NCBI GenBank assembly: GCA_016927115.1
Contig: JAFGNH010000080.1
Location: 1,492 to 65,491 of the forward strand
Direction: 5' to 3'
DNA length: 64,000 bases
From: Anaerolineales bacterium
Lineage (GTDB): Bacteria; Chloroflexota; Anaerolineae; Anaerolineales; E44-bin32
Notes under the pieces: generated by a model
What the model was told of the DNA's origin: nothing
Database searches by the model: none
What the model saw: the letters and a program-made list of their open reading frames with translations, nothing else
Translations under genes and position numbers: made by a program
Shown: positions 1-64,000 of the stretch, piece by piece
How the letters are laid out: the number at the start of each line of letters is the position of its first letter
Numbering within the stretch: position 1 is the first letter of the stretch

Positions 1-365
1 GAGATCACAGCTGCGAAAGTGTAGATGCGTTCGTCGATCAAGCCGGCGGCCTTTCGCAGCAGGGCGATGCGTTCCTGCCAGGGCAGACGGCTCCAAACCG
101 GGAAAGCTTTCTGAGCGCTTTCCAGTGCGAGATTGGCGTTTTCGGCAGTCCCTTTCTGGAAGTGGCCGAGCAGCCAGTTCTGGTTGATCGGGGAGCGCTT
201 TTCAAACGTTTCGTTGGAAACATGGTCCTGGCCGTTGATAAAGTGGCCGTAGGTGAGTCCGAGGCCGGATTTGACTTCCAACAGCGCTTTTTCAAAGCTT
301 GTGTGCAGGCTTTCCGGCGGATCGAACATGGTCGCGTAAGTGAGTTCGAATTTTTCTGAAGTCAT
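1..365 (-). CDS. Aldehyde dehydrogenase family, 1-pyrroline-5-carboxylate dehydrogenase-like. Only the N-terminal ~121 codons are present; the gene runs off the window start.
   Basis: Absent from the ORF track because it reaches the edge. My own translation from the ATG at 365..363 (GGAG upstream) gives MTSEKFELTYATMFDPPESLHTSFEKALLEVKSGLGLTYGHFINGQDHVSNETFEKRSPINQNWLLGHFQKGTAENANLALESAQKAFPVWSRLPWQERIALLRKAAGLIDER. This is the typical N-terminal layout of bacterial P5C/glutamate-semialdehyde dehydrogenases. Confidence 0.7.
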   Translation of the reverse strand, partial: MTSEKFELTYATMFDPPESLHTSFEKALLEVKSGLGLTYGHFINGQDHVSNETFEKRSPINQNWLLGHFQKGTAENANLALESAQKAFPVWSRLPWQERIALLRKAAGLIDERIYTFAAVI

Positions 366-788
366 AGCCTCTCCTAATAAATTTTAATAAACCAGAACAG
401 GGTTCCAGCAATATCCGGGAGGATTGTAGTTGTAAAGCATTATTCTTAATTCATAGAATGTGTACCTTTTTTATAGTATAACCGCTTCCGGCTTAGTCCT
501 GATGCCGCTTTGTGTATGATGGCGGATTCGATGATGAAGATATCTACGGAAGTGTCCGGGAAATAATGAGTCGTTTGTGATTCATGGGGAAGACCTCATA
601 AAGTAGTGGATAGAGCAGATCTTCTGTATGATAGGGAGGTGAGTGAACCAGGAAATGAGTTTTCGTTGGAACCACAGATACCGCTTATCAGGGCAAACAG
701 CCTTCAAACAATCCGGCAGCAAATCTTCTGAACAGTAAAGAGTGGTTCTTCTGGTGGGATCAAGCTTCAGATCGGCGTAATACTTCGA

Positions 789-1307
789 ATGGGGTGTATC
801 ATGGCGAAACAAAGGTATGTTTGTCTGCTGATCAGTCTGTCCATGCTGCTTTCCGGCTGCAGCTCCTCTGGCGTTTCAGATCAGGAACAGCAGATTTATG
901 ATCTGACTGCGGAGGACTGGCAGAGAATCGAAGAACAGGAATCCCTTGTCCTGGATCTGCTGAACAGTAACTATGGCGAGGTTGCTTTTGAGCATGGCCC
1001 GGGCGACCTGGAATACATCCAACGAATACTGGATGACAGCCTTTTAGATCCTGACCAGACCTATGAACTGCAAAGTCTGGGCATTGTATTTGGCCAGGTG
1101 CTGGCCTCTCAAACAGGGTTCGAATGGATCATAGTTGATGATGAATACGGCAGGGATCCGGCTCTTATTTTGGAGGATACTTCCATCCTGTTATTCCCCC
1201 TGACAATGATTTCCAAACGAGTTGAGCAGGGTGAGGAAGTCGATGTACTCGCTCTGTATAACCGGACACTGGAACAGGTGGAAGAGCTTTATGAATCTGC
1301 GGAATAG
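789..1307 (+). CDS. Putative lipoprotein, function unknown
   Basis: 172-aa ORF. The N-terminus YVCLLISLSMLLSGC has a hydrophobic core plus an L-S-G-C lipobox. An alternative ATG lies at 801. Confidence 0.6.
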   Translation: MGCIMAKQRYVCLLISLSMLLSGCSSSGVSDQEQQIYDLTAEDWQRIEEQESLVLDLLNSNYGEVAFEHGPGDLEYIQRILDDSLLDPDQTYELQSLGIVFGQVLASQTGFEWIIVDDEYGRDPALILEDTSILLFPLTMISKRVEQGEEVDVLALYNRTLEQVEELYESAE

Positions 1308-1371
1308 AGGGGATCGGAACCGCTGGTGCGGTGCTCACGTTCCGGGGAATCCCTGCTGGAGAGGGTGCACT

Positions 1372-1450
1372 AATCAGGAGACCCGGTCTGGAGACTGAAG
1401 GAGGTTTCAATTACTCATTACCTTCGGTCTCCAGACCGGGTCTCCTGATT
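1372..1450. repeat. Long near-perfect inverted repeat (24-bp perfect arms, extendable to about 30 bp, about 19-nt loop)
   Basis: aatcaggagacccggtctggagac (1372..1395) is the exact reverse complement of gtctccagaccgggtctcctgatt (1427..1450). It lies in the intergenic gap between the lipoprotein gene and the phosphatase-fold gene. No U-tract follows it. Confidence 0.85.
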
Positions 1451-1527
1451 ACAGAACCCTTATCCCCACTCGCCGCGGTTGGGTTCGCGTTGTATACTCG
1501 AGTGGATTACACAGCAGGGAAGGCAGG

Positions 1528-1983
1528 ATGAGCTGGGTTTCCAATCAGATATTCGCAGCAGGAGGCACCGCCGTCCCGGATACCTGGAAGCAGTTCCAGG
1601 CCGAGACCGGGATCACGACTGTGGTGCATCTAAATCCCGGCTCACCATCCGTATTCCAGGGGCCGCTCCCGGCCAGGTATCTGTGGCTGGACATCGCCGA
1701 TGAAAACGGGGCGGACAACGAAACCCGCTATCTGGCGGCAAAGTTTGTGCTTGAGGCGGTGTACGCCGGTGATAGCATACTGCTGCATGCCACACCGGGA
1801 CGGCACCGCACACGCTGGATTTTTGTGGCGTATCTGATCCTGTCCGGCCGGAAAACGCTCACCGCCGTGCGCCTGGCGGAACAGCTTCCCTGGCTGGCGC
1901 CGTATCATACAGATCTGCAGCGCTGGGAATTGTTTGCCGAGTGGATTCACCATTCCGAACCAGGAGGGTTGGATGCTATTTGA
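1528..1983 (+). CDS. Dual-specificity/Tyr-phosphatase-fold protein with Ala in place of the catalytic Cys
   Basis: 151 aa. The P-loop-like motif LLHATPGRHRTRWIFVAYLIL matches HCxxGxxR(S/T) followed by AYL, except that Cys is replaced by Ala (codon gcc at 1789..1791). Confidence 0.55.
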   Translation: MSWVSNQIFAAGGTAVPDTWKQFQAETGITTVVHLNPGSPSVFQGPLPARYLWLDIADENGADNETRYLAAKFVLEAVYAGDSILLHATPGRHRTRWIFVAYLILSGRKTLTAVRLAEQLPWLAPYHTDLQRWELFAEWIHHSEPGGLDAI

Positions 1984-2749
1984 AAGAACGATTTACCTGG
2001 GAATCGACCCGGCTTCCGGAAGACGGAAATCCGCGCTGGCGGCTATCGACAGCGATATGCATCTTGTCCGCATCGAGCGAGGCTCTCTGTCGTCTGTGCT
2101 GGCAGCGGTCGCAGGTATGAATGCTGCCGTCGTGGCACTGACGTCACCCCAGAATACCAATAAGGGATTGATGGAACGCGCGCATATCCGCTACCTGCAC
2201 CAGCTGAACCCAGAAGGTTCGCAGTTTTCGAAATGGCGGGTCGGCGAGTATGAACTGCTGCGCAGGAACCTGAGGTTGAAAGCTGCACCGAAAGCTTCCA
2301 GGGAACCTCCTGCCGTAGTGCAGAACGGCTTCAAGATTTACCAGAAGCTGCGAGAAATGGGATATAGTGCCTTTGAACCCGGGAGTGTGTCCGGGGAGCG
2401 GGCCTACCTTGAAGTGCCTGAGCAGGCAGCGTTTGCAGCGATGCTGTCTGTCCGCCCCTACCGGGCCAATACTCTCGAAGGACGGCTGCAGCGTCAGCTG
2501 GCGTTGTATATGGCCGGCATCGATCTAGAGAATCCCATGCTGGTGCTGGAGGAAATCACAAGGCACAAGCTTCTGACCGGCACACTCAATCTCGATAACC
2601 TGCTGGAGCCTTCTGTACTTGCTGCGCTCGCAGCGGCGTACACCGCCTGCCTGGTTGGAGAACAACCAGCTCGCATTTCACAGGTCGGCGATCCGGAAGA
2701 CGGCCTGATCACGCTGCCGGCGGAAACTCTGCTTCCGGAGTACCGGTAA
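1973..2749 (+). CDS. Hypothetical protein, possibly an RNase H-fold DUF429-like protein
   Basis: The ORF track gives 1934..2749. I prefer the ATG at 1973 (MLFERTIYLGIDPASGRRKSALAAID), which overlaps the upstream stop. The N-terminal GID motif followed by a beta-strand pattern resembles DUF429/RuvC-like folds. The assignment is weak. Confidence 0.4.
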   Translation: MLFERTIYLGIDPASGRRKSALAAIDSDMHLVRIERGSLSSVLAAVAGMNAAVVALTSPQNTNKGLMERAHIRYLHQLNPEGSQFSKWRVGEYELLRRNLRLKAAPKASREPPAVVQNGFKIYQKLREMGYSAFEPGSVSGERAYLEVPEQAAFAAMLSVRPYRANTLEGRLQRQLALYMAGIDLENPMLVLEEITRHKLLTGTLNLDNLLEPSVLAALAAAYTACLVGEQPARISQVGDPEDGLITLPAETLLPEYR

Positions 2750-2769
2750 CAGGAAGGACCTGCCATTTC

Positions 2770-3666
2770 ATGGAAAAACACAAACTTCCTGTATCTACTC
2801 ATACCGCCCGAACAGAGGGAACGAATTCCCGGGTGACCGTGCAGGCTGTCCGCGGTGTGAATGGGACGCTGGCCTATCGCCAGTACCGGGCAGGTATCAT
2901 TGATGATTCCATCGTGCTTCTGCATGGCCTGGGATCGGCTGGTGTTGACTGGAGCCTGCAGACTGCTGAACTGGTCCACCGCTATCGAGTGATTACCATT
3001 GACCTGCCAGGCCACGGCGAGTCGCCGCCTTCAAATCACAGATCCAGTATCCCGGAACTGAGCAGGCAGGTTTTGCAGACACTAGACGGGCTGCATACGA
3101 AACCCTGTATCCTGGTGGGCCATTCGCTTGGAGGAATCACCGCGCTTCAGATGGTGCTGGATCAGCCCGACCGTTTCAGGGCGCTCGTGCTGGTCAATGC
3201 AGTTCCCCATATGAGTGTTTCCCGACACAGCATCCGCCAGGGCATGGGCAGGCTGCCGGATGTGCTGCTGGGGCGGATGGATATGTTGGCCGGGTTTGTG
3301 GCTGCTGAACATTTCCCTCATCCCGGGCAGGACCTTCTGCGGCGCCTGGCAGTACGAAGAATTGGATCGGTAGAACGGCAAACGTACCTGCACATGATGA
3401 CGGCCATCCTCCGTTTTGACGTGCGCGGGCAGCTTGGCCGGATTTCGAAACCTGTGCTGGTTGTCTCCGGCACGGATGATCGTGTGTTCTCCAGTTCCGA
3501 CAAGCAGGTCCTGGCAGAAAAATTGCCTGATGTTACCTGGGTTGAAATGGAAGAATCCGGTCATGCCTGCCCGCAGGATTCACCCGTAAGGTTCAACCGG
3601 ATATTGTGGTCCTTCCTGGATCAGCTCGATTCGCCGGAGGAAACAGAAACCAGCGAGTACAATTAA
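2770..3666 (+). CDS. Alpha/beta-fold hydrolase
   Basis: 298 aa. It has the oxyanion HG motif (VLLHGLGSAG), the nucleophile elbow GHSLGG, and a C-terminal SGHACPQD His motif. Confidence 0.8.
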   Translation: MEKHKLPVSTHTARTEGTNSRVTVQAVRGVNGTLAYRQYRAGIIDDSIVLLHGLGSAGVDWSLQTAELVHRYRVITIDLPGHGESPPSNHRSSIPELSRQVLQTLDGLHTKPCILVGHSLGGITALQMVLDQPDRFRALVLVNAVPHMSVSRHSIRQGMGRLPDVLLGRMDMLAGFVAAEHFPHPGQDLLRRLAVRRIGSVERQTYLHMMTAILRFDVRGQLGRISKPVLVVSGTDDRVFSSSDKQVLAEKLPDVTWVEMEESGHACPQDSPVRFNRILWSFLDQLDSPEETETSEYN

Positions 3667-4005
3667 TAGAGGCAGTACGGGGAACAACCGGGTAAAATTT
3701 GTGAAGGTAGAACGCAGAAAGAGGTAGGAGACACTTAACGGTCCGGGTTTGGGGCTGACTCTTCTGGTATTGGGTCGGATGTGTATACCGCAGCGGCGTT
3801 ATCCGGATCTGGTTTCAAATGTGTGGACAAAGCGGCCTGTCCGCAGCCGGTGAAGCGGGCAGCTTTTATGGAGCAGGTGCTGGTAAACAGCATGGCTGGA
3901 ACCATTGGTGGAGGTTTGATCCTGTTCTGTTATCTGAACAGGCATTGTAAGAGCGGAGAGCTGTGCAGCTTTCCTGATAGATCGGAGTGATGGAAAGGAG
4001 TCATC

Positions 4006-4653
4006 ATGGCACTTTATCTGGATTCAGCGTTTGTGGAAGAAGCCCGGGAAGCTTTTACTCTGCATTTTGTGTCGGGTATTACAACCAATCCAGCGCTGCT
4101 GGCACAAGCAGAGAAACCGTTCGAGGAAGTCATTTACGAACTGAGCAGGATTTCATCCGGCCGGGTGTATTACCAGTTGACCGGTGGAACGATCGAGGAA
4201 AAGCGGGAGGAAGCGGACAGGATGATCTCGTTAAGCCCGCTTATGATCGGCCTGAAAATTCCGTGCTCGACAGAGAACCTGTCTCTGGCTGCTGATTTTA
4301 TCAAGGCCGGTGTGGAAGTGGGAATCACAGCTGTCTACAGCCCGGCTCAGGTATACCTGGCCTGCCAAATCGGCGCACAGATAGTGCTGCCGTATGTAAA
4401 CCGAAGCACACGGCTGTTGGGGGATGGCCTGGCGCTTGTGAAAGAGATGCGGACTGTGATCGATGCCTGCGGAAGCCGCACGCAGATTCTGGCCGCCAGT
4501 ATCAAGTCGCCCCGTGAAGCCTGGCAGACAGCTGCTGCCGGGGCACACCATCTCACACTCCCGCTTGATGTAATCCACCAGATGGGAGATCATTTCCTTT
4601 CGGATCAGGCTGTTGAGGAGTTTACCCGGGCGCTTGAGGGCTCAGAGGGATAA
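4006..4653 (+). CDS. Transaldolase family protein (fructose-6-phosphate aldolase / TalC-like short form)
   Basis: 215 aa. MALYLDSA...GITTNPAL and the internal GLKIP Schiff-base lysine context are typical of ~220-aa transaldolase/FSA proteins. Confidence 0.8.
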   Translation: MALYLDSAFVEEAREAFTLHFVSGITTNPALLAQAEKPFEEVIYELSRISSGRVYYQLTGGTIEEKREEADRMISLSPLMIGLKIPCSTENLSLAADFIKAGVEVGITAVYSPAQVYLACQIGAQIVLPYVNRSTRLLGDGLALVKEMRTVIDACGSRTQILAASIKSPREAWQTAAAGAHHLTLPLDVIHQMGDHFLSDQAVEEFTRALEGSEG

Positions 4654-4804
4654 GCGGGGACAGCTGTTTTTTCTGTTCATGTGGGATGCTGCTGGCGATC
4701 GGCCCGGAGCTTATTAAAAAGGACTGGCTGCCAGAATGGAGAAAGCCCACCACACAGGTTTCTTTTTGTGGTATTATCCTCCGGCGATTTAAACTGCCAG
4801 TCGA

Positions 4805-6157
4805 TTGTTTGATACTGCAGGATACAGTAAAAAACCATACCGGAGGAAGCAGGTGGCTTCAAGGCGGAGTTTCAGGGTTCAGGCACTTTTAGAGCTCGAT
4901 AAAACCAAAGATATTGATCCGACTGTAAGCCGCTTTTTCCGCCGGAATTTTATAGCCAATGCACTGGATCTTACCTTCTTCTCCTTTGGCGAAAGTCTGG
5001 CCAATCCACGAACGATCCTGCCTGTTTTCGCCAGCACACTTACCACATCACCTTTCCTCATCGGATTGATCCCGATTCTGAATGACGTTGGCTGGTCGCT
5101 GCCCCAGATCTTCTTTTCGCGCTTCTCTGCGCGGTTGAAGCGTAAACTTCCTACTGTGCTTGCCCTGGGGGTTCTGGAAAGACTTCCGTTTTTACTTTTC
5201 GGACTGCTTGCCCTCCAGGTTATGGTGCTGCCGGCAAATACTGCGGTGATTCTGCTGCTTCTGGCAGTATCGCTCCGGTCTTTCTCCGCGGGTGCTGTCG
5301 GTTTACCCTGGCAGGAGATGATTGCGAATATTATTCCAGCCGGACGGCGGGGATCGTTTTTTGGCACAGGATTTCTTCTGGGACAGATCGCAGGGATCGC
5401 CGGCTCCGGAATTGTGGCTTATCTTCTGGCTGAAAAGGCATACCCGGAAGGGTATGCCATCAGTTTTTTTGCGGCATTTGGCGCAATGATCGTATCGTGG
5501 TTCCTGATGTGCCTGACAAAGGAGCCTGACCAGGCTTCTACAAACAGGGGGTTTCCCCAGGATCAAAAATACGGCTTGCAGGGTGCGGTTGCTATCCTGA
5601 AAGAGAATCAGAATTTCCGACGATACCTGATCAGCCGCGGCCTGTTTGTTATCGGCTTTATGGCAATGGCGTACCTTGCTGTGTACGCTGTCCAGTCGTT
5701 TCATCTTTCGGAAGAGTATGCCGCCATCTTCAGTGGTGTGATGCTCGGAGGAGCCTTGATCGGTAATATTGCCGGGGCTGCACTGAGTGACCGGCATGGC
5801 AGTAAAACAGCACTTCTCCTCGCTACAGTAATCTGGGCGGCCGCTCTGGTTGTTGCCCTGCTGGCTGCGTCATGGGAAGTATTTCTTCTTGTATTTTTCC
5901 TGCTGGGGATGAGCAACAGCGCCAATACTGTGGGGGATCTCAGTATTGCGATGGATTTCAGCACCGGTGCCGACAGGCCGGTCTATGTTGGAACTGCACG
6001 CAGCATGGCCGGATTTATCACTCTCCCCACACCATTTGTGGCCGGCTTGCTGATTCGCGCTGGTGGCTACTCACTGATGATGGGGGTGGCGCTGGTGTTT
6101 GTGCTGCTTTCGATGTTTGTCCTGTGGCGTTTTGTGCGTGAACCCAGGCAGGCATAA
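4805..6157 (+). CDS. MFS transporter
   Basis: 450 aa with about 12 hydrophobic helices, a basic loop between helices, and a Gly-rich helix pattern. The exact start is uncertain. Confidence 0.7.
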   Translation: MFDTAGYSKKPYRRKQVASRRSFRVQALLELDKTKDIDPTVSRFFRRNFIANALDLTFFSFGESLANPRTILPVFASTLTTSPFLIGLIPILNDVGWSLPQIFFSRFSARLKRKLPTVLALGVLERLPFLLFGLLALQVMVLPANTAVILLLLAVSLRSFSAGAVGLPWQEMIANIIPAGRRGSFFGTGFLLGQIAGIAGSGIVAYLLAEKAYPEGYAISFFAAFGAMIVSWFLMCLTKEPDQASTNRGFPQDQKYGLQGAVAILKENQNFRRYLISRGLFVIGFMAMAYLAVYAVQSFHLSEEYAAIFSGVMLGGALIGNIAGAALSDRHGSKTALLLATVIWAAALVVALLAASWEVFLLVFFLLGMSNSANTVGDLSIAMDFSTGADRPVYVGTARSMAGFITLPTPFVAGLLIRAGGYSLMMGVALVFVLLSMFVLWRFVREPRQA

Positions 6158-6251
6158 TCCAGCTTTCCATCCGGATCGAATTTTACATTGTCGGAACACA
6201 GCCTTCATACTTTCTGAACAAGTTAACCATACACTGCTTCCATAAGAGCGG

Positions 6252-6734
6252 TTGGTATTCCGCAAGGTGGGGAGGGCGGCCTGTATGGTTCTCATGGCTG
6301 ACAGACCAGCAAGAATAAAACACCCTGAATTCGTGACCGTATTACGTTTTGCTGTGGTTGGGGCAGCTGGAACGATTGTAGATCTTTTGCTGCTGGCGCT
6401 GCTGACAACACACACGAGCCTGCCTATGTGGGTGGCAAACATGGTTTCCTATTCCAGTGGAATCATTCTGAATTATCAATTGAACCGGCATTGGACGTTC
6501 CGGCAGGGAGCCTGCGAGGGGGTTGGGCGCAAGTTCCTGCAGTTTTCAACGATCAGCCTGGCTGGAATGGTTTTGAATACCCTTATTCTGTCAGGATTCG
6601 AACCGGTCTTCGCGAGGCTGGGAATCGGTGATTGGAACTGCCTGCCGGCAAAGGTCACAGCGACGGGTATTGTGTTTTTCTGGAACTATGTTCTTAACAG
6701 GTTGTGGACATTCCGCGACGGGAATCCGGCTTGA
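6252..6734 (+). CDS. GtrA family membrane protein (lipid-linked sugar translocation-associated)
   Basis: 160 aa. The motifs LRFAVVGAAGTIVDLLLL, NYQLNRHWTF and FFWNYVLNRLWTF are the characteristic GtrA-like repeats. Confidence 0.75.
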   Translation: MVFRKVGRAACMVLMADRPARIKHPEFVTVLRFAVVGAAGTIVDLLLLALLTTHTSLPMWVANMVSYSSGIILNYQLNRHWTFRQGACEGVGRKFLQFSTISLAGMVLNTLILSGFEPVFARLGIGDWNCLPAKVTATGIVFFWNYVLNRLWTFRDGNPA

Positions 6735-6768
6735 GGGCAGGAGGCTTCTTCATGGATCCGGTTCCAGT

Positions 6769-8997
6769 ATGCTGCGGTATCCGGCAGGCACGCAGTTCCA
6801 TACAATGAGAATCAGGAATGCTTTGGGCAGCGGACAAGACCGGAGTCTGACCACTGGTGAGGAGAGAAATTTGGGTATAGATGGAACAGCGGCGGAGAGT
6901 ACGTTATCTGCCAATTCGATAGATGCTTTCCTTCGCAGACGCTGGCTGGGGATCCCGCGTGCTGTGATCTTTCTGGCCGGGATAGTGTTCTTCGCAGCGC
7001 TGCTGCGTTTTGTGAACCTGGAAGCAGTGGGCGATGGCAACCTGTATTATGCCGCTGCGGTAAAAAGTATGCTGGTTTCCTGGGAGAATTTCTTTTTTGC
7101 AGCTGCAGAGCCGGGAGGATCCGTGACGGTGGATAAACCGCCGCTGGGATTGTGGATCCAGGCGATTTCAGCAGCCCTGTTCGGGGTGAACACCTTTGGA
7201 TTGATGCTTCCCCAGATTCTGGCTGGATTGGGTTCTGTAGTGCTGATGTTTTTCCTTGTGCGCCGCTGGTCTGGTGAGAGCGCCGGACTTCTGGCGGCAT
7301 TTATCCTGGCGGTGACTCCGGTCTCAGTGGCCGTTGAGCGCAACAATACCATGGATGCGCAGCTGATTTTTACACTGCTGCTGGCAGTTTGGATGTTTAT
7401 CCTGGCGGTTGAACGCCATCCCCGCTGGCTGCTGCTGGGCGGGTTGTTTATCGGCCTGGCTTTCAATATCAAGATGCTGCAGGCGTATCTCCCGGTACCG
7501 TTCCTGTTTGTTTATTATTTTCTGGCTAGCCGAGAGCGCTGGCTGCGCCGCCTGCTGTATCTGCTGCTCACAGCACTGATACTAATCGTGGTCTCGTTCT
7601 CATGGGTGGTGGTGGTAGACAGCATTCCCGAAGCGAACAGGCCCTACATCGGCAGCAGCGAGAATAATACGGTAATGGAACTGATTTTTGGCCATAATGG
7701 CCTGAACCGCCTGTTCGGCCGCCGCGGTGCAGATTCGCTGCTGACTTCGCTGACCGGATCGGATTCAGACGGAGCACAGATCCCGCAGCAGGCACCGGCA
7801 GACAGGCCTGCCCTGAATAACACCCCCCTGCCGGGAGGGGACAGAATCCCGCGCGATACTATTACTGGTCAGGATCAGACGGGTTTTCGCCCTCCACAGG
7901 GGCAGGCACAACAGCAGGGAGAAACGATATTTCCGCCATCAGCTGCGATGGCTGCAGGAAGTCCTGATAGCCGGCTAGGCAGCAGCGAAATTGGTGAGCC
8001 GGGTTTGGGCCGTCTGTTCACACCCCCACTGGCGAATGAAATCAGCTGGTTGCTGCCGCTCGGGTTGGTCTTGCTGCTCGTGCTGATGGTTTCTTCACCA
8101 CTCCGCCTGCCGCTGAGCGGAGCATGGCGGGCTGTGGTTCTGTGGGGGGGCTGGCCGCTGACCTGCGTCGTGTTTTTCAGCCTTGCCTCCTTCTTCCATG
8201 CCTACTACCTGGCCATGCTCGCTCCCCCGCTGGCAGCGGTGGCCGCATCCGGCCTGGCTGCTCTATGGAAGATCCGGACCAGCAGGCCGTGGCTGGCAGT
8301 AATTACCCTGTGGGTACTGGCTGTGGGGACGATCGTATTTCAAGCCTTCACCGCCGCAAACTATACAAACAGCAGCGGCTGGGCCTGGGCGGCAGGTGCT
8401 TTGCTCCTTGCAGGGGTAATACCGGGCCTTATGGGAACCCTGCTGCCGGAGCGCCAGCTGCAGAAGGCGGGCTTCGTACTCGTGATAGGTGCTTTGCTTG
8501 CAGCTCCGGTTGTCTGGTCGGTCAGGACCACACTTGAGGAGAACCCGAACACAGGCCTTCCCGGTGCGTACAGCGGCGAGGCTGAACGGGTTCGGGAAAA
8601 CCGCAGCGGCGAAACTGAACCATATCGGCTGGAGTTCCTGCTGAACCATACGGTTGATAGGAAGTATCTGCTGGCTGTGCCGGGCTCCATGCAGGGAGCA
8701 GAGTACGTACTGGCTGCCGGCCGCCCCGTGCTATATATCGGTGGTTTTAACGGCGGAGACCCTGTGGTCAGTCTGGAAGAATTCCAGCAGCTTATTGTAA
8801 ATGGCGATCTGCGTTATGTGCTGCTGAGTGGCAGCAGCGGCAGAATGGAGAATGAGGAAATTTTCCGCTGGGTCCGGACAGAATGTACTCGTTTACAACC
8901 CATACTTCAAAATCCGGCAGCTGCACAAGCCGCGGCATCCCTGCAGTCGGATCAGGGCATCCTGTTTGACTGCATCGGGTCTGTGAGTGCAAAATAA
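6769..8997 (+). CDS. GT-C glycosyltransferase, family 39 (ArnT/PMT-like)
   Basis: The ORF track gives 6628..8997. I chose the ATG at 6769 to avoid a 107-nt overlap with gtrA. The N-terminal loop LRFVNLEAVGDGNLYYAAAVKSM...VTVDKPPLGLW is the GT39 signature region. The protein is polytopic and has a Pro/Gln-rich disordered insert of about 90 aa. Confidence 0.7.
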   Translation: MLRYPAGTQFHTMRIRNALGSGQDRSLTTGEERNLGIDGTAAESTLSANSIDAFLRRRWLGIPRAVIFLAGIVFFAALLRFVNLEAVGDGNLYYAAAVKSMLVSWENFFFAAAEPGGSVTVDKPPLGLWIQAISAALFGVNTFGLMLPQILAGLGSVVLMFFLVRRWSGESAGLLAAFILAVTPVSVAVERNNTMDAQLIFTLLLAVWMFILAVERHPRWLLLGGLFIGLAFNIKMLQAYLPVPFLFVYYFLASRERWLRRLLYLLLTALILIVVSFSWVVVVDSIPEANRPYIGSSENNTVMELIFGHNGLNRLFGRRGADSLLTSLTGSDSDGAQIPQQAPADRPALNNTPLPGGDRIPRDTITGQDQTGFRPPQGQAQQQGETIFPPSAAMAAGSPDSRLGSSEIGEPGLGRLFTPPLANEISWLLPLGLVLLLVLMVSSPLRLPLSGAWRAVVLWGGWPLTCVVFFSLASFFHAYYLAMLAPPLAAVAASGLAALWKIRTSRPWLAVITLWVLAVGTIVFQAFTAANYTNSSGWAWAAGALLLAGVIPGLMGTLLPERQLQKAGFVLVIGALLAAPVVWSVRTTLEENPNTGLPGAYSGEAERVRENRSGETEPYRLEFLLNHTVDRKYLLAVPGSMQGAEYVLAAGRPVLYIGGFNGGDPVVSLEEFQQLIVNGDLRYVLLSGSSGRMENEEIFRWVRTECTRLQPILQNPAAAQAAASLQSDQGILFDCIGSVSAK

Positions 8998-9122
8998 GGA
9001 ACCAGGGCGATCTGTATTTATGTAACAGGCCTTATCCGGCATTATCAGGATTTTCAGACTTTGGTTACAATTAGAGTGGTATATACGAATTTTCCATACT
9101 GGTTTCGTGAGGAGGACTGGTG

Positions 9123-9815
9123 ATGAAAACAATCCTCGTAGTGGATGATAAAGCCAGCGTCCGGCAGCTTGTTGAAGAATATCTGACCGGACAAGGCTAC
9201 AAGGTCGTAACAGCTGATAATGGGCGTAATGCGCTCTATACTGCCCGGTTTGAAAAACCGGACCTGGTCCTGCTGGATGTGATGATGCCGGAGATGGACG
9301 GGTTCGATTTTATCCGAGCCTTTCGCAAGGAGCGGGATACACCCATCATCCTGCTGACAGCCCGAATGGAAGAGTCTGATAAGGTCATCGGGCTTGAACT
9401 GGGTGCGGATGATTATGTGACCAAACCTTTTGGCATGCGCGAGCTTGTGGCACGAGTACGGGCTGTACTTCGCCGGGCTGAAAGTGACGCACAGAAGGGT
9501 GAGATCCTGCGGTCGTCGGATATTGAACTGGACCCGGACATGTTCTCCGTGAAAGTGGCGGGAGAAATGGTGGAGTTGACCCGATCCGAGTTCGATTTGC
9601 TGGCTGCATTGATGCGCTTCCCGGGCCGCGTATACTCCCGTATGGAGCTGCTCGAACATCTGCAGGGAGGGGCTTATGAGGGTGTGGAACGTACCATCGA
9701 TGTTCATGTTCGCAATCTGCGCTTGAAGATTGAACCGGATCCGGCAAACCCGATCTATGTGCAAACGGTTTTTGGCGTTGGATACCGGTTTGCCACCGAA
9801 TCGGAGACGGCCTGA
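9123..9815 (+). CDS. OmpR-family response regulator (receiver + winged-helix)
   Basis: The receiver domain shows MKTILVVDD, LVLLDVMMPEMDG and the K in VTKPF. The C-terminal DNA-binding motif is VDVHVRNLRLKIE...VFGVGYRF. Confidence 0.9.
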   Translation: MKTILVVDDKASVRQLVEEYLTGQGYKVVTADNGRNALYTARFEKPDLVLLDVMMPEMDGFDFIRAFRKERDTPIILLTARMEESDKVIGLELGADDYVTKPFGMRELVARVRAVLRRAESDAQKGEILRSSDIELDPDMFSVKVAGEMVELTRSEFDLLAALMRFPGRVYSRMELLEHLQGGAYEGVERTIDVHVRNLRLKIEPDPANPIYVQTVFGVGYRFATESETA

Positions 9816-9818
9816 CCC

Positions 9819-11204
9819 ATGCGTTCCCTGCGCACGAAAATGACACTGGCTTTTTTGATTACCAGCCTGATCGGGGTTGTTATTGTTTCCCTGCTGGTGC
9901 GCAGTGTCACAGTGCGGGCATTTGATACGTTGGTCAGAAACCAGCAGATCAGCACGTTTTCTGATCGGGTGTCTTCCTACTACCAGGAGAATGGCTCCTG
10001 GGATGGTGTGCTTGCCTTTGTACGCCGGGGAACATCGAACGTTGGCGGTGCCGCGAATACACAATCCCGCGGCCAGGGGGGAGGGCCACAGCAGGGACTG
10101 GCTGTTCAGCCGTATGGCCTGGCTGATATTGAGGGAATCGTGCTGATACCGGTCGGCCAGCTTTCGGTGGGTGATACTGTGCCTGACGACCTGCTGAAGC
10201 AGAGTGCACCACTGGAAGTGGATGGCGTGGAAGTCGGGTTACTGCTGAACAACCGGCAGCGGCCGCAGTACACACATGAAGAGGAGATCTTCCGGGAGAA
10301 AATCAACCAGGCGGCTACCTGGGCTGCTGTGGGAGTCTGTGTATTGGCGTTGATTGTCTCCATAATCCTGGCACGCGCCATCACCAGGCCGGTTCATGAG
10401 ATGACGGTTGCAGCAGAGGAAATAACGGGGGGGAACATGGATCAACAGGTTCCGGTGCGCACGAAAGACGAGCTTGGTAAACTGGCCCAGGCCTTCAACC
10501 GCATGAGCCTGCAGCTGGACAAGGCGAATAAAGCACGCGAGCAGATGACAGCTGATATTGCCCATGACCTGCGGACTCCGCTGACGGTGATCAGCGGCCA
10601 TCTGGAGGGCCTCATCGACGGCGTACTCAAACCATCCCCGGAGAGATTCGATCTCATGTTCAAGGAGACACAGCAGCTGCAGCGGATGGTTCAGGACCTG
10701 CGGACATTGTCGCTTACGGATGCCGGCGAGCTCAAACTGTACAAACATCCTGTAGAGATCAGGGAAATTCTGGAACGTGCAGTACAAGCCTACACACACC
10801 AGGCTGAAGCGAAAGGTGTACAGCTTTCCATGCATTATTCTGAAGGGATTCCACCTGTACAGGCAGATCCACAGCGTCTGGCACAGGTAATGGACAACCT
10901 GATCAGCAACGCTCTCCGTTATACAAAAGAGGGCGGACAGATCATACTGGGCAGTTCTTTGAAACAGGATAGTGTGGAAATAACGGTTTCCGACACCGGA
11001 AAGGGCATTCACCCGAATAACCTGCCGTATGTGTTTGAACGCTTTTACCGTTCTGATACAGCCCGCTTCCAGCGTGATGGTGAGAGCGGCCTTGGGCTGG
11101 CGATCGTAAAGGGAATTGTCGAAGAACATGGGGGAACGATCAGGGTGGACAGCGAGTATGGGGCAGGGACTGTATTCACAATCAGCCTGCCGCTGGGGGG
11201 ATGA
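9819..11204 (+). CDS. Sensor histidine kinase (TM-sensor-TM, HAMP, HisKA, HATPase_c)
   Basis: It has the H-box ADIAHDLRTPLT, the N-box DNLISNALRYT, G1 SDTGKGI and G2 GESGLGLAIV. It sits 4 nt downstream of the regulator gene. Confidence 0.9.
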   Translation: MRSLRTKMTLAFLITSLIGVVIVSLLVRSVTVRAFDTLVRNQQISTFSDRVSSYYQENGSWDGVLAFVRRGTSNVGGAANTQSRGQGGGPQQGLAVQPYGLADIEGIVLIPVGQLSVGDTVPDDLLKQSAPLEVDGVEVGLLLNNRQRPQYTHEEEIFREKINQAATWAAVGVCVLALIVSIILARAITRPVHEMTVAAEEITGGNMDQQVPVRTKDELGKLAQAFNRMSLQLDKANKAREQMTADIAHDLRTPLTVISGHLEGLIDGVLKPSPERFDLMFKETQQLQRMVQDLRTLSLTDAGELKLYKHPVEIREILERAVQAYTHQAEAKGVQLSMHYSEGIPPVQADPQRLAQVMDNLISNALRYTKEGGQIILGSSLKQDSVEITVSDTGKGIHPNNLPYVFERFYRSDTARFQRDGESGLGLAIVKGIVEEHGGTIRVDSEYGAGTVFTISLPLGG

Positions 11205-11252
11205 TTCCCGCGAAGTTCACGGAGAAGTAATAATTTCCACAACGACAGTCCT

Positions 11253-11759
11253 TTAATCCCCGCTGCAATCTTTGCCTGCGAAATAGGTATCCTCAATCGG
11301 ATGCGTCTCCCAGTACTGCAGTGATGTTGAAAGATCGTCTGGTATGAATCGGCAGGTACCGTTGAAGCTGTTGGATCGGATATCAGCGATAAAGCCCTGT
11401 CGCTGTGATTCGATATCCTCCGCGGAGTATCCACTCTCCTGCATCTGGTGCAGCCGGTCTGCGGTATATTCGAGTTCGGCAGATACAGTCTGGATGGTGA
11501 CAAGGCATCTGCCATCTTCCTCGCCAGTGATGGTTATGCGGGTCTCAATGGAGATGTCCATCCCGGCCAGGATATCTTCGCTGCTATGGATCACGACGGA
11601 AGGTGTGCAGTCGGCAGAGGTTTCCTGCAGGCAGGTGAGATCTTCTCCGCACTCGACCTGATCGCCGGGTTCCGGGCTGCTGTCCGGGCCGGGTCCGCCG
11701 CAGGCTAGTGCCGCAACAACGCATGTCAGGAGCATCAATCGTATTCTTGGTACTGTCAT
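11253..11759 (-). CDS. Putative Cys-rich lipoprotein
   Basis: I shortened the 353-aa ORF to the ATG at 11759 (MTVPRIRLMLLTCVVAALACGG, signal peptide plus lipobox). The longer version overlaps the upstream gene and has no coding character. Confidence 0.55.
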   Translation of the reverse strand: MTVPRIRLMLLTCVVAALACGGPGPDSSPEPGDQVECGEDLTCLQETSADCTPSVVIHSSEDILAGMDISIETRITITGEEDGRCLVTIQTVSAELEYTADRLHQMQESGYSAEDIESQRQGFIADIRSNSFNGTCRFIPDDLSTSLQYWETHPIEDTYFAGKDCSGD

Positions 11760-12067
11760 GGCAACCTCCGCAAGACAGGCATCTCTGAATATGGTTGGAT
11801 CGACCACAGGAGCGTGTAGGGAGGGACGTTCAGATGGGGGAATGAAGATGTGGGAATGAAGATGTGGGAACCGTACTGCATTGGTGGAAAACGTAGTTAA
11901 CACCAGTATAGGCATGGAGAAGGCAGATTTCAACCCGCTGGTACGGGCGGGGATTGTAGACCCATTATGGTCAGGCTCATATGAATCTAAAACAAGGGGT
12001 TGATTATATTCCTCATAGAGGCCTATCCGGGGTGGTTGGGATGCGCCCTGGCTGCAGATAGCTCGTC

Positions 12068-14242
12068 TCAGGAAGAGGCGGGGGTTTGAGGTGGTTGAGA
12101 CGGGGCTGGGGGAGAGGAGACGGGTTGTTCTCTGTCTTCCTCTGATGCAGGGATAAGCGCTTCCATTCGTTCCTTCTCCGGATCCGCCGAAATCCACAGC
12201 CATATACACAGCCCCACTCCCGTCAAGGTGAGAAGCAACCCCAACGCAGCATCCCAGGGTTGATAGCGAAAGGTGAAGGTGTGTACACCGGCCGGGGCGC
12301 TTAATATGAGCCAATTATCACCAGTAAACGGAACCCGATCGTCATCCAGCCAGGCTTTCCACCCCGGCAGTATATGCTCCTTGACGATCAGATCCCCCGG
12401 CTGGTCGGTAACACAGGTGACCTCGATCCTCCCGCCCCGTCCTTCAGCCAGGCAAGGAACGGATCCGTTCTCCGTGGTGATGGCTGCATACTGCTCTTCG
12501 GGATGTGAAAATACAGTAATTCCGTATAGGACCGCAACGACGTTACTATTGTCCAGCGCTGATTCGGATCGGCTGGCCTCCAGGTAAGCACCCGGGTTTT
12601 CGCGGTCTCTCCACCGCCAGGGGATTATCCCGGGGCTGAGTTTCAACCCGCGCTGGATTGCCGGCTCGATGAAGAAATGTTCCCCGAAAGGAGGCTGGAC
12701 CCACTGCAGGTTATCCGTTTTTAATGCATCGACAACCTCATATACCGGTGATTCATTCCTGGCGGTGTAGATCCATATTTCGGCGAACTGGTAGACAGTG
12801 TACACATTAAGAACAAGCGGTAAAATCAGCAGCCAGCTGGTGGGCAGTGGTTTGAACGCAGTGCCGTTTTCGGCGGTAAAACTGAGAGACAGGCGAGGCC
12901 AATCCTGGCGAAGCAGGAGATCCAGTCCGGCAGCAGCCAGTGCCAGGACCAGGGGTACGGCAAGGCCGGCCAGCAGTGGTGTATGTCTGAATCCTGCTGC
13001 TCCCGCCCAGATCTTGGCCAGAGGCCGCAGTGTGGTACCGCTGGCCATCGCCAGGATGAGCACAATACTGCCGGCCAGATACCATTTTGTTGAACTTTTC
13101 AACCTTGTCCTGTCGGTCAGCCCGTAGGCTGCCAGCAGAATTGGAACCCAGCCCAGAAACAGCGTGTGGAGCGCAGGAAAGGATGACTTGTTGAGGGTTT
13201 CGTTGAAGAAGAATTCATGGGAATCAATCAGAAAATTCAGAGGGAGATATTTCAGGGGTTGGGCGATCCCGAAGTTCGCATCAATGAACTTGGAGAAATG
13301 TGGGCTGAAGTGCAGAAAAGGAACAAGGAAGACTGCAGCAAGAAGAAGAGCAATGACCACCGCCAGCATGAAGGTTCTCCACACAGGTTTCAGTTTCATC
13401 TTTGAATCGAAGATCAGGAAGGCACAGGCCGGTATGGTTCCGGCAAAAGCCAGCTGCAGGTAGCCCTGTCCTGCCAGAAGGGCGGAAGCGCCTGTGATCC
13501 CCAGCACTACAGCGGACCTTTTGCCAGGACAGTTTACAGCTGCGAGGATGCCGCCAAAGAGCAGGCTGGTCATTGCGGTGGAGAACACAATTCCGAACAG
13601 ACCGAGTTCCATCCTGCCGGCGAGGTGCCCTCCTACAACAGCTACAGCGCCGCTCCATAAACGGGCGATCAGGGAGAGTTTCAGATTCCGTGCGATCCAC
13701 CATTGGGCAACCCCAGCGAGCCAGAACGCAAGCACAATGCTGATTTTGGCTCCATTAACAACACCCCAGATCAGCGTGGTGACAATCACCAGCGGATACA
13801 GCATGCTGCCGTATGGATCGGCGAAAGCGGGGGCACCGCCTGGTGCTGCTCCATTCCACAGTGCACACCAGCCGCATTCCAGCGCTCTGGTCCACAGGTG
13901 ATGGGTTTGAATAGCTGAACTAAATTCTCTGCCCGCCGGTAGAATAAAGTAGCGCATATCCAGATATTCACGACAGACCCACACTGCCCATAGACCGAGA
14001 AGGAGGATTTCAATAAGTGTGCTGGATTCAACCAGGAATCCATGAAGCGCGCGCAGCAGACGAAGCAGCAATCGGTGGATGAATAAAACCACCTGTTCTT
14101 CTGTCTTCAGAAGGCGATATAAGGGCTTACGGCTGTCGTGGTATGTGCTGCTCTTTCTCAGACTCTGCAGCCGCCGAATAACCCGGGTTGTAAGCAGGGT
14201 ACCAAGCGCAGCAGCAGCGGCAATCAGAACCTGAGAGTTCAT
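12068..14242 (-). CDS. Polytopic membrane protein, YfhO-like GT-C family (putative glycosyltransferase)
   Basis: Start set to the ATG at 14242 (MNSQVLIAAAAALG...). The protein has many TM helices. The C-terminal module ILPGWKAWLDDDRVPFTGDNWLILSAPAGVHTFTFRYQPW plus a final TM helix is the pattern seen in YfhO-type proteins. It ends in a Pro-rich tail. Confidence 0.55.
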   Translation of the reverse strand: MNSQVLIAAAAALGTLLTTRVIRRLQSLRKSSTYHDSRKPLYRLLKTEEQVVLFIHRLLLRLLRALHGFLVESSTLIEILLLGLWAVWVCREYLDMRYFILPAGREFSSAIQTHHLWTRALECGWCALWNGAAPGGAPAFADPYGSMLYPLVIVTTLIWGVVNGAKISIVLAFWLAGVAQWWIARNLKLSLIARLWSGAVAVVGGHLAGRMELGLFGIVFSTAMTSLLFGGILAAVNCPGKRSAVVLGITGASALLAGQGYLQLAFAGTIPACAFLIFDSKMKLKPVWRTFMLAVVIALLLAAVFLVPFLHFSPHFSKFIDANFGIAQPLKYLPLNFLIDSHEFFFNETLNKSSFPALHTLFLGWVPILLAAYGLTDRTRLKSSTKWYLAGSIVLILAMASGTTLRPLAKIWAGAAGFRHTPLLAGLAVPLVLALAAAGLDLLLRQDWPRLSLSFTAENGTAFKPLPTSWLLILPLVLNVYTVYQFAEIWIYTARNESPVYEVVDALKTDNLQWVQPPFGEHFFIEPAIQRGLKLSPGIIPWRWRDRENPGAYLEASRSESALDNSNVVAVLYGITVFSHPEEQYAAITTENGSVPCLAEGRGGRIEVTCVTDQPGDLIVKEHILPGWKAWLDDDRVPFTGDNWLILSAPAGVHTFTFRYQPWDAALGLLLTLTGVGLCIWLWISADPEKERMEALIPASEEDREQPVSSPPAPSQPPQTPASS

Positions 14243-14298
14243 GCAGGCTCCTTGAACAAATATCAGGTGGGGTGTTAATGCTCCACAATTATCAAAGC

Positions 14299-15522
14299 TT
14301 AGACAATCGGCTGGCCGCATTCCTCGCAAAAGCGAATCCCGGCACGGTTCTGTAAACCGCATGCCTGGCAGATGGAGCCTTCTGTCTGAGAGGCCTGTTC
14401 CGGGGCGATACGGCTGCCGCAATGTTCGCAGAACAGCACTCCTGAGCGGTTCGATTTGCCGCACTCTGTGCACACTGGACCGGTACCGGAGGTTGGTGGC
14501 GAGGTGTGCAGTGCAGAGCCGCAGTATTCACAGAAGCGCACCTCAGGGCGGTTGGTCTTGCCGCACTGGTTGCAGATCGGGCCTTCCGATGAAGGAGCCG
14601 GGGCAGGACGTGACTGCGGTTGTATGGCTGGAGCAGGTGTGGAGGCCGGCTGAGCGGCTGGAGGGGCGGGAGGGGCTGTGGAAGCTGGTTGTGCGTCGGC
14701 TTTTTCTGCGGAAGTGGGAATCGCTTCAAGCTGCGTGCGCCATGCTGCTGCGGTTTGCGGGCGGTCAGTACGGCGCGGCTGCATGGCCCAGCGAATGGCT
14801 GCGGCAACCTCCCCTCTGATTTTCGGGTTGATCTTGTCCGGGGGGAGATACTCAGTCTCGCCAATGGCCAGCGAAACGCTGTCCGGCGGACGGGTGGCGG
14901 TAAGCAGCGCATAGAGTGTGGCCCCGAGGGCGTATACATCCGAGGCGGGACTGGAGCTGCTGGCGCTGTACTGCTCCGGAGGGGAAAATCCCGGCGTGAC
15001 GCCGCGTGCGCCAGTGGCGGTGCGGGCATCTTCGGCACCGATCTTGGCAACACCGAAATCCACCAGCACCACCTGACCATCAGGCATCAATTTGATGTTC
15101 TGCGGTTTGATATCGCGGTGCAGAATGGGAGGATCCTGACTATGCAGGTATTCCACCGCGCCGCAGATCTGCAGAATCCAGCGAAGAGCCTGTTCTTCTG
15201 AAAAGGGGCTGTGTTGTGTTTTGATTTGCTCCCAAAGATTCAGTCCGGGGATAAATTCCATCACCAGGTACTGCTGACCCTCATTGGTGAAGTGCTGCAG
15301 TACATGCGGCAGAGAAGGATGGCGCAGTCGGGCAAGAATCAGAGCTTCTTTTTTGAATTGTTCGACAGCCTGCGGCGTGGTGAAATAATTTTCCTTGATG
15401 GCGACAGCCACCTGCAGATTGGTGTCATAGGCCCGGTAGACGGCACCCATGCCGCCGTAGGCCAACAGGCTGTCGATCCGGTAACGGTTTTCAAGGATGG
15501 TATCTTCCGGTAAGGGCATCAC
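14299..15522 (-). CDS. Ser/Thr protein kinase with three C-terminal zinc-ribbon repeats
   Basis: Hanks kinase motifs are present: GGMGAVYRA, VAIK, HRDIKPQN, DFG and SPPE. After a Pro/Ala-rich linker come three CxxCG-x9-FCExCG units (14302..14577). Confidence 0.9.
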   Translation of the reverse strand: MMPLPEDTILENRYRIDSLLAYGGMGAVYRAYDTNLQVAVAIKENYFTTPQAVEQFKKEALILARLRHPSLPHVLQHFTNEGQQYLVMEFIPGLNLWEQIKTQHSPFSEEQALRWILQICGAVEYLHSQDPPILHRDIKPQNIKLMPDGQVVLVDFGVAKIGAEDARTATGARGVTPGFSPPEQYSASSSSPASDVYALGATLYALLTATRPPDSVSLAIGETEYLPPDKINPKIRGEVAAAIRWAMQPRRTDRPQTAAAWRTQLEAIPTSAEKADAQPASTAPPAPPAAQPASTPAPAIQPQSRPAPAPSSEGPICNQCGKTNRPEVRFCEYCGSALHTSPPTSGTGPVCTECGKSNRSGVLFCEHCGSRIAPEQASQTEGSICQACGLQNRAGIRFCEECGQPIV

Positions 15523-15968
15523 TTCCTCAAGAGAGATTGTCTGGATGGGTTATTGTAGTATGAATGCGACAGCCAGGCAAAGCGAACGCCCCGAAGCAGG
15601 GCCTTAACACCCGGGGTTTTTTTGGATACAGACTTTCTGACCGGTGGAAGGGCGGAACCGACGGTTTTCTGCAGCCAGTTATACAGGATGCAGGAAGAAG
15701 GTGTTCACCGTGTTCCCCAGACAGGCGATTCTGTGGAGCCGCAGGTCCAGGGTGATCTGCCAGGAGATTCCAGCAAGGTATTCATGTACATGGAATCCAG
15801 CCATACCTAAAGAGCCCACAGGCGATATTCTCTGAGAGGAGAGGGTCGGAGGCTGAAAGTGATCAGGCCCATCGATATGTAGGCAAGCGCTGCCGGGGAG
15901 AAGTCAGCTGAGTCCGGCGATTGTGTTGCCAGGACGATAGGTGGAACAGTATTCTTCCGGGCTGTATA

Positions 15969-16463
15969 CTATTCTCCAATAATTTGGACCCGGACGGTCC
16001 GCTGGCGAGCCCGTACCTGGTCAAAGTCCGCAAAGTAGATACGCCCGAATTCTCCCAGAACCATGGCGCTGTCCACTACCGGAATTGAAACCGAGCGTCC
16101 GAGAATAACAGACCGAAGGTGGGCGTCGGTGTTCAGTGACCAGGAAGGCAGTTCATCCCTTCCGGCTGCGGCCTTGATGTGCTTCGGCCCCGGATGGTAG
16201 TACTGGCCTTCACTTCTGCAGGTGGGGATGATCTTTTCCAGCACCTCCACGAGATCCTGCATGAGCATGTCGATTCCGTAGTAATTAAGATCATCAGAAG
16301 CTTCCTGAATGAGGACGCTGCATGTGGTGTGTTGGGAAAAAACCATCAGGATGCCGTCAGCAATTTTGGAGTCCGCCAGGGCTTGCTCAACCTGATCTGT
16401 GACATCGTCGAAGGTGGGGTGAGTATCCGACTGAATGGTAAAGGCGTGTGAATAGATTGTCAT
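15969..16463 (-). CDS. YjbQ/UPF0047 family protein (secondary thiamine-phosphate synthase family)
   Basis: 164 aa. The motifs GILMVFSQHTTCSVLIQE and NTDAHLRSVILGRSVSIPV are typical of YjbQ. Confidence 0.8.
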   Translation of the reverse strand: MTIYSHAFTIQSDTHPTFDDVTDQVEQALADSKIADGILMVFSQHTTCSVLIQEASDDLNYYGIDMLMQDLVEVLEKIIPTCRSEGQYYHPGPKHIKAAAGRDELPSWSLNTDAHLRSVILGRSVSIPVVDSAMVLGEFGRIYFADFDQVRARQRTVRVQIIGE

Positions 16464-16474
16464 TGTTCTTCCTT

Positions 16475-17182
16475 TCAGGGATGGGTGTCGTTCCAGGCTT
16501 TACGAACATTATGGATCATTTCTTCGAGCATGGCGAAGGGATCGTCTGCCAGCAGGACGCCGCTGGTGGATCCTGCTGCCTGGGCGCCGAGTGCAATAAT
16601 GTCATAGACATCCTGTCCATTGCTGATACCGGCTCCGTGAAGGACTCTGATTGCAGGATTGATATCCCCCACCAGATTATTGATCTTCTGAATCGCTTTC
16701 TGATCTTCGTCGCTGCGTTTACCCACCCCGATCAATTCCGGCGGTTCTGCGAGGACAATGTTCGGATTCATCATTGCGACCCGCCTGATTTCGTCCAAAC
16801 TTCCGGCACAAACCAGGCTGGCAAGGCCGACCTCGTCCGCGCGCTGGATGGTTTTTTCGAGAATATCGTACTCCAGACTTTTTTCGGCGTGATTAAGCAG
16901 GACACCCTGGGCCCCTGCCTGTTTTAAAGACTCTGGAAGAACAGAGCCGATTCCGCGTCCCGGCCTGATGGGATCCATATGCTGGGCAAAGACCAGCAGG
17001 TCCTTTGTCGCTCCTGCTGCACGGGAAATGTCGGCATACTGCGGTGTGAAGATAATCTGGACATTGTAGCGGCGGCTGAGCTGGTCGGCAAACACAGCCA
17101 TCTGCACAGCCTTTTCGCCATACAGGTAGGCTTTGGGGCCCAGTTCAAAAAAGGGTGGTGTGATCAACAGTCCACCGTACAA
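16475..17182 (-). CDS. Triosephosphate isomerase family protein (archaeal-type TIM-like)
   Basis: It has LNHAEK (the His motif), AEPPELIG (the catalytic Glu motif) and GAGIS. I prefer the TTG at 17182, which is preceded by AGGAGG, over the ORF-track start at 17260, which overlaps the upstream gene by 31 nt. Confidence 0.7.
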   Translation of the reverse strand: MYGGLLITPPFFELGPKAYLYGEKAVQMAVFADQLSRRYNVQIIFTPQYADISRAAGATKDLLVFAQHMDPIRPGRGIGSVLPESLKQAGAQGVLLNHAEKSLEYDILEKTIQRADEVGLASLVCAGSLDEIRRVAMMNPNIVLAEPPELIGVGKRSDEDQKAIQKINNLVGDINPAIRVLHGAGISNGQDVYDIIALGAQAAGSTSGVLLADDPFAMLEEMIHNVRKAWNDTHP

Positions 17183-17229
17183 GGTTCGTTCCTCCTGGTC
17201 GATTGGCCTTGCGTTTTCTGCGCGCGGGC

Positions 17230-18189
17230 CTATTGATTCCGATAAATTTCGAAGATCCATACAGGCGCATGATGAGTTTTTAGCGCATCCTGCACCTGAA
17301 CGAGACTGTCAGGGGGACAGAGGGCTATGGCGCAGCCGCCGCCCCCGGCTCCCATTTGTTTTACTCCCCAGGCACCAGCTTGGCGGGCAGTTTCACAAAA
17401 GAGATTCAGGCGCTCGGTGGCTGTTCCCATAATATTCTCCTCGAGCTGCTGCTGGTTCATCAACTTGCCCAGGGACACCAGATCCCCATCGAGCAGAGCT
17501 TGCCGACCATGACTCACCATTTTCGTGACACGCTGCAGAGATTGCACAAGGACCGGGTCGTTTGCCCGCAGCCGGTCCTGCAGCCAGAGCTGCAGCTCCT
17601 GGGTATTGTGGGATTCCTGCGTATCCGCAACCACGACCGGAAGGGATTGCACAGGAATGTTTTCCACAGAGGGCAAATCTCCGGTATGAATGAAGGTCAC
17701 ACCGCCGAACGCGATCGCATACTGGTCCATTCTGCCGCATTCAATATTCAGGTCTTCGCGCTCGATGCGATAGGAGAGTTCGGCGATTTCGGCTGTGTCC
17801 AAACCAATATGGAAAGCCTGGTTCAAAGCGCGAAGAAAACCAATGCAGAGTGCGGTTGAGGAAGACATTCCTGCGCTGACCGGAATTTCTGAATGAATGC
17901 TTGCTTCAAAACCGGTGGTGATGTACGGCTGCAGGCGCAGGATGATTGCCTCCAGATATCGCAGTGGTGAGGTAAGTGCCGGGGTATCTCCCAATTCGAA
18001 TTCTTCCCGGAACCCGATGTCTGCGGCTGTGAGCCGTATACGACGGTCAGCGCGCGGTAAAAGGGTGACGGTCAGAAAAGCAGATATGGCTGCGGCCAGG
18101 ACCGGCTCCTCTATCAGATCGACATTATCACCCAGCAGACAGATTCTGCCCGGGGCATGCGCTGTAACCATTTGATTTTCAGTGCCCAT
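17230..18189 (-). CDS. GHMP-family sugar/small-molecule kinase
   Basis: It has APGRICLLGDNVDL (motif I), PVSAGMSSSTAL (motif II) and GAGGGGCAIAL (motif III). The start was moved to the ATG at 18189, which has GGAG upstream. Confidence 0.8.
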   Translation of the reverse strand: MGTENQMVTAHAPGRICLLGDNVDLIEEPVLAAAISAFLTVTLLPRADRRIRLTAADIGFREEFELGDTPALTSPLRYLEAIILRLQPYITTGFEASIHSEIPVSAGMSSSTALCIGFLRALNQAFHIGLDTAEIAELSYRIEREDLNIECGRMDQYAIAFGGVTFIHTGDLPSVENIPVQSLPVVVADTQESHNTQELQLWLQDRLRANDPVLVQSLQRVTKMVSHGRQALLDGDLVSLGKLMNQQQLEENIMGTATERLNLFCETARQAGAWGVKQMGAGGGGCAIALCPPDSLVQVQDALKTHHAPVWIFEIYRNQ

Positions 18190-18307
18190 CCCTTCTCCAT
18201 TTTCTGGCCGCCTGCAGGCTGCCGGCAGGCGGTTCCCCCGCACCAGATTTTATTCATGGTTTGTTGAGCGCATTATAGCATAAAATTCTGAAATATGTCT
18301 GATAATG

Positions 18308-18352
18308 TTGGGAAAAGGTTGTTGTAAAGTTATAATATGTATGATAACATAC
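18308..18352 (+). promoter_or_regulatory. Candidate sigma70-type promoter plus small palindrome in the AT-rich divergent intergenic region
   Basis: ttggga (18308..18313), a 17-nt spacer, then tataat (18331..18336). The palindrome gtatg-ataa-catac (18339..18352) lies at the predicted transcription start, between the divergent catabolic genes. A DeoR regulator is encoded at the end of the locus. Confidence 0.35.
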
Positions 18353-18407
18353 TAAAAACAGAATAAAAAACAAACAATAATCCATTTAAAAATAATAAGG
18401 AGTGCAT

Positions 18408-19226
18408 ATGAACGGGACGGGTGAAAAAATTCGATTAGCCCGATTGTTAAAGGGGACAGAGAATGCTGTAATCGTTGCAGTTGATCATGGACTGTACTTC
18501 GGGCCTCTGGACGGGCTGTTGAATCTGCCGGAGGCGATCAGCAAACTGGGGCAGGCTGATGCGGTGCTGTTGAGCGCCGGGATGGTATCCCACTGTGCTG
18601 ACTTCTTTGCTGTACGCGGAGCTCCATCGATGATTCTCAGGCTTAATTGGGCGACCAACTATGTTGCCCCGTGGGAATATGAGCATTCCTACTCGGTTCC
18701 GCTGCTTACAGCAGCTGAGGCTGTGCGTCTCGGAGCGGATATTGTAGTGGGCAGTGTTACCCTGAAAACACCGGACCAGGCCGAGGATGCGCAGAATGTC
18801 GGGCTTTTTGCGAAGCTCGTACAGCAGAAAATCACTGCAGGTGTGCCATTGATCTGCGAGGTGTATCCTATTGGGGGTGATTTCGCCAAGCCGGAGGAGC
18901 TGCAGGAGGAGGTTGCAATCGGCTGCAGGATGGCAGCCGAACTCGGTGCGGATATGATTAAAACGTTCTACACCGGACCCGGTTTCTCCCGTATCACGGC
19001 AGCCACTCCCATTCCCATCTTTGCGTTGGGAGCGCTGAAGAAACCAACCGAAAAGGATGCCCTGATTGCAGCTGCGGATGCAGTACGCCTTGGCGCACGC
19101 GGTGTCGTTTTCGGCCGCAATGTGGTGCAGTCAAAGGACCCCGAGCGACTTCTGGAAGCCCTTAAAGAAGTTGTTAAAGCCGGCAAATCGCCTGACGATG
19201 TTGCTGTAAAATACAATTTAGATTGA
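18408..19226 (+). CDS. Class I aldolase, DhnA/FbaB/LsrF (DeoC/LacD) family
   Basis: It has IVAVDHG near the N-terminus, the Schiff-base lysine context GADMIKT, and GVVFGRNV. The ATG at 18408 has GGAG upstream. Confidence 0.75.
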   Translation: MNGTGEKIRLARLLKGTENAVIVAVDHGLYFGPLDGLLNLPEAISKLGQADAVLLSAGMVSHCADFFAVRGAPSMILRLNWATNYVAPWEYEHSYSVPLLTAAEAVRLGADIVVGSVTLKTPDQAEDAQNVGLFAKLVQQKITAGVPLICEVYPIGGDFAKPEELQEEVAIGCRMAAELGADMIKTFYTGPGFSRITAATPIPIFALGALKKPTEKDALIAAADAVRLGARGVVFGRNVVQSKDPERLLEALKEVVKAGKSPDDVAVKYNLD

Positions 19227-19228
19227 AT

Positions 19229-20770
19229 ATGCCACTGCTGCTGGGTCTTGATATAGGAACAACCTCTGTAAAGGCTGGTATCTTCTCGGATACCGGTCTG
19301 GAGCATGGCGTTATCCGCGTGGATTATGATTTGCAAACCCCCCTGATTGACCATGTTGAAATCGACGCTGAACTGTATTGGCGGGCTGTGTGTGAGGCAG
19401 TGGGGCGGGTTCTGAATGAGAACACGATTCCGGCGGACGAGGTGCTGGCAATCGCGGTTTCAAGCCAGGGAGAAACCATCATCCCCGTTGACAAGGACGG
19501 ACGACCGCTGTTCCCCGCCCTGGTATGGCTGGATCACCGTGCCCGCAGGGAAGCAGTTATGCTTTCCGAAGCCCTCGGCAGCGAGGTATACCACCGCACC
19601 GGGATTCCGGATATTAACCCTTCCTGGCCTGCCTGTAAAATCCTGTGGTTGAAACGTAATTACACCGCACTCTTCCGATCAACCTATCGTTTCATGCTGG
19701 TTCAGGACTTCATCGTGCAGCGGCTCACCGGCCGCTTCGTCACCGAGGGGTCGATCGCCTGCACCTCCCTGCTTTACGATATCACATCCCATACCTGGTG
19801 GGATGATGCACTGCGGGCAGTCGGCCTGCCGGAAGACAAGCTTCCGGAACTTTCCACACCGGGTGCAGATGCTGGAGTACTGACCCGCCAGTCGGCTGCT
19901 GCACTAGGACTTCCACAGGGTATTCCGGTTGTTCTGGGCGGCATGGACCAGGCCGCTGGCGCTGTCGGAGCCGGTAATATCCATTCAGAGATGGTATCCG
20001 AGACTACCGGAGGCGCCCTCGCAATTCAGGTTACCGTGGAAAACCCCGGGCTTGACCAGACGGGACGCATCCCGGTGTATGTCCACAGTGCCCCGGACCG
20101 CTACCTGTTTGTCCCTGTTTGCGATACCGGTGGGATGGCGCTGAAATGGCTGCGGGACACCTTTCATGCAGAAAAGATGGAAGAGGCGCAGCGGATCGGA
20201 AAAAGCAGCTACGACATACTGACGGAAGCAGCAGCAAAAATCACACCGGGCTGCGACGGGCTGCTGATGCTGCCGCATCTCAGTGGTGCGTTCAGCCCGG
20301 AATATAACCCGGATGCGCGCGGCGTTTTCTTTGGTTTCTCACTATATCATCGGACAGACCATTTCACCCGGGCTGTCCTGGAAGCAGTCGCTTTCATGAT
20401 GAGGCGTAATCTTGAGCTTGTGGCGGTATGCGGGATAAACGCCAGGGAAATCCGCTCGACCGGGGGAGGGGCAGCCAGCAGGCTGTGGCGCCAGATTAAG
20501 GCAGATGTGTGCAATCTTCCTGTGCTGACTCTGCGCAGCCATGATACGGCGCTGCTTGGCGATGCGGTTCTGGCAGCAGCTGCCATCGGCTGCTACGCAA
20601 GTGTAGAGGAGGCTGCTGCTGCGATGGTTCGGACGGAGGACCGCCTGGAACCTATCCCCGCTAACGCGGCCGTATATGAGCAGGCGTACCGGAACTACTG
20701 TCAGCTGAATGATGTTCTTGACCCCGTTTTCCGACAGCAGTACGGCGGGACGGATCATGGTCAGGGGTGA
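19229..20770 (+). CDS. FGGY-family carbohydrate kinase (xylulokinase-like)
   Basis: It has LLGLDIGTTSVKAGIF (phosphate-1), SSQGETIIPVD, and GGGAASRLWRQIKADV in the C-terminal domain. Confidence 0.85.
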   Translation: MPLLLGLDIGTTSVKAGIFSDTGLEHGVIRVDYDLQTPLIDHVEIDAELYWRAVCEAVGRVLNENTIPADEVLAIAVSSQGETIIPVDKDGRPLFPALVWLDHRARREAVMLSEALGSEVYHRTGIPDINPSWPACKILWLKRNYTALFRSTYRFMLVQDFIVQRLTGRFVTEGSIACTSLLYDITSHTWWDDALRAVGLPEDKLPELSTPGADAGVLTRQSAAALGLPQGIPVVLGGMDQAAGAVGAGNIHSEMVSETTGGALAIQVTVENPGLDQTGRIPVYVHSAPDRYLFVPVCDTGGMALKWLRDTFHAEKMEEAQRIGKSSYDILTEAAAKITPGCDGLLMLPHLSGAFSPEYNPDARGVFFGFSLYHRTDHFTRAVLEAVAFMMRRNLELVAVCGINAREIRSTGGGAASRLWRQIKADVCNLPVLTLRSHDTALLGDAVLAAAAIGCYASVEEAAAAMVRTEDRLEPIPANAAVYEQAYRNYCQLNDVLDPVFRQQYGGTDHGQG

Positions 20771-20811
20771 AACCTGATTATTATCGTATACAGCATTTCT
20801 GGAGGAGAAGT

Positions 20812-22203
20812 ATGAGTACCCAACCGAAAATCGGATTATTTGTTACAGCGCTGCTGGAGGATGATTACAACAAAACCGGCCATATGCGCCCGAAAATGAG
20901 TGAAGCTACCGACCGGATCGCCGGTATTCTGGCTCCATACGGTAAGATTGTCAACCCGGGGTTCGTTGAATACGAACCGGATGCAGACCGGGCGGCAAAC
21001 GCTTTTAATTCCGAAAACGTCGATCTGATCATCGCAATCGAGCTCGCGTATCAGAAGGGCATTATCCCGATGCGTACGCTGCTGCGGGTTAATGCGCCGA
21101 TCCTGGTCTGGAATACACAGCAGATCCGCCGTTTGCCGGAAGACGCTGATTTTGACCTGATCATGGAAAACTCGGGAATGGCGGGGCTTCCGGAGCTGAC
21201 CAGTGCACTGCTGCGGAGCGGGAGGCCTTTTGAGCTGCTCACAAGCCACATCAGCGATCCAGCCGGCCTGGCGCAAATCGGGCAGTATGCCCTCGCTGCA
21301 GGTGCCATCCGGCGTTTGGAAAAAATGAGGATTGGGATCATCGGGCATCCGTTTGAGGGGATGACTGATTTGATGGTGGATTACCTCAGCCTGCGTGATC
21401 TCGTTGGCCCTGTGTGCTGGCCGCTGGAACCTGAAAAAGTGGCGGCTGCTGCATCCGGGATGGACAGTAAACGGGTACAGGCTTTCATGGAGCAGCAGAG
21501 TGGACTGTATGATGCCAGCGCCATGCCGCCTGACCTCTTTGACTATTCCGCACGCCTGGCACTTGCTCTGGAAGATGCCGCCCGGGACAATGAATTTGAT
21601 GCACTGGCGACATTTGACCAGATATGGCTGACAGATCCCCGGGTGGGGATTATCCCCAGCTACGGCACCGGTTATCTGTGTTCACAGAAAATTCCGGTTG
21701 CGACCGAAGCGGATGTCACTACTCTGACAGCGATGATGATTCTGCAGGAGCTGGCCGGAGAAGCGACTTTCCTGGAAAACTATGTTATTGATTTCGATGA
21801 GGATGCCATCATCCTTTCCCATGACGGCCACGGTAATCCTGCCATGGCAGCTGATCCCAAACAGGTGCGCATCAAGCCCAGTATTTACTATGAAGGTGTC
21901 AACGGCCGGGGTGCCGGGTTTGAGTTTGCCTATGCTCCCGGCGATGTCACCATCCTGTCCCTGATCCCTCTGGACGGTGATTGGCGTCTGATTGTTGCCG
22001 AAGGAGAATCCCTTCCGATAACCCCGCGGCCGGTAGCGGCACCCCAGATGTTGTTCCGCTATAACCATGGAACCATCACAGAATTCTGTGATGAGTGGCT
22101 GCTGGCGGGATCACCGCATCATATGGCACTGGCGTATGGGCACCACGCCGAACTGGTACAGAAGCTGGGGCGGTTGCTTGGTATCGAAGTCGTATCGTTG
22201 TGA
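20812..22203 (+). CDS. L-fucose/L-arabinose isomerase family protein
   Basis: ATG at 20812 with GGAGGAG upstream. It has the IGLF N-terminal Rossmann-like domain and the C-terminal segment HHMALAYGHHAELVQKLGRLLGIEV typical of this sugar isomerase family. Confidence 0.7.
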   Translation: MSTQPKIGLFVTALLEDDYNKTGHMRPKMSEATDRIAGILAPYGKIVNPGFVEYEPDADRAANAFNSENVDLIIAIELAYQKGIIPMRTLLRVNAPILVWNTQQIRRLPEDADFDLIMENSGMAGLPELTSALLRSGRPFELLTSHISDPAGLAQIGQYALAAGAIRRLEKMRIGIIGHPFEGMTDLMVDYLSLRDLVGPVCWPLEPEKVAAAASGMDSKRVQAFMEQQSGLYDASAMPPDLFDYSARLALALEDAARDNEFDALATFDQIWLTDPRVGIIPSYGTGYLCSQKIPVATEADVTTLTAMMILQELAGEATFLENYVIDFDEDAIILSHDGHGNPAMAADPKQVRIKPSIYYEGVNGRGAGFEFAYAPGDVTILSLIPLDGDWRLIVAEGESLPITPRPVAAPQMLFRYNHGTITEFCDEWLLAGSPHHMALAYGHHAELVQKLGRLLGIEVVSL

Positions 22204-22302
22204 GACTCTGAAAGGGATCCGGCATAGAGCGGCAGCGGATTTCTTTCCGCTGCCTTTGAGCCGGATCCGGATGGTCCAATCGGCACGGGTGGAACTGCAA
22301 AT

Positions 22303-23787
22303 ATGATCAGCATCAACGGCCGTGATATTGTGCTGGATGAAAATGAGGGCCTGCTCCCATGGACGGATTATGACCATGTGATCTGGCTGGCGATGAATTT
22401 CATCCGAACCTGCCCGGTAGAACCGCGCTCCGATCTGCCCTGGTATCTGGTGTACTCCTGCTTCTGGACTGATCCGCTGCGGCCGGCAATCTGGCCGGAT
22501 AATCCAGCTGGAAAGTTCGCAATGGCGGTGGAGACACTCCAGCGCTACTATCCCTATAGTGGTGAAACCTGGTTCATTGATGTCGTTCGCTCGATGTTGA
22601 ACAGGCTGGCGGTGTACAGCACTCCAGCGGAAGCAGACTGGCCGTTACTCCCCTATGCATCCGCTGAACCAGTTTTCGGTAACTATTTCGGTGCCAGAGC
22701 TGATGGGCATTATGTGATCGAACCGGACAAAGTGGCGCAGGCCGGGCTCGCATACCTCACTTTCTTCAAGATGACCGGTGAGAGCAGGTACATGGAACTG
22801 TCCGTGCAGTGTGCCGGACTTCTGGCACGTAAAATCCGGGCCGGAGATGAAAGTCACTCCCCTTGGCCGTTCCGTGTGTTTGCTTTTTCCGGTGAAGTTG
22901 TAGAGGAATACAGCAGTCAAGTGATCGCAGCGATCAAACTGTTCGATCAACTGATTGATCTCCAGGTTGAGTCAGCCGCAAAGTATGAGGAAGCCCGCCA
23001 GATTGCATGGAGGTGGCTGCTGCACTTTCCGCTGCGGAACAACTGCTGGAAAGGGTACTTCGAAGATATACGCCTGGATCCACAGAACATCAACCGCGAT
23101 CAGTACAGCGCACTGGAAACAGCACGCTATCTCCTTCAACATCCGGATCGGGATCCAAACTGGGCGGAACACGCCGGGAACCTGCTGCGCTGGGTGCAAG
23201 AGGAACTCGGTGCGGATCCGTTTTATAAAGCTATGGTAATCCATGAACAGAAATACTGCTTCCATGTGATGGGCAGCCACACGGCGCGCTATGCATCTGT
23301 TTGCGCGCTGTACAGCAGCCTTACCGGAGACAGAACCTGGGCCGATCAGGCACGACTTTCCTTTAACTGGGCAACTTATATGGCTGATGAAAATGGCTGG
23401 GTCCGGGTTGGAATCGATCCGCCTGATTATTACAATCAGTGCTGGTTTACCGACGGCTACTTTGATTATGTACCTCATTTCCTGGATGGGATGGCTTCTC
23501 TGCCCGATCTTGCACCGGAATCCACTGACCATCTACTCAGCACCACTTCAGTGATAAAGCAGATTTCGTACAGCCCCGGAGGGATCAGATACAGCACTTT
23601 TGATCCATCAGCGCAGGAGCTCTTGAAAGTAACATTCCGCCCATCGCAGGTCAGGTGTAAAAACCAACCATTGTCCCGTAAGGATGCAGAGGATAAGGGA
23701 GAAGGCTGGTGCTTCCAGGAGGAGAAGAGGCTTCTTACAATCACACACATTGATTCAGACGTTGAAATCCTGGGAGAAAAGGGATGA
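22303..23787 (+). CDS. Hypothetical cytoplasmic protein, possibly an (alpha/alpha)6-barrel glycoside hydrolase/lyase-like protein
   Basis: 494 aa with no signal peptide. It is Trp/Tyr-rich with repeated helical-hairpin-like segments. It is embedded between the isomerase and the ABC importer genes. I recognised no family signature. Confidence 0.35.
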   Translation: MISINGRDIVLDENEGLLPWTDYDHVIWLAMNFIRTCPVEPRSDLPWYLVYSCFWTDPLRPAIWPDNPAGKFAMAVETLQRYYPYSGETWFIDVVRSMLNRLAVYSTPAEADWPLLPYASAEPVFGNYFGARADGHYVIEPDKVAQAGLAYLTFFKMTGESRYMELSVQCAGLLARKIRAGDESHSPWPFRVFAFSGEVVEEYSSQVIAAIKLFDQLIDLQVESAAKYEEARQIAWRWLLHFPLRNNCWKGYFEDIRLDPQNINRDQYSALETARYLLQHPDRDPNWAEHAGNLLRWVQEELGADPFYKAMVIHEQKYCFHVMGSHTARYASVCALYSSLTGDRTWADQARLSFNWATYMADENGWVRVGIDPPDYYNQCWFTDGYFDYVPHFLDGMASLPDLAPESTDHLLSTTSVIKQISYSPGGIRYSTFDPSAQELLKVTFRPSQVRCKNQPLSRKDAEDKGEGWCFQEEKRLLTITHIDSDVEILGEKG

Positions 23788-23790
23788 AGT

Positions 23791-24669
23791 ATGCAGAAAC
23801 AATCTGGAACTGATCAGATCAGGCGTAAAGGGAAACTGGTGGCGGATTGGCTTCCGCTGCTGCCGTTTCTGCTGTTGTGCCTGGCAATCATGATACTGCC
23901 TTTATTTTTTATGCTGCATGGCAGTTTTACCGATGCCGAGAACAGGTTCACGCTGGAACACTACGCCAAGATGGGGGCTTCCATCTATGCCCTGTCGTTC
24001 CGCAACAGCATCCTACTGTCCGGTGTTACCGCAATATTAGGAGTCCTTTTTGGATCCTTTATTGGCTATTTTATCTGCCAGCTTCCGAGCAAACGGGCTC
24101 AGGAGCTGGTGGCTGCCCTGTGTGATGTTACTTCGAATTTTTCCGGTGCGCCGCTGGCCTTCGCTTTTATCGTTATTCTGGGGAGCAACGGCGTTATAAC
24201 CATGACTCTGCAGCAGTACCTCGGATGGAAACTGTACCCGGCTTTCAGTATCTATTCCTTCTGGGGCCTGGTAATGGCATACACCTATTTCCAGCTTCCG
24301 CTGATGGTCCTGCTGATCATTCCGGCAATTGCTGGATTGAAGCGTGAATGGTATGAGGCGGCTTCCGGGTTGGGAGCGACGTCGTTCCAGTACTGGCGTT
24401 ATGTAGGCCTGCCGGTACTGACGCCTGCGCTTTTGGCCGGGCTGCTGCTTCTGTTCGCCAATGCCTTTGGCGCCTATGCAACCGCCTACACCCTGACTCA
24501 AGCCCGTTTCTCACTGGTTACACTACAACTGGGATTCCTGCTGACCGGCGAGGTGTTCCGCGACCCCGGCGCAGGCGATGCCATGGGTATTCTCACCCTG
24601 CTGTTGATGGGTCTGTCCATCCTTCTGTATCAGGTGGCATCTCGGAAAGGAAGGCGGTGGCAGCAGTGA
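23791..24669 (+). CDS. ABC transporter permease (PotB-like)
   Basis: 292 aa with 6 TM helices. The EAA-type loop is EAASGLGATSFQYWRYVGLP. Confidence 0.85.
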   Translation: MQKQSGTDQIRRKGKLVADWLPLLPFLLLCLAIMILPLFFMLHGSFTDAENRFTLEHYAKMGASIYALSFRNSILLSGVTAILGVLFGSFIGYFICQLPSKRAQELVAALCDVTSNFSGAPLAFAFIVILGSNGVITMTLQQYLGWKLYPAFSIYSFWGLVMAYTYFQLPLMVLLIIPAIAGLKREWYEAASGLGATSFQYWRYVGLPVLTPALLAGLLLLFANAFGAYATAYTLTQARFSLVTLQLGFLLTGEVFRDPGAGDAMGILTLLLMGLSILLYQVASRKGRRWQQ

Positions 24670-25511
24670 AGAAGAAGAGCTTCCTCCCGGGATTCGTGAT
24701 CGGTGGTTTTCTTTTTTACATGCTGCTGCCGATTGTTGCGACCTATGCATTTTCCATCGCAGTACGCTGGGACCGTTCCATTCTGCCGGAAGGATTAACC
24801 CTGGAGTGGTACAAGGTTGCCTTTGAGGATAAGTGGTTTCTGATCGTGTTCAAGAATTCCCTTGTCCTTTCTCTGAGCACAGTCCTGGTCAGTACGTTCC
24901 TGATTGTACCCACTGCCTACTGGGTGCATCTGCGTGTACCGAAGGCGAAGCCGTTGATGGATCTTCTCAGCACACTTCCCTTTGCCATTCCGGGTGTGGT
25001 GCTGTCTCTGGGATTGATCAGGTTGTATGCTCAACCACCGCTGATGCTGGCCCGCACCCCATACATGCTGGTTGCTGCCTATGTGATATTCACGATGCCG
25101 TTCATGTATCGCCCGGTAGTCAACAGCATCGAGGCGGTGAATATCCGGGTGTTGACGGAAGCCGCACAGAGTCTCGGGGCGTCATGGTTTCGCATCCTGT
25201 TCCAGGTAATCCTGCCGAATATTATGCCGGGCATTCTCAGTGGTGGGCTTCTTGTGTTTGCAACCATTTTCGGAGAGTTCACCATCGCCACGTTTCTGGT
25301 TGGTGCAAGGTACAAGACGTTTCCCATGCAGCTGGTGTACTTCACCCGGCGTGACGGCCGGATAGCCGCAGCCTATTCTGTGATCAGTTTCACCATTGCA
25401 TGGGCCAGCTCGCTGGTCATTCTGTGGGTTGCAGCCTGGGGTGCGAAACGGGCCGGCTCAGGGAGCATCCAGGCGTCAAAAAACATTATTGAATCAGCTC
25501 CAGGAGACTGA
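24657..25511 (+). CDS. ABC transporter permease (PotC-like)
   Basis: 284 aa with 6 TM helices. The EAA loop is EAAQSLGASWFRILFQVILP. It overlaps the upstream stop. Confidence 0.85.
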   Translation: MAAVKKKSFLPGFVIGGFLFYMLLPIVATYAFSIAVRWDRSILPEGLTLEWYKVAFEDKWFLIVFKNSLVLSLSTVLVSTFLIVPTAYWVHLRVPKAKPLMDLLSTLPFAIPGVVLSLGLIRLYAQPPLMLARTPYMLVAAYVIFTMPFMYRPVVNSIEAVNIRVLTEAAQSLGASWFRILFQVILPNIMPGILSGGLLVFATIFGEFTIATFLVGARYKTFPMQLVYFTRRDGRIAAAYSVISFTIAWASSLVILWVAAWGAKRAGSGSIQASKNIIESAPGD

Positions 25512-25512
25512 G

Positions 25513-26586
25513 ATGAGCTATCTTGAATTAAGGAATCTTGAAAAAAGTTTTGATGGGATCAACGCAGTGCGCGATTTTAACCTCGAGGTGAAGAAAGGGG
25601 AATTTATCTCGCTGCTGGGCCCTTCTGGTTGTGGAAAAACGACCACACTGCGTATGGTTGCCGGGTTTGAGCTGCCGGATTTTGGGAGCATTGTAGTAGA
25701 TGGCGAGGATATCACCATGGTCCCTTCCAACCAACGCGGCATGGGAATGGTGTTTCAGTCTTATGCATTGTTTCCCAATATGACTGCATGGGACAACATT
25801 GCTTTCGGGTTGAGAGTGGCACGCCAGCCGGCAGCAGAAATTCAAGATCGGGTGGCCAGGATTCTGGATCTGGTCGGGTTGAGTGAGAGCGGCTCCAAGT
25901 ATTCAAATGAGCTCAGCGGTGGGCAGCAGCAGCGGGTTGCCCTGGCACGAGCGCTGGCAATTGAACCACGCGTGCTGCTGCTGGATGAACCGCTCAGTGC
26001 ACTCGATGCAGTGGTGCGGGTATCACTGCGGTCCGAAATCCGCCGCATCCAGTCAACATTGGGCATTACCACAATCTATGTGACCCATGATCAGGAAGAA
26101 GCGCTTTCAATTTCAGACCGGGTAGTGGTGATGCGCAAGGCAGTTATTGAGCAGGTAGGCACGCCGGAAGAAATCTACATCCAGCCGGATACGCACTTCG
26201 TGGCTACCTTTGTTGGGACTGTTAACGAATTTTTCGCGGTGCTCAAGGATGCCGGTAGTGGGCTGGCGGTGGGTTCCTCCAATACGGTAATCCATACCAA
26301 CCCTGTATCTGGCACATTCCGCAATGGTGATCAGGTAGTGGTTTATGTACGGCCTGAAGAAATCCATGTAAGCACAAAAGGTTTAGCCGTGCATGCTGAC
26401 AATCAGTTCACAGCAGTTGTGCGCGAGATTACGCTGCTTGGTCCCGTCACTCGTCTGATCCTTGAAATGAACGGTTTTCTTGTGACGGCGGATATCAAAA
26501 CAGTGGACCGGAACCGTTATGTGATAAATGAACCGGTCAGTATCTCGTTCAATCGAAGTGCCTGCCGGGTAATGCCTGCCGGGTAA
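25513..26586 (+). CDS. ABC transporter ATP-binding protein (PotA/MalK-like, C-terminal TOBE-type domain)
   Basis: ATG at 25513 (MSYLELRNLEKSF). It has Walker A GPSGCGKTT, the signature LSGGQQQRV, Walker B LLLDEPLS and the H-loop VTHD. Confidence 0.9.
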   Translation: MSYLELRNLEKSFDGINAVRDFNLEVKKGEFISLLGPSGCGKTTTLRMVAGFELPDFGSIVVDGEDITMVPSNQRGMGMVFQSYALFPNMTAWDNIAFGLRVARQPAAEIQDRVARILDLVGLSESGSKYSNELSGGQQQRVALARALAIEPRVLLLDEPLSALDAVVRVSLRSEIRRIQSTLGITTIYVTHDQEEALSISDRVVVMRKAVIEQVGTPEEIYIQPDTHFVATFVGTVNEFFAVLKDAGSGLAVGSSNTVIHTNPVSGTFRNGDQVVVYVRPEEIHVSTKGLAVHADNQFTAVVREITLLGPVTRLILEMNGFLVTADIKTVDRNRYVINEPVSISFNRSACRVMPAG

Positions 26587-26751
26587 TGCCTGCCGGAGAC
26601 ATACGGCTGGCCCAGCAGTAAACCAGGAGTCTGCAGGCACACGATTCCTGAAAGGAGGCGTACGGAAGGAAAATACGAAGGAACCTGTAAGTAGAGATCC
26701 TGCAGGAGAAGGCTGCATAACTTAAATGAACATGATCGAGAGGAGATCAAG

Positions 26752-27903
26752 ATGGACCGACGATTGTTCTTCTATGTATTACTGATAGTGGCACTGCTGC
26801 TGACAGCTTCCGGCTGCCAGCAGGCGACCCCGGAACCTGAAGAGGCGGCACCTGTTGAAGAGGAAGCTCCTGCTCAGGAAGAAGCGGCACCCGAAGAAGC
26901 TGCTCCGGTAGAACCTGCTGAAGAAGAGGTGGACCCGATGGCGGCGCTGCTTGAAGCAGCTCTGGCCGAGGGAGAGATTGTCAGCTATGGCCTCCCGGAT
27001 GACTGGGTGAATTACGGCGGCATGTGGGAGCTGTTTGAAAGCCTTTATGGCATTCCCCATCTGGATACAGATATGGGCAGCGGTGAGATTATTGCCGCGC
27101 TGCAGGCCGAGGCGGGCGCAGGCGTTGCTGATATCACGGATCTGGGCGTGAACTTCGCTGCTCAGGTTGTGGAGGAAGGGTTGTCTCAGCCGTACAAGCA
27201 TGCCTATTGGGATGAACTGCCGGAATATGCCCGCGATGCTGATGGTTATTGGTCAGCGGCGTACTGGGGCGCGATCGGTATTTGTGTCAATACCGATCTG
27301 GTTGAAAATGTACCGACCAGTTGGGCGGATCTGCTTGACCCGCAGTATCAGGGCATGGTATCGATGAAGGATCCTCGCTCTTCCGGTACGGCCAACTCCG
27401 TGGTTCTTGCCGCTGCATTCGGCAATGGTGGTGATGAGACCAATGTGCAGCCGGGGCTGGACTACTTCGCACAGATGATCGAGATGGGGCAGCTGAATGC
27501 AGTATCACCCAGTACATCGGCGATCCAGGCTGGCGAAGCTCCGATCGCACTGTTCTGGGATTTTGACTGCCTGAGCAAAGCTGATGAACTGGGTATGCCG
27601 CTGCAGCTGGTTATTCCAAGTGATGGAACGGTTGCCGGATTATACACTCAGTTTGTAACCGCTGATGCTCCGCATCCCAATGCAGCAAAATTGTTGCTTG
27701 AATTGGAATTCTCCGATGAAGGCCAGCTTGCTTATGCTCAGGGTTTCACCCATCCAATCCGGGATATTGAACTCCCGGCGGAGCTGGCGGCAAAATTCCC
27801 GCCGGCTGAGGCATATGAAAGCGTTAGCTTCCCGCAGAATTTCGGATTGTTGACAGCAGCTGCGGAAGCAATTGCAGAAGGATGGGAGGGCATAGCCCAG
27901 TAA
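26752..27903 (+). CDS. ABC transporter substrate-binding lipoprotein (PotD/family-1-like)
   Basis: Signal peptide plus lipobox LLLTASGC, an acidic Pro/Glu/Ala-rich linker, then a periplasmic-binding-protein-like domain. It is the last gene of the transporter block. Confidence 0.8.
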   Translation: MDRRLFFYVLLIVALLLTASGCQQATPEPEEAAPVEEEAPAQEEAAPEEAAPVEPAEEEVDPMAALLEAALAEGEIVSYGLPDDWVNYGGMWELFESLYGIPHLDTDMGSGEIIAALQAEAGAGVADITDLGVNFAAQVVEEGLSQPYKHAYWDELPEYARDADGYWSAAYWGAIGICVNTDLVENVPTSWADLLDPQYQGMVSMKDPRSSGTANSVVLAAAFGNGGDETNVQPGLDYFAQMIEMGQLNAVSPSTSAIQAGEAPIALFWDFDCLSKADELGMPLQLVIPSDGTVAGLYTQFVTADAPHPNAAKLLLELEFSDEGQLAYAQGFTHPIRDIELPAELAAKFPPAEAYESVSFPQNFGLLTAAAEAIAEGWEGIAQ

Positions 27904-28235
27904 TCCTTCTCACTTCTGAGACTGATATTCCTGGCATGGTGGTGATCGATACCTCCATGCCAGGACCAACCCGGCAACCGTGACCGTCATTATACTATTG
28001 ATGGATCGCAGGGTGATTTACTACTGGAGACCTGGCAGCATACGGTTGAGAAGAACCGATATTTTTGGTAAAGTACAGGTTCAAAACCGAAATTATCGAA
28101 AGAGAATCCGGACTTCAGAATAACAGAACGGGCTGTCAGGAAAATATGCTTTGCAAACGAGGCCGGTGATGTTGGGCGACTGCCTCTCCCTTGCCGGAAG
28201 TTTGCACAGCTGGAAACTGAAAAACGGGTGGAGCT

Positions 28236-29030
28236 TTGAACGATCAATTATCAGCGCGTGAACGACGTGACCTGATCGCACGGCATGTCCATGAACGCCG
28301 CCGGGTTCAGGTTACAGAATTAATGGAAGAATTCGGTCTGACGGATACCTCCATTCGCCGGGATCTTACCATCCTGGAAGATAAAGGGCTCATCCGCCGG
28401 GTTCATGGCGGTGCTGTTTCCACCAATGAAGGCCTGCATAGTTCTGTTCTGGAAGACCGTATTTTGCAGCATGGGCTCGAAAAACGCAAAATCGGAGCTG
28501 CCGCTGCACAGTATATTCTGCCTCACGAGGTAATTTTCCTGGACACAGGCTCAACGGTACTGCACGTGGCGCGCAGTATTCCGGATTCAATCAAACAGCT
28601 TGGTTCACTGCGGATTGTCACCAATTCAACTTTACTTCTGGATGAAATCGGGATGTGGGCAACCCCCAATCTGATCCTGCTAGGCGGAATTTTCCTTCCA
28701 GATCACTGGGCGACTGTGGGCCCGGAAGTTCTGGATGCTCTAAAGCAGTATTCGGCACACCATGCTTTCCTCAGCTGTGATGGGTTGACACTGGAGGGCG
28801 GGATTACAACTGCTCACCCGCTCATCGCCCAGGCCGAGCGGGAAATGGCAAACCGCTCCGAGCAAGTTATTGTTCTCGCCGACCACAGCAAGCTTGGCCG
28901 ATCCGGTTTTGTTCCTATCATGCCCGTATCAGAAATTGATATTCTCATTACTGATTCCGGGGCATCTGAAGAGATGGTTGCTGAACTGTGTGGCAGGGGG
29001 GTTGAGGTTGTTGTTGTCCCGATGGGATGA
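28236..29030 (+). CDS. DeoR-family transcriptional regulator
   Basis: The N-terminal HTH is VQVTELMEEFGLTDTSIRRDLTILEDKGLIRRVHGGA. The C-terminal half is a DeoR sugar-phosphate-binding domain. It has a TTG start. Confidence 0.85.
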   Translation: MNDQLSARERRDLIARHVHERRRVQVTELMEEFGLTDTSIRRDLTILEDKGLIRRVHGGAVSTNEGLHSSVLEDRILQHGLEKRKIGAAAAQYILPHEVIFLDTGSTVLHVARSIPDSIKQLGSLRIVTNSTLLLDEIGMWATPNLILLGGIFLPDHWATVGPEVLDALKQYSAHHAFLSCDGLTLEGGITTAHPLIAQAEREMANRSEQVIVLADHSKLGRSGFVPIMPVSEIDILITDSGASEEMVAELCGRGVEVVVVPMG

Positions 29031-29473
29031 AATCAGTTCCAGATAATGTACAGCAGCAGTTTGCTTCCATCTTTCCTTCAGCCTGCCAGGGGATACGGGT
29101 TCTGCAACTGCTGCGGAAATAGTATCCCAACCCCAAAGCCGGGCGAGCAGGGTAAAGATGAATTTATCAGATCACCCCTGGGGGACTTTTTCCTCTGAGC
29201 TTTCAGCGGCACGGCAAACTTTCACACCAGCAGTCCCGCCATATTAACAATACGTTTTCTGTATCCTTCGTCAGGCCGGTATTCGGCTATTTTTTTCCCC
29301 TGGATTTCCTTCTGGAATTTTTTGTGAATACGGTGTTTGCGGACACTATTTCGCAGTTTGATAATGGGGGATAATTATTCTTTTTCGACCCTGGAGGAGA
29401 ATTCTCCAGACAATCTGCTGTATGATGTCAGGTAAAGTGTGGGTACATGTGAGCTTTTGAATAAGGAGGGTAG

Positions 29474-30099
29474 AATTTTCTTACGAATGCCACAATGATA
29501 AGCAGGAATCCAGAAGGAGAGATTAGCGCAAACGTGGCAGTCCTTATCAAAGTGACCATTTTGCAGCAGCAGGGAAAACGAAAGATCTTACTGGAAGATT
29601 CCCCTCAGAAAAAATCTAAAACTGCCAGGGAAACGTGCTTCTACCGGGACTGATTGACACTCATGTGTACAAGGCTCAGGCGTTGATCCGGGAGATGTGT
29701 ATGGTAAGCTATCTGGCAAAACTGCGTGTGCAAGAGCCAACTATGGTGCCTGCAGAAGCAGTTTTGGAGATGGCGACGATCAATGGGTCGAAAGCGATGG
29801 GGTTGGAAGGTCAGATCGGCTCTAACGAGGTTGGTAAGAAGGCCGACTTTATCATTATCGATATGGATAAACCGCATCTTACACCGGCTCCGGATCCTGT
29901 CTCGACAATTGTGTATGCCGCCCATGGCAGCGATGTGGATACCGTGGTCATCGATGGAAGGTCGGTGATGAAACATCGTGAAGTACAAACGTTGGATGAG
30001 CAGTCTATTTTATCTGATGCCCGCAGGCGTTTCCCGGAAGTGAAAAAGCGGGGTGGACTTGATATCAGCCCGCGCTGGCCTGTGGTGCAGCTGTCGTAG
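29474..30099 (+). pseudogene. Decayed amidohydrolase (MtaD/SsnA/cytosine-deaminase-like) gene: frameshifted N-terminus plus a large internal deletion
   Basis: One frame (29474..) reads NFLTNATMISRNPEGEISANVAVLIK, the N-terminal beta-sandwich of metal-dependent amidohydrolases. It is preceded by a TAG and lacks a start codon. A second frame (29635..30099) reads VLLPGLIDTHVY (a degenerate HxH motif), then only about 25 residues later reaches the C-terminal AVLEMATINGSKAMGL...GKKADFIIID...VDTVVIDGRSVM. The total is about 200 codons. Confidence 0.55.
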
Positions 30100-30121
30100 A
30101 ATCTCCAGAAAAAGTAATCAA

Positions 30122-30156
30122 CGCTCTGTTTTAGCTTTACCAGCCAATACAGAGCG
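30122..30156. terminator. Hairpin between convergent genes (possible bidirectional terminator)
   Basis: cgctctgt (30122..30129) pairs with acagagcg (30149..30156). On the minus strand it is followed by a T-rich stretch. It lies downstream of the last gene of the nine-gene operon. Confidence 0.35.
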
Positions 30157-30213
30157 CTGATGTTTCCCCGGGATTCAGCTGTAGTTGCTATGTACCAGAG
30201 ATCAAGGGACAGC

Positions 30214-30402
30214 TTAGACAATCCCTACACAGCTAAGGAAGAACCAGATCATAAAGGGGGCACCGGTGGAGAGAGCCGTCAGGAGGAACGCTGCCAGCGG
30301 CTGATTGTGTTTTCTGTAGATCAGCCTGGATAGAACGCCCAGGCAGATCAGCAGAATCAGCAGTTCCAGGATTATTAATAAAGGCGGTATTTGCATCATC
30401 AT
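30214..30402 (-). CDS. Small membrane protein (about 62 aa, 2 TM helices)
   Basis: I shortened the 123-aa ORF to the ATG at 30402 (MMMQIPPLLIILELLILLICLGVL...), which lies 2 nt after the upstream stop. The rest of the long ORF overlaps the upstream gene. Confidence 0.45.
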   Translation of the reverse strand: MMMQIPPLLIILELLILLICLGVLSRLIYRKHNQPLAAFLLTALSTGAPFMIWFFLSCVGIV

Positions 30403-30404
30403 GA

Positions 30405-30875
30405 CTATCCTCCCAGCAGAAGAAAGAGCAGTGTCCACACAGCAGCTGAAGCGAGTATGGTGCCTGCGAAACGCCGCCGGCTGTCCAGCTTGCAGCGATG
30501 CCGCAGCACTGCTGCAAACAACACCCCACCCCCCAGGTTGACCAGGAGCAGTCCCCAGAACCCTATGAAGAGTTCCATAAACCACGCTGCAGGAAGGATC
30601 ATAAAGCTGAAGATCAACGTAACCCAGAAAGGGCTTTTCCAGCCGGGGGTATCAGTCTCCGGTGGTTCTGATATTTCTTCCATATCAGCGAAACTCACGC
30701 TGGATGGTGTCGGGAAGGCGGCAGGATCAAGCTGCGTGGGTGCCTGCGTATTGAAGGATGAATCTGCAGGCAGTTCTTCTGTTGAAGACAGTTTTTTTCC
30801 ACAAAACCCGCAGAAAACGGCGTCGGAAGGAATTGCACTCCTACAGAAAGGGCAGAAATGCTGAGCTTGCTTCAT
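30405..30875 (-). CDS. Zinc-ribbon membrane protein
   Basis: 156 aa. It has an N-terminal CPFC-x11-CGFCG zinc ribbon, an acidic linker, then 3-4 TM helices. Confidence 0.7.
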   Translation of the reverse strand: MKQAQHFCPFCRSAIPSDAVFCGFCGKKLSSTEELPADSSFNTQAPTQLDPAAFPTPSSVSFADMEEISEPPETDTPGWKSPFWVTLIFSFMILPAAWFMELFIGFWGLLLVNLGGGVLFAAVLRHRCKLDSRRRFAGTILASAAVWTLLFLLLGG

Positions 30876-30927
30876 GATCGTTTCTCCATTACAGAACTCA
30901 TTTCCTGTTCACAGCGGGCTGCAGTTC

Positions 30928-32547
30928 TTATTCTGCCTGCTGCTGAATGTCTGAACTGATGAACCGGCGGGCCAGTGTATGGGCAGAAAAGTACATTGCC
31001 AGGGTTGTAACAAGCGGTGTGAGCCAGATCCATATTTCGAACCATACGTCTCCCAGGCTGAAACCGAAATTGAATCTGCTGAATTCGATAAGGTAATTTC
31101 CAACGGGAGTGGCCAGAGCGAAAGCGGCCCCCCAGAAAAGACCCAGCCAACCAGCCAGTTTCCAATCAGGTTTACGGGGGTTCAACAGGACAACAGTGCC
31201 TGCAGCTGACAGTCCCATGCATAAGAATGACACCAGAGACCAGGACATGTTGGGAGGCAGGTGCCAGCTCCATTCCACGCCGAGCCAGACACGAAGCATG
31301 GACAGGACTACCCACAGCAGCACAGTGCCGCCCATCAGCGGAAGGCTGATCCGGGTGAACTGGCGGATGGCAATCAGTGTGAAGATGCCACCGATGAGGC
31401 CCATAGCAGCGAAAGGCCATACATAATGCATATCAGTTAAGGCAAAGAGTGAGGTGATAACAAGCTCTGCCAGAGCCCAGCCGAGGAAAACCAGGCCAAG
31501 GCTGCTCCATAGTCGCCTGGTGTCGGGCTTTTTCTGCTCTTTTTCAGCAGCCAGTGAGTCGTTCAAAAGCCAGACCAGAAAGGCCCCCAGGAGTATTCCC
31601 ATAAGACCGTACGCTACAAGCGAACCAACATGGATAGCGCGTGCTCTGATACGAAACAGGGGAAACCAGCCGGAGAGCAGGATATACGCAAGGATGAACA
31701 TTCCTGTTATCCCGGTTGCCAACCAGCTGAGTCCCAATCCGAGTGCTTTGCCCCACTGCCGGGACCTGCCGAAGAGGAACAAGCCAAGTACAAGCCCTGC
31801 AACGCCTGGAATCGCGCCTTCGAACAGCATGGATCGCAGCTCCCAGTTAAAATACATTAATGAGTAGCCAATGTTGATCATTGCATACCAGAGAAATGTA
31901 AGGATCAACGTGCCTGCTGCTGCCTGCCACCAGTGTGTCAACCAGCCGTAAAGCCTGAGCAGGATGCAAATTACCCCGCTTGAAAAAAAGCCTAGTACAG
32001 TAAAGAACAGGACAAGGTCGAGGGCAACAATTTGCTTATGGGCCAGGTAGCCTGCAGCACTGCCCAGCATGGTTCCAAGGCCGGTGATCAGTACAATCCA
32101 TCCCGGCATAACCCCCGGTTTTACCGGGGTGCTTTTACGTTCTTTCTTGCGCCGCAGCTCACGCAGTTCCTTCTCCGGAGCTGTCTGCTTCTTCTCCGAT
32201 TTTGATTTTTCCAGTGCATGCCCGCATTCGATGCAGAAGCGTGCATCCACCATATTCATTTTTCCGCACTGCGGGCAGACGGTTCCACCCTGCAGTGATG
32301 GTGGAGGTGCTTCCTCCATCACCTGGGTTGGTGTATCTGCACGATCGATCCGTGTGACTGCATCCATATCAATATCGGGAGGAGAGGCTCCGGCCGGTGG
32401 GGTTTCTGATTGGGCCGGCTGCTGATCTAGTGTTTCTGTATCTGCGTCTATTCCGGGTATTTCCGATGAGGGCGAAAGCCGGGCTCCGCAGTATCCGCAG
32501 AACAGCTTGTCATCCGGGATTTCCTTGTTGCAGTTTGGGCATATCAT
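30928..32547 (-). CDS. Double zinc-ribbon polytopic membrane protein
   Basis: 539 aa. It has CPNC-x11-CGYCG and CPQC-x11-CIECG ribbons, a basic linker (RELRRKKERK), then about 12 hydrophobic helices. Confidence 0.75.
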   Translation of the reverse strand: MICPNCNKEIPDDKLFCGYCGARLSPSSEIPGIDADTETLDQQPAQSETPPAGASPPDIDMDAVTRIDRADTPTQVMEEAPPPSLQGGTVCPQCGKMNMVDARFCIECGHALEKSKSEKKQTAPEKELRELRRKKERKSTPVKPGVMPGWIVLITGLGTMLGSAAGYLAHKQIVALDLVLFFTVLGFFSSGVICILLRLYGWLTHWWQAAAGTLILTFLWYAMINIGYSLMYFNWELRSMLFEGAIPGVAGLVLGLFLFGRSRQWGKALGLGLSWLATGITGMFILAYILLSGWFPLFRIRARAIHVGSLVAYGLMGILLGAFLVWLLNDSLAAEKEQKKPDTRRLWSSLGLVFLGWALAELVITSLFALTDMHYVWPFAAMGLIGGIFTLIAIRQFTRISLPLMGGTVLLWVVLSMLRVWLGVEWSWHLPPNMSWSLVSFLCMGLSAAGTVVLLNPRKPDWKLAGWLGLFWGAAFALATPVGNYLIEFSRFNFGFSLGDVWFEIWIWLTPLVTTLAMYFSAHTLARRFISSDIQQQAE

Positions 32548-32618
32548 GATAGTCTCTTCTCCTGATTAAAATCTGTAAATCACACCGGTTCCTGCTGCCG
32601 GATTCCATATTCTATTTA

Positions 32619-34034
32619 TCAGAATTCTATACCAATTGTGCCGTCAGTTTTGATAAACATGTCACCGCCTTCAAAATCCGGCCGGCTGCCGTCGTGCCAT
32701 ACCATTGTGCCATCCCCTAAAACTTCATCAGGCGGCGGGATTTCTGGGCGGGTATCGTAGCTGCTGTAGTCGGAATCTCCGCTGCCCTGTCGGTCTTCGG
32801 CGTCGATGATCATGTCTATCGGAATAGCTGAAGCAGGCAGAGCCGGGATCTCGCCAGGTTCACCATCAGAAATATCACCTGCAGGGGGAGTGTAATCGTC
32901 CTGGATCATATCAATCGGGATGATATCAGCAGGAAGGACGTTTACAGGATACTCTTCGTCATCCGCAGTACTTCTCCTGTCACTATCCTTGACAGTATCT
33001 CCACCACTGAGATAAGAATCGGCGACAGAAGCGCCAATGGGGACAATAACCTGCAAGGAGCTTAATACCAGATCACCCAAGCCGGCGAAGGTGCGCATGG
33101 TGGGGAAAGTCAGTTTCTCTCCTGTTAGTTCCTCTGCCGTCTCTGCAAGGATCTCATCTGTCAGGGCTGTGTTTGGATCGAGGTTTTTAAGCCGGATCTG
33201 ATTCTCAGAAAGCTCTGGTGCAGCGCGGTCAAGGTTATCAGATCCCATATCTGATGCGGATCCGGATGAGGTTTCAGGAGTGCCGGGATTTTCCTGGCCA
33301 GTTTCGATTTCCGATGAATCCGGAGCAGGTATTGCAGCAGTTTCAAGAGGCTGCTGTGCTGCCCCGCCGCTGTTTTGTACCACAAATAGACCGGATTCGC
33401 TCTTAAGTACAAGGGGCGGGATCGTGGCTTCAAGGACAACAGAAAGGGGTTCTGCACCTGACTCAAGGGTGGGGATATCCAGGGTCTGTCCCGGGAAAAT
33501 CGTACCAGGGTTGTCACCGATAATACTTCGGTTGGCTTCGTGGATCAGCGGCCATAGTTCGGCGCGGCCGTAATAGCGCAGTGCCAGGCTGGACAGCATC
33601 TCACCCTCGGCGACCGTATGTTCCGTCAGGATAGTTCGTTCCAGCTTGGGCGTTTCAGCCGATTCCGGGACAGTTTCATCCTGGCGGCTGAGGTAAATCT
33701 GTTCTACAGGACTGTTTTCACGAATAAGCTTTGATGCCTCGCTTTTTTCGAAAACGGGGATCTCCTTGAGCGGGTCCTGTAAGCCTTTAACAAACGCTTG
33801 CGGCTCTGTTTCGACTGAATCAAGGTATTCCTGGAAGGCGCCCTTGAAGGCTTCAACAAGGTTCTCTAAAAGTGATGTGAATAATGTCTGGATTGCTTCA
33901 GCGTTGGAGTAATCGAGGATTCTCTCCAGGAAAGAACCGGGTTCATGGTTCAAATCATCCAGCTCGCTGCTTTCCAGCGAACCGCTATCAAATGTCTCCA
34001 TCGGGTCAACAAGTGAAAAAATATCGTCGTTCAT
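32619..34034 (-). CDS. Leaderless LysM-domain protein (short paralog)
   Basis: The LysM domain is HTVAEGEMLSSLALRYYGRAELWPLIHEANRSIIGDNPGTIFPGQTLDIP. The N-terminal segment EPGSFLERILDYSNAEAIQTLFTSLLENLVEAFKGAFQEYL is homologous to the N-terminus of the 1096-aa protein. The protein ends in GTIGIEF and has no signal peptide. I preferred the ATG at 34034 (AGGA upstream). The ORF-track GTG at 34058 is an alternative. Confidence 0.8.
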   Translation of the reverse strand: MNDDIFSLVDPMETFDSGSLESSELDDLNHEPGSFLERILDYSNAEAIQTLFTSLLENLVEAFKGAFQEYLDSVETEPQAFVKGLQDPLKEIPVFEKSEASKLIRENSPVEQIYLSRQDETVPESAETPKLERTILTEHTVAEGEMLSSLALRYYGRAELWPLIHEANRSIIGDNPGTIFPGQTLDIPTLESGAEPLSVVLEATIPPLVLKSESGLFVVQNSGGAAQQPLETAAIPAPDSSEIETGQENPGTPETSSGSASDMGSDNLDRAAPELSENQIRLKNLDPNTALTDEILAETAEELTGEKLTFPTMRTFAGLGDLVLSSLQVIVPIGASVADSYLSGGDTVKDSDRRSTADDEEYPVNVLPADIIPIDMIQDDYTPPAGDISDGEPGEIPALPASAIPIDMIIDAEDRQGSGDSDYSSYDTRPEIPPPDEVLGDGTMVWHDGSRPDFEGGDMFIKTDGTIGIEF

Positions 34035-34089
34035 CTTTCTTTCCTTTGTTCGCTCCACCTTGCATGTGAAACAAAGAGTGCGAAACCGA

Positions 34090-34824
34090 CTATATTGCAG
34101 GTGCCTCCTCTTTTTTCTGGCTGAGATGGCGGATCAGGAGCTGGTTGGCAGCCTGGAACTGTTTCAGTTCCTCAGATGGGAATGGGAACCGTGCGTTCGC
34201 CATACCCAGGACCAGCAGGCAATATGCCAGGTTACCCAGATGAGCTGATGAAATGTAGGCCTGGGTGATCCCCAGCGAACGCCAAAGATGAGCTAACGCG
34301 AATCGCCAGGTTGTTTGCAGCGGATCCTGCTCTTTTTCCGGCTTTGCGGCGTTTTCTTCCAGCATCTGATGCAGGAGCGAGTAGTCCGGATGGCTGATGA
34401 GCACGAAGTGCCCGTAGCGGCAGGGAGCTGCACAGTATTGGCAGCCCCGGGATTTCCTGAGGCGGTTCTGTTCGCTTGATCGACCGGGTGAACCGGCCAG
34501 GAGCGCCATCAAGGTGCTGAATACCCAGGCAGCACGTGGAGACTGGTGGGCAAGCCGGGCTGAGTGCGTGAGAGTTCCTGCAAACCTCTCATTGGGAGTC
34601 TGCTTTGCCAGGTAGAATTCGATGATTTTTTGGCAGGCCTCGGGAACTGTTTCAGCAAAGTATGCTGGAGTTTTCAATCCGGCGCGCTGAGCCAGTGCCT
34701 GGCGCAGCGGTCCTCCGGCCTGTTTGAAGTTATAGATATGCTCCGGCGGGCAGAAAGACAGAAGGTGCAGATAACTCGCTGTTTGCTGCAATCCCTGGGG
34801 AAGATGTTTTTCTGTTTGAGTCAT
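34090..34824 (-). CDS. Cys-rich protein of unknown family (paralog of 38237..38953)
   Basis: 244 aa with AGGAGG upstream. Blocks conserved with its paralog are SYLHLLSFCPPE, RGCQYCAAPCRYGHFVLIS and HLGNLAYCLLVLGMANARFPFP. Confidence 0.7.
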   Translation of the reverse strand: MTQTEKHLPQGLQQTASYLHLLSFCPPEHIYNFKQAGGPLRQALAQRAGLKTPAYFAETVPEACQKIIEFYLAKQTPNERFAGTLTHSARLAHQSPRAAWVFSTLMALLAGSPGRSSEQNRLRKSRGCQYCAAPCRYGHFVLISHPDYSLLHQMLEENAAKPEKEQDPLQTTWRFALAHLWRSLGITQAYISSAHLGNLAYCLLVLGMANARFPFPSEELKQFQAANQLLIRHLSQKKEEAPAI

Positions 34825-34882
34825 ATTTTTCCTCCTCTTAACGCTGTGGTGGAGTCCGAATGAACAGGTCCAACCGGTTTTG

Positions 34883-37800
34883 TTAGAACTCGATAGTCAC
34901 ACCACCGGGTTCCCCGCCGGTTTGAAGGAATTCACGGAGTTCTCCCGAAGGAATCCAGTCATCTTTGATCATGCCGCGCTGGTACAGCTCCTGCATTCGA
35001 TCCAGGCGATTGTCTCCGGCGCCGGCAGTGGTCTGCAGTTTGAAATCGAAATTGATATTAACCAGGTCTTGAAGGCCGAGTTGGAGAAGATCGTCACGAT
35101 TGAGGATATCGTCGCGATTGAGGATGTCATCACGGTTGAGGATATCCCAGCGAACCGTGGTGGGCAGATCAGCATAGTTGAGAATACCTCCCTGACTCGG
35201 GATGCAGATTTCTTTCAGGACTGAGGGCCAGGTTTCTGCGGATGGAAATGCTGCCTCCCGCAGGGAAGAATACAGGCTGGCGGGTATGGCCGATGCCGGG
35301 ATTGCTCCAGCGGCAACTTCCTGGCCGATAAAAATCTTCGTCCATGTGGTAAGCTGGTCGCCGGAAATGTTGTTCGCTATCTCCCTGTAGTCCGAAGTGC
35401 TGAGCCAGCTGAAATCCTTCTCCATCAGGGGAATATATTCGGTGGTGTTAACCCACTGGATCATTTCATTCCGGACACTGGCGGGGATGGCGGAGGCAGG
35501 GATGGCCTGGTTTCTGAGATCGTCAAAGAGCTCCCATTTCATACTGGCGGGAATGGCACTGGCTGGGATGGCACTGATTTTCTCGGCCAGAATGCTGGCG
35601 GGGATAGCGCGGGTGAACTCGTTCATGATGCTGGCGGGTATCGCCCGCGATCCGCCTTCACCGGCATTAAAAATTTCCACCATCAGGCTGGCTGGAATGG
35701 CGGAAGCCGGGATGGCGCTGGCAGGAATAGCGCGGGCAAGGGTTTCAAGCATACTGGCAGGGATTGCATCGGCGCTGAGCTCACCGGTATTCACCATGGA
35801 AATTAGGTCTGACGGACCCAGTGAATTCATCACACTGGCAATCTCTGACCGCAGGCTGGCCGGGATGGCGGAGGCCGGAATGGCTGATTGGATGTCCAGG
35901 AGGATGCTGGCGGGGATGGCGGAAGCTGGAATGGCAGAGGCTGGAATAGCACCAGCATCGATGTCTTTGAAAATCTCGACATATATACTGGCGGGAATTG
36001 CTGATGCCGGGATGGCCGACGCCGGGATGGCGCTGGCGGGTATGGCGCTGGCCGGTATTGCCTCGGCAATCGCCTGTAAAAGGCTGGCTGGAATAGCGGA
36101 AGCCGGGATGGCACTTGCCGGGATGGCCTGGGCCAGGTCCTGCAGGGCACTGGCGGGGATGGCTGAAGCCGGGATCGCTCCGTTTTCAATCCGGTTAAGG
36201 ACGGCTCCGAGGAAATCATCGCGGTTGAGAATATCATCTCGATTCAGGATATCATCGCGGTTGAGAATTTCCATCAGAACGTCAGGATCGAAGGCACCGG
36301 GGTTTACAGGATGGGCATACAGGTCCCCGGCTGCCAGCCGCTCCATCACACCATCGAAGAAGCCTGTGGGGATCTGGTCCAGGGGTACAGAGTTCAGGAT
36401 GTCTACCAGTTTTTCACTGGCGATTCCCTGCAGCAGGAAGGGTTCTTCGGCCGCGATCCGGCACAGCCGCTCATCGGGAAACAGCGAAAGGTATTCTGAG
36501 CTGCTCCAGTTCTTTGCCAGCCAACTGCTGGCGAGCAGCGGGTCCACAAGCGAATCAGTCATATCTGAAACGCTGATCCGTCCATCGTGCAGCGCCTGGG
36601 CGATCTGTTCGTACTGCTTAACCGGCAGCCATTCCGCGTCGTAATCACCCGAACTGATACCGGAGAGCAGGTCGTTCACATCGGCGGGAAGCTGCAGCTG
36701 GCCGCTATCATACAGGTCACGGGCGTAGGAGGGCAAAATCGATGGTTTCAGGCCGTGATTGAGCATCAGATCGTGTATATCCTCGCTGCTCAGCTGCTCA
36801 TCAAAGTACTCCCAGAACCCATCCTGCAGTAAGGCGCAGTTGTCGGGCAATAAAATATCACCTTCGCCGGTGCTGGCACAGGCGGTGATAAACGCACTGA
36901 GGGAATCCCTGTTCATCTGATCGAACGGCATGGCACCGGTCCACACGGCACGGGCGATCCCATCGAGCCTTTCAGGCGGCAGCTCGGAGGGCTGGATGTC
37001 TCCGGAAACAACTCGTTTCATAAAGTTACTTCCCATATCAGGAGCTTCATAGTCGGAAGCGCTGCGCGCCTCGTTGACCACGCCGGTGAGCCCGAAGATG
37101 GTCGTCTTTACACCTTCAGGCGCTTCGGCGGGCATATCGGCTGTATCTTTGGCGGCACCGCCTTCAGCCACTGCTGCAGAAGCACCCGCTTCCGCTGCTT
37201 CTGCACCCGCATCCGCATCCGCTCTATCGCCGGCGGCTTCAGCCGCTTTGCTGACTTCTTCACCCGGTTCGGCAGGCATTATTACCTGTGGTGCTTCAGC
37301 GACTCCACCAGTAACCGAAGCCCGCCCGGGATCCTGGGCAGGGATGGCAGGCGAATCTTCGTTGAAGTCAGGCATTGCATCGGCATCTGCTGGAGCGGTA
37401 TCCGAGACGGCTGCAGTACCAACTGCGGGAGCGGCAGCCTCCACGGGAGCGGCTGTATCTGCTGCTGGTGCAGTCTGCTCAGGGGGCTGGTAGGAAGCTG
37501 TCTCTACCGGCGTGTAGGTGCTCGGTGAGATCACTGTGCCCGGTCCGGGAGATGAGTCCAGTGGAGGGATCACAAATTCCTGCCCGGGATAAATCATGTT
37601 GGGGTTTTCACCAATGACAGCCTGATTGGCTTTATAAATCGCAGACCACATGGCTGCGTTTCCATAATAGTGCAGTGCAAGATGGGAGAGCGTTTCACCC
37701 TCAGACACAGTGTGTTCTGCTGCGGAGCTGGTTTCGACAGGTGTGCGCTGTTCACCCGAATCCGATACAGTACTGGAAGCAGAAGGTGTCTCTGTGAGAT

Positions 37801-38173
37801 GTGTGGATGATGCTCCGGTTGTTTCCACCATCTCCTTTTTAAACTCATCCAGCGCCTTGTCGACAAGTTCCTGGACCTCACTCTCACTGTACAGGTTTTC
37901 CTCATTCTGAAGCGGGGCTTCCAGTTCCTGCTGGAATGCCTCCGTATCGGTATGGACGATCGAGATATACTCCTGGTATGCGTCTTTGACTGCACCAGAG
38001 AGATTTTTTGCCAGGCTGACAAAGAAAGATTGAATGGCTTCAGCACTGACGTAGGAAAGGATGTTCTCAAGAACAGACCCCGGTTCCCTGACTGCCCGGT
38101 CGAGAGTTTCCAGGCCGGTTCCCATTTCTTCTGTAATTTTTGTGTCCTCAATGTGTTTATTCAAGTTGTCCAT
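34883..38173 (-). CDS. Leaderless LysM-domain giant protein with AIPAS and ILNRDD repeat arrays
   Basis: 1096 aa. It has an N-terminal domain shared with the 479-aa paralog, a LysM domain (37565..37714), an Ala/Pro/Glu-rich linker, a unique central domain, and then 27 perfect AIPAS units in 12 clusters bracketed by two ILNRDD triplets. It ends in GGVTIEF. No signal peptide or TM helix is present. Confidence 0.85.
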   Translation of the reverse strand: MDNLNKHIEDTKITEEMGTGLETLDRAVREPGSVLENILSYVSAEAIQSFFVSLAKNLSGAVKDAYQEYISIVHTDTEAFQQELEAPLQNEENLYSESEVQELVDKALDEFKKEMVETTGASSTHLTETPSASSTVSDSGEQRTPVETSSAAEHTVSEGETLSHLALHYYGNAAMWSAIYKANQAVIGENPNMIYPGQEFVIPPLDSSPGPGTVISPSTYTPVETASYQPPEQTAPAADTAAPVEAAAPAVGTAAVSDTAPADADAMPDFNEDSPAIPAQDPGRASVTGGVAEAPQVIMPAEPGEEVSKAAEAAGDRADADAGAEAAEAGASAAVAEGGAAKDTADMPAEAPEGVKTTIFGLTGVVNEARSASDYEAPDMGSNFMKRVVSGDIQPSELPPERLDGIARAVWTGAMPFDQMNRDSLSAFITACASTGEGDILLPDNCALLQDGFWEYFDEQLSSEDIHDLMLNHGLKPSILPSYARDLYDSGQLQLPADVNDLLSGISSGDYDAEWLPVKQYEQIAQALHDGRISVSDMTDSLVDPLLASSWLAKNWSSSEYLSLFPDERLCRIAAEEPFLLQGIASEKLVDILNSVPLDQIPTGFFDGVMERLAAGDLYAHPVNPGAFDPDVLMEILNRDDILNRDDILNRDDFLGAVLNRIENGAIPASAIPASALQDLAQAIPASAIPASAIPASLLQAIAEAIPASAIPASAIPASAIPASAIPASIYVEIFKDIDAGAIPASAIPASAIPASILLDIQSAIPASAIPASLRSEIASVMNSLGPSDLISMVNTGELSADAIPASMLETLARAIPASAIPASAIPASLMVEIFNAGEGGSRAIPASIMNEFTRAIPASILAEKISAIPASAIPASMKWELFDDLRNQAIPASAIPASVRNEMIQWVNTTEYIPLMEKDFSWLSTSDYREIANNISGDQLTTWTKIFIGQEVAAGAIPASAIPASLYSSLREAAFPSAETWPSVLKEICIPSQGGILNYADLPTTVRWDILNRDDILNRDDILNRDDLLQLGLQDLVNINFDFKLQTTAGAGDNRLDRMQELYQRGMIKDDWIPSGELREFLQTGGEPGGVTIEF
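35090..35143 (-). repeat. 3 x 18-bp in-frame repeat encoding ILNRDD-ILNRDD-ILNRDD (C-terminal copy)
   Basis: The units are atcgtcacgattgaggat, atcgtcgcgattgaggat and gtcatcacggttgaggat. They are identical as peptide and differ at synonymous sites. Confidence 0.9.
35276..36178 (-). repeat. Coding repeat region: 27 AIPAS pentapeptide units (15 bp each) in 12 clusters separated by short amphipathic spacers
   Basis: Read directly from the sequence. For example, gctggcgggtatggc reverse-complements to GCC ATA CCC GCC AGC, cgatgccgggattgc to GCA ATC CCG GCA TCG, and tgaagccgggatcgc to GCG ATC CCG GCT TCA. The cluster sizes are 2,3,5,3,2,1,3,1,1,2,2,2. Confidence 0.9.
36215..36268 (-). repeat. 3 x 18-bp in-frame repeat encoding ILNRDD-ILNRDD-ILNRDD (N-terminal copy)
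   Basis: The units are atcatcgcggttgagaat, atcatctcgattcaggat and atcatcgcggttgagaat. It lies immediately upstream (in protein terms) of the AIPAS region. Confidence 0.9.
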
Positions 38174-38236
38174 GAGTACCTCGAGCGTTCTTATTGGCAG
38201 ATGCAGTGTCAGTGGTGTGTGTTGGTTCCTGTCGGG

Positions 38237-38953
38237 TCAAACGTGTGCGGCGTTGGCCGGCCAGCCGGCAATCAGGGCCTGGTTCCACTCCTGAAAAGAA
38301 GCCAGTTCGGATTCGGGAAACGGGAGGCGGGATTTGGCCATGGCCAGAACCAGCAGGCAGTAGCTCAGGTTTCCCAGGTGGTACGGGCTGATGTACCCCT
38401 GCCGGGTTCCCAGAGTTCGCCACAGATGACTGGTAGTAAAAGACCAGGTGGCTTTGAGCGTGCCGCCGGGGTCCCTGCTGTTTTCGTGCTGCTCAAGCAG
38501 TTTCTGCAGCAGGGTGTATTCAGGCCGTGAAACGAGCACGAAAAATCCATAACGGCAGGGTGCCTGGCAAAACTGACAGCCGCGTGACGGGCGCAGCCGT
38601 TTGTTTTTTTCCGTCCGGGAGGGCAGGGAGCAGATGCGGTCCATCTGCTGTTGAAACAGATAGGCGGCTTCAGGGCTTTCCTGTGCAGTTTGTGCAGCCC
38701 GGCTTAAATCATTTTTTAGCTTTTGATCCGGGATGGGCAGGCGCTGGTGGAAAGCAGTGATACGGCGGCATGATTCAGGGATTGTGCGTGCGAAAAATTC
38801 CGCCTCCGGCAGGTCCGCCTGCAGAGCCAATCCACTGCGGAGAGGAAGGCCTGCCTGTGCAAGAGCATGAATCTGGTCCGGCGGGCAGAAGGAAAGAATG
38901 TACAGGTAGCTGATAGAGGCTTGTATTTCCTGCACGGTGAGAGAATCAGCCAT
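38237..38953 (-). CDS. Cys-rich protein of unknown family (paralog of 34090..34824)
   Basis: 238 aa with GGAG upstream. The conserved blocks are SYLYILSFCPPD, RGCQFCQAPCRYGFFVLVS and HLGNLSYCLLVLAMAKSRLPFP. Confidence 0.7.
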   Translation of the reverse strand: MADSLTVQEIQASISYLYILSFCPPDQIHALAQAGLPLRSGLALQADLPEAEFFARTIPESCRRITAFHQRLPIPDQKLKNDLSRAAQTAQESPEAAYLFQQQMDRICSLPSRTEKNKRLRPSRGCQFCQAPCRYGFFVLVSRPEYTLLQKLLEQHENSRDPGGTLKATWSFTTSHLWRTLGTRQGYISPYHLGNLSYCLLVLAMAKSRLPFPESELASFQEWNQALIAGWPANAAHV

Positions 38954-39004
38954 GGGGTTTTCTCCTTCAAACGATACGGTGGAGGCTGGTTATCGGGTGG
39001 TTCA

Positions 39005-41803
39005 CTACCGTTCCAGCCGCGGCATCGGTGTGTAGAATATTTTGGTCCAGGAGGGCATATCATCCTGGAAGCCTGCAATGATCGCCTGGCCGACTTTCAG
39101 GCGGGCGATGACTTCAGCCTGTTCTTCCTTGAGAGCCAGTGTGCCGGCCATGGTCTGGCGGTCATCAGCGGCGACAAGGCGATGAATGATCTTGAGATTG
39201 GTATTCTTGAGCGCATCGGGCACCAGTTTGGCAGGCACCTGGTCGATAATGGCAAGGCCCTGGCCGTAGGCACGTATTTCCGCGAGGATGTCGGCAAACA
39301 TCTCGCCCATCTTGGCTTGTGGGTTGGCACCGTAGGCAGTCTGAGGCGCCGCACGCAGGATGCGGTGCGCCTCTTCAAAGATGGCCAGGTGGCGCAGATC
39401 ATGCGATTCAGGGGACCCTTCCAGTTCATGCTGTGCCTGACGGTATTCGTACATGAAGTTCAGCAGCAGTGCCATGGTGAGGCACTTGTCGGCATCATCG
39501 CCCATCTGCTGCAGGTTGATTACGACCGGCCGGTCGAACAGGTCTGCCCAGGGGGTGGACTGCTGGCAGTTGAAGGTTTTTCCCTTCCAGCCGCGCAGCA
39601 GGCTGCCAATTCGTGTACGCAGGGCGGCGGTAATATTATCGGTGATACGCTGTTCGTACCCCTTGGATTTCACCAGATCAGAAATTCGATCATAGAGGTT
39701 TTCAAGAGTCGGGCAGCACACACCTGCCGGAGGCAGTTTATCCTGTAGCCATCCCTGGCTGTCATAGAGATCGACCAGGGCTTCTTCGAGAATGACGGGC
39801 AGGATCTCCTGCATCGGAAAGCTGGCGTTGAAGATAGACCGCAATCGGTCCAGGTGCGGCATCACCTGGGCTGTTGCATCCGGCAAACGGACAATGTCGA
39901 ACGGGTTAAGCTGCAGACTGTTGAGTTTCTCGCTGCCCCATTCCGTCCGTCCGGGCATATACACTGCTATTTTGCGATCAAAGGTGCCGGCCTGGTTATA
40001 GGCCAGTGCAAGCTGGACGTATTCCTCTTTCGCAGGTTCAATCACCATGAAGTTGACGTTTCGCTGCATCAGCTCTGAGATCAGCCGGCGGCAAGTATTG
40101 GATTTACCGCTGCCGGTGATTCCGGTGACGAAAACATGCCGCGTGAGTGAATTCAGATCCACTTCATAGGTGAGGTTCCCAACTTCTTCTCCGCCGTCCA
40201 GTATGGCGCCAAGCCGGATCGGATTTTCTTCCTTGCATATGGTGGGCGGGTTCAGGCTGAAACTGGCTGTGGGTTGAACAGGCAGCCCGGGCAGTTCACG
40301 CAGGGGAAGATTCGCGTACAGGGAGAGTTCTTCGGTGTTCAACAGAGTGGTCAGGTTTTCAAAGGCTTCCCCCAGCGGGTGGTGTACACGGTTTGCACTA
40401 TCCGGGGCGAACAGGCGCAGCGGAGGCTGTCGGAAAGCATCCAATGATACCTGGACTTGCCCATCCCAAACAGGATGCAGGTCATGGACCCGGATGGGTT
40501 CAAAGGCGCTTTTTTCACCGCTGACCAGGGCTTTCAGTTGTGATTGGGCCTGGGCGGTGGTTTCAGCCTGATCGCTCATGAGATACACCCCGACATTCCA
40601 GCAGCCCTTGCCGCGGGCAATTTCGAAGCGGGTGACGGTTTCCTGGAGAAGCTGTTCACAGGCTTCGGCGTGTTTGTTGAGGTATTCACGGCCGAAGGAA
40701 AGCGACTCGCTGGAGGATGTGCTTTCGGTGTCGGTGGTGCCGGCGGTCTCGCCGCGGGTCTGTCCGATTGAGCTTGAGGTGCCGCTGGAGGTGGAAGTAG
40801 AGGAAGAGGGCAGCAGCTGGCCGAACATACCCAGCATTCCCGATAGGGCGAAGCCACCCGCCAGCGGGATCATCAGCGCGCCGGCACCGGCCAAACCGAG
40901 TGCCTTCAACCCCTTCCCCACACCGCTGGAATCTGACAGAGCGGTTCCCAGGGCACCACGGCTGCGGCTTTCACTTGAACCGGTGGTGGTGCCCTCCGTC
41001 TCCGATGTAGAACTGCTGTAGCTGACAGAACGGGCGGAACTTTGGGAGGAACTGTCGCTGGTGCTGCGCTGAATGGTGGCTTTCGTAAAAGCGTGGATCT
41101 GGCTGGAAAGGGTACGGCAGTCGTGGATGATCTGGTTTACGCTGCTCTCAGGAACAGGATTGGCAAGTACCATGTACAGGTAGGGTTTACCGCGCAAGCC
41201 GCGCATGAACTGATCAAGGCTCTGGGGGTAGTCCGACGGTTTATCGGATTCGATGGGAGAAGGGATACCCGTGAACGAACGGGCAAAGCGGTATTCACTG
41301 AGAGGAATATGGATTTTACGGACGATCTCGTTGTAATCAGAAACGGCTTTAACCCTGGTCCCGGGCCAATTGGAACACAGGAACTGGCCGAGCTGGTCGG
41401 CAAACAGGCGCGGCTGCCCTCCCGGTGCTTGCGTCAGGATACCGATATAGATATCTGAGCGGAATCCATCGCTACTGATAAGGAACAGCAGGGAATAGCG
41501 CGGGTCGTGGCAGGCAGCAAGGGTGGTCTGGATGGCGCGCAGGTTCCTGGAGAAATCCTCGCTGACAGGCTGGCCAACCTGTTCCAGATGGAAAAAGGCC
41601 ACATCAGGAGGGGGAGGTGGTGCTTCCTCAAGCACACGGACATAGTTGGCGTCGAAGATGGGGCCGTCCAGATAGTTCCTGCTGAGAGCGAACAGCATTG
41701 CGCGTGAAATCAAGTCCCCGGTCGTGGTCAGCATTTCAACCGGAAGCTGATCCAATGGTTCCAGGTCTGTTGGGGCGGGTTCAATGGAGTGGTTCTCTGT
41801 CAT
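39005..41803 (-). CDS. HerA/FtsK-superfamily P-loop ATPase (DUF87-like) with a novel N-terminal domain and a Ser/Thr-rich, Gly-rich hydrophobic insert
   Basis: 932 aa. It has Walker A VTGITGSGKSNT, Walker B HLAIFEEAHRIL and the C-terminal NTNLKIIHRL. Residues ~246-369 (40697..41068) are Ser/Thr low complexity. They flank GLKALGLAGAGALMIPLAGGFALSGMLGMFGQLL, a probable membrane segment. Confidence 0.8.
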   Translation of the reverse strand: MTENHSIEPAPTDLEPLDQLPVEMLTTTGDLISRAMLFALSRNYLDGPIFDANYVRVLEEAPPPPPDVAFFHLEQVGQPVSEDFSRNLRAIQTTLAACHDPRYSLLFLISSDGFRSDIYIGILTQAPGGQPRLFADQLGQFLCSNWPGTRVKAVSDYNEIVRKIHIPLSEYRFARSFTGIPSPIESDKPSDYPQSLDQFMRGLRGKPYLYMVLANPVPESSVNQIIHDCRTLSSQIHAFTKATIQRSTSDSSSQSSARSVSYSSSTSETEGTTTGSSESRSRGALGTALSDSSGVGKGLKALGLAGAGALMIPLAGGFALSGMLGMFGQLLPSSSTSTSSGTSSSIGQTRGETAGTTDTESTSSSESLSFGREYLNKHAEACEQLLQETVTRFEIARGKGCWNVGVYLMSDQAETTAQAQSQLKALVSGEKSAFEPIRVHDLHPVWDGQVQVSLDAFRQPPLRLFAPDSANRVHHPLGEAFENLTTLLNTEELSLYANLPLRELPGLPVQPTASFSLNPPTICKEENPIRLGAILDGGEEVGNLTYEVDLNSLTRHVFVTGITGSGKSNTCRRLISELMQRNVNFMVIEPAKEEYVQLALAYNQAGTFDRKIAVYMPGRTEWGSEKLNSLQLNPFDIVRLPDATAQVMPHLDRLRSIFNASFPMQEILPVILEEALVDLYDSQGWLQDKLPPAGVCCPTLENLYDRISDLVKSKGYEQRITDNITAALRTRIGSLLRGWKGKTFNCQQSTPWADLFDRPVVINLQQMGDDADKCLTMALLLNFMYEYRQAQHELEGSPESHDLRHLAIFEEAHRILRAAPQTAYGANPQAKMGEMFADILAEIRAYGQGLAIIDQVPAKLVPDALKNTNLKIIHRLVAADDRQTMAGTLALKEEQAEVIARLKVGQAIIAGFQDDMPSWTKIFYTPMPRLER

Positions 41804-41830
41804 CAGGAAGCCTTTCAGCGATAGGCCGGC

Positions 41831-43402
41831 TCAGTCCTGAGCAAGCCGGTAGCGGATCGATCCGATGCGGATTTCATCTCCCTGGCGGAAGATGGTTGGC
41901 TGCTGTGGTGCAATACAGGCAGCGTTGAGATATGTTCCATTCGTGCTGCCCAAATCCACCAGGTAGAAAACCTCGCCATCTTTCCTGATTTCTGCATGGA
42001 AGCGGGAGGCCAGATCATCTTTGACCCAGACATCATTCCGGCTTTTCCTGCCGAGGGTTGTGATTCCTTTTATAAGCGGGTATTTCTCTCCGTTTTCCGA
42101 GACAAGATACCAGGCCTCCTGTTTGTTTTCGTCGGACGAGGCAAATGAAATGGTGGGCTGAGGTGCCGGGGTTTTTAAGGAAGAGCGGTTTTGTGAAATG
42201 CCGTATTCGAGTGCAACGCCTTTTACGACAATTTCCTCGGGGTTATCGGAGAGAAGGATTCGATCTTCGCCGAACTGATCGCGCAGGTGACGTACGATGG
42301 TAAACAGCTGTGAACCGCCACCCACCAGAACCACCTGATGGATATCCTCTATAGTGATTCCCATCGACTTGAGTGCGTTTGAGATCAGGTATTCAAAATC
42401 CGCAATCAGGTGGCGGGCGATACCCAGAAATGTGTCTTCCTCGAGCTGCACGGTGCTGCGAAATACGGAACCATCCCGCATAACCACGGTTATAGTACGC
42501 CTTGGTGTATGGAAGGTGCCGCTGGAGTTGAGCAGCTGGCGGCTCAGCGATTCTTTTAATTTACGGGCAGCATTACGCAGCGATATCAGTGCTGTGGGGT
42601 CATCTGCCAGAGCGTGTGCAGGAATTTCAAGTTTTTCAATGAGGTATTTTGCCAGTTCTGCATCATATAATCCGCCCCCGTGAGGTTCCCCGTAGTGGTG
42701 GGTGAATTCAATCTCTCCGGTCCGGGGATTGACTTTTCCGGCGACCATATCAGTTGTGCTTCCGCCGACATCAGCGATCAGGGTAAGGCCTTCAGGCCTG
42801 TCAGACTGCAGAAGTCCCTGGTGATACAGGCTGAGAATAGCTCCTTCAGGTTCCGGAATAAAGCGAATGCGTTCATGCATTGGTGGTTCGAAACAGGCAA
42901 GAATAATCTGTTTGAAGTCGTTAAGAATGCTGCCATCGTAGCCGAACTGCCAATAGACGGGATAGGCAAAGGAAAATCGGATCTGGTTGTTGAAAGGTTT
43001 GTTATACCATTTTTCTTCCTGAAGTTGATTCAAGACAGATTGCAGCAGCATACTGGTGTACGTCAGCGCCTGGTTATGCGTATAACGTTTCTGGTGCGGG
43101 AGGGGCGTTTTTTGCAAATGGGCTCCGATACATGGTTTGAAGTATTCGCGGATTCTTTCACGCACGTCCTCCTGGTCCATCTGTTGTGAAACGGTTTCGC
43201 CGTAGCTTTCAAGTGCTGTTCCGTCTGCGTTCATAAGCAGGGCGGCGGGGAGGTGACGGTCATAGAAGCTTGTGAGGGGGGAAGGCTGCGGATCGCTGAG
43301 CATATGAATGGAGTTTTGCTGGTGGAGATACTCCACGCGGTAAAGACGCCAGTTCGTTGCTCCACAGTCAAAGGCGAAAAGCGTTTCCTGTTGTCCGGTC
43401 AT
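41831..43402 (-). CDS. Hsp70/actin-fold ATPase fused to a C-terminal FHA domain
   Basis: 523 aa. The sugar-kinase/Hsp70/actin motifs are FAFDCGATNWR (phosphate-1), IADVGGSTTD (phosphate-2) and VVLVGGGSQ (adenosine). There is no Hsp70 substrate-binding domain. The C-terminal FHA is TLGRKSRNDVWVKDDLASRFHAEI...LVDLGSTNGTYLN...GDEIRIG. Confidence 0.8.
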   Translation of the reverse strand: MTGQQETLFAFDCGATNWRLYRVEYLHQQNSIHMLSDPQPSPLTSFYDRHLPAALLMNADGTALESYGETVSQQMDQEDVRERIREYFKPCIGAHLQKTPLPHQKRYTHNQALTYTSMLLQSVLNQLQEEKWYNKPFNNQIRFSFAYPVYWQFGYDGSILNDFKQIILACFEPPMHERIRFIPEPEGAILSLYHQGLLQSDRPEGLTLIADVGGSTTDMVAGKVNPRTGEIEFTHHYGEPHGGGLYDAELAKYLIEKLEIPAHALADDPTALISLRNAARKLKESLSRQLLNSSGTFHTPRRTITVVMRDGSVFRSTVQLEEDTFLGIARHLIADFEYLISNALKSMGITIEDIHQVVLVGGGSQLFTIVRHLRDQFGEDRILLSDNPEEIVVKGVALEYGISQNRSSLKTPAPQPTISFASSDENKQEAWYLVSENGEKYPLIKGITTLGRKSRNDVWVKDDLASRFHAEIRKDGEVFYLVDLGSTNGTYLNAACIAPQQPTIFRQGDEIRIGSIRYRLAQD

Positions 43403-43864
43403 GCAGGTTCCCTATGAAGAAAGTTACAATGATGAACGACAATCTGCTGCAAATCTCTCATAACTGTCCGGAAATTTCGGTTGTTGTTCTTGACCAGATT
43501 TTGTGTGGCGTAGCAGGGTACCTGCAATAATAATCAACCTGATGGATGAAGGGGAGACGGTGGGTAGTGAGCCCGGGGTATAGGGTTGTATGCAATTCAG
43601 TAAGGCCACGCGTTTTACCTGGATAAACGACAATCAATCTATTCCGATCTGAATTAGTACGTATGGGCAAAATCATAGTCCTGTTTGGTGTAGATGGCAA
43701 ATTCAGGATACCTGATTTTTACCGAATAGTGGTTTTAGTGAAGGTTTTGTGTAAGGTTGTGAGGAATCCTGGAAAAAAATATATCAGATATTGGTTGAAT
43801 TAAACGAAATGAACAAAATAAATTGTGGGTCTGCTGTGAGGTGGAATCTGCCTTTCATGGGGAG

Positions 43865-43902
43865 AAAAAAGGATTCAGGCACTTGATTTTATGCCTGAAT
43901 CC
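43865..43902 (-). terminator. Rho-independent terminator of the DsbA-like gene
   Basis: A perfect 10-bp stem, ggattcaggc (43871..43880) with gcctgaatcc (43893..43902), and a 12-nt loop. It is followed on the minus strand by TTTTTT (43865..43870). Confidence 0.6.
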
Positions 43903-43927
43903 GGGTTATTAGGTGAGGATGTTTAGG

Positions 43928-44683
43928 TTACTCGGCGGACAGTTCGCTGTCAATAATGGCGTAAAACTGTTCCAGCGGTGCAGCCCCTATAAGCGGAATA
44001 CCATTGATGAAGAAGACCGGTGTGCCGCGGGCGCCAAGTGCAGCCACGAATTCGGCATCTGCAATGATTTCGCTATTGTGGGTCTCACCGGCGAGGCATT
44101 CACTGAATTGATTCGCGTCCAGGTTCAGGTCTTCGGCATATTGAGTATATGCTTCTGTTCCCAGTGCCATTCGGCCGGAATACAGCAGATCGTGATATTC
44201 CCAGTACATATCCTGATCGCCGGCACAGTTGGCTGCAACAGCGGCATCAAGAGAGGTTTGACCGAGGATTGGAAAATCCCGGTAGACAAACTGGATCTGC
44301 CCCGGATACGTGTCCAGAAGGGCCTGGAAGGATTCAGTGTGAAACTTGCGGCAGTAACCGCAGTTATAATCGCCGAATTCAATAAGCTGAATGGGCGCAT
44401 CAGACGGGCCAAACACGGGATCATCGTCGGCATCGACAGGGAACCGCTGTATTTCACCTGGTTCGGTTGTGGGGATTACAGCAGCGGCGTTCTCTGCAGG
44501 AGCCTGCGCGGTCTGCTCTCCGGTAGAATCCATACCCCAGATTGCGTAACCGATGAGTACACCAATCAACAGAGCAACAGGCAGCATCAGGTACAGCTTC
44601 CGGTTTGGATCAGGTGCAGGAGCTTCGTTGGGTGCCTCGTGATCCGTTTCAAGCAAATTAAGGTCTTCTTTGTATTCTTCCAT
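43928..44683 (-). CDS. DsbA-family thiol:disulfide oxidoreductase, membrane-anchored
   Basis: It has an N-terminal TM helix (LMLPVALLIGVLIGYAIW), the thioredoxin-fold active site FGDYNCGYCRKFH, and a C-terminal GTPVFFING. Confidence 0.8.
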   Translation of the reverse strand: MEEYKEDLNLLETDHEAPNEAPAPDPNRKLYLMLPVALLIGVLIGYAIWGMDSTGEQTAQAPAENAAAVIPTTEPGEIQRFPVDADDDPVFGPSDAPIQLIEFGDYNCGYCRKFHTESFQALLDTYPGQIQFVYRDFPILGQTSLDAAVAANCAGDQDMYWEYHDLLYSGRMALGTEAYTQYAEDLNLDANQFSECLAGETHNSEIIADAEFVAALGARGTPVFFINGIPLIGAAPLEQFYAIIDSELSAE

Positions 44684-44806
44684 TCGGAAATTATATCATG
44701 GAGGATTTGATTCGGTGCAGTAGAATAGTATTCAGGCAGGGATGATCAGTCAGTGGTGGATTCAAACTTACTTTGATGGTTAACTGCGAAAATCGAGGAG
44801 AAGAAG

Positions 44807-45280
44807 ATGCAGAAAAAACCGGTTGAAAAACCTCGAGGCTTTTCACGTCTGTTATATCGGTTTCCAATCTGGCTCTACAGAATCGGGTTGGGAGGATTAT
44901 TCGGCAAGCGTTTTATACTTCTTACCCATATTGGGCGAAAAAGCGGGCAACAGCGCCAGGTGCTGCTCGAGGTGATCCGTCTCGATTTAGTTACCGGTGT
45001 TGTTTATGTTATTGCCGCATATGGTGAGAAGGCGGATTGGGTTCGCAATGTGCGGAAAACGCCTTCTATACACGCACAGCTTGGCCGGCAAATGTATGCA
45101 GCCGAAGCAGTATTCCTGGATGAAGAAGGAAGGATCAGGGAATACCTGGATTATGCCAGACGCCACCCAAAGATGGCAGTTTCGTTTCCGGGCATGGTGG
45201 GATACGGGCTGGACGGAAGTGAGGAGGATTTTATCGCTTTTGCGAAGGAAATCGTGATAGTGGCTGTGAAGCCGGCGTGA
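44807..45280 (+). CDS. Nitroreductase-family deazaflavin (F420)-dependent oxidoreductase (DDN-like)
   Basis: 157 aa. The segment LYRIGLGGLFGKRFILLTHIGRKSGQQRQVLLEV...AAYGEKADWVRNVRKTP follows the DDN/split-barrel family pattern. Confidence 0.7.
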   Translation: MQKKPVEKPRGFSRLLYRFPIWLYRIGLGGLFGKRFILLTHIGRKSGQQRQVLLEVIRLDLVTGVVYVIAAYGEKADWVRNVRKTPSIHAQLGRQMYAAEAVFLDEEGRIREYLDYARRHPKMAVSFPGMVGYGLDGSEEDFIAFAKEIVIVAVKPA

Positions 45281-45359
45281 TTGTGCACCAGAGCGGATCC
45301 AGTCTGGCAGTCAGGACAAGTTCCATTATGAAAAAAAACAATGTGCTGGGTGGTATGAG

Positions 45360-46436
45360 CTATTTCTCAGCAGACATCTGCGTCAGGAATTCCTGTGCTG
45401 ACTTGCGTTCGTGTGCGAAACTTATTTCTCGCGTGAAATAATCCTGGTCTCCCAGTACCAACTCTTCTTCATCGGCTTTAGTTGCCCAGTAGTAAAGTGT
45501 TTTCCTGATTTTTTCAAAGCAGGGGTCGTCAAAACTCACGCTATTATGGGCCATAAGGACAGCAAGCCTTGCCTGGTCCCGCCATTCATAATCCCAGTTC
45601 AAAGCTTTCTTAAGCAGGGGTTCGATTTCCTGATACGAATACTTGTTGAATTTTTCCAGCAAGCGATCAAGTCCGCCTTTGATCATGTCGACTGCTGCGT
45701 TCTCCCGATCCGAGGCAGGTTTCCATTCGAGTCTGTATAACGAAGATTCGGCTGCTTTACGAAGCGATTCGGCCTGATTTTCCAGGAAAGGAGCCAGTTG
45801 TGGGATCGTCCCGTCGATTTTGATAGACCCAAGCGCCTCGATTACGCTGATCCTGACTGTGACATTATCGTGATCAAGAAGAGAAAGAAGCGACTTTTGA
45901 ACTGCTTCAATGGGGTTGTATCGAAGGCTGTACACAGCAGCCTTGATGACCATAATGGAAGGATCATCCAGCATGTTGAGGAGAAAATCTGTTTTACGAT
46001 TGTCCTTCAGCATTCCCATAGCTTCCACTGCATTTACGCGTATCGTTTTTTCCCTGTGATCCAGGAGGGGGATCAGGGCATCAATAAAGGCAGAGTGAGA
46101 AAGCCGGGTTTTCAGGGCGGAAATAGCAGCACTACATACTATGGGATTTTCTGCCCGCAGTTCAGTCAGGATTTCTTCGGGTTCGAGCTGTGTAAAAATG
46201 GAAAAAGCAGCCGCAGTGAGACTCTCGGTGAGGTATACGGGCGTTGTCTTGAGACTATTGATTGCGGTGATACCTGCTTTTCCCGTATGTTCAAGCAAAT
46301 TGAGAATACTCTTATTTGCGGAGGTTATATTTGTAGTATTTCCCTGTAACCCTGGATTTCGGAGAGCCGCTACCAGATCAGATGCAAGATTTTCATTTTC
46401 GCCAGCCGGAACCCCAATTTTTTCCAATGCGCTCAT
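45360..46436 (-). CDS. HEAT-repeat protein
   Basis: It has repeated LLDHxxxxVRxxAxEALG-type units (LLDHREKTIRVNAVEAMG, LDDPSIMVIKAAVYSL, LLDHDNVTVRISVIEALG). Confidence 0.7.
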   Translation of the reverse strand: MSALEKIGVPAGENENLASDLVAALRNPGLQGNTTNITSANKSILNLLEHTGKAGITAINSLKTTPVYLTESLTAAAFSIFTQLEPEEILTELRAENPIVCSAAISALKTRLSHSAFIDALIPLLDHREKTIRVNAVEAMGMLKDNRKTDFLLNMLDDPSIMVIKAAVYSLRYNPIEAVQKSLLSLLDHDNVTVRISVIEALGSIKIDGTIPQLAPFLENQAESLRKAAESSLYRLEWKPASDRENAAVDMIKGGLDRLLEKFNKYSYQEIEPLLKKALNWDYEWRDQARLAVLMAHNSVSFDDPCFEKIRKTLYYWATKADEEELVLGDQDYFTREISFAHERKSAQEFLTQMSAEK

Positions 46437-47692
46437 TGCTGCTGCGCGGATATCCGCCGTGTATCCTGCTCAAACTTCCATAAGGCATGCCAGGCTTTCA
46501 CATCCCCGATAGTTTCCAGCAAAGTAATAACAGTCTTGTCATGCTCGCCGCCGTCCAGGTTGTTAATTAACGGATCGACTGCAGTGCTGCCAAAGTTAAT
46601 CAGTGCATCAACGGCGGATTTCTTGATGAGGTAATATTTCCGACTTTCTGCCTGCTGTTTTAAGGATTGAAACGATACAGGCGTACGAAGGTATTTCGGC
46701 AGGGTGGTTTTTATCAAATTAATCAACGGTTGTATCGCATCGGGATCTGTGACCAGCTTGAGGTGGTCGGGCGATTTATCCACCAGTGCTGGCACAGCAG
46801 CGGCTCCCAACTGAGCACAGGCGGTGTAATCTCCCATCTGGATATAGTAGTTAACGCCGGCGCTGCTCTTATCAGGCTTCCACCCGAGTTGATCGAGAGC
46901 AGCGTTTACCATTGGATCATTCTGGTCGGCCAGCTCAGCCACAAGCATCTTTACCGCTGCTTCCAGTCCATCCCTGTCCAGCGTTTCGAGGATTGCAGCG
47001 GTTGTTCCCTCTGGGCCGGATGATTGTTGTTTTCGCAGCAGGAGCAGGTATACAAGGTGTTCGCGGTCTTGCTCCGGCTCCCATTGCATGGCTTTCAACA
47101 TCCGGGCGTAATCCGGTTCAAGCGTTTCGGCCATGGACACGGTCAGTATCTCTCTGGCATGATGACTGGATTCGATCGTTTTTAGTGTGTCCTTAATCAT
47201 CTGAGGTCTGGATGGTCTCAGGCTGTTCTTGTGGTACAAGCGGGCAAGGGCAAGTATGGGCTCTTTTCCTCCCAGTTCTGCACAGGCAGGTACGCATGCG
47301 AGCGCAACTTTACTTTCGGCATGATCGAATATATGAACCAGTGTCTGACGGAACAACTCAATACCCGTCCGGTCCAGTTGAGGAATATGTTTTTCAGCTG
47401 CCTCGAAGGCTTTGATGCGGACATCAGGGATCTTGTCTTCTTTCAGCGATTCCAGCAATGCTGGAACGATAACAGCTGTGCCGATTCGGTTCAGTGACCA
47501 GGCAGCATCCATACGGATTTGGGAAGCTTTTCCCCGGCGATATTCCTCTTTGCCTGACCGCTTGTATTTGAGCGCATTGACCAGGCCCTTGATATTTTTT
47601 TGCTTTTCCAGTTTTTTTACATCAGGCGGGCCGAATACTGCCATGAGATGAACTCCGTTATTTTGAAGTATTTCTTCTCCGTTATAATACAC
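46433..47692 (-). CDS. HEAT-repeat protein
   Basis: It has HEAT-like units (LKEDKIPDVRIKAFEAAE and others). Its stop overlaps the start of the downstream HEAT gene (ATGA). The start is uncertain; the alternative MAVFGPP lies at about 47644. Confidence 0.65.
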   Translation of the reverse strand: MYYNGEEILQNNGVHLMAVFGPPDVKKLEKQKNIKGLVNALKYKRSGKEEYRRGKASQIRMDAAWSLNRIGTAVIVPALLESLKEDKIPDVRIKAFEAAEKHIPQLDRTGIELFRQTLVHIFDHAESKVALACVPACAELGGKEPILALARLYHKNSLRPSRPQMIKDTLKTIESSHHAREILTVSMAETLEPDYARMLKAMQWEPEQDREHLVYLLLLRKQQSSGPEGTTAAILETLDRDGLEAAVKMLVAELADQNDPMVNAALDQLGWKPDKSSAGVNYYIQMGDYTACAQLGAAAVPALVDKSPDHLKLVTDPDAIQPLINLIKTTLPKYLRTPVSFQSLKQQAESRKYYLIKKSAVDALINFGSTAVDPLINNLDGGEHDKTVITLLETIGDVKAWHALWKFEQDTRRISAQQQ

Positions 47693-47812
47693 AGTTGTGA
47701 TGTATAAAGCGAAATCTGTAAGTAATTTGAAGGCGGCAAATCGTCTATGTGATATTCCGCCGGAGGTGGGTTGTTAAAGCTGCAATAAACGGTTTGAATT
47801 TAAAGGAAAAAA

Positions 47813-48388
47813 ATGATGGCTGATTACAGAGTTCTGCCGGTTGTACTTGAACGATATTCGCCACGTGCCTTTGATGGAAACAGGGCGGTGCCGCGTGAAG
47901 CACTTGAGGTCCTTCTTGAAGCAGCCCGATGGGCGCCTTCAGCAGCCAACAGTCAGCCCTGGGTCTATCTTGTTTTTGATTCTTCAGTCGCGGAGGCTCT
48001 CGAGCAGGCGCGCAACCTGCTTGACGAAGGTAACCGGAAATGGGCTGTCCGGGCACCTGTTTTGCTGCTGGCATGCTCCCGTGTCAGGCGGGAAAATGGG
48101 AAACCGCAGCGATATGGAGAACATGATCTGGGCCTGGCAAACCAGAATTTGCTGCTGCAGGCACATTTTTTGGGGCTGTTTGCTCATCCAATGGCTGGTT
48201 TTGATAAGAACCAGGCACGGGAGTGGTTTTTCATCCCGAATGATTACCAGCCGATGGTTATGATAGCTCTTGGTTATCCTGGCGAGGAAGCAGATCTTCC
48301 GCCGGAAGTGCGAGAGAAGGACCAGGAGCCACGAAGAAGAAAGCCGCTGGACAAGATTGCTGGCTGGGGGTACTGGCCGGAAGGGTAG
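47813..48388 (+). CDS. Nitroreductase family protein
   Basis: It has RYSPRAFDGNRAVPREALEVLLEAARWAPSAANSQPW, the classic FMN nitroreductase N-terminus, and GYPGEE near the C-terminus. Confidence 0.85.
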   Translation: MMADYRVLPVVLERYSPRAFDGNRAVPREALEVLLEAARWAPSAANSQPWVYLVFDSSVAEALEQARNLLDEGNRKWAVRAPVLLLACSRVRRENGKPQRYGEHDLGLANQNLLLQAHFLGLFAHPMAGFDKNQAREWFFIPNDYQPMVMIALGYPGEEADLPPEVREKDQEPRRRKPLDKIAGWGYWPEG

Positions 48389-48627
48389 ATAGTGAATTCG
48401 GGGAGGCCGGCAGCAGAAGCGGCCAGATTTCTTTCCTGACTTCAGAATTCTTCCTGACATGGTTTCGGAAGCAGCGCAGATTTCTCTTTACGGATCCTGC
48501 CATTTGTCTTTATAGAAAACAGGAGTACCTTCAAGCCGGTATTTCCAGCCTGCTGATAACATGCATACCGGGTTCTGCTCTGAAAAAACGCTCCCAACGC
48601 AGTTGTTGAAACCAGCCTCATATCAAT

Positions 48628-48666
48628 AAAAAAAACAGTCTTCCCGCCGGGAACAGGCAGGAAGAC
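48628..48666 (-). terminator. Rho-independent terminator downstream of the Fe-S oxidoreductase gene
   Basis: The stem is gtcttcc (48638..48644) with ggaagac (48660..48666). On the minus strand it is followed by an 8-nt U tract (A-run at 48628..48635). Confidence 0.55.
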
Positions 48667-48693
48667 ATATTATTTATCAGCTGTAGATTGAGT

Positions 48694-50694
48694 TTAAAGT
48701 GACTCAAGCAGGATTTCGGCCAGGTCACGCACATCCAATTCTGTGCCCTGTGCTTTAACTTCATCCTCCAGCATCGTCAGGCAAAACGGACAGGAAACCG
48801 CCACTGTACCAGCGCCGGTATGCTGCAGTTCTTCGAAGCGGGCGGCGCTGACACGCGTTTCCCCGTGTTCTTCTTCTTTCCACATCTGGCCGCCTCCAGC
48901 GCCGCAGCAGAAGGATTTTGCTCCGGAACGGGCTGCTTCATGGAGCGTCCCCCCTGTCTTTTGGAGTAGATGTCGCGGTGCTTCATATATCCCGTTCATC
49001 CGTCCCAGGTAGCAGGGATCATGGTAGGTGATGGAGCCGGTATGTCCGCTGCTGCGAAAATTTAGCTGTCCACTGCGGACGAATTCATCCAGCAGCTCGG
49101 TGTGGTGAAGCACGGTGTAGCTGCCGCCATATGCCGGATACTCATTCTTTATGGTGTGCAGACAGTGTGGGCAGGTAGTGACAATTCTCCCCGGATTGAC
49201 CCGATTGAGGGTTTCAACGTTTTGCACTGCCAATTCGTAAAACAGATACTCATTACCGCTGCGGCGGGCGGCATCACCGGTGCACATTTCCTCCGGACCG
49301 AGAACGGCGAACGAGACTCCAGCTGCATGCAGGAGGCGGGCAAAAGCGCGAGCGGTTTTCTGTGCGCGGGCGTCGGTAGCGGGTGCGCAGCCGACCCACC
49401 ACAGCAGGTCAACTTTTTCACACTCTGCTGCAAGGGGAATATCGAGGCCTTCCGCCCAATCCATCCTTTTTTCAGGTGGAATATTCCACGGATTTCCACT
49501 CCGTTCCAGGCCGCGGAAGGTGGTTTGCAGTGCAGCGGGGAAAGAGTTTTCCATCAGCACCAGTCCTCGGCGGATATCGAGAATATCCATCATGGGCTCG
49601 TTTCCGACCGGACAGATATCTACACAGGCGCCACAGGCGGTACAGGCCCAGACCGCCTCCTCCGGGATTGCCATTTCCAGCAGTGTCTGGCTGCTCTGGC
49701 CGCCCTGAGCAATAGCAGTTCCTTCCTGATTGAGGAAGTAACGTTTGTTGATTTCGAGTGCGGCGGGAGAGAGGATTTTGCCGGTCTGGTAAGCCGGGCA
49801 AGCATCCTGGCATCGGTTGCACATGATGCAGGAAAAGGTATCCATCAGTGAGGAAGATGAAAGATCTTCTATTCGGCCTGCGCCGAACTGCTCGATCGTT
49901 TCATCTTCCATATCGAGTGCGAACATCTCACCGGGAGAACGGCGCGATGGGGCGAGCAGGAAATTCAGGGGTGTCATTATCAGGTGGAAATGTTTGCTGT
50001 ATGGGAAATACGGAATGAAAGCCATGATTGAACCCACTGCCGCCCACCAGAACACGTGGTGCAGGATTTCGAGTGTGGCGGCAGGCGTGGCGCCCCAGAG
50101 AGAACCCAGGATTGTGGCTGCCGGCTGCCAGCTGTCAGCACCTTCCAGCGCAGTAAGGGTGCTGGCACCGACAAGGCGGGCACCGACGTGGAACAGGATG
50201 AACAGCCCGACAAAAAGAGAATCGCGCGGGATGCCGCGGCGTGCCTTTCCGGTGACAAATATTCGCTCGTGTATTTGCAGCTCCCCTGCGCGCAGCAGGA
50301 AACGCCGCAGCAGCAGCGCAGCCATCCCGAACAGTACAGCTGCAGAACTGATATCTGCGAAAAGACGGTAAAGATCACCTGCGAGGTTTGGCCCCAAAAA
50401 ATGAAAATTGGGGATCAGGCCTTCCAGCACATCTGCCGTGTTGACGAGCAGAAAGTATAAAAAGCCCCAGGCAACCAGTGCATGCAAGATGCTCGTGGCA
50501 AGCCTGTCCCGAAAGACAGGCGCAAGGCTGATAGCATCAGTGAAGGACCGGACGGCCTTTTTTGATTCCGGAGGCCAAGGGAAAAATCCTCCCCGGGAAA
50601 ATATTCCCCGCAGTCGTTGGTAGGCTTTCCAGGCCAGGAAGAGGGTAAGAGCAGCCGCTGCCAAAAAAAGAATTTTCTCAAGCAGTGTAAGCAT
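48694..50694 (-). CDS. Membrane-bound (Fe-S)-binding oxidoreductase, HdrD/DsrMK-like fusion
   Basis: 666 aa. It has an N-terminal domain of about 5 TM helices, two 4Fe-4S ferredoxin motifs (CIMCNRCQDACP and CTACGACVDICP), and C-terminal CCG-type Cys-rich domains (FCCGAGGG). Confidence 0.8.
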   Translation of the reverse strand: MLTLLEKILFLAAAALTLFLAWKAYQRLRGIFSRGGFFPWPPESKKAVRSFTDAISLAPVFRDRLATSILHALVAWGFLYFLLVNTADVLEGLIPNFHFLGPNLAGDLYRLFADISSAAVLFGMAALLLRRFLLRAGELQIHERIFVTGKARRGIPRDSLFVGLFILFHVGARLVGASTLTALEGADSWQPAATILGSLWGATPAATLEILHHVFWWAAVGSIMAFIPYFPYSKHFHLIMTPLNFLLAPSRRSPGEMFALDMEDETIEQFGAGRIEDLSSSSLMDTFSCIMCNRCQDACPAYQTGKILSPAALEINKRYFLNQEGTAIAQGGQSSQTLLEMAIPEEAVWACTACGACVDICPVGNEPMMDILDIRRGLVLMENSFPAALQTTFRGLERSGNPWNIPPEKRMDWAEGLDIPLAAECEKVDLLWWVGCAPATDARAQKTARAFARLLHAAGVSFAVLGPEEMCTGDAARRSGNEYLFYELAVQNVETLNRVNPGRIVTTCPHCLHTIKNEYPAYGGSYTVLHHTELLDEFVRSGQLNFRSSGHTGSITYHDPCYLGRMNGIYEAPRHLLQKTGGTLHEAARSGAKSFCCGAGGGQMWKEEEHGETRVSAARFEELQHTGAGTVAVSCPFCLTMLEDEVKAQGTELDVRDLAEILLESL

Positions 50695-50938
50695 GGCGTT
50701 CTCCTGTGAATGTAGGATTCCAGTGGGAAGGTCGGTTCATTTGATTTGACAAAGAATGAAATATTCAGCAATGGACAAGTCTACCACAGGCTGGCAGGAG
50801 GGAAAACGAAGGACTTATAAGACTGAGGTATATGAACTGTCGGGGATGGGATGGCTGCTGCAAGTCAATTGTGAAAAGCGGGAATCATGAAGCCGCGCTT
50901 ACCCAGCGCGGCCTGGAGTTCCGGGTGACCAGGGTCAG

Positions 50939-51301
50939 TCAGGCAGCCCGAATAGCAAATGTTTTTTTATCTGGCTGCAGGATTTCGTGATGAGTCAGGT
51001 AGTCGTTCACCTCAACCAGACACATCCGATATGTGCGCAGCAGCTCCTCATCACTGGCTTTATGGCGGCGCAGTGATTGATGGGAGCATTCTTTGCAGCC
51101 GCGCATGGCACGATAGGAATCAGTCTCACAACCAAGGCAGCCATTCATTCGGATCATGGTCAGAGAGAATGCCAGGCTTTCAGGATGATCCTGTGGAAGT
51201 CGGCTTACATGGTCCACAAGCTCAAACCAGGCTGGCCCACGATCATGGCGGAGATGTCCTATCAATTTGGGGGGGAATAGGAGTTCGTTAAATGAATACA
51301 T
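50939..51301 (-). CDS. Small Cys-rich hypothetical protein
   Basis: The start was moved to the ATG at 51301 (MYSFNELLF...). It contains CLGC-x11-CKEC, four Cys arranged like a zinc knuckle pair. I recognised no family. Confidence 0.4.
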   Translation of the reverse strand: MYSFNELLFPPKLIGHLRHDRGPAWFELVDHVSRLPQDHPESLAFSLTMIRMNGCLGCETDSYRAMRGCKECSHQSLRRHKASDEELLRTYRMCLVEVNDYLTHHEILQPDKKTFAIRAA

Positions 51302-51615
51302 AGCCTCGCCAATCTTATGTTCATTTGAATTCAGTATGCGGCAGGTTTGCCCCATTGTAGTTGTGCAGACAAATCCATGAATACAGTACTTAAGTACTAC
51401 TATGCTCTGAACTGAAATATTAAGAGCATTCTCACTTATCAGCAGCCGCGCCGGTTAATCTATACGTGTCTTTTTTCTCATTCTTAACCGGAATCGGTGT
51501 AAATCACAGATTTGCGGGCTGTGCTGCCGCTACCGGTTAAACACAGCAGCACTATGCGGGTTGCGGAAGGGACAGGGTTTCCAGCCAGATTCCGGCTGAT
51601 CCCTGGCAGCATTGG

Positions 51616-52785
51616 TCATGCACCTCCAGGTGTGTAGACATCAGGATCGGTGGGGGTTTCCCCGCTGGGATCCCAGACATACACCCAGGTTCCTTCCTGC
51701 GACCAGTCGAAAATCCATTGTGCGTCTGCATGAGAGAGATTGACGCATCCATGTGATGTTGGGTAGCCGTAATTGTTGTGCCAGTACGCTCCGTGGATCG
51801 CGCGTGCCTCATCATAGTACATGACCCAGGGCACGTCTTCAAGATAGTAGTAATCCGAGCGGTCGGATGCGAAGGCACCACTCATGGTATCTGTCTCGAG
51901 TTTGGCATAGACCTGGAAGACGCCGGGTTGAGTCCACCACCCGTTGGAACCGCTGGAAACCAGGGTGGCGTACTGCAGCCGGCCATCTTCGTACAGTGAA
52001 ATGGTTTGTTCGTAGAGATTGATCTCGATCCAGCGATTATCTGGAATACCTTCAGGGCGTTCCGGATTGGGGTAAACAAGGGCCACAAGCCGCTGTTCGA
52101 CCCATTCCTCCGGTCCGATCATGTACCAATCCAGGCCGTCGACGTTTCGGGTATCGTAGATCTGAATTACTTCATACCGGTAAGCCCAGCGAGTCCCAGC
52201 AGGCTGGTTTAGGCCCGGTGCAGTGGAGACATAATTTCCGCCCATGATCCATCCGAATGGACGGATTGGATTCTCGTTAAAAATCAAGCCCTGGAACTCG
52301 GGTGGTGTATAGCGGGAAACGTTGTCCCCTCGAATGTAGACACCGGGCTCGATCATATAAATGATCTTGCCATTCTTTTCAATACGGTCGATATAGCTGA
52401 CAAAAAGATATCCCGGCGGGATTTCGCCGACGGTGTTTTTTCTATCCAGAGCATCGTCAACACTGCCGTATTTGGCTGTGCCGGATTTTCCCACTCGCAG
52501 GTACTCAAAGGGGAGGTAGTTCAAATTGGGATCCGGTGAGACTGCCGGCAGTGGTTGATTGGAAAGCGCACCCAGGAGAGCCAGTCCGGTAATATTTTCA
52601 GCAGGGCCGATATTTGAGCACTGGCGCGGAAAACGGAGCTGATCGCGGCCAGTACACGCATAATCTACGGGTGTTTCCGGAGTGTCAGCTTTAACAATCA
52701 GCAGCTCCGGTACTGCCAGCAACAACGAGAGCAGGAAGGCCAGCAGGCTTGCTGCAATCAGTCTGCGCATTTTTATATGGATCAT
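51616..52785 (-). CDS. L,D-transpeptidase (YkuD family), secreted
   Basis: It has an N-terminal signal/anchor (LIAASLLAFLLSLLLAV) and the catalytic motif HGAYWHNNYGYPTSHGCVNLSHADAQWIFDW. Confidence 0.85.
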   Translation of the reverse strand: MIHIKMRRLIAASLLAFLLSLLLAVPELLIVKADTPETPVDYACTGRDQLRFPRQCSNIGPAENITGLALLGALSNQPLPAVSPDPNLNYLPFEYLRVGKSGTAKYGSVDDALDRKNTVGEIPPGYLFVSYIDRIEKNGKIIYMIEPGVYIRGDNVSRYTPPEFQGLIFNENPIRPFGWIMGGNYVSTAPGLNQPAGTRWAYRYEVIQIYDTRNVDGLDWYMIGPEEWVEQRLVALVYPNPERPEGIPDNRWIEINLYEQTISLYEDGRLQYATLVSSGSNGWWTQPGVFQVYAKLETDTMSGAFASDRSDYYYLEDVPWVMYYDEARAIHGAYWHNNYGYPTSHGCVNLSHADAQWIFDWSQEGTWVYVWDPSGETPTDPDVYTPGGA

Positions 52786-53028
52786 AGATAACCTGTACCT
52801 CTGAATTCTTCCCGGGTTACCGATTGTATGTGGGAAGAAAATCTTATTTGATATGGAGATAATTATAATCTGTATGCAATGATACGGATGTGTATCGATT
52901 CGATAGGGTTGAAAGAGGAGTAATGAAGGGATCGGGTATAATCCGAACCGGAGTATCTAAAAAGATACGAGAAGAGGTGGATTAGTATGGGGTTTAATCA
53001 GCAGTTCAGCCGCTGTGGGCTCGAAACA

Positions 53029-53856
53029 ATGTCAGAAGAACAGCGAACAAGGCTGAGGAATATCAAGGCAGTTGGTATCGATGTGGATTTTACTTTGCTG
53101 GGTTCGGATTTTATGGTTTCTGAAAAAAACCGGCAGGCAATAATAGCGGCGCAAAAAGCCGGCCTGGGTGTGCATCTGATCACCGGACGCAGCCTGCAGA
53201 CACTGCAGCCGATCCTGGAGGAAGTACCTTTTACAGATCTGATGGCGATATCCGGCGGTGCTTTTATTTATGACCCGGTACAGCAGTCCATTGTGGACAG
53301 GCGGCTCATATCACGGCGGGCGGCTGAGATCGTAGTGGAAACTGCGCGGGCTGCGAATGCGGCTATATTTCTGTATTATCCGGAAGAGATCTACATGGAA
53401 GCTACCCCGGAACTACTGGAGGGCTGGCATGGGTCGCGAACATATCACCCGGTAAAGACGAAAGATATCCTGGCGGAAACCAGCGGGGATCCGAACAAGA
53501 TCGCAGTATTTGGCGAGAATGCACAACTGCGCAGTGTGGAAGCGAAGGCTCGGATATCAGGAGCTGAGCTCTTCTATGCCTATCCACATTCCTATTTCCT
53601 TGATGTTACTCACCTGGAGGCCGGGAAGGGGGATGCACTGCTCCGCTTGTGCAGCAAGGTCGGTATCCGGCCTGAAGAAATGCTTGTAATCGGAGATGGG
53701 GAGAACGATCTTCCCATGTTTGCAAAAGCGGGATTTGGTGTGGCATTGGAGAACGCTGCCGAGGCATTGAAAATAACAGCGGACTGTATTGGTCCGTCGA
53801 ATGAAAATCACGGAGTGGCGTGGGTGTTGGAGATGCTTCTGGCTGTCGGTCGCTGA
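53029..53856 (+). CDS. Cof-type HAD-IIB family hydrolase
   Basis: It has motif I GIDVDFTLL, motif IV IGDGENDLPMF and a cap domain between them. The start was moved to MSEEQRT (ORF track 52987). Confidence 0.8.
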   Translation: MSEEQRTRLRNIKAVGIDVDFTLLGSDFMVSEKNRQAIIAAQKAGLGVHLITGRSLQTLQPILEEVPFTDLMAISGGAFIYDPVQQSIVDRRLISRRAAEIVVETARAANAAIFLYYPEEIYMEATPELLEGWHGSRTYHPVKTKDILAETSGDPNKIAVFGENAQLRSVEAKARISGAELFYAYPHSYFLDVTHLEAGKGDALLRLCSKVGIRPEEMLVIGDGENDLPMFAKAGFGVALENAAEALKITADCIGPSNENHGVAWVLEMLLAVGR

Positions 53857-53888
53857 TAGCCCGGATCTGCCCCGGCATGGCACGGCAT

Positions 53889-53925
53889 AAAAAAACCTCC
53901 CGCAATGTATTCTGCAGGAGGTTTT
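53889..53925. terminator. Bidirectional rho-independent terminator between convergent HAD and lpdA genes
   Basis: The stem is aacctcc (53894..53900) with ggaggtt (53917..53923). It has an A-run on the left (53889..53895) and a T-run on the right (53922..53925). Confidence 0.55.
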
Positions 53926-53948
53926 CGGATTTTTAACGATGTACCGGA

Positions 53949-55346
53949 TCAGATGTGGATCGCTTCCCCCACGGCAGCGTGGGCTGCTTCCATCAGCGTC
54001 TCACTAAGCGTTGGGTGGGCGTGTACGTTGCGGGCGATCTCGTCCGGCGTCATCTCCATCATCTGCGCCAGGGTCAACTCCGGCAGCAGCTCGGTGACTT
54101 CCGGGCCGACCATGTGCGCGCCGAGTATTTCGCCGTATTTTGTATCGGTCACCAGCTTGACCCATCCGGCGGATTCGCCCAGCCCCAGCGCCTTGCCGTT
54201 GGCCTGGAACGGGAAACGCCCGACCTTGACATCATAGCCGCGCTCCGCTGCCTGCGCTTCTGTCAGGCCGAATGAGGCGATCTGCGGATGGCAGTAGGTG
54301 GCGTGCGGCATCATTTCATAATTAAGCGTGATGGTTTTTTCTCCGGCAATGTTTTCGGCGCAGATGATCCCCTGTGCGGAGGCCACATGCGCAAGCATCA
54401 GTTTGCCGGTCACGTCGCCGATGGCCCATACGCCGGGCACGTTGGTCTGCATACGATCATCAATCTCGATCATGCCGCGCTTGTCCACGCTGACACCGAT
54501 CTTGTCGAGCCCCAGGTCCTTGCTGTTCGGGCGGAAACCGATCGCAACCAGTGCCTGCTCTGCTTCGAGCACCTGCTCGCCGTCCGGTGTTGTGACGGTG
54601 ACTTGCACGCCGGCCTTGACCTTCTTGATGGATTCAACACGGGTTCCGGTCAGACAGGTAATCTTGCGCTTTTTAAATGCCTTCTCAACTTCCTTACTGG
54701 CTTCTTCATCCTCCAGCGGGGCAATACGCGGCAGCATTTCCACCAGGGTCACTTCGGTGCCGTACGCGTTCCACACGGTGGCGAATTCGAGGCCGATCGC
54801 ACCGGCGCCGACTATCACAACGGATTTCGGCAGTTTCTCCTGCAGGATCGCTTCCTTGTAGGTGAGTACTTTCTCGCCATCGGGTTCCATCCCCGGGATG
54901 ATCATCGAGGAGGCACCTGTGGCAATGATGATATTTTCCGCTTTGAGTTCTTCCTCGCCGCCTTCAGTGAGGGTCACGCCAAGGGTGGAGCGGTCCTTGA
55001 ACACGGCTGTTCCCATGAACACATCAATCTTGTGTTTTTTCATCAGGAAGCCCACGCCCCTGGTCAGCCGGTTTGATACCTGGCGGCTGCGTTTGACAGC
55101 CGCCGGGAAGTCGAGCTCAAGGTTTTCGATCTTGAATCCGAATTCCCGCCCGCCTTCACGCAGCAGGTGTGCCACCTCAGCATTTTTCAGCAGTGCTTTG
55201 GAAGGGACGCAGCCGATATTGAGGCATACTCCTCCAATCCACTCTTTCTCAACCAGGGCGGTCTTTTTGCCCAACTGTGCTGATTTTATCGCAGCAACAT
55301 ATCCACCCGGGCCTCCCCCTATAACAATCACATCGTACGCGGCCAT
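53949..55346 (-). CDS. lpdA: Dihydrolipoyl dehydrogenase (E3 component)
   Basis: 465 aa. It has YDVIVIGGGPGGYVAA (FAD), the redox-active disulfide GGVCLNIGCVPSK, the NAD site VIVGAGAIGLEF, and the C-terminal HAHPTLSE interface His-Glu motif. Confidence 0.92.
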   Translation of the reverse strand: MAAYDVIVIGGGPGGYVAAIKSAQLGKKTALVEKEWIGGVCLNIGCVPSKALLKNAEVAHLLREGGREFGFKIENLELDFPAAVKRSRQVSNRLTRGVGFLMKKHKIDVFMGTAVFKDRSTLGVTLTEGGEEELKAENIIIATGASSMIIPGMEPDGEKVLTYKEAILQEKLPKSVVIVGAGAIGLEFATVWNAYGTEVTLVEMLPRIAPLEDEEASKEVEKAFKKRKITCLTGTRVESIKKVKAGVQVTVTTPDGEQVLEAEQALVAIGFRPNSKDLGLDKIGVSVDKRGMIEIDDRMQTNVPGVWAIGDVTGKLMLAHVASAQGIICAENIAGEKTITLNYEMMPHATYCHPQIASFGLTEAQAAERGYDVKVGRFPFQANGKALGLGESAGWVKLVTDTKYGEILGAHMVGPEVTELLPELTLAQMMEMTPDEIARNVHAHPTLSETLMEAAHAAVGEAIHI

Positions 55347-55704
55347 TCGCGGTCCTCCTGTAGGTATTCCATGCTCATTTGAAATCCGTACTTTAGTATA
55401 TCGTATTCAAACCTGAATGGCAGTGTATGATTGATAGAAATCTATGAACCACCAGCATATATGATGGGTTTGATGCGGGTTATTCTTTGTGCGCAGTGTT
55501 TCTGTATCACCCAGAGTCGTATGAGTATTGGAAAAATGCACAAGTCACATAGTCAAAGCAGAACTGGTTTTGGAATAAAAGTGTACGCGTTCCACAGTCG
55601 ATGTCATACGAATGCTGCAATCCAGAGTTTCCAGAGATTCGGGGGACGGAAGTTCAGTTAATGGATAGAAAACAAAGCCTCTGTGACTTGAAAACCCTTC
55701 TCCA

Positions 55705-55732
55705 TTGCACTATAACCGTGTGCTGGTATAAT
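55705..55732 (+). promoter_or_regulatory. Candidate sigma70 promoter of tRNA-Val
   Basis: ttgcac (55705..55710), a 16-nt spacer, then tataat (55727..55732), ending 11 nt before the tRNA 5' end. Confidence 0.5.
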
Positions 55733-55743
55733 TTGGGTTGCCA

Positions 55744-55817
55744 GGGCGGTTAGCTCAGCTGGTTAGAGCGTTGCGTTGACATCGCAAAGGTCGTAGGTTC
55801 GAGTCCTATACCGCCCA
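55744..55817 (+). tRNA. tRNA-Val (anticodon GAC)
   Basis: A hand-folded cloverleaf: acceptor GGGCGGT/ACCGCCC, D arm GCTC-AGCTGGTTA-GAGC, anticodon arm TTGCG-TTGACAT-CGCAA (T33, GAC, A37), variable loop AGGTC, T arm GTAGG-TTCGAGT-CCTAT, discriminator A. CCA is not encoded. Confidence 0.9.
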
Positions 55818-55820
55818 CAG
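55803..55820 (+). repeat. Direct repeat copy 1 (3' end of tRNA-Val), attL-like
   Basis: gtcctataccgcccacag is identical to 60099..60116. Confidence 0.85.
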
Positions 55821-55824
55821 AATG

Positions 55825-55858
55825 GAACCCCTCGATGTTGAGGGGTTCTTTGTTTTGT
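55825..55858 (+). terminator. Rho-independent terminator after tRNA-Val
   Basis: The stem is gaacccct (55825..55832) with aggggttc (55841..55848), followed by tttgttttgt. Confidence 0.6.
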
Positions 55859-55932
55859 TGAGGTTAAAAAATCGGAGGGGAAAAAGGGGGATTGCGAATT
55901 CCTGGACTATCAAAATCGCGAAAAAGAGCTAA

Positions 55933-56064
55933 AGCCCAAAACACGATTATGAATTACTGATTGCTTCGCATGCTCGAAGCACGGGTCTGGTTCTTGTTAC
56001 GAACAATGTGCGGGAGTATCAACGAATTCCTGATTTATTGGTAGAAAATCGGGTGAAAGTATAG
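55933..56064 (+). pseudogene. 3' fragment of a PIN-domain (VapC-type) toxin gene
   Basis: My own translation of the 43 codons after an in-frame TAA is SPKHDYELLIASHARSTGLVLVTNNVREYQRIPDLLVENRVKV*. It matches the conserved C-terminal third of VapC toxins (D-x-x-IAA-x-A...LVT-x-N-x-x-(D/E)(F/Y)...(L)-x-(V/L)EN). No N-terminal part or start codon is present. Confidence 0.55.
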
Positions 56065-56334
56065 AGCTGCAAGCTGAATTGAAATAATAGTAACTGGCAA
56101 ATACATAACATCAGCATCCCTTGAAGCCAGGAAAGCCCCCGGTAAAGTTCCTGTGCAATAAAACTTCATTGTTTCCCCTGAAGTGGAGAACACTAGCGTT
56201 CTCGGGAAAAGAAGAGGTTCGGGATGGATTCTGTACTCCCCACAGGGAAAAGCGCCAGGCAGGATCGCTGGGCGTTTTACAGCTATTGGGACTTTTCTTT
56301 TGTACCTGATTTGGATTGACCCGGGCTCTCTATT

Positions 56335-57066
56335 CTACTGGTTTGCACTGCTGTCTATGAGGTTGATAGTCTCCTGTCCCAAATCGACCAGCACGGCTTC
56401 CATACCCGGGTAGCCTGTATGCAGTGAGATAACGTAATTCCTGTGTGAAAAACTCAGCAGGAGATAGGATTGCGCGACTCCGTCACGATACTCTTCATCC
56501 GAGATATTCGTACAGGTGTAGCCGCTTGTTCCTAGAGGGCTGTCCCCTCGAGAGAAAAACCCGGGATTTCCACAATTTCCACCCACAGTGCCTTGCTGTG
56601 CCATCTCTTCTGTATCCATTCGTGAAATACTGATCGTACTGCCGCATTCCCCGCACCCAACCAGCGAATCCAGATCCGCCACGCAGGCGTACTCTGACTG
56701 TGATGTTACCAGACTCGCATCCACGGGAAGTAACGCACAAATATCCACAGTACCTTCTTCCTGTACACCAATCGAATCCTCTAACTCCCCTTCTGCATCT
56801 TCACCCTCTATCATCCGTACTCTGGAAGCCTGTCCCTGGACATAGCAGACCTCGTACTTAACATTATCGGGATCCCCGGGCGTTTCAGGGGTGACGCCTA
56901 TCCTCTCTGCAGCGCTTTCATACTGGGCCCGGTCTGCCGTAATGCAGTTTTCGGCAGCGGATCTGAATAGAACAGTAATTACATCGGGGGTTTGGCAGGC
57001 AAGTGATGCGGCAATCAAAACAAGGACAAACAGCTTCCATTTGATATCGATTTTAAGATCATTCAT
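56335..57066 (-). CDS. Putative Cys-rich lipoprotein (island cargo)
   Basis: 243 aa. It has a signal peptide plus lipobox, WKLFVLVLIAASLAC, and many Cys. I recognised no family. Confidence 0.55.
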   Translation of the reverse strand: MNDLKIDIKWKLFVLVLIAASLACQTPDVITVLFRSAAENCITADRAQYESAAERIGVTPETPGDPDNVKYEVCYVQGQASRVRMIEGEDAEGELEDSIGVQEEGTVDICALLPVDASLVTSQSEYACVADLDSLVGCGECGSTISISRMDTEEMAQQGTVGGNCGNPGFFSRGDSPLGTSGYTCTNISDEEYRDGVAQSYLLLSFSHRNYVISLHTGYPGMEAVLVDLGQETINLIDSSANQ

Positions 57067-57316
57067 TACTCAAGTCCTCTCTGACAATCAGGAGTCCTTC
57101 GCCGCTGATACAATGATTTGATTTCCCATACTGAAAAGGTATAGAGCAAAAGCATCTATACTATAAACCATCCAGTATAAGAATGGATACCCGTGATTCC
57201 ATCGAGCAGCTAAGGCATTTCTTGACGCATCGGATAAGCCGGTCCAGGAAACTGAGTTGAAAGATCATCCTCATTTGCCAGGGATTTGGCAGGAAAAATA
57301 CTGCCGCAAGTGTAAT

Positions 57317-57350
57317 ACCCCTTGGAAACGAGGGGTTCGTTGTTTTGTTG
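57317..57350 (+). repeat. Orphan second copy of the tRNA-Val trailer/terminator segment
   Basis: aggggttcgttgttttgttg (57331..57350) matches aggggttctttgttttgttg (55841..55860) at 19 of 20 positions. It is preceded by a matching short stem (acccct). No plus-strand gene lies upstream of it. Confidence 0.6.
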
Positions 57351-57388
57351 AAGTTTGAGAAGAGAGGGAAAATGGAAGAATCGCTCTC

Positions 57389-59734
57389 TCATTGGATATC
57401 CGAGAATCTGAGGACGATCGGATAATCCTTCACCAGAAGGTTCTCGATGATCAACTGGCTGCCGTCCACTTCAAACACCTGCGGCTGGGTATAGCCGTGC
57501 AGCACGTCGATCCCGGTCACACTTGCAGGCATGCCCTCCTCAAAGGTAAAAGTGAGCGTTGCATTGGTGCCGGGATCATATTCTACAGCAGCGCCGTTTG
57601 TCCATAAGGTGAACAGCATGTCCCCGTTGGGCAATGTGAAACTGTATGACAGGATATTATTCTCTGAGCTCTCGATACCCACTTCCAGGTTGGCAGGATG
57701 ATTTCCAGCCATCACGGTGGAGAGGTTTCTCACGGTGGAGTAAACCATCTGGTATCTCGCATCCACGTCGACACCTGCAGCGATATCCATCCCCAGATGC
57801 GTCAGGATGTTGCGGGCATAATATTTCGGCATCACTAGGTCTTCGTAGACCCAGGGTTGGCCGGGGTCGGCATTCCGATTCCCCCGCCAGGTCAGTTCAT
57901 CCGCCCGGTACTCTCCGGTAAATCCTGCATTGACAGCCAGTGTCTTGATCTCATTTGCAAAGGAGGGGTAGTTGAGATAATAACTAGCTCCGTTTTCGTA
58001 TGCCGGTGATGGGCCGTAAAAAGGATGCCACGTGAGGCCGTCTACAATGGGCATGATCTCGTCGGAGGCAGCAACGGTTCGCAGGTAGGACGCAGAGGCA
58101 GGGCCATCTGTACCGGATGGGGCACCGACGAACACCTTTGCCTCCGGATCGATTGCCCTGATCTCCGGGACCACCAGGGAGACCAGTGAGATGTAGTTTT
58201 GCGGTTTTATGCCCTGGGTACAAGCGAAGTTATCCGGCTCATTCCAGATCTCATACTCATGGACGCCTTGATTACTCAGGTACTCAACGGTGTCCCTGAC
58301 ATACTGGAGATAATCTTCTGTTTCCGGGTCACCAGGGCCTGCATTCGCAAACCTTTCACACGGCACTTCCTCCCCGGCGTTCTGCGCTTCTTTATTCCAG
58401 AAGCTGATAATGTAACTGATGGTCAAATCCTGGCCGTGAAAGGCATCAATGCATGTATCGTTATTCTCATCAAGATACTCAGGCCTTTCGAGATTTACAG
58501 GAACTTCCATCTCGTTGAAGGAGAAACGGATGTGTTTAATACCCAACCCCCCAAGATGATGCAGTAGAGAGGAGTCCTCCAGGCAATAGAACCAGCAGTA
58601 AGGATAAAATCCATGCTGCCCGATGCGGTTGTCCTCCGATATCTCACTTGATGAAAGAGAAAGAAGGATTTCTGCCAGAGATAAGTTCCCTTCCTGTATC
58701 ATGAGGTTCCAGCTTTCATCTGGCGTTGGTAAAGAGAAGTTGCTGGTGGAGCCGCCGGGCATGGTGGCAGTGGCTTTAAGGTTCGCTCCTGAGAATGGTT
58801 CGCTGGATGTGAAGGTGAATGTGCCGTCCGGTCCAGCTGTCACACTGCCCTCATAGAATTCGGCCCAATTGCCCTCTCCGGAGAAAATCTCCACCTCACA
58901 GCCCGGGCAGGCTGCCCCGCTGACCGTACCGGATGGATCAAAGGATAGGATCACCGGGGCTGCAGTAAAGCCTGAAACCGGCGGTATCATTCTGAGGACC
59001 GTATCCTCTCCATAGATCAGATTTCGTGTGATGGTAGTGCCCTCTGTATTTCCTGTATTGATGTCGATGCTGGGAGCGCCGCAGTAGGCGATTACGTTTC
59101 CAGGCCCGATAATATTCCCGGGAGAGTGATCCAGGATTTGAATCCCGGTATAGGTTAGGCCAACATAGCCATTGAATTCAACACCAATCTGGTTTCCGGC
59201 AATGGTATGGTGGCTGCCGCCTTTCTGGATGATGATACCGTCCCTGTTCCCGGTGATCAAATTGCCCTGTCCCAGGGGTCCTGCACCAATCTCCGGATCG
59301 CCGCCGATGGTGTTGTGTTGGGCATTTTCCCACAGGGTGATGGCAGTTCCTTCGAAATTGACAATATAAAGCCCCTGTATGGTGATGTATTGGGCGTTGA
59401 TGCTGAGAGCGCCATATTCTGCCCCACCGCCGTCCAGAACGACCCCGGCATCGCTGGCGTCGATCGTCAGGTGATCCCTGTTGATTTCCGGCAGTATTTG
59501 CAGGATGGCGATCGCGGCGGGATCTTCGGGGTCGAAGACTTCCGGATCGAAGGTAATCGTGTCGTACGATTCTGCGTTGTTCAGAGCCTCTCGAAAACTG
59601 CCGGCTCCGCTGTCTGCTGTGGTGTTGACAATGGTTGTGTTTCCCTGGGGGATGGGTGTTTCTGTTGGTGTGGTGACTTGCTGTGGTGCTGCGGTTGGTG
59701 AAGATGTCGGTGTGGATGTGGTTTCAGGGCGCAA
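57389..59734 (-). CDS. Secreted right-handed beta-helix + clan GH-A glycoside hydrolase (GH5/GH39-like); its signal peptide lies in a different frame
   Basis: It has a Thr/Pro linker and then beta-helix repeats (NTIGGDPEIG..., GNLITGNRDGIII, HTIAGNQIG, TITRNLIYG). The TIM-barrel glycosidase part carries the acid/base motif HEYEIWNEPDN. A lipoprotein signal, MKRILVVLLALAFILAAC, starts at 59784 in another frame. Confidence 0.65.
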   Translation of the reverse strand: MRPETTSTPTSSPTAAPQQVTTPTETPIPQGNTTIVNTTADSGAGSFREALNNAESYDTITFDPEVFDPEDPAAIAILQILPEINRDHLTIDASDAGVVLDGGGAEYGALSINAQYITIQGLYIVNFEGTAITLWENAQHNTIGGDPEIGAGPLGQGNLITGNRDGIIIQKGGSHHTIAGNQIGVEFNGYVGLTYTGIQILDHSPGNIIGPGNVIAYCGAPSIDINTGNTEGTTITRNLIYGEDTVLRMIPPVSGFTAAPVILSFDPSGTVSGAACPGCEVEIFSGEGNWAEFYEGSVTAGPDGTFTFTSSEPFSGANLKATATMPGGSTSNFSLPTPDESWNLMIQEGNLSLAEILLSLSSSEISEDNRIGQHGFYPYCWFYCLEDSSLLHHLGGLGIKHIRFSFNEMEVPVNLERPEYLDENNDTCIDAFHGQDLTISYIISFWNKEAQNAGEEVPCERFANAGPGDPETEDYLQYVRDTVEYLSNQGVHEYEIWNEPDNFACTQGIKPQNYISLVSLVVPEIRAIDPEAKVFVGAPSGTDGPASASYLRTVAASDEIMPIVDGLTWHPFYGPSPAYENGASYYLNYPSFANEIKTLAVNAGFTGEYRADELTWRGNRNADPGQPWVYEDLVMPKYYARNILTHLGMDIAAGVDVDARYQMVYSTVRNLSTVMAGNHPANLEVGIESSENNILSYSFTLPNGDMLFTLWTNGAAVEYDPGTNATLTFTFEEGMPASVTGIDVLHGYTQPQVFEVDGSQLIIENLLVKDYPIVLRFSDIQ

Positions 59735-60098
59735 GCAGCGAGAATGAATGCCAGGGCGAGCAGTACAACGAGTATTCTTTTCATGGCTCTTCCCTTTCTT
59801 GAGATTCGGATCAAGGTGGGACGCCGGGCTGCATGATGATTGTTACATAATGTGCGAAAGTACTCCAGATTGTTTCCAGTATACAGGCATTTAAAAAAAC
59901 ATACCCTGGAGGCGGGACCTTGAAATCGCCTGAATGCAACCTGTGCAGGATCATGACAAGGGTAATACGTTCTACTCCAGCCAGGATGGGCTGGGGTACA
60001 TCAGCGTTCCGTAGCCCCGGTGGAACATCGTGCGCAGATTTGGATAACAGGGTGATTAGACTGTTTTCCCCTATTATTTCCGAAGCGCTTGGCAACAG

Positions 60099-60116
60099 GT
60101 CCTATACCGCCCACAG
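60099..60116 (+). repeat. Direct repeat copy 2 (displaced tRNA-Val 3' end), attR-like
   Basis: gtcctataccgcccacag is identical to 55803..55820. Confidence 0.85.
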
Positions 60117-60117
60117 G

Positions 60118-60151
60118 AAAAGACGCTCAGCTGTAACACAGAGCGTCTTTT
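60118..60151 (+). terminator. Hairpin directly after the distal tRNA-end repeat (possible original tRNA-Val terminator)
   Basis: aaaagacgctc (60118..60128) pairs with gagcgtctttt (60141..60151) around a 12-nt loop. The U tract is short. Confidence 0.45.
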
Positions 60152-60241
60152 GAGTTAAGAAGAAATTCAGACATTTTCAGGAAAGCAGTGCAACTATAAA
60201 ATAGATTGAAAGAACGCCGGATCAGGATTGCATCTAACCTT

Positions 60242-60454
60242 CTACTTATTCCGTTTCCGATAATCCCTGATCCAGTTCGTCCCATACTCATCTCTCCCCA
60301 TCGCCAGATCAGCAGCTAAAACAGCAGTCCGCACTTCGGTGACCAGCGGATTGGTAATCGGGCAGGACAGGCCTGCATGGATGGCCATGGCTATGAAAGC
60401 TGCATTGACATACTTCCGGTCCGGCAGCACCAGCGCTGTGACTTTGTGTGGGGA
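60242..60454 (-). pseudogene. 3' fragment of a pterin-binding methyltransferase gene (methyltetrahydrofolate:corrinoid methyltransferase / MtrH-AcsE-like)
   Basis: The open frame after a TAA reads SPHKVTALVLPDRKYVNAAFIAMAIHAGLSCPITNPLVTEVRTAVLAADLAMGRDEYGTNWIRDYRKRNK. It resembles the last ~70 residues of MeTr-type TIM-barrel methyltransferases. The ~200 upstream codons expected for such a gene are missing. Confidence 0.45.
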
Positions 60455-60997
60455 TTAAATGGTCGGTCGCTGCGTTGCATGGGGTTTCCGCAAATCACGT
60501 GTCGAAACCCACGGGCAAATGAAGGCCCTGCTGCTCGGTGCAGCCGGTATGCAGGATAACGAGAGGCTGTTTCAGGATCGGCTTTTTAATTTCCAGATAA
60601 GATAATTGATTGTATTTCAAAAGGTTTCTCTCCCCTGGGCTTTGTGCGGGCAGGCGGAAACCGCTGCCCGGAATTGCAGTTCCTATGAATTATAGGCCAG
60701 CTTGTGATAAATGCTGCAGGCATGGCAAAGGCAAAATCTTTTCAGCCTGGACAGGTCATTTGTTCCCATTTGGTCCGAATGGCTGTTGTAGCAGGTGTGT
60801 TTTCCAACCAGAATGGGTCTGATCGGGTTTCTTCTTTAACTGCGGCAGACGTTCCTCATTCTGGCTGGAGAGTAGAAAACGATACGAAGCACAGAAGGAA
60901 AGTGCTTTCCAGTGATGGGTGTTTTACCGTCTGACTTGAAACACTGTTTCCCACATAATCCACAGATTTACGCAATGGTGGTTCCCCTGGAGGATAT

Positions 60998-61045
60998 TTG
61001 ACATAGATTTACGGTTATTGTATAATGTGATTAAGCGCTTAATCA
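60998..61045 (+). promoter_or_regulatory. Perfect-consensus sigma70 promoter followed by an 18-bp perfect palindrome (candidate operator)
   Basis: ttgaca (60998..61003), a 17-nt spacer, then tataat (61021..61026). tgattaagcgcttaatca (61028..61045) is a perfect palindrome covering the predicted +1. It lies about 120 nt upstream of the M14-like gene. Confidence 0.5.
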
Positions 61046-61168
61046 TATTATTTATCAACAGGAATAAAGCGAAATTTCAAGCATAATCTGGATTGAGTCA
61101 ACGATCCGGGTTTTGCCTGCATGTAGTTCGACCCCCGGTATGTTCTACAGATTGACAGGAGAGGGTAA

Positions 61169-62566
61169 ATGTCACTACAGATAATAATGGAACCGGAAAG
61201 CGCAGGCCAGCTGGTTCTGGGAAACGAATACTACCATCCCGGAATCGCCTATAAACCGGGCGATTCTGTCTTAATTAAGATAGTTCCTGAAAGTCCCTAT
61301 CAATTCACAGGGTGGACGGGTGATGTCTCTGATGACCACATGGCTGATGTCCCATTGAAGTTGGCTATTACAGAAGAAAATCAAGTTATTACAGCCAATT
61401 TTAAAAAGAACCCGGAACACTCCAAAGAACTGGTTTTTGATTCAGCATTTGAAAACGGAAATGGCATTTTGCGATACTACGATCGTGACTCAAGGCGGTT
61501 GGTAGTTGAACCACAGCAGATCAACCTGGCTAATAATATCTGGTGGCATTTTAAAATCCACAATATCACTCCAGGCGAATTCCTTCATCTGGATATTGAC
61601 AACTGGGAGATTGCCGGAGATTGTCAACCCGTTTTCAGTTATGATGGTAAAAACTGGCAGCGCATGACAGGTGTGAAATCTCCTTATATCCAGCGTTTTG
61701 AAGCTGCCTCTGTAGAGATAGCCCGTAACATCCCTTACACATTCAGTCACAGTCTCGCGCTGGTGGATGAGTTGGTGAGCCCCTATGTACAGCCACAAAT
61801 CCTGGCAATCAGCGAAGGCGGTCGCCAGGTTAAAACCATGCGGATCACTGACCCTCAGGTAGCAGATGATCAGAAGCGAATCATCTGGGTCATGGCACGA
61901 TTGCACGCTTTTGAAAGCCACTCCAGCATCTTAGCGGAAGGATTAGCGAGATGGCTGACCACAGATAATGATGAAGCAAGAGCCATTCTAAAGCGGTTTA
62001 TTGTTTATATCACTCCTATTATGGATGTTGATAACGTTGTGCTTGGAGGCTCCGGAAAAGAACAGTTAACCTGGGATCGGCAGCGGGTAGATTTTAACCG
62101 CCAATGGGGAGACACATCCCATTGGGCTGCTGTCCGGGCGGCGAAACAGCTGCTGGAGGAACTCCAGAAAACCCATGATATTGCCGCGTTTATCGACCTG
62201 CATGACCCATGGTTCTCAGGAGATGGCCACTGGGATCCTCCCGCGAAGTTTGAAACCCAGATCCGGGAATTTTCTCAAACTTTCATAAAAATTCTGGAAC
62301 AATCAGTGACGAACGCAAGATGGAAATTTGAAATCATCGTCTGGAAGGGAAAAGGGCAGGGCATTGAGCCTACGCTCGATCCCACCCTGCAGACCTCTAC
62401 CTCGTATGCAAGCAGCAGACTTTTCCCTGAGGCGGAAGGACATCTGTGTTTTGTCATGGAGATTCCACATTGGACAGATGGGTATGGGAATCCAATTACA
62501 ATTAGAGGCTTGAGCGCATATGGAGAAGCACTCGGCCGCGCGTTGGGGGATTATTTAAATGGGTAA
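61169..62566 (+). CDS. M14-family zinc carboxypeptidase-like protein with an N-terminal beta-repeat domain
   Basis: 465 aa. It has an HxxE zinc motif in RIIWVMARLHAFESHSS and downstream ITPIMDVDNVVLG, as in M14 peptidases. The N-terminal YQFTGWTGDV-type bacterial repeat is present. No obvious signal peptide. Confidence 0.6.
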   Translation: MSLQIIMEPESAGQLVLGNEYYHPGIAYKPGDSVLIKIVPESPYQFTGWTGDVSDDHMADVPLKLAITEENQVITANFKKNPEHSKELVFDSAFENGNGILRYYDRDSRRLVVEPQQINLANNIWWHFKIHNITPGEFLHLDIDNWEIAGDCQPVFSYDGKNWQRMTGVKSPYIQRFEAASVEIARNIPYTFSHSLALVDELVSPYVQPQILAISEGGRQVKTMRITDPQVADDQKRIIWVMARLHAFESHSSILAEGLARWLTTDNDEARAILKRFIVYITPIMDVDNVVLGGSGKEQLTWDRQRVDFNRQWGDTSHWAAVRAAKQLLEELQKTHDIAAFIDLHDPWFSGDGHWDPPAKFETQIREFSQTFIKILEQSVTNARWKFEIIVWKGKGQGIEPTLDPTLQTSTSYASSRLFPEAEGHLCFVMEIPHWTDGYGNPITIRGLSAYGEALGRALGDYLNG

Positions 62567-62595
62567 CTTAATCAGACTATGAGAAACACGGTAAG

Positions 62596-64000
62596 TTAGA
62601 TACCCAATGGGTCCATCTTTTCCCTGGTTTGTACACGGAGTTCTTCCGGCCAGGCTAATTCAAACCCAAGGCGATTTTCCAATACGGATTGGAATTCCTT
62701 CAGTAAATCAGGTGAATTTCGTATTTGTCGTGGTTTCAAGCCTTGTTTTATTGAAATTGCCGCTAAGGCACCTGCGGCCTCGCCGATATTCCATTCAACA
62801 GGGTGTAAACGATAGCATCCGTTAGTAATATGGGTTGAACCGATATTTTTCCCGGCGGGCAAATAGTTTTCCACTCTGCTCGGCAGCAATGCACCAAGAG
62901 GAATTTGAAAAGGCCAGCTGTTGATATCAATGTAATTTCTCCCTGAGGAACTGGGATGCAGGTCAATTCGGTAGCTGCCTATCCCCACACTGTCCGGGAA
63001 GATTTCTGCGCCAACCAATGCGCCGCGTTGTTCGACACCGATGTGTTCCTCCAGAACAGTGAACTCTGCTTGAATTCGCCGCGATTCGCGGATATAGGGT
63101 TTTTTCGCCAGGCTGTCAGTTCCCAGGATGTCTCCCCGCAGTCGCAGCTCCGGATAGCCATATCCGCGATCAGTTCTTGGAGCTTCCGTTTGCATCCAAT
63201 ACAATAAAGAAAGGCTCAATTGTTGAGCATTGGTTAAATGGTTTTGTTTTTCTTCTTCCGAAACGTCTACAAGTGGTCCCCGCCAATAGTCGCTTTGCGG
63301 CCAGTTGACAAGGGTAATGTCGCTGGGAAAAGCGCCCTCTGGATAATGTTTTCGATACAAGATGCGACGAAAGTGCCACATATCTTCCAATTTCTCAGCT
63401 TCGCGAGGGCCGGTAAAAAGGGGAAGATTCACTTCAGTGAGATCAACAGGATTTGGATAAATCCAGCTGAGTTGGGGGCCAGGCCAGAATTCTGCTTGAT
63501 ACGTTTTCCAGAAATCATAATCACGGGGCTTTTCGATTGTGTTGTCCTCATCCAATAAATAATCGACGGCAAAACACCACGAGAATGATTGCTGATCCAG
63601 AGGGTTCTCTTCGTCCGGTAGGGCGTGCATTTCCTGCGTCTGTTTTTGACTCTCTGCTCCTGTAACATGTTCCACGCCTGCCAGAGGAATTAAGTCACCC
63701 AAATCCGTTGCATCAATGACATACTCAAAATGTACTAGTCGTTGAATGTCATGTGTGCAATCAGAAAACCCGACCATTTTTATATAATCTGCTTCGACTT
63801 CTGCCCTGGTAAGGTTGTGGTTCAGCCATAAGGTCAGCTGGCCGCTTGCCAGATAAGGAGATAACATATTATTCAGAACAGCAAGACTTACTTTCGGCTC
63901 GTGGCATAATGGACTGACGTTACCCTGTCCGGGATTGAAATGGGGATTGTTTTTCACCCTGTCCAGGAGGGGATAATTTTGTCGATAATATTCCCGAATA
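62596..64000 (-). CDS. FAD-dependent oxidoreductase (FAD_oxidored/PF12831-like), 5' end beyond the window
   Basis: It has IDATDLGDLIPLAGV, and near the C-terminus GKNIGSTHITNGCYRLHPVEWNIGEAAGALAA, which is typical of this family. The reading frame stays open from 63957 to the window edge, and the N-terminal GxGxxG dinucleotide motif is missing, so the gene is partial. Confidence 0.65.
   Translation of the reverse strand, partial: IREYYRQNYPLLDRVKNNPHFNPGQGNVSPLCHEPKVSLAVLNNMLSPYLASGQLTLWLNHNLTRAEVEADYIKMVGFSDCTHDIQRLVHFEYVIDATDLGDLIPLAGVEHVTGAESQKQTQEMHALPDEENPLDQQSFSWCFAVDYLLDEDNTIEKPRDYDFWKTYQAEFWPGPQLSWIYPNPVDLTEVNLPLFTGPREAEKLEDMWHFRRILYRKHYPEGAFPSDITLVNWPQSDYWRGPLVDVSEEEKQNHLTNAQQLSLSLLYWMQTEAPRTDRGYGYPELRLRGDILGTDSLAKKPYIRESRRIQAEFTVLEEHIGVEQRGALVGAEIFPDSVGIGSYRIDLHPSSSGRNYIDINSWPFQIPLGALLPSRVENYLPAGKNIGSTHITNGCYRLHPVEWNIGEAAGALAAISIKQGLKPRQIRNSPDLLKEFQSVLENRLGFELAWPEELRVQTREKMDPLGI

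Follow-up and report, generated by a model that had tools for sequence, protein, structure and literature searches.

Bell et al. (2024, eLife; PMC11090510) described, for extended Type III-A CoCoNuT loci, an 'EccE3-HerA' ATPase whose gene shares an operon with that of a small helical protein. This class consists of an EccE3-like N-terminal domain with a β insertion fused to a VirB4-like ATPase, and a secretion role was also weighed by the authors (PMC11090510). In Type VII secretion (EspG with PE/PPE; EsaE or Lap with LXG toxins; EccC/EssC) a cytosolic accessory gene adjoins that of the client, the clients carry a conserved helical N-terminal targeting region and highly variable C-terminal parts, the ATPase belongs to the FtsK/HerA superfamily and FHA domains are found in the machinery. 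The T6SS and T3SS pairs (DUF4123, Eag/DUF1795, class I chaperones) have the accessory gene directly upstream of the cargo and show cassette duplication. The locus reported here resembles the Type VII, T6SS and T3SS systems in the respects just listed. It lies in a 64-kb window (the whole stretch of 64,000 nucleotides of Anaerolineales DNA that was analysed) and contains the following features.

41831..43402, minus strand: Hsp70-type NBD with a C-terminal FHA domain and no substrate-binding domain; first gene of the module.
39005..41803, minus strand: HerA/DUF87-type P-loop ATPase, 932 aa, with the ATPase domain at about residues 530-925.
38237..38953, minus strand: CysA, 238 aa, the 'primary' copy of the Cys-rich all-helical protein, following the ATPase gene after a 51-nt gap.
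38555..38578, minus strand: CxxCxxxC codons of CysA (GCQFCQAPC), invariant alignment columns.
38357-38359, minus strand: codon of C199, the fourth universal cysteine of CysA.
34883..38173, minus strand: LysMA, 1096 aa, pI 4.1 (4.11), assigned from the leader HMM, LysM matches and orthologs.
34090..34824, minus strand: CysB, 244 aa, the second Cys-rich copy, assigned from the alignment and tree, with universal cysteines C128, C131, C135 and C202.
32619..34058, minus strand: LysMB, 479 aa from GTG 34058 or 471 aa from ATG 34034, pI 4.05, assigned from the leader HMM, LysM matches and orthologs.
30928..32547, minus strand: 539-aa protein with two N-terminal zinc ribbons (Pfam Zn_Ribbon_1, DZR) and about 8-10 hydrophobic segments.
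30405..30875, minus strand: 156-aa zinc-ribbon protein with C-terminal hydrophobic segments, which closes the contiguous operon.
14299..15522, minus strand: zinc-ribbon-bearing Ser/Thr protein kinase, 79% identical to its ortholog in locus L058, where that gene is the last of the operon.

The original prediction was of a tandemly duplicated cassette, a Cys-rich gene followed by a LysM gene, and the open reading frames of both cassettes were recovered at the coordinates it gave, all on the minus strand. CysA and CysB are indeed end-to-end paralogs, with 48% identity over 225 residues (E 2e-79), and sequence comparison places this likeness far above chance. The conserved blocks quoted for the pair (SYLxxLSFCPP, RLRxSRGCQxCxAPCRYGxFVLxS, HLWRxLG and HLGNLxYCLLVLxMA) were all found in CysA and CysB. 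Each Cys-rich gene lies directly upstream of a LysM gene on the same strand, with a gap of 63 nt from CysA to LysMA and of 31 nt from CysB to LysMB. The LysM proteins share their N-terminal sequence as proposed, but the common part, which takes in the LysM domain, covers about 200 residues (35% identity, E 9e-38) rather than about 70.

LysMA comprises an acidic leader (residues 22-60; 37994-38110), a helical N-domain, a LysM domain (residues 154-203; 37565-37714), a central domain, AIPAS pentapeptide arrays flanked by ILNRDD triplets, and TIEF at the C terminus. In LysMB the leader spans residues 29-70 (33849-33974) and the LysM domain residues 147-196 (33471-33620), and the fast-evolving, acidic and Pro-rich C-terminal half ends in GIEF. 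Neither protein has a signal peptide or an N-terminal hydrophobic segment. N-terminal 210-aa fragments score 23.3 and 23.2 bits for LysM (PF01476), above the Pfam gathering score of 20.9, and the full-length proteins score 20.8 and 21.7 bits. The domains also match a phage-derived PHROG endolysin wall-binding module (E 6e-17 and 4e-13), and the LysM part of NCBIfam Kbp/YgaU matches at E 3e-12. Orthologs of LysMA in L050 and L058 are 65-73% identical; that of LysMB in L058 (g469) is 65% identical, and that in L050 is 48.5% identical over the N-terminal half only.

The CysA/CysB and LysM pairs form the tail of a conserved but uncharacterised module of filamentous Anaerolineae, and both CysA and CysB belong, as paralogs, to the family of its third core gene. 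In a survey of 49 Anaerolineae loci by tblastn and clustering, the Cys-rich gene was found in 49, Hsp70-FHA in 44, HerA in 43, the kinase in 28 and leader proteins in 33. The order in about 43 of the 49 is Hsp70-NBD/FHA, a 930-aa HerA-type ATPase and then the Cys-rich protein, usually with the Ser/Thr kinase nearby. The Hsp70-FHA protein of the window matches Pfam HSP70 (E 1e-18, residues 180-405) and FHA (E 4e-19, residues 448-514), and its PDB matches are DnaK NBDs and the FHA domains of GarA/OdhI. The ATPase matches Pfam DUF87 (E 1e-12; 49 bits against a cut-off of 23), has GITGSGKS and IFEEAH motifs, finds HerA chains in the PDB (E 1e-9) and is 63-70% identical across 43 loci. As judged from its sequence it is a member of the HerA/FtsK superfamily only, scoring below every named NCBIfam equivalog cut-off (ser_rich_anae_1, CedD and HerA). 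Its N-terminal part has Ser/Thr-rich stretches around a Gly-rich hydrophobic segment (residues 301-327; Kyte-Doolittle); the N-terminal 520 residues have no Pfam match at E ≤ 10, and the AF2 model of the 932-aa protein is poor (pLDDT 47, pTM 0.32).

The 539-aa zinc-ribbon protein, encoded 71 nt after LysMB, is the sole polytopic membrane protein of the cluster and has an ortholog of 61% identity at the same position in L058, while the 156-aa protein is 33% identical to Zn202 of L058. The kinase lies about 15 kb from the operon, with a sugar-utilisation/ABC locus and a decayed zone between; its tblastn match, C99:15796-17010, corresponds to 14305-15519 of the window.

The clients of the module share a leader of about 50 residues, approximately E-Q-x-L-D-D-A-T-x-E-P-G-x-x-V-E-Q-x-x-x-[YF]-x-Q-[AS]-E-A-[IV]-[EQ], or in condensed form LDDATxEPGxxVEQxxxYxQAEAIQ. 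It was found in 101 proteins in 33 of the 49 loci, with 0-7 very acidic clients per locus (pI about 4; leader-region net charge -0.20 per residue). An HMM of the leader built solely from clients of other genomes, with LysMA and LysMB excluded, matches LysMB at E 3e-9 (residues 29-70) and LysMA at E 7e-6 (residues 22-60). These two proteins share with the family the leader, the acidic pI, the lack of a signal peptide (none was found in any client) and the position after the module genes, and they are the window lineage's version of the leader-tagged clients. Client modules include LysM, Ig-like and β-hairpin repeats, which by their sequences appear typical of surface proteins, and Sec lipoprotein genes are interleaved in ten loci. 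Homologs of the C-terminal modules of the clients never carry Sec signals and so lend no independent support to client action outside the cell.

Linkage of the Cys-rich homologs to LysM/N-domain genes had been expected from the outset. It holds for the N-terminal leader domain, since a leader protein follows the Cys-rich gene directly in 26-27 of 41 cases and in most others one is found a few genes further on, but not for LysM, which is restricted to the subclade of the window (L004, L006, L050, L058 and one JGI contig).

The Cys-rich family itself is tiny. A profile search of 1.84 billion representative proteins gave 61 representatives, and every genome-derived locus is from a Chloroflexota MAG. 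No match was found in Pfam (E ≤ 0.01), NCBIfam, PADLOC or PHROG, and CysA has no sequence match in the PDB. The AF2 model of CysA is confident (pLDDT 89.9, pTM 0.88) and all-α, with 12 helices, but a fold search with it against the PDB and BFVD gave no match; on these searches the family, which could not be placed originally, matches no characterised enzyme family. The five cysteines first taken to be invariant are so among close relatives only. Across 55 aligned members four are universal, C126, C129, C133 and C199 in CysA (CxxCxxxC and one distal), and the FCPP cysteine is a cysteine in about 30 of 54 intact members.

We infer from the four invariant cysteines that the protein may bind a metal or an Fe-S cluster, a structural Zn(Cys)4 site and [4Fe-4S] being equally possible. 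The CxxCxxxC spacing is the same as that of the MopB FS0 [4Fe-4S] motif of molybdopterin oxidoreductases, which we take as a lead only, and FNR-type [4Fe-4S] sites (CxxCx5C and a distal cysteine) likewise have three close cysteines and one distant. Unlike FS0, the Cys-rich protein is an all-helical bundle with the distal cysteine 66 residues away inside a helix and no Molybdop_Fe4S4 match. Membership of the FS0 family (PF04879) was rejected: the spacing agrees, but Pfam gives no match at E ≤ 0.01 and the PDB none by sequence or by fold.

CysA and CysB are sisters in the family tree (support 97/88), and their clade groups with L004 and L006 (99/98), the only other loci with LysM clients in the tree. 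The CysA-LysMA-CysB-LysM arrangement is retained in L050 and L058, where the CysB orthologs are 72-80% identical, and dN/dS against the orthologs in these loci is 0.05-0.14 for both Cys-rich copies, with dS saturated. We regard CysA and CysB as real genes under purifying selection, with the double cassette kept in three lineages.

In our view, the module probably handles or exports acidic proteins bearing one N-terminal tag. To the fuller reading, in which the Cys-rich protein binds metal through its Cys4 set, partners the ATPase and engages clients that bear the leader, we give a rough probability of 0.42; we infer the adaptor function, the metal and the export alike. The protein would be soluble, basic (pI about 9) and metal-binding, its four universal cysteines possibly holding structural Zn or a [4Fe-4S] cluster; it would work with the ATPase and bind the acidic leader as a receptor, adaptor or holdase, delivering clients to the ATPase. 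The kinase would phosphorylate the Ser/Thr-rich loops of the ATPase and the FHA domain of the Hsp70-like partner would read the phosphates, so that activity is gated. Clients such as LysMA and LysMB, with an endolysin-type peptidoglycan-binding domain and no Sec signal, would be moved to the cell wall. CysB would have come from duplication of a Cys-rich and client segment within the lineage, and would be kept to serve one or more additional diverged LysM clients.

We count in favour of this reading the conservation of the module, the leader HMM matches, the pattern of duplication and its retention, the four universal cysteines, the charge complementarity between the basic Cys-rich proteins (median pI 8.9) and the acidic clients and leaders, and the place of the ATPase, with its hydrophobic segment, in the FtsK/HerA/VirB4 pumping superfamily. 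LysM, the clients without signal peptides and the interleaved Sec lipoproteins hint at a wall destination. Against it, no channel protein is conserved across the 49 loci, Kbp/YgaU-type LysM is also present in cytoplasmic proteins and the association with the LysM clade may simply reflect that one locus subtype was inherited from a common ancestor.

The genes to which the Cys-rich family is linked most closely and most widely are the HerA-type ATPase gene directly upstream (43/49) and the Hsp70-FHA gene, and a fixed ATPase subunit fits this equally well. The Cys-rich protein would then be a structural or regulatory component (e.g. a redox/metal-sensing lid or an assembly factor) with no client specificity, and CysB the by-product of a segmental duplication in which the client gene was copied too. 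The Cys-rich gene is immediately 3' of HerA in those 43 loci, separated from it by 35-60 nt, the ORF calls overlap in L050 and L051, there is one copy per 0-7 clients, and some Cys-rich genes precede a lipoprotein or FHA gene instead of a client. The Cys-rich and HerA distances give the strongest correlation of the three pairs (r 0.87). Leader divergence correlates with that of HerA and of the Cys-rich protein at Mantel r 0.83 and 0.82 (partials 0.39 and 0.36); as it tracks HerA equally well, co-variation gives no reason to prefer the Cys-rich protein as reader of the leader. Nevertheless, we consider a fixed subunit rather unlikely. Extra Cys-rich copies arose several times independently (in the window lineage, a clade of seven loci, L001, L026 and the own contig C136), and these adjoin a leader protein or lie one lipoprotein gene away, not next to the ATPase. 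The independent secondary clade (seven loci, support 100/100) is always followed by a client of about 430 aa with its own leader subtype, 'ATYEADAHVEQSG', and the other clients in those loci retain the 'ATHEPGARVEE' leader. The purifying selection on both window copies in three lineages also speaks against a by-product.

A maturase had also been raised originally; it could be a leader peptidase or modifying enzyme, possibly Fe-S dependent, acting on the clients at or near the leader. The other invariant polar residues of the family (R113, R119, H176, N195, R209 and Q221) could form an active site, and a conserved leader on polymorphic proteins resembles leader-guided processing. However, no likeness to a peptidase, radical-SAM or other enzyme family or fold was found in Pfam, NCBIfam, the PDB or BFVD, and the all-helical bundle has no recognisable catalytic scaffold. 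Radical SAM was rejected on these grounds and on the spacing, which, as first remarked, is CxxCxxxC and not CxxxCxxC. We judge a maturase improbable.

We likewise give little credence to a HerA-plus-effector system acting inside the cell in conflict, defence or the handling of nucleic acids, with the Cys-rich (Fe-S?) protein as an effector or DNA/RNA-binding partner and the acidic proteins as decoys, scaffolds or regulators. The named families that the ATPase matches best are HerA helicases, CedD, anti-phage HerA and PADLOC mad8/HerA, with scores far below the cut-off of each, and PADLOC, which gives only these generic matches for the ATPase, returns 0 families for CysA, CysB, LysMA, LysMB and Hsp70-FHA. 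The distribution is very patchy (2/401 class genomes, 3/61 relatives), as in accessory systems, some Cys-rich homologs have Lys/Ala/Pro-rich basic N-terminal tails typical of nucleic-acid binders, and the 'EccE3-HerA' ATPase and its helical protein are found inside CoCoNuT defence loci (PMC11090510), but the 49 loci have no conserved nuclease, Sir2, methylase or other defence effector, and the surface-type modules of the clients and the interleaved lipoprotein genes point elsewhere.

Least credible of all is a strict pairing in which every Cys-rich protein serves, as chaperone or maturase, just the one LysM protein whose gene comes next: the original 'classic' accessory/cargo layout is found in the window, in L050 and in the JGI contig of P0007, and the seven-locus clade has its constant client, but this is local and not the rule because one Cys-rich gene per 0-7 clients is usual, or a non-client gene comes next, LysM is limited to one subclade, and L058 has two Cys-rich genes and three LysM clients, CysB there being followed by a third LysM paralog and, two genes later, by the LysMB ortholog, which breaks strict cognate pairing.

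Returning to the leader-engaging adaptor, the placement of non-Sec proteins on the unusual Chloroflexota envelope, especially in filamentous Anaerolineae, is poorly understood, and the locus is a compact candidate for it. It offers an orphan Cys4 family that is confidently modelled and has no known relatives, close genetic ties to a kinase, to an Hsp70 fold bearing an FHA domain and to a pumping ATPase, and an easily recognised leader found on about 100 acidic, polymorphic proteins of the loci sampled. The duplicated cassettes are a natural specificity experiment, in which a single operon holds two paralogous accessories together with two or three clients that are paralogs too. If the adaptor and export reading is true, a new pair of signal and receptor would be defined, perhaps along with a new route of secretion; if it is false, the Cys-rich family would still be a new predicted metal-binding fold attached to a HerA-type machine. 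A bolder proposal, which we think doubtful, is that the kinase, Hsp70-NBD/FHA, the HerA-type ATPase and the Cys4 protein make up a phospho-gated route for export or surface assembly that has so far gone unrecognised in filamentous Chloroflexota. The Cys4 protein would be its new-fold, metal-dependent leader receptor, and CysA/CysB-type paralogs would extend the set of clients to LysM proteins that anchor to the wall. If true, it would be a new type of secretion system with its own signal and receptor family.

Like the CoCoNuT 'EccE3-HerA' loci, the module encodes an ATPase of the HerA/VirB4-like kind, whose N-terminal domain is large, lies outside the ATPase part and would carry an insertion, beside a small helical protein and with Hsp70-like and Ser/Thr-kinase genes nearby. 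The two helical proteins are likened by description, the Cys-rich family being the 61 members in 1.84 billion, from Chloroflexota MAGs, noted above. Unlike CoCoNuTs, the module loci have no McrBC/CoCoNuT genes, and leader-tagged client arrays are not described in the CoCoNuT paper (PMC11090510). The kinase and FHA domain recall the T6SS PpkA/Fha threonine-phosphorylation switch, a post-translational gate of the secretion ATPase or assembly, although gating is here a proposal. No structural genes of T6SS or T3SS are found, the protein families are unrelated, and the clients have a common N-terminal leader rather than a PAAR/VgrG-binding or chaperone-binding domain.

The [YF]xxxE spacing of the leader resembles the Type VII YxxxD/E export motif. 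No WXG100/LXG, EccB/D/E or EssA/B was found among the Pfam matches of the window, the gene calls of relatives or the conserved clusters, and neither the sequence nor the fold of the Cys-rich protein resembles EspG, EsaE or Lap. A Type VII EccC/EssC ATPase was rejected: the protein has a single DUF87/HerA P-loop domain, not three FtsK domains, and FtsK_SpoIIIE gives only a 60-aa Walker A match. What distinguishes the present module from Type VII systems is its Cys4 motif and the presence of an Hsp70-NBD partner and a kinase as core components.

CysA and CysB, the two Cys-rich helical proteins, and LysMA and LysMB, the LysM proteins encoded directly downstream of each, belong to a run of eight consecutive open reading frames on the minus strand of the window (30405–43402), with intergenic gaps of 27–71 nt.

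Genes of the operon in the window
41831–43402, minus strand, Hsp70-FHA protein
39005–41803, minus strand, HerA-type ATPase
38237–38953, minus strand, CysA
34883–38173, minus strand, LysMA
34090–34824, minus strand, CysB
32619–34058, minus strand, LysMB
30928–32547, minus strand, zinc-ribbon polytopic membrane protein
30405–30875, minus strand, small zinc-ribbon protein

The end-to-end paralogy proposed for CysA and CysB is borne out by alignment (48% identity, E = 2e-79). The common N-terminus of LysMA and LysMB is also real, but the ~70 residues originally assigned to it are too few, as the similarity covers ~200 residues and takes in the LysM domain (35% identity, E = 9e-38). In both proteins this domain scores above the Pfam cut-off and is similar to the wall-binding module of phage endolysins in PHROGs. 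We note that LysMB has two possible starts, GTG at 34058 (479 residues) or ATG at 34034 (471 residues, the call made for P0107 in public collections).

Comparison of 49 loci by tblastn and all-against-all clustering of open reading frames places these genes in a larger module. The Cys-rich protein is present in all 49 loci, and the fixed core runs from an Hsp70-NBD/FHA protein (44/49) to a HerA-type ATPase (43/49; 63–70% identical to that of the window) and then to the Cys-rich protein; in 28 loci a Ser/Thr kinase gene is linked to this core. Downstream of the core lie between zero and seven genes of one large cluster, comprising 101 proteins from 33 loci, the C-terminal parts of which are variable while their N-termini form a common acidic leader with the consensus EEQALDDATHEPGARVEQTGDYEQAEAVE. 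An HMM of this leader, built with the window proteins excluded, matches the N-termini of LysMB (E = 3e-9) and LysMA (E = 7e-6), and the region common to the two is therefore composed of the family-wide leader, a helical region specific to their subclade and the LysM domain. CysA and CysB are members of the module core, and LysMA and LysMB are members of its family of leader-tagged acidic proteins, here termed clients. The LysM domain itself is limited to the subclade of the window (L004, L006, L050, L058 and one JGI contig). Other clients carry short β-hairpin, WW-like or Ig-like repeats, and no enzymatic or toxin domain was found in them. Lipoproteins with a Sec signal and lipobox and with Pro/Glu-rich repeats, ending in NNALNxxKVK, are interleaved in ten loci; their genes come after the Cys-rich gene and before those of the leader proteins (L013, L017, L018, L026, L001 and others). 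In four loci a stand-alone FHA protein of 213 residues directly follows the Cys-rich gene instead of a lipoprotein.

The window also encodes a Ser/Thr kinase with zinc ribbons (14299–15522, minus strand), an ortholog (79% identical) of the kinase encoded at the end of the L058 operon. The ~15 kb between this gene and the operon (15969–30099) are occupied by a sugar-utilisation/ABC-transporter locus and a zone with a decayed amidohydrolase, and look like an insertion into the tail of the operon. A g171-like gene (about 11256–11657) is next after the kinase. Elsewhere in the same genome, contig C136 (1203–10425) carries the module a second time and in a more typical form, with both a primary Cys-rich gene, directly after the ATPase, and a secondary, extra one. 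On contig C100 a kinase gene adjoins a leader-protein gene, and contig C85 encodes another client.

Genes of the second module copy on contig C136
8812–10425, Hsp70-FHA protein
5622–8423, HerA-type ATPase, 64% identical to that of the window
4855–5585, primary Cys-rich gene, in three overlapping open reading frames (frameshift or assembly error)
3182–4663, leader protein of 493 residues
1203–1955, secondary Cys-rich gene, intact

The original prediction of a one-to-one pairing between Cys-rich and LysM genes does not extend to the family at large, since most loci have one Cys-rich gene and several clients. The underlying linkage of accessory and client does hold: a client immediately follows 26–27 of the 41 Cys-rich genes, while the gene after each of the others encodes a lipoprotein, a small FHA protein or something else, with clients mostly further on. 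In the family tree CysA and CysB are sisters (support 97/88) within a clade that includes L004 and L006 (99/98). A separate clade of secondary Cys-rich proteins (100/100) is found in seven loci, each member encoded immediately upstream of a client of ~430 residues with a leader of its own, ATYEADAHVEQSG, whereas the other clients of those loci all carry ATHEPGARVEE. Extra copies that arose independently are also present in L001, L026 and contig C136. The Cys-rich gene has been duplicated repeatedly next to clients. In our view the earlier interpretation was partly right, in that the linkage of accessory to client genes stands and a metal probably binds at the Cys cluster. It was too narrow, in that the partner conserved across loci is not LysM and one-to-one pairs are not the usual arrangement.

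The order CysA, LysMA, CysB, LysM client is retained in L050 and L058, with identities to the window proteins of 78–80% for CysA, 72–80% for CysB and 65–73% for LysMA (65% by BLASTP, 69–73% in MAFFT alignments). Values of dN/dS of 0.05–0.14 for CysA and CysB place both under purifying selection, although dS is saturated. LysMB matches a protein of 411 residues in L050 (48.5% identity over 241 residues, E = 2e-68, BLASTP). In L058 a third LysM paralog lies directly downstream of CysB and the true LysMB ortholog is two genes beyond, giving a ratio of Cys-rich genes to clients of 2:3. There (L058, 9556–13634) CysB is followed by this paralog with the LysM leader (507 residues, ending GWIGW), a zinc-ribbon/Ig-like protein (328 residues) and then the LysMB ortholog; L058 is the closest long relative, and its 507- and 328-residue genes are both missing from the window.

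LysMA, LysMB and their L050 and L058 orthologs end in [ST/G/E]-I-[EQ]-F (TIEF, GIEF, SIEF, TIQF or EIEF; C-terminal codons at 32619–32640 in LysMB and 34883–34904 in LysMA), an ending not present in the third LysM paralog of L058 or in the L004 and L006 clients. It may serve in C-terminal docking or strand addition. LysMA also contains arrays of the pentapeptide AIPAS between ILNRDD triplets (35090–36268); these peptides are kept in the L050 ortholog, which differs in the number of array units and is only 65% identical overall.

Searches of Pfam, NCBIfam, PADLOC and PHROGs returned no match to the Cys-rich family, and a profile search of the PDB returned only noise (E = 0.08). A word-indexed search across 5.8 billion clusters gave 45 relatives, and an exhaustive profile search against 1.84 billion representatives gave 61, many of them fragments, with no distant relatives. 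The 46 loci derived from genomes are all in MAGs of Anaerolineae/Chloroflexota. The distribution is patchy (2 of 401 genomes across the class and 3 of 61 relatives), and the family was not found in the sole other genome of the window's genus. An AlphaFold2 model built on a 31-sequence alignment has 12 helices (pLDDT 89.9, pTM 0.88), and Foldseek comparison with the PDB and BFVD gave a best TM score of 0.22 and nothing at E ≤ 0.001. In these sequence and fold searches (Pfam, NCBIfam, PDB, Foldseek) the Cys-rich proteins match no characterised enzyme family. Radical-SAM, peptidase and ferredoxin identities are ruled out by the motif spacing, the all-α fold and the lack of matches. Five cysteines had been considered invariant; across 55 members four are universal, namely Cys126, Cys129 and Cys133, which form CxxCxxxC within the block RLxxxxGCxxCxxPCxYG, and Cys199, while the cysteine of FCPP is Ser, Thr, Ala, Val, Ile or Gly in nearly half of the members. 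We infer a putative metal site at this cluster. The proteins are basic (median pI 8.9). Six homologs (P0025, P0031, P0033, P0037, P0038 and P0045; alignment A1) have strongly basic, Lys/Ala/Pro-rich N-terminal extensions of 30–90 residues, not present in CysA or CysB, which would suit the binding of polyacidic clients or nucleic acid.

We propose that the Cys-rich protein would bind metal through the four universal cysteines, associate with the ATPase and recognize or hold the acidic leader, to which its basic charge is complementary. The kinase and FHA domain may gate the machine through Ser/Thr-rich loops of the ATPase, a protein for which the AlphaFold2 model is poor (pLDDT 47) and the N-terminal 520 residues gave no Pfam matches. 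The clients would reach the wall, a location suggested by their LysM, Ig-like and repeat modules, by their having no signal peptide, by the lipoproteins encoded nearby and by the membership of the ATPase in a pumping family. A strong alternative, which we consider less likely than this reading, is that the Cys-rich protein is a fixed subunit of the HerA-type ATPase: in a mirror-tree (Mantel) test of co-variation with the leader HerA does as well as the Cys-rich protein, so the two cannot be separated, and none of 44 homologs of client C-terminal modules lies behind a Sec signal, all having the leader or being truncated. That the Cys-rich protein is a maturase for the clients is improbable, and we give as little weight to a non-export role of the module in conflict or with nucleic acid.

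The Cys-rich family and its module lie outside all of the catalogued systems tested, and the module does not appear in the literature searched. In extended CoCoNuT loci, Bell et al. (2024; PMC11090510) describe an ATPase, 'EccE3-HerA', encoded beside a small helical protein; this is the nearest published match, a possible rather than an established homolog. Each testable defining component of T7SS and T6SS was not found in the window proteins or the conserved locus clusters; the chaperone/adaptor–substrate pairs of the former and the adaptor–effector cassettes of the latter are the nearest functional analogies to the Cys-rich/client pairs.

Follow-up and report, generated by a model that had tools for sequence, protein, structure and literature searches.

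The locus raises the question of whether the letter-perfect AIPAS pentapeptides of a LysM protein from an Anaerolineales genome, which are written in scrambled synonymous codons, are recent products of slippage or an old repeat kept by selection, and of what such a repeat might do. The window (the whole stretch of 64,000 nucleotides that was analyzed) encodes this protein of 1096 residues together with a short paralog and a set of associated genes (Table 1).

Domain layout of the LysM protein

The protein was compared with two orthologs from other metagenomes, L059 (1167 aa) and L075 (1084 aa), and with nearly identical strain variants. The whole gene lies within a region of 13,398 bp that is 100% identical to a Logan contig of run SRR13394437, an independent assembly, which disposes of the assembly error that the original prediction had wished to exclude. 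In an alignment of 11 family members, the N-terminal domain carries the signature EPGSxLExxxDYxxAEAIQ; nothing meaningful in the PDB was matched by its profile, and a match to a cytochrome c555 trimer looks like an artefact of repeats or composition. The LysM domain was detected by Pfam (20.8 bits, borderline with respect to the cut-off of 20.9), PHROG 380 (5.7e-17), Kbp in the PDB (7.2e-7) and NCBIfam PRK11198 (3.1e-12), and is judged from these profiles to be real. The linker that follows is the fastest-evolving part of the protein (50% identical to its ortholog, with indels), and in the ortholog holds a GG[VA]AE array that differs in copy number among strains. The middle region, 79% identical to its ortholog, consists of degenerate modules of a hydrophobic residue and Pro followed by a short helix (for example LPPERLDGIARAV, LPADVNDLLSGI and IPTGFFDGVMERL), for which no homologs beyond the orthologs emerged from a word-indexed search among 5.8 billion proteins.

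Two arrays of three ILNRDD units flank the AIPAS region, exactly where they had been predicted. Array 1 keeps its position in L059, where the third unit has decayed to IFNQGN, and its counterpart in L075 reads IINRDD ILNRDD ILGRDD; array 2 is identical in all three orthologs (window, L059 and L075). The C-terminal end is conserved, family members ending in TIEF, GIEF, EIEF, TIQF or SIEF. Neither a signal peptide nor a transmembrane segment was found in the window protein. An open reading frame on the plus strand (35397..36644), which would encode AGMA repeats, merely shadows the AIPAS array, perfect conservation being confined to the minus-strand frame.

Table 1. Genes and protein regions of the LysM locus in the window
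Feature	Position	Strand	Basis or remark
Short LysM paralog, 479-aa ORF (471 aa in Logan record)	32619..34058	-	
244-aa partner paralog (48% identity), upstream of short LysM paralog	34090..34824	-	
1096-aa LysM/AIPAS/ILNRDD protein gene	34883..38173	-	Stop included; ORF list, translation
C-terminal tail, aa 1029-1096, ending ...TIEF-COOH	34886..35089	-	Family C-termini
ILNRDD x3 array 2, aa 1011-1028	35090..35143	-	Translation map
AIPAS array region, aa 666-966	35276..36178	-	Unit map
ILNRDD x3 array 1, aa 636-653	36215..36268	-	Translation map
Middle region, aa 371-635	36269..37063	-	Segmentation
Pro/Ala/Glu-rich low-complexity linker, aa 206-370	37064..37558	-	Ortholog comparison
LysM domain, Kbp/phage-tail-X type, aa 154-203	37565..37714	-	Profile matches
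N-terminal domain, acidic, helical, conserved, aa 1-130	37784..38173	-	Alignment of 11 family members
238-aa all-helical partner gene	38237..38953	-	Locus comparisons
932-aa HerA/DUF87-type P-loop ATPase, first-neighbor gene of module	39005..41803	-	
523-aa Hsp70-like ATPase domain with C-terminal FHA domain, first gene of module	41831..43402	-	

AIPAS units, codons and spacers

A unit map of the translation agrees exactly with the 27 identical AIPAS units predicted in 12 clusters of one to five (cluster sizes 2, 3, 5, 3, 2, 1, 3, 1, 1, 2, 2 and 2), a number to be compared with 0.004-0.013 expected by composition. The predicted scrambling of synonymous codons is equally evident: the 27 units are written in 24 distinct 15-nt versions that use GCC, GCA, GCG and GCT for Ala (with GCC in excess at both Ala positions), ATC, ATT and ATA for Ile, all four codons for Pro, and both codon families for Ser (AGY in 17 units: AGC 10, AGT 7; TCN in 10: TCC 5, TCA 2, TCG 2, TCT 1). 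Since the mean pairwise DNA identity of the units (0.734) approaches that of random synonymous codon draws (0.707 +/- 0.009), their synonymous sites are close to randomized; exact DNA repeats in the region reach 18 nt at most.

Serine codons follow an order of their own. The last unit of every cluster has an AGY codon, adjacent units mostly alternate between AGY and TCN, and the codon family is retained in 22 of 26 orthologous units. The mixture is structured and largely ancestral, so that few independent switches are needed; the original prediction was right that both families are used, and its appeal to family switches is to be reduced to that extent. This structure fits duplication of modules and is weakly in line with selection against slippage, and the proposed selection against recombinogenic DNA identity is upheld to that weak degree and no further.

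The spacers between clusters, which had been read correctly, range from 7 to 57 aa (modal lengths 7 and 12) and follow the pattern [LIMV][LI]xE[IL][AFI]x. Within the protein they are approximately 20% identical to one another, whereas the AIPAS units are 100% identical. Residues preceding the clusters are variable; after the clusters, positions +1 and +2 are hydrophobic, +4 is Glu in 22 of 43 clusters, and +5 is Ile, Leu or Met in 31 of 43. A reading of AIPAS as a helix capping box was kept as a weak idea, Glu being located at +4 and not at +3.

Conservation among orthologs and strains

Among the three orthologs, synonymous divergence is saturated (dS approximately 1.4-2.2), and aligned AIPAS residues are 97-100% identical, compared with 52-64% for the spacers and 63-70% for the remaining protein. 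Nearly identical strains differ by 13 synonymous and 0 nonsynonymous changes over 160 AIPAS codons, and cluster sizes are stable between strain variants. Thus, the AIPAS repeats are ancient and every residue is selected, as predicted, and AIPAS and I[IL]NRDD are a short motif pair under very strong purifying selection. Recent slippage, which the original prediction had argued against, is at odds both with units as synonymously diverged as random codon draws and with saturated dS, and the poorly conserved low-complexity sequence that would have spoken against the prediction is the opposite of what the orthologs contain.

Cluster sizes are conserved as well: the series 3, 2, 1, 3, 1, 1, 2, 2, 2, which makes up the C-terminal two-thirds of the array, matches in the window, L059 and L075. 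Because the number of units per cluster is specific to position and conserved among orthologs, a ruler or geometry-setting role is favored over a loose linker; of the spacer, ruler and polyvalent-binding roles that variable unit number had suggested, the ruler gains, and the loose linker loses since the number is fixed per position. Docking accounts for this conservation of cluster size by position no better than a structural ruler does.

A conserved gene module

The LysM gene belongs to an undescribed gene module, defined here, that encodes an Hsp70-FHA protein, a DUF87 ATPase, a protein of about 240 aa, and the LysM protein with its N-terminal domain, in an order kept fully or partly in L059, L062-L064, L070 and L075. 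The Hsp70-FHA gene is also found in L062/L063, and L059 has a 515-aa gene, cut by the end of the locus, at that position. The ATPase, which is rich in Ser/Thr in one region and has a single hydrophobic segment (approximately aa 301-327), is kept upstream in L059, L062-L063 and L075. It has a single P-loop of the DUF87/HerA type, and its match to FtsK_SpoIIIE (25.4 bits) comprises the P-loop only. No defense system was assigned, PADLOC having matched just a generic HerA/mad8 ATPase.

The proteins of about 240 aa are 47-80% identical within the module. The 238-aa type is always immediately upstream of a LysM gene of the family; family searches gave it no match, and its AF2 model, with a pLDDT of 39.9, is too poor to be informative. 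The short LysM paralog is approximately 35% identical to the long protein over the first ~285 residues, ends in GIEF, and contains the predicted degenerate motif versions as single copies (LPADIIPIDM and LPASAIPIDM). It is plausible that the arrays expanded from a single motif like these.

The motif pair in other Chloroflexota proteins

Relatives were found by an exhaustive HMMER search. Exact AIPAS units are also present in WXG100-type proteins of Chloroflexia (P0005/L060, L036 and L024), where the spacers are of another kind altogether (IPDGYVMIDNGNY), and in a protein of Anaerolineales (L053), where the spacers are helical; the DNA units are diverse in these proteins too. AIPAS is present in 27-41 copies, in runs that reach 5-8 units. 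Arrays of I[IL]NRDD are found beside AIPAS in L036 (11 units), L024 (7 units), L053 and L070, and a reverse search from INRDD again retrieved AIPAS proteins. A purely extracellular role of INRDD is untenable because arrays of it are located in the N-terminal, probably cytoplasmic parts of single-pass membrane proteins (L067, L071 and L072). A phage origin was rejected, as the AIPAS pattern had one stray viral match and the INRDD pattern had none.

On one side of the P0005 gene is a gene for a 272-aa protein with a match to Pfam PF27351, and on the other side are genes for WXG100, EssC-like FtsK_SpoIIIE and YukD-FHA proteins; the N-terminus of P0005 aligns end to end with the adjacent WXG100 protein (E 1e-5). 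A WXG100 gene also comes after the gene of the L024 protein. The WXG100/EssC/YukD feature of type VII secretion loci is therefore present for P0005/L060 and L024, and the AIPAS/I[IL]NRDD pair is common to the window protein and to type VII secretion substrates. In the window locus itself, the combination of WXG100, EssC/EccC and YukD that marks such substrates was not found: no WXG100 or YukD model matched any of the seven proteins of the window cluster that were scanned, and the N-terminal profile of the window family aligned with the WXG-type N-terminus at an hhalign probability of 0.1%, no relation to WXG100 being detected. From its LysM domain, and by analogy with the type VII proteins, the window protein is presumed to be exported or located in the envelope.

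The claim that the repeats belong to no described family held in Pfam, NCBIfam, PHROGs, PADLOC, PDB sequences and the full-text literature: no match in Pfam, NCBIfam, PHROG or PDB covers the AIPAS or ILNRDD repeats, and a literature search on AIPAS, AIPASAIPAS, ILNRDD, IINRDD and the gene module returned nothing relevant. Among the 8000 candidates that the word-indexed search considered in each case, a cap probably reached through low-complexity words, there was no match for the full 1096-aa protein and one weak ALPAS match for the repeat segment, and a protein-pattern scan of genome contigs gave no relative. The best reading is that AIPAS and I[IL]NRDD are an undescribed, Chloroflexota-associated pair belonging to the variable C-terminal portions of proteins that are exported or associated with the envelope. 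Because the units are letter-perfect and recur in other secreted proteins of Chloroflexota, the motifs look like a functional peptide code and not like junk.

Comparison with known repeat systems

Pentapeptide repeat proteins (PF00805, A(D/N)LXX, quadrilateral beta-helix) share with AIPAS a period of five residues and Ala in first place, but the Pro of AIPAS sits where their consensus disallows it, helical spacers break the array, and a cluster, with its 1-5 units, is not long enough for a stack of beta-helix coils, the long run of that family being absent. Their model was absent from the window protein (hmmscan against Pfam-A at E <= 0.01 gave LysM only) and from the L036 protein, which had a single sub-threshold match to Big_11, and P0005 had no Pfam match at E <= 0.1. 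The hexapeptide repeats of left-handed beta-helices (PF00132) have the consensus [LIV]-[GAED]-x2-[STAV]-x, which ILNRDD violates at positions 2 and 5 (Leu and Asp), and ILNRDD has no Pfam match.

Other likenesses concern arrangement. The PE_PGRS and PPE_MPTR proteins of mycobacteria are type VII substrates with polymorphic Gly/Asn-rich tandem repeats at the C-terminus. In them, as in the AIPAS proteins of Chloroflexia, a conserved N-terminal domain for secretion or trafficking precedes a variable, repeat-rich C-terminus. They are unrelated in sequence, and their repeats are polymorphic, in contrast to the letter-perfect AIPAS units; moreover, the N-terminal domain of the window protein is a different one, accompanied by LysM, without WXG100 or EssC neighbors. 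The EPIYA motif of Helicobacter CagA, a secreted effector, is a repeated five-residue docking and phosphorylation motif that acts multivalently. As with AIPAS, an exact pentapeptide is present in variable number in the C-terminal part, and this functional analogy lies behind the docking proposal below; the secretion system, host-directed function and sequence differ, and EPIYA copy number is polymorphic among strains, whereas AIPAS cluster sizes are stable. The composition of AIPAS, like that of synthetic PAS (Pro/Ala/Ser) polypeptides, predicts an uncharged, non-helical, extended chain. Engineers scramble synonymous codons to stabilize repeat genes. The AIPAS gene is likewise codon-scrambled, but it is natural and selected, with an invariant Ile, a fixed register, and amphipathic spacers in between.

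A compositional likeness exists to Neisseria AniA, whose glycosylated C-terminal region has four AASAP repeats in a row; the motif recurs in Lip and Laz, which are surface lipoproteins (PMC5542605). AASAP and AIPAS are both tandem pentapeptides rich in Ala, Pro and Ser, with one Pro per unit and several unrelated carriers within one lineage, and both are placed in surface-exposed parts of envelope proteins, for the window protein presumably, by analogy (PMC5542605). AIPAS differs in its invariant Ile, in its 27-41 copies in position-specific clusters with amphipathic spacers instead of four contiguous copies, in its pairing with I[IL]NRDD, and in its carriers, which belong to another phylum and are LysM or type VII proteins, not lipoproteins. 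The likeness to the glycosylated repeat is one of composition.

Function of the repeats

Although it falls somewhat short of an even chance, the best explanation is that AIPAS and I[IL]NRDD are a selected Chloroflexota motif pair of exported or envelope proteins and that the array is a multivalent docking display. The last AIPAS of a cluster would lead into a short amphipathic segment, forming a 12-mer module AIPAS-hhxEhhx, and extra tandem units would be Pro-punctuated, non-helical connectors of a number fixed per position. The array would thereby display identical docking peptides ("stickers") at defined spacings to a putative conserved partner that reads them, either a component of the envelope, to which the protein would be anchored through LysM, or part of an export machinery, with the copy number per cluster setting valency and geometry. 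Multivalent docking, or the setting of geometry, is the probable task of the motifs, and we infer docking as their molecular role. The neighboring ATPase is of the HerA/DUF87 type and not a proven secretion ATPase, which counts against docking or export, as does the lack of a signal peptide or transmembrane segment in the window protein.

A structural repeat is a doubtful but substantial competitor: the C-terminal 700 residues would fold as an alpha-helical solenoid, with IP(A)S as a helix-starting turn and extra AIPAS units as loops of fixed length, conservation reflecting packing and geometry, with AIPAS-hhxEhhx as the ideal module. The regular pattern at +1, +2, +4 and +5 after the clusters, the degenerate modules of the middle region, the modeling of spacers as helices by AF2, and cluster sizes conserved by position in three orthologs all speak for it, and the top Foldseek matches were all HEAT/ARM/PPR solenoids (TM approximately 0.1, none at E <= 0.001, and not used as fold evidence). 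However, the single-sequence AF2 model of the whole protein is poor, with a mean pLDDT of 47.6, and its lower confidence in long AIPAS runs than in spacers agrees weakly with flexible display. Repeats of that kind usually accept A/S and I/V/L changes, of which there are virtually none in 27-41 AIPAS copies of several lineages; the same units are accompanied by non-helical spacers in type VII proteins, and runs of 5-8 units with Pro at each fifth residue are impossible as helix caps. It is unlikely that AIPAS is instead a sequon, at which Ser would be O-glycosylated or phosphorylated, or Pro hydroxylated, to give a densely decorated stalk. The Pro/Ala/Ser composition, the invariant Ser and the glycosylated AASAP repeat of AniA (PMC5542605) are compatible with this. 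Ser/Thr kinase genes are present at several loci (three in the type VII locus L060; with zinc-ribbon genes in L053 and L059), and the window (6628..8997) and the end of L059 contain genes for PMT_2/ArnT-like glycosyltransferases. Yet no enzyme of modification is a consistent neighbor; in the window, the glycosyltransferase gene is ~26 kb away. The invariance of Ile and both Ala goes beyond what known bacterial O-glycosylation sites require. FHA domains bind phospho-Thr, not phospho-Ser, and ILNRDD, having no Ser, Thr or Pro, is left unexplained by this reading.

Processing of a multi-copy precursor, with release of the pentapeptide AIPAS and the hexapeptide ILNRDD to serve as signals or as building blocks, is very improbable. 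Identical units among drifting spacers are the signature of such precursors, and unit identity is maintained across different carriers, but there are no conserved cleavage sites around the units, residues before clusters are variable, no peptidase or maturation enzyme is conserved beside the gene, and the carrier is large and multidomain, with spacers and cluster numbers that are themselves conserved. Neutral low complexity, recent slippage or an assembly artefact has next to no credibility. Runs of 3-6 AIPAS units with nearly identical DNA (0.87-1.0) do appear sporadically in GC-rich genomes of other phyla; in the window, this reading is refuted by codon divergence, by the identical independent assembly, and by three orthologs and two strain variants, in which the units and the majority of cluster sizes are retained at saturated dS. 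The docking display may also be extended into a bolder proposal, unlikely in its entirety, that AIPAS and I[IL]NRDD are two "words" of a Chloroflexota-specific recognition code carried by type VII substrates and the LysM proteins of the module. A conserved reader (an envelope polymer, chaperone or translocase) would bind them, the number of words in a cluster would be a selected code of valency and length, and the gene would resist slippage by alternating Ser families and scrambling codons between adjacent units.

Short tandem repeats of bacterial surface proteins are usually seen as fast-evolving filler driven by slippage. In the present case, every residue of two tiny peptides has stayed fixed despite saturated synonymous divergence and a change of carrier, and copy numbers are conserved by position, while the neighboring sequence drifts; we take this pattern to point to a specific molecular reader. 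If found, the reader would offer access to how Chloroflexota, a phylum that is large and little studied, export proteins and assemble the envelope, would tie type VII substrates to a second, undescribed gene module centered on an ATPase, and would provide a natural example for the genetic stability of perfect peptide repeats. Both motifs can be used now as search patterns for proteins annotated merely as "LysM" or "hypothetical".

Repeat array and domains of the LysM protein

The 1096-aa LysM protein contains exactly 27 AIPAS units by scripted count (aa 666-966; 0.004-0.013 expected from protein composition), in 12 clusters of 2, 3, 5, 3, 2, 1, 3, 1, 1, 2, 2 and 2 units, bracketed by two ILNRDD x3 arrays. 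The 27 units are encoded by 24 distinct 15-mers that draw on every type of synonymous codon (Ala 4/4, Pro 4/4, Ile 3/3, Ser 6/6, with Ser encoded by AGY in 17 units and TCN in 10). Mean pairwise nucleotide identity between units is 0.734 versus 0.707 +/- 0.009 for random synonymous draws at the window's own codon usage, the deviation residing in a GCC excess at the two Ala positions only. Exact DNA repeats in the array region reach 18 nt at most, and Tandem Repeats Finder detects just short, imperfect arrays of 15 and 18 nt there. The spacers, by comparison, are ~20% identical among themselves versus 100% for the AIPAS units, although each cluster is followed by the pattern [LIMV]-[LI]-x-E-[IL]-[AFI]-x and spacer length peaks at 7 and 12 residues. 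An independent assembly, a Logan contig of run SRR13394437, is 100% identical to the window across the region; the array is therefore reproducible, presents no particular assembly problem, and is real rather than an artefact. Every detail of the original prediction (27 units with scrambled codons, two ILNRDD x3 brackets) was thus confirmed by script, codon count and second assembly. An overlapping 415-aa ORF with AGMA/AGIA repeats is no gene but a shadow of the AIPAS codons, perfect conservation being confined to the minus-strand frame.

The sole library match of the protein is LysM (aa 154-203), borderline in Pfam and clear by PHROG 380, PDB Kbp, NCBIfam and gp61, a phage tail tube initiator that carries a LysM annotation. 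It is preceded by an acidic helical domain, also found in the short paralog (35% identity) and in metagenomic proteins (alignment of 11 family members), which has no PDB match and is not WXG100-like by profile comparison. LysM is followed by a fast-evolving Pro/Ala/Glu linker, degenerate modules each consisting of hydrophobic-Pro and then a short helix (aa 371-635), ILNRDD array 1, the AIPAS region, ILNRDD array 2 and a tail. The sequence shows neither a signal peptide nor a transmembrane segment. The C-terminus, [TGES]-I-[EQ]-F-COOH, is conserved in family members (TIEF, GIEF, EIEF, TIQF, SIEF), among them P0006, P0009 and the two orthologs described below, and may be a terminal recognition signal.

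Coordinates of the repeat proteins and neighbouring features (positions without a locus name are those of the window)
Feature	Location	Strand	Remark
LysM protein, 1096 aa	34883..38173	minus	ORF list
AIPAS region	35276..36178		scripted count
ILNRDD x3 arrays	36215..36268 and 35090..35143	minus	scripted search
C-terminal TIEF	34886..34897		
Ala/Glu-rich low complexity in the linker	~37118..37276		
AGMA/AGIA ORF	35397..36644	plus	rejected
Match to Logan contig	25920..39317		
Module, whole	34883..43402	minus	
Module gene 1	41831..43402	minus	Hsp70-like ATPase fused to FHA
Module gene 2	39005..41803	minus	932-aa HerA/DUF87 ATPase, Ser/Thr-rich region, one hydrophobic segment
Module gene 3			~240-aa helical protein (partner)
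Module gene 4			acidic N-terminal domain + LysM
Tandem partner-LysM pairs	32619..38953	minus	238 + 1096 aa, then 244 + 479 aa
Short paralog	32619..34058		
Zinc-ribbon (DZR) membrane proteins	30405..32547	minus	follow LysM genes
Zinc-ribbon proteins, other loci	L053:1433-3252; L070:506-1522, 5364-6428; L071:4133-4666		flank AIPAS/INRDD proteins
ArnT/PMT_2-like glycosyltransferase	6628..8997	plus	membrane protein
ArnT/PMT_2-like glycosyltransferase	L059:20413-21079		membrane protein
tRNA gene	55744..55817	plus	sole Rfam match in window
Genes with GG[VA]AE arrays in the linker	L059:5203-8706; L069:5825-9358		orthologs
WXG-type AIPAS protein	L036:263-2134	minus	
P0005	L060:10001-12103		
P0035	L074:8001-11069		
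INRDD membrane protein	L067:1813-3687	minus	
INRDD membrane protein	L071:4641-6344	plus	
INRDD membrane protein	L072:231-1790	plus	

Conservation among orthologs

An exhaustive HMMER search yielded LysM-only matches in the majority, besides family members sharing the N-terminal domain (P0006, P0009, P0013 and others) and three repeat-matching proteins. The contigs of P0013 and P0009 led to two orthologous loci, L059 (1167-aa ortholog) and L075 (1084 aa), with 32 and 28 exact AIPAS units, respectively, and both ILNRDD arrays placed as in the window. Synonymous divergence is saturated (dS ~1.4-2.2, Nei-Gojobori), and residue identity is 97-100% for aligned AIPAS and 89-97% for I[IL]NRDD versus 52-64% for spacers and 63-70% for the remainder. 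In two strain variants of L059 (L065, L069), the differences within 160 AIPAS codons comprise 13 synonymous changes and not one nonsynonymous change, as against 23 synonymous and 7 nonsynonymous in the other 432 codons. Just two AIPAS units have decayed, to TIPSD in L059 (ortholog aa ~917) and probably to VIEVS in L075 (between two AIPAS), and the third unit of ILNRDD array 1 is IFNQGN in L059. Thus mutations do occur and the remaining units are kept by selection, some unit positions being dispensable, as decay in single lineages indicates.

Along the C-terminal two-thirds of the array, the window, L059 and L075 share identical cluster sizes (3, 2, 1, 3, 1, 1, 2, 2, 2), and all sizes are the same among the L059 strain variants. 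The first third has been reshaped as whole modules were gained and lost; the window's 5-unit cluster corresponds to 3-spacer-3-spacer-2-spacer-3 in L059. The comparison establishes AIPAS/ILNRDD as an ancient peptide motif pair with selection on every residue and with position-specific AIPAS copy numbers, supporting and extending the earlier proposal of selection on an old repeat.

The linkers of orthologs carry an array of GG[VA]AE pentapeptides where that of the window is merely Ala/Glu-rich low complexity. Its copies differ between near-identical strains (10+3 versus 13+2 units): this slippage-type repeat shares a gene with the frozen AIPAS arrays.

Serine codons

Orthologous units retain their Ser codon family in 22 of 26 cases (Fisher p = 8e-4), and the AGY/TCN mixture is therefore mostly older than the lineage split. 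The cluster-final unit has AGY in 12/12 clusters of the window, 14/14 of L059 and 13/14 of L075 (the exception, TCG, is in a single-unit cluster), and internal units have chiefly TCN. Neighbours differ in Ser family in 11/15 pairs (p = 0.03) and 16/18 pairs (p = 5e-4) in two lineages, and adjacent units are slightly less identical than shuffled ones (0.698 vs 0.734, p = 0.08; 0.667 vs 0.706, p = 0.04). This codon pattern fits an origin by duplication from an ancestral module, [AIPAS(TCN)-AIPAS(AGY)-spacer]. It could in addition stem from selection against slippage, a weakly supported idea because the two lineages are non-independent and AGY is used throughout the AIPAS units of L036 and L060.

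Occurrence in other genomes

A degenerate DNA pattern for AIPAS-AIPAS-AIP, searched in one genome per species, matched 56 loci, of which the strong ones belong to Chloroflexota: L036 and L024 (Chloroflexia MAGs), L053 (Anaerolineales MAG) and L054 (unclassified MAG). The WXG-type proteins of L036 and L024 have 28 and 15 AIPAS units with 11 and 7 C-terminal IINRDD copies, respectively, and P0005, a 700-aa protein with 41 AIPAS units, has one degenerate LINAQD at that place. The IINRDD array thus gains and loses copies at a much higher rate than do the AIPAS clusters in the window family. L053 has 18 AIPAS units with helical spacers like those of the window, plus ILNRDD-IISRDD-IISRDD. Arrays of at least 15 AIPAS units are diverse in DNA (distinct units from 9/18 up to 32/41). 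Sporadic runs of 3-6 units in Streptomyces, Sorangium, Prevotellaceae and others (DNA identity 0.87-1.0) show the ordinary slippage pattern.

Searching metagenomes in the reverse direction, from a dimer pattern of I-x-NRDD, brought up three groups: L059 strain variants; L070, a more distant family member with two LysM and interspersed AIPAS and I[IL][NSG]RDD; and L067, L071 and L072, with 9-13 perfect I[IL]NRDD motifs (16-aa super-repeat ILNRDDILNRDDLLxx) in a soluble, probably cytoplasmic N-terminal region ahead of a single transmembrane segment and a C-terminal domain rich in Cys. The two search directions converge on repeated co-occurrence of AIPAS and INRDD, the latter ranging more widely. 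Viral contigs matched neither pattern, apart from one stray match.

Kindred pentapeptides are AIPSN in paralog P0013 and ALPAS in P0151. L059 encodes a third LysM paralog (507 aa) with AIPSN repeats in place of AIPAS. P0035 of an Actinomycetota MAG (GCA_020444505.1) has a signal peptide, dozens of exact ALPSS, helical spacers and C-terminal PASTA domains, an architecture parallel to that of the window protein, although phylum and peptidoglycan-binding domain differ.

Gene context

P0005 lies in a type VII secretion locus (272-aa protein, P0005, WXG100, 1311-aa FtsK_SpoIIIE ATPase, YukD-FHA, three kinases). Its N-terminus aligns end to end with the adjoining WXG100 protein, W-x-G in register, and a WXG100 gene follows the AIPAS gene in L024 as well. 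The gene of the window protein is part of another conserved module, of four genes, whose order is kept, wholly or partly, in L059 (Hsp70-FHA-like gene, DUF87 ATPase, 238-aa protein, ortholog), L062-L064, L070 and L075 (949-aa DUF87 ATPase, 238-aa protein, ortholog, 244-aa protein, 411-aa protein), including cases in which the LysM protein lacks AIPAS. The module ATPase has 930-950 aa (best NCBIfam match ser_rich_anae_1, 1.8e-28), and the partner-LysM pair is tandemly duplicated in the window. No description of the module or of the repeats was found in the searchable literature.

Zinc-ribbon proteins neighbour the repeat proteins at several loci, a triple zinc-ribbon membrane protein preceding the INRDD protein in L071; this may be incidental, such genes being common in Chloroflexota. 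The glycosyltransferase genes in the wider neighbourhoods of the window and L059 show no tight linkage to the repeats there, but could matter if the repeats were glycosylated.

Possible function of the repeats

AIPAS/ILNRDD match no described repeat family in the libraries searched (Pfam, NCBIfam, PHROGs, PADLOC, PDB sequences, full-text literature). They are used in carrier proteins that are unrelated to one another and include secretion substrates. The same exact AIPAS occurs beside helical spacers (window, L053) and beta-hairpin-like spacers (L036, P0005), and so behaves as an autonomous short linear motif, not as a piece of one fold, which favours multivalent display. Tentatively, AIPAS units would be stickers on spacers, read by a conserved partner, with units per cluster setting valency and geometry and LysM anchoring the window protein to peptidoglycan. 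The main rival, a purely structural helical repeat, would account for the conserved cluster sizes and regular 12-mers, but is less likely, weakened as it is by the complete intolerance of conservative substitutions and by the non-helical contexts. Structure prediction is compatible with both: AF2 without an alignment gave an all-helical, low-confidence model of the window protein, with long AIPAS runs scoring below the spacers, and Foldseek with this model retrieved generic alpha-solenoids only (TM ~0.1).

By analogy with Neisseria AniA, whose AASAP repeats are glycosylated (PMC5542605), the array might be a modification acceptor; this is less likely than either and would leave ILNRDD unexplained. 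Peptide-precursor, neutral and artefact readings are unlikely or refuted. Since the arrays of the membrane proteins are probably cytoplasmic, INRDD at least may have an intracellular reader, such as chaperone or export machinery.

AIPAS/ILNRDD represent a new motif pair, or repeat family, within a familiar general class, the short tandem peptide motifs of exported bacterial proteins. Their conservation behaviour is unusual, and they are linked both with type VII secretion and with an ATPase-LysM gene module that is itself undescribed.
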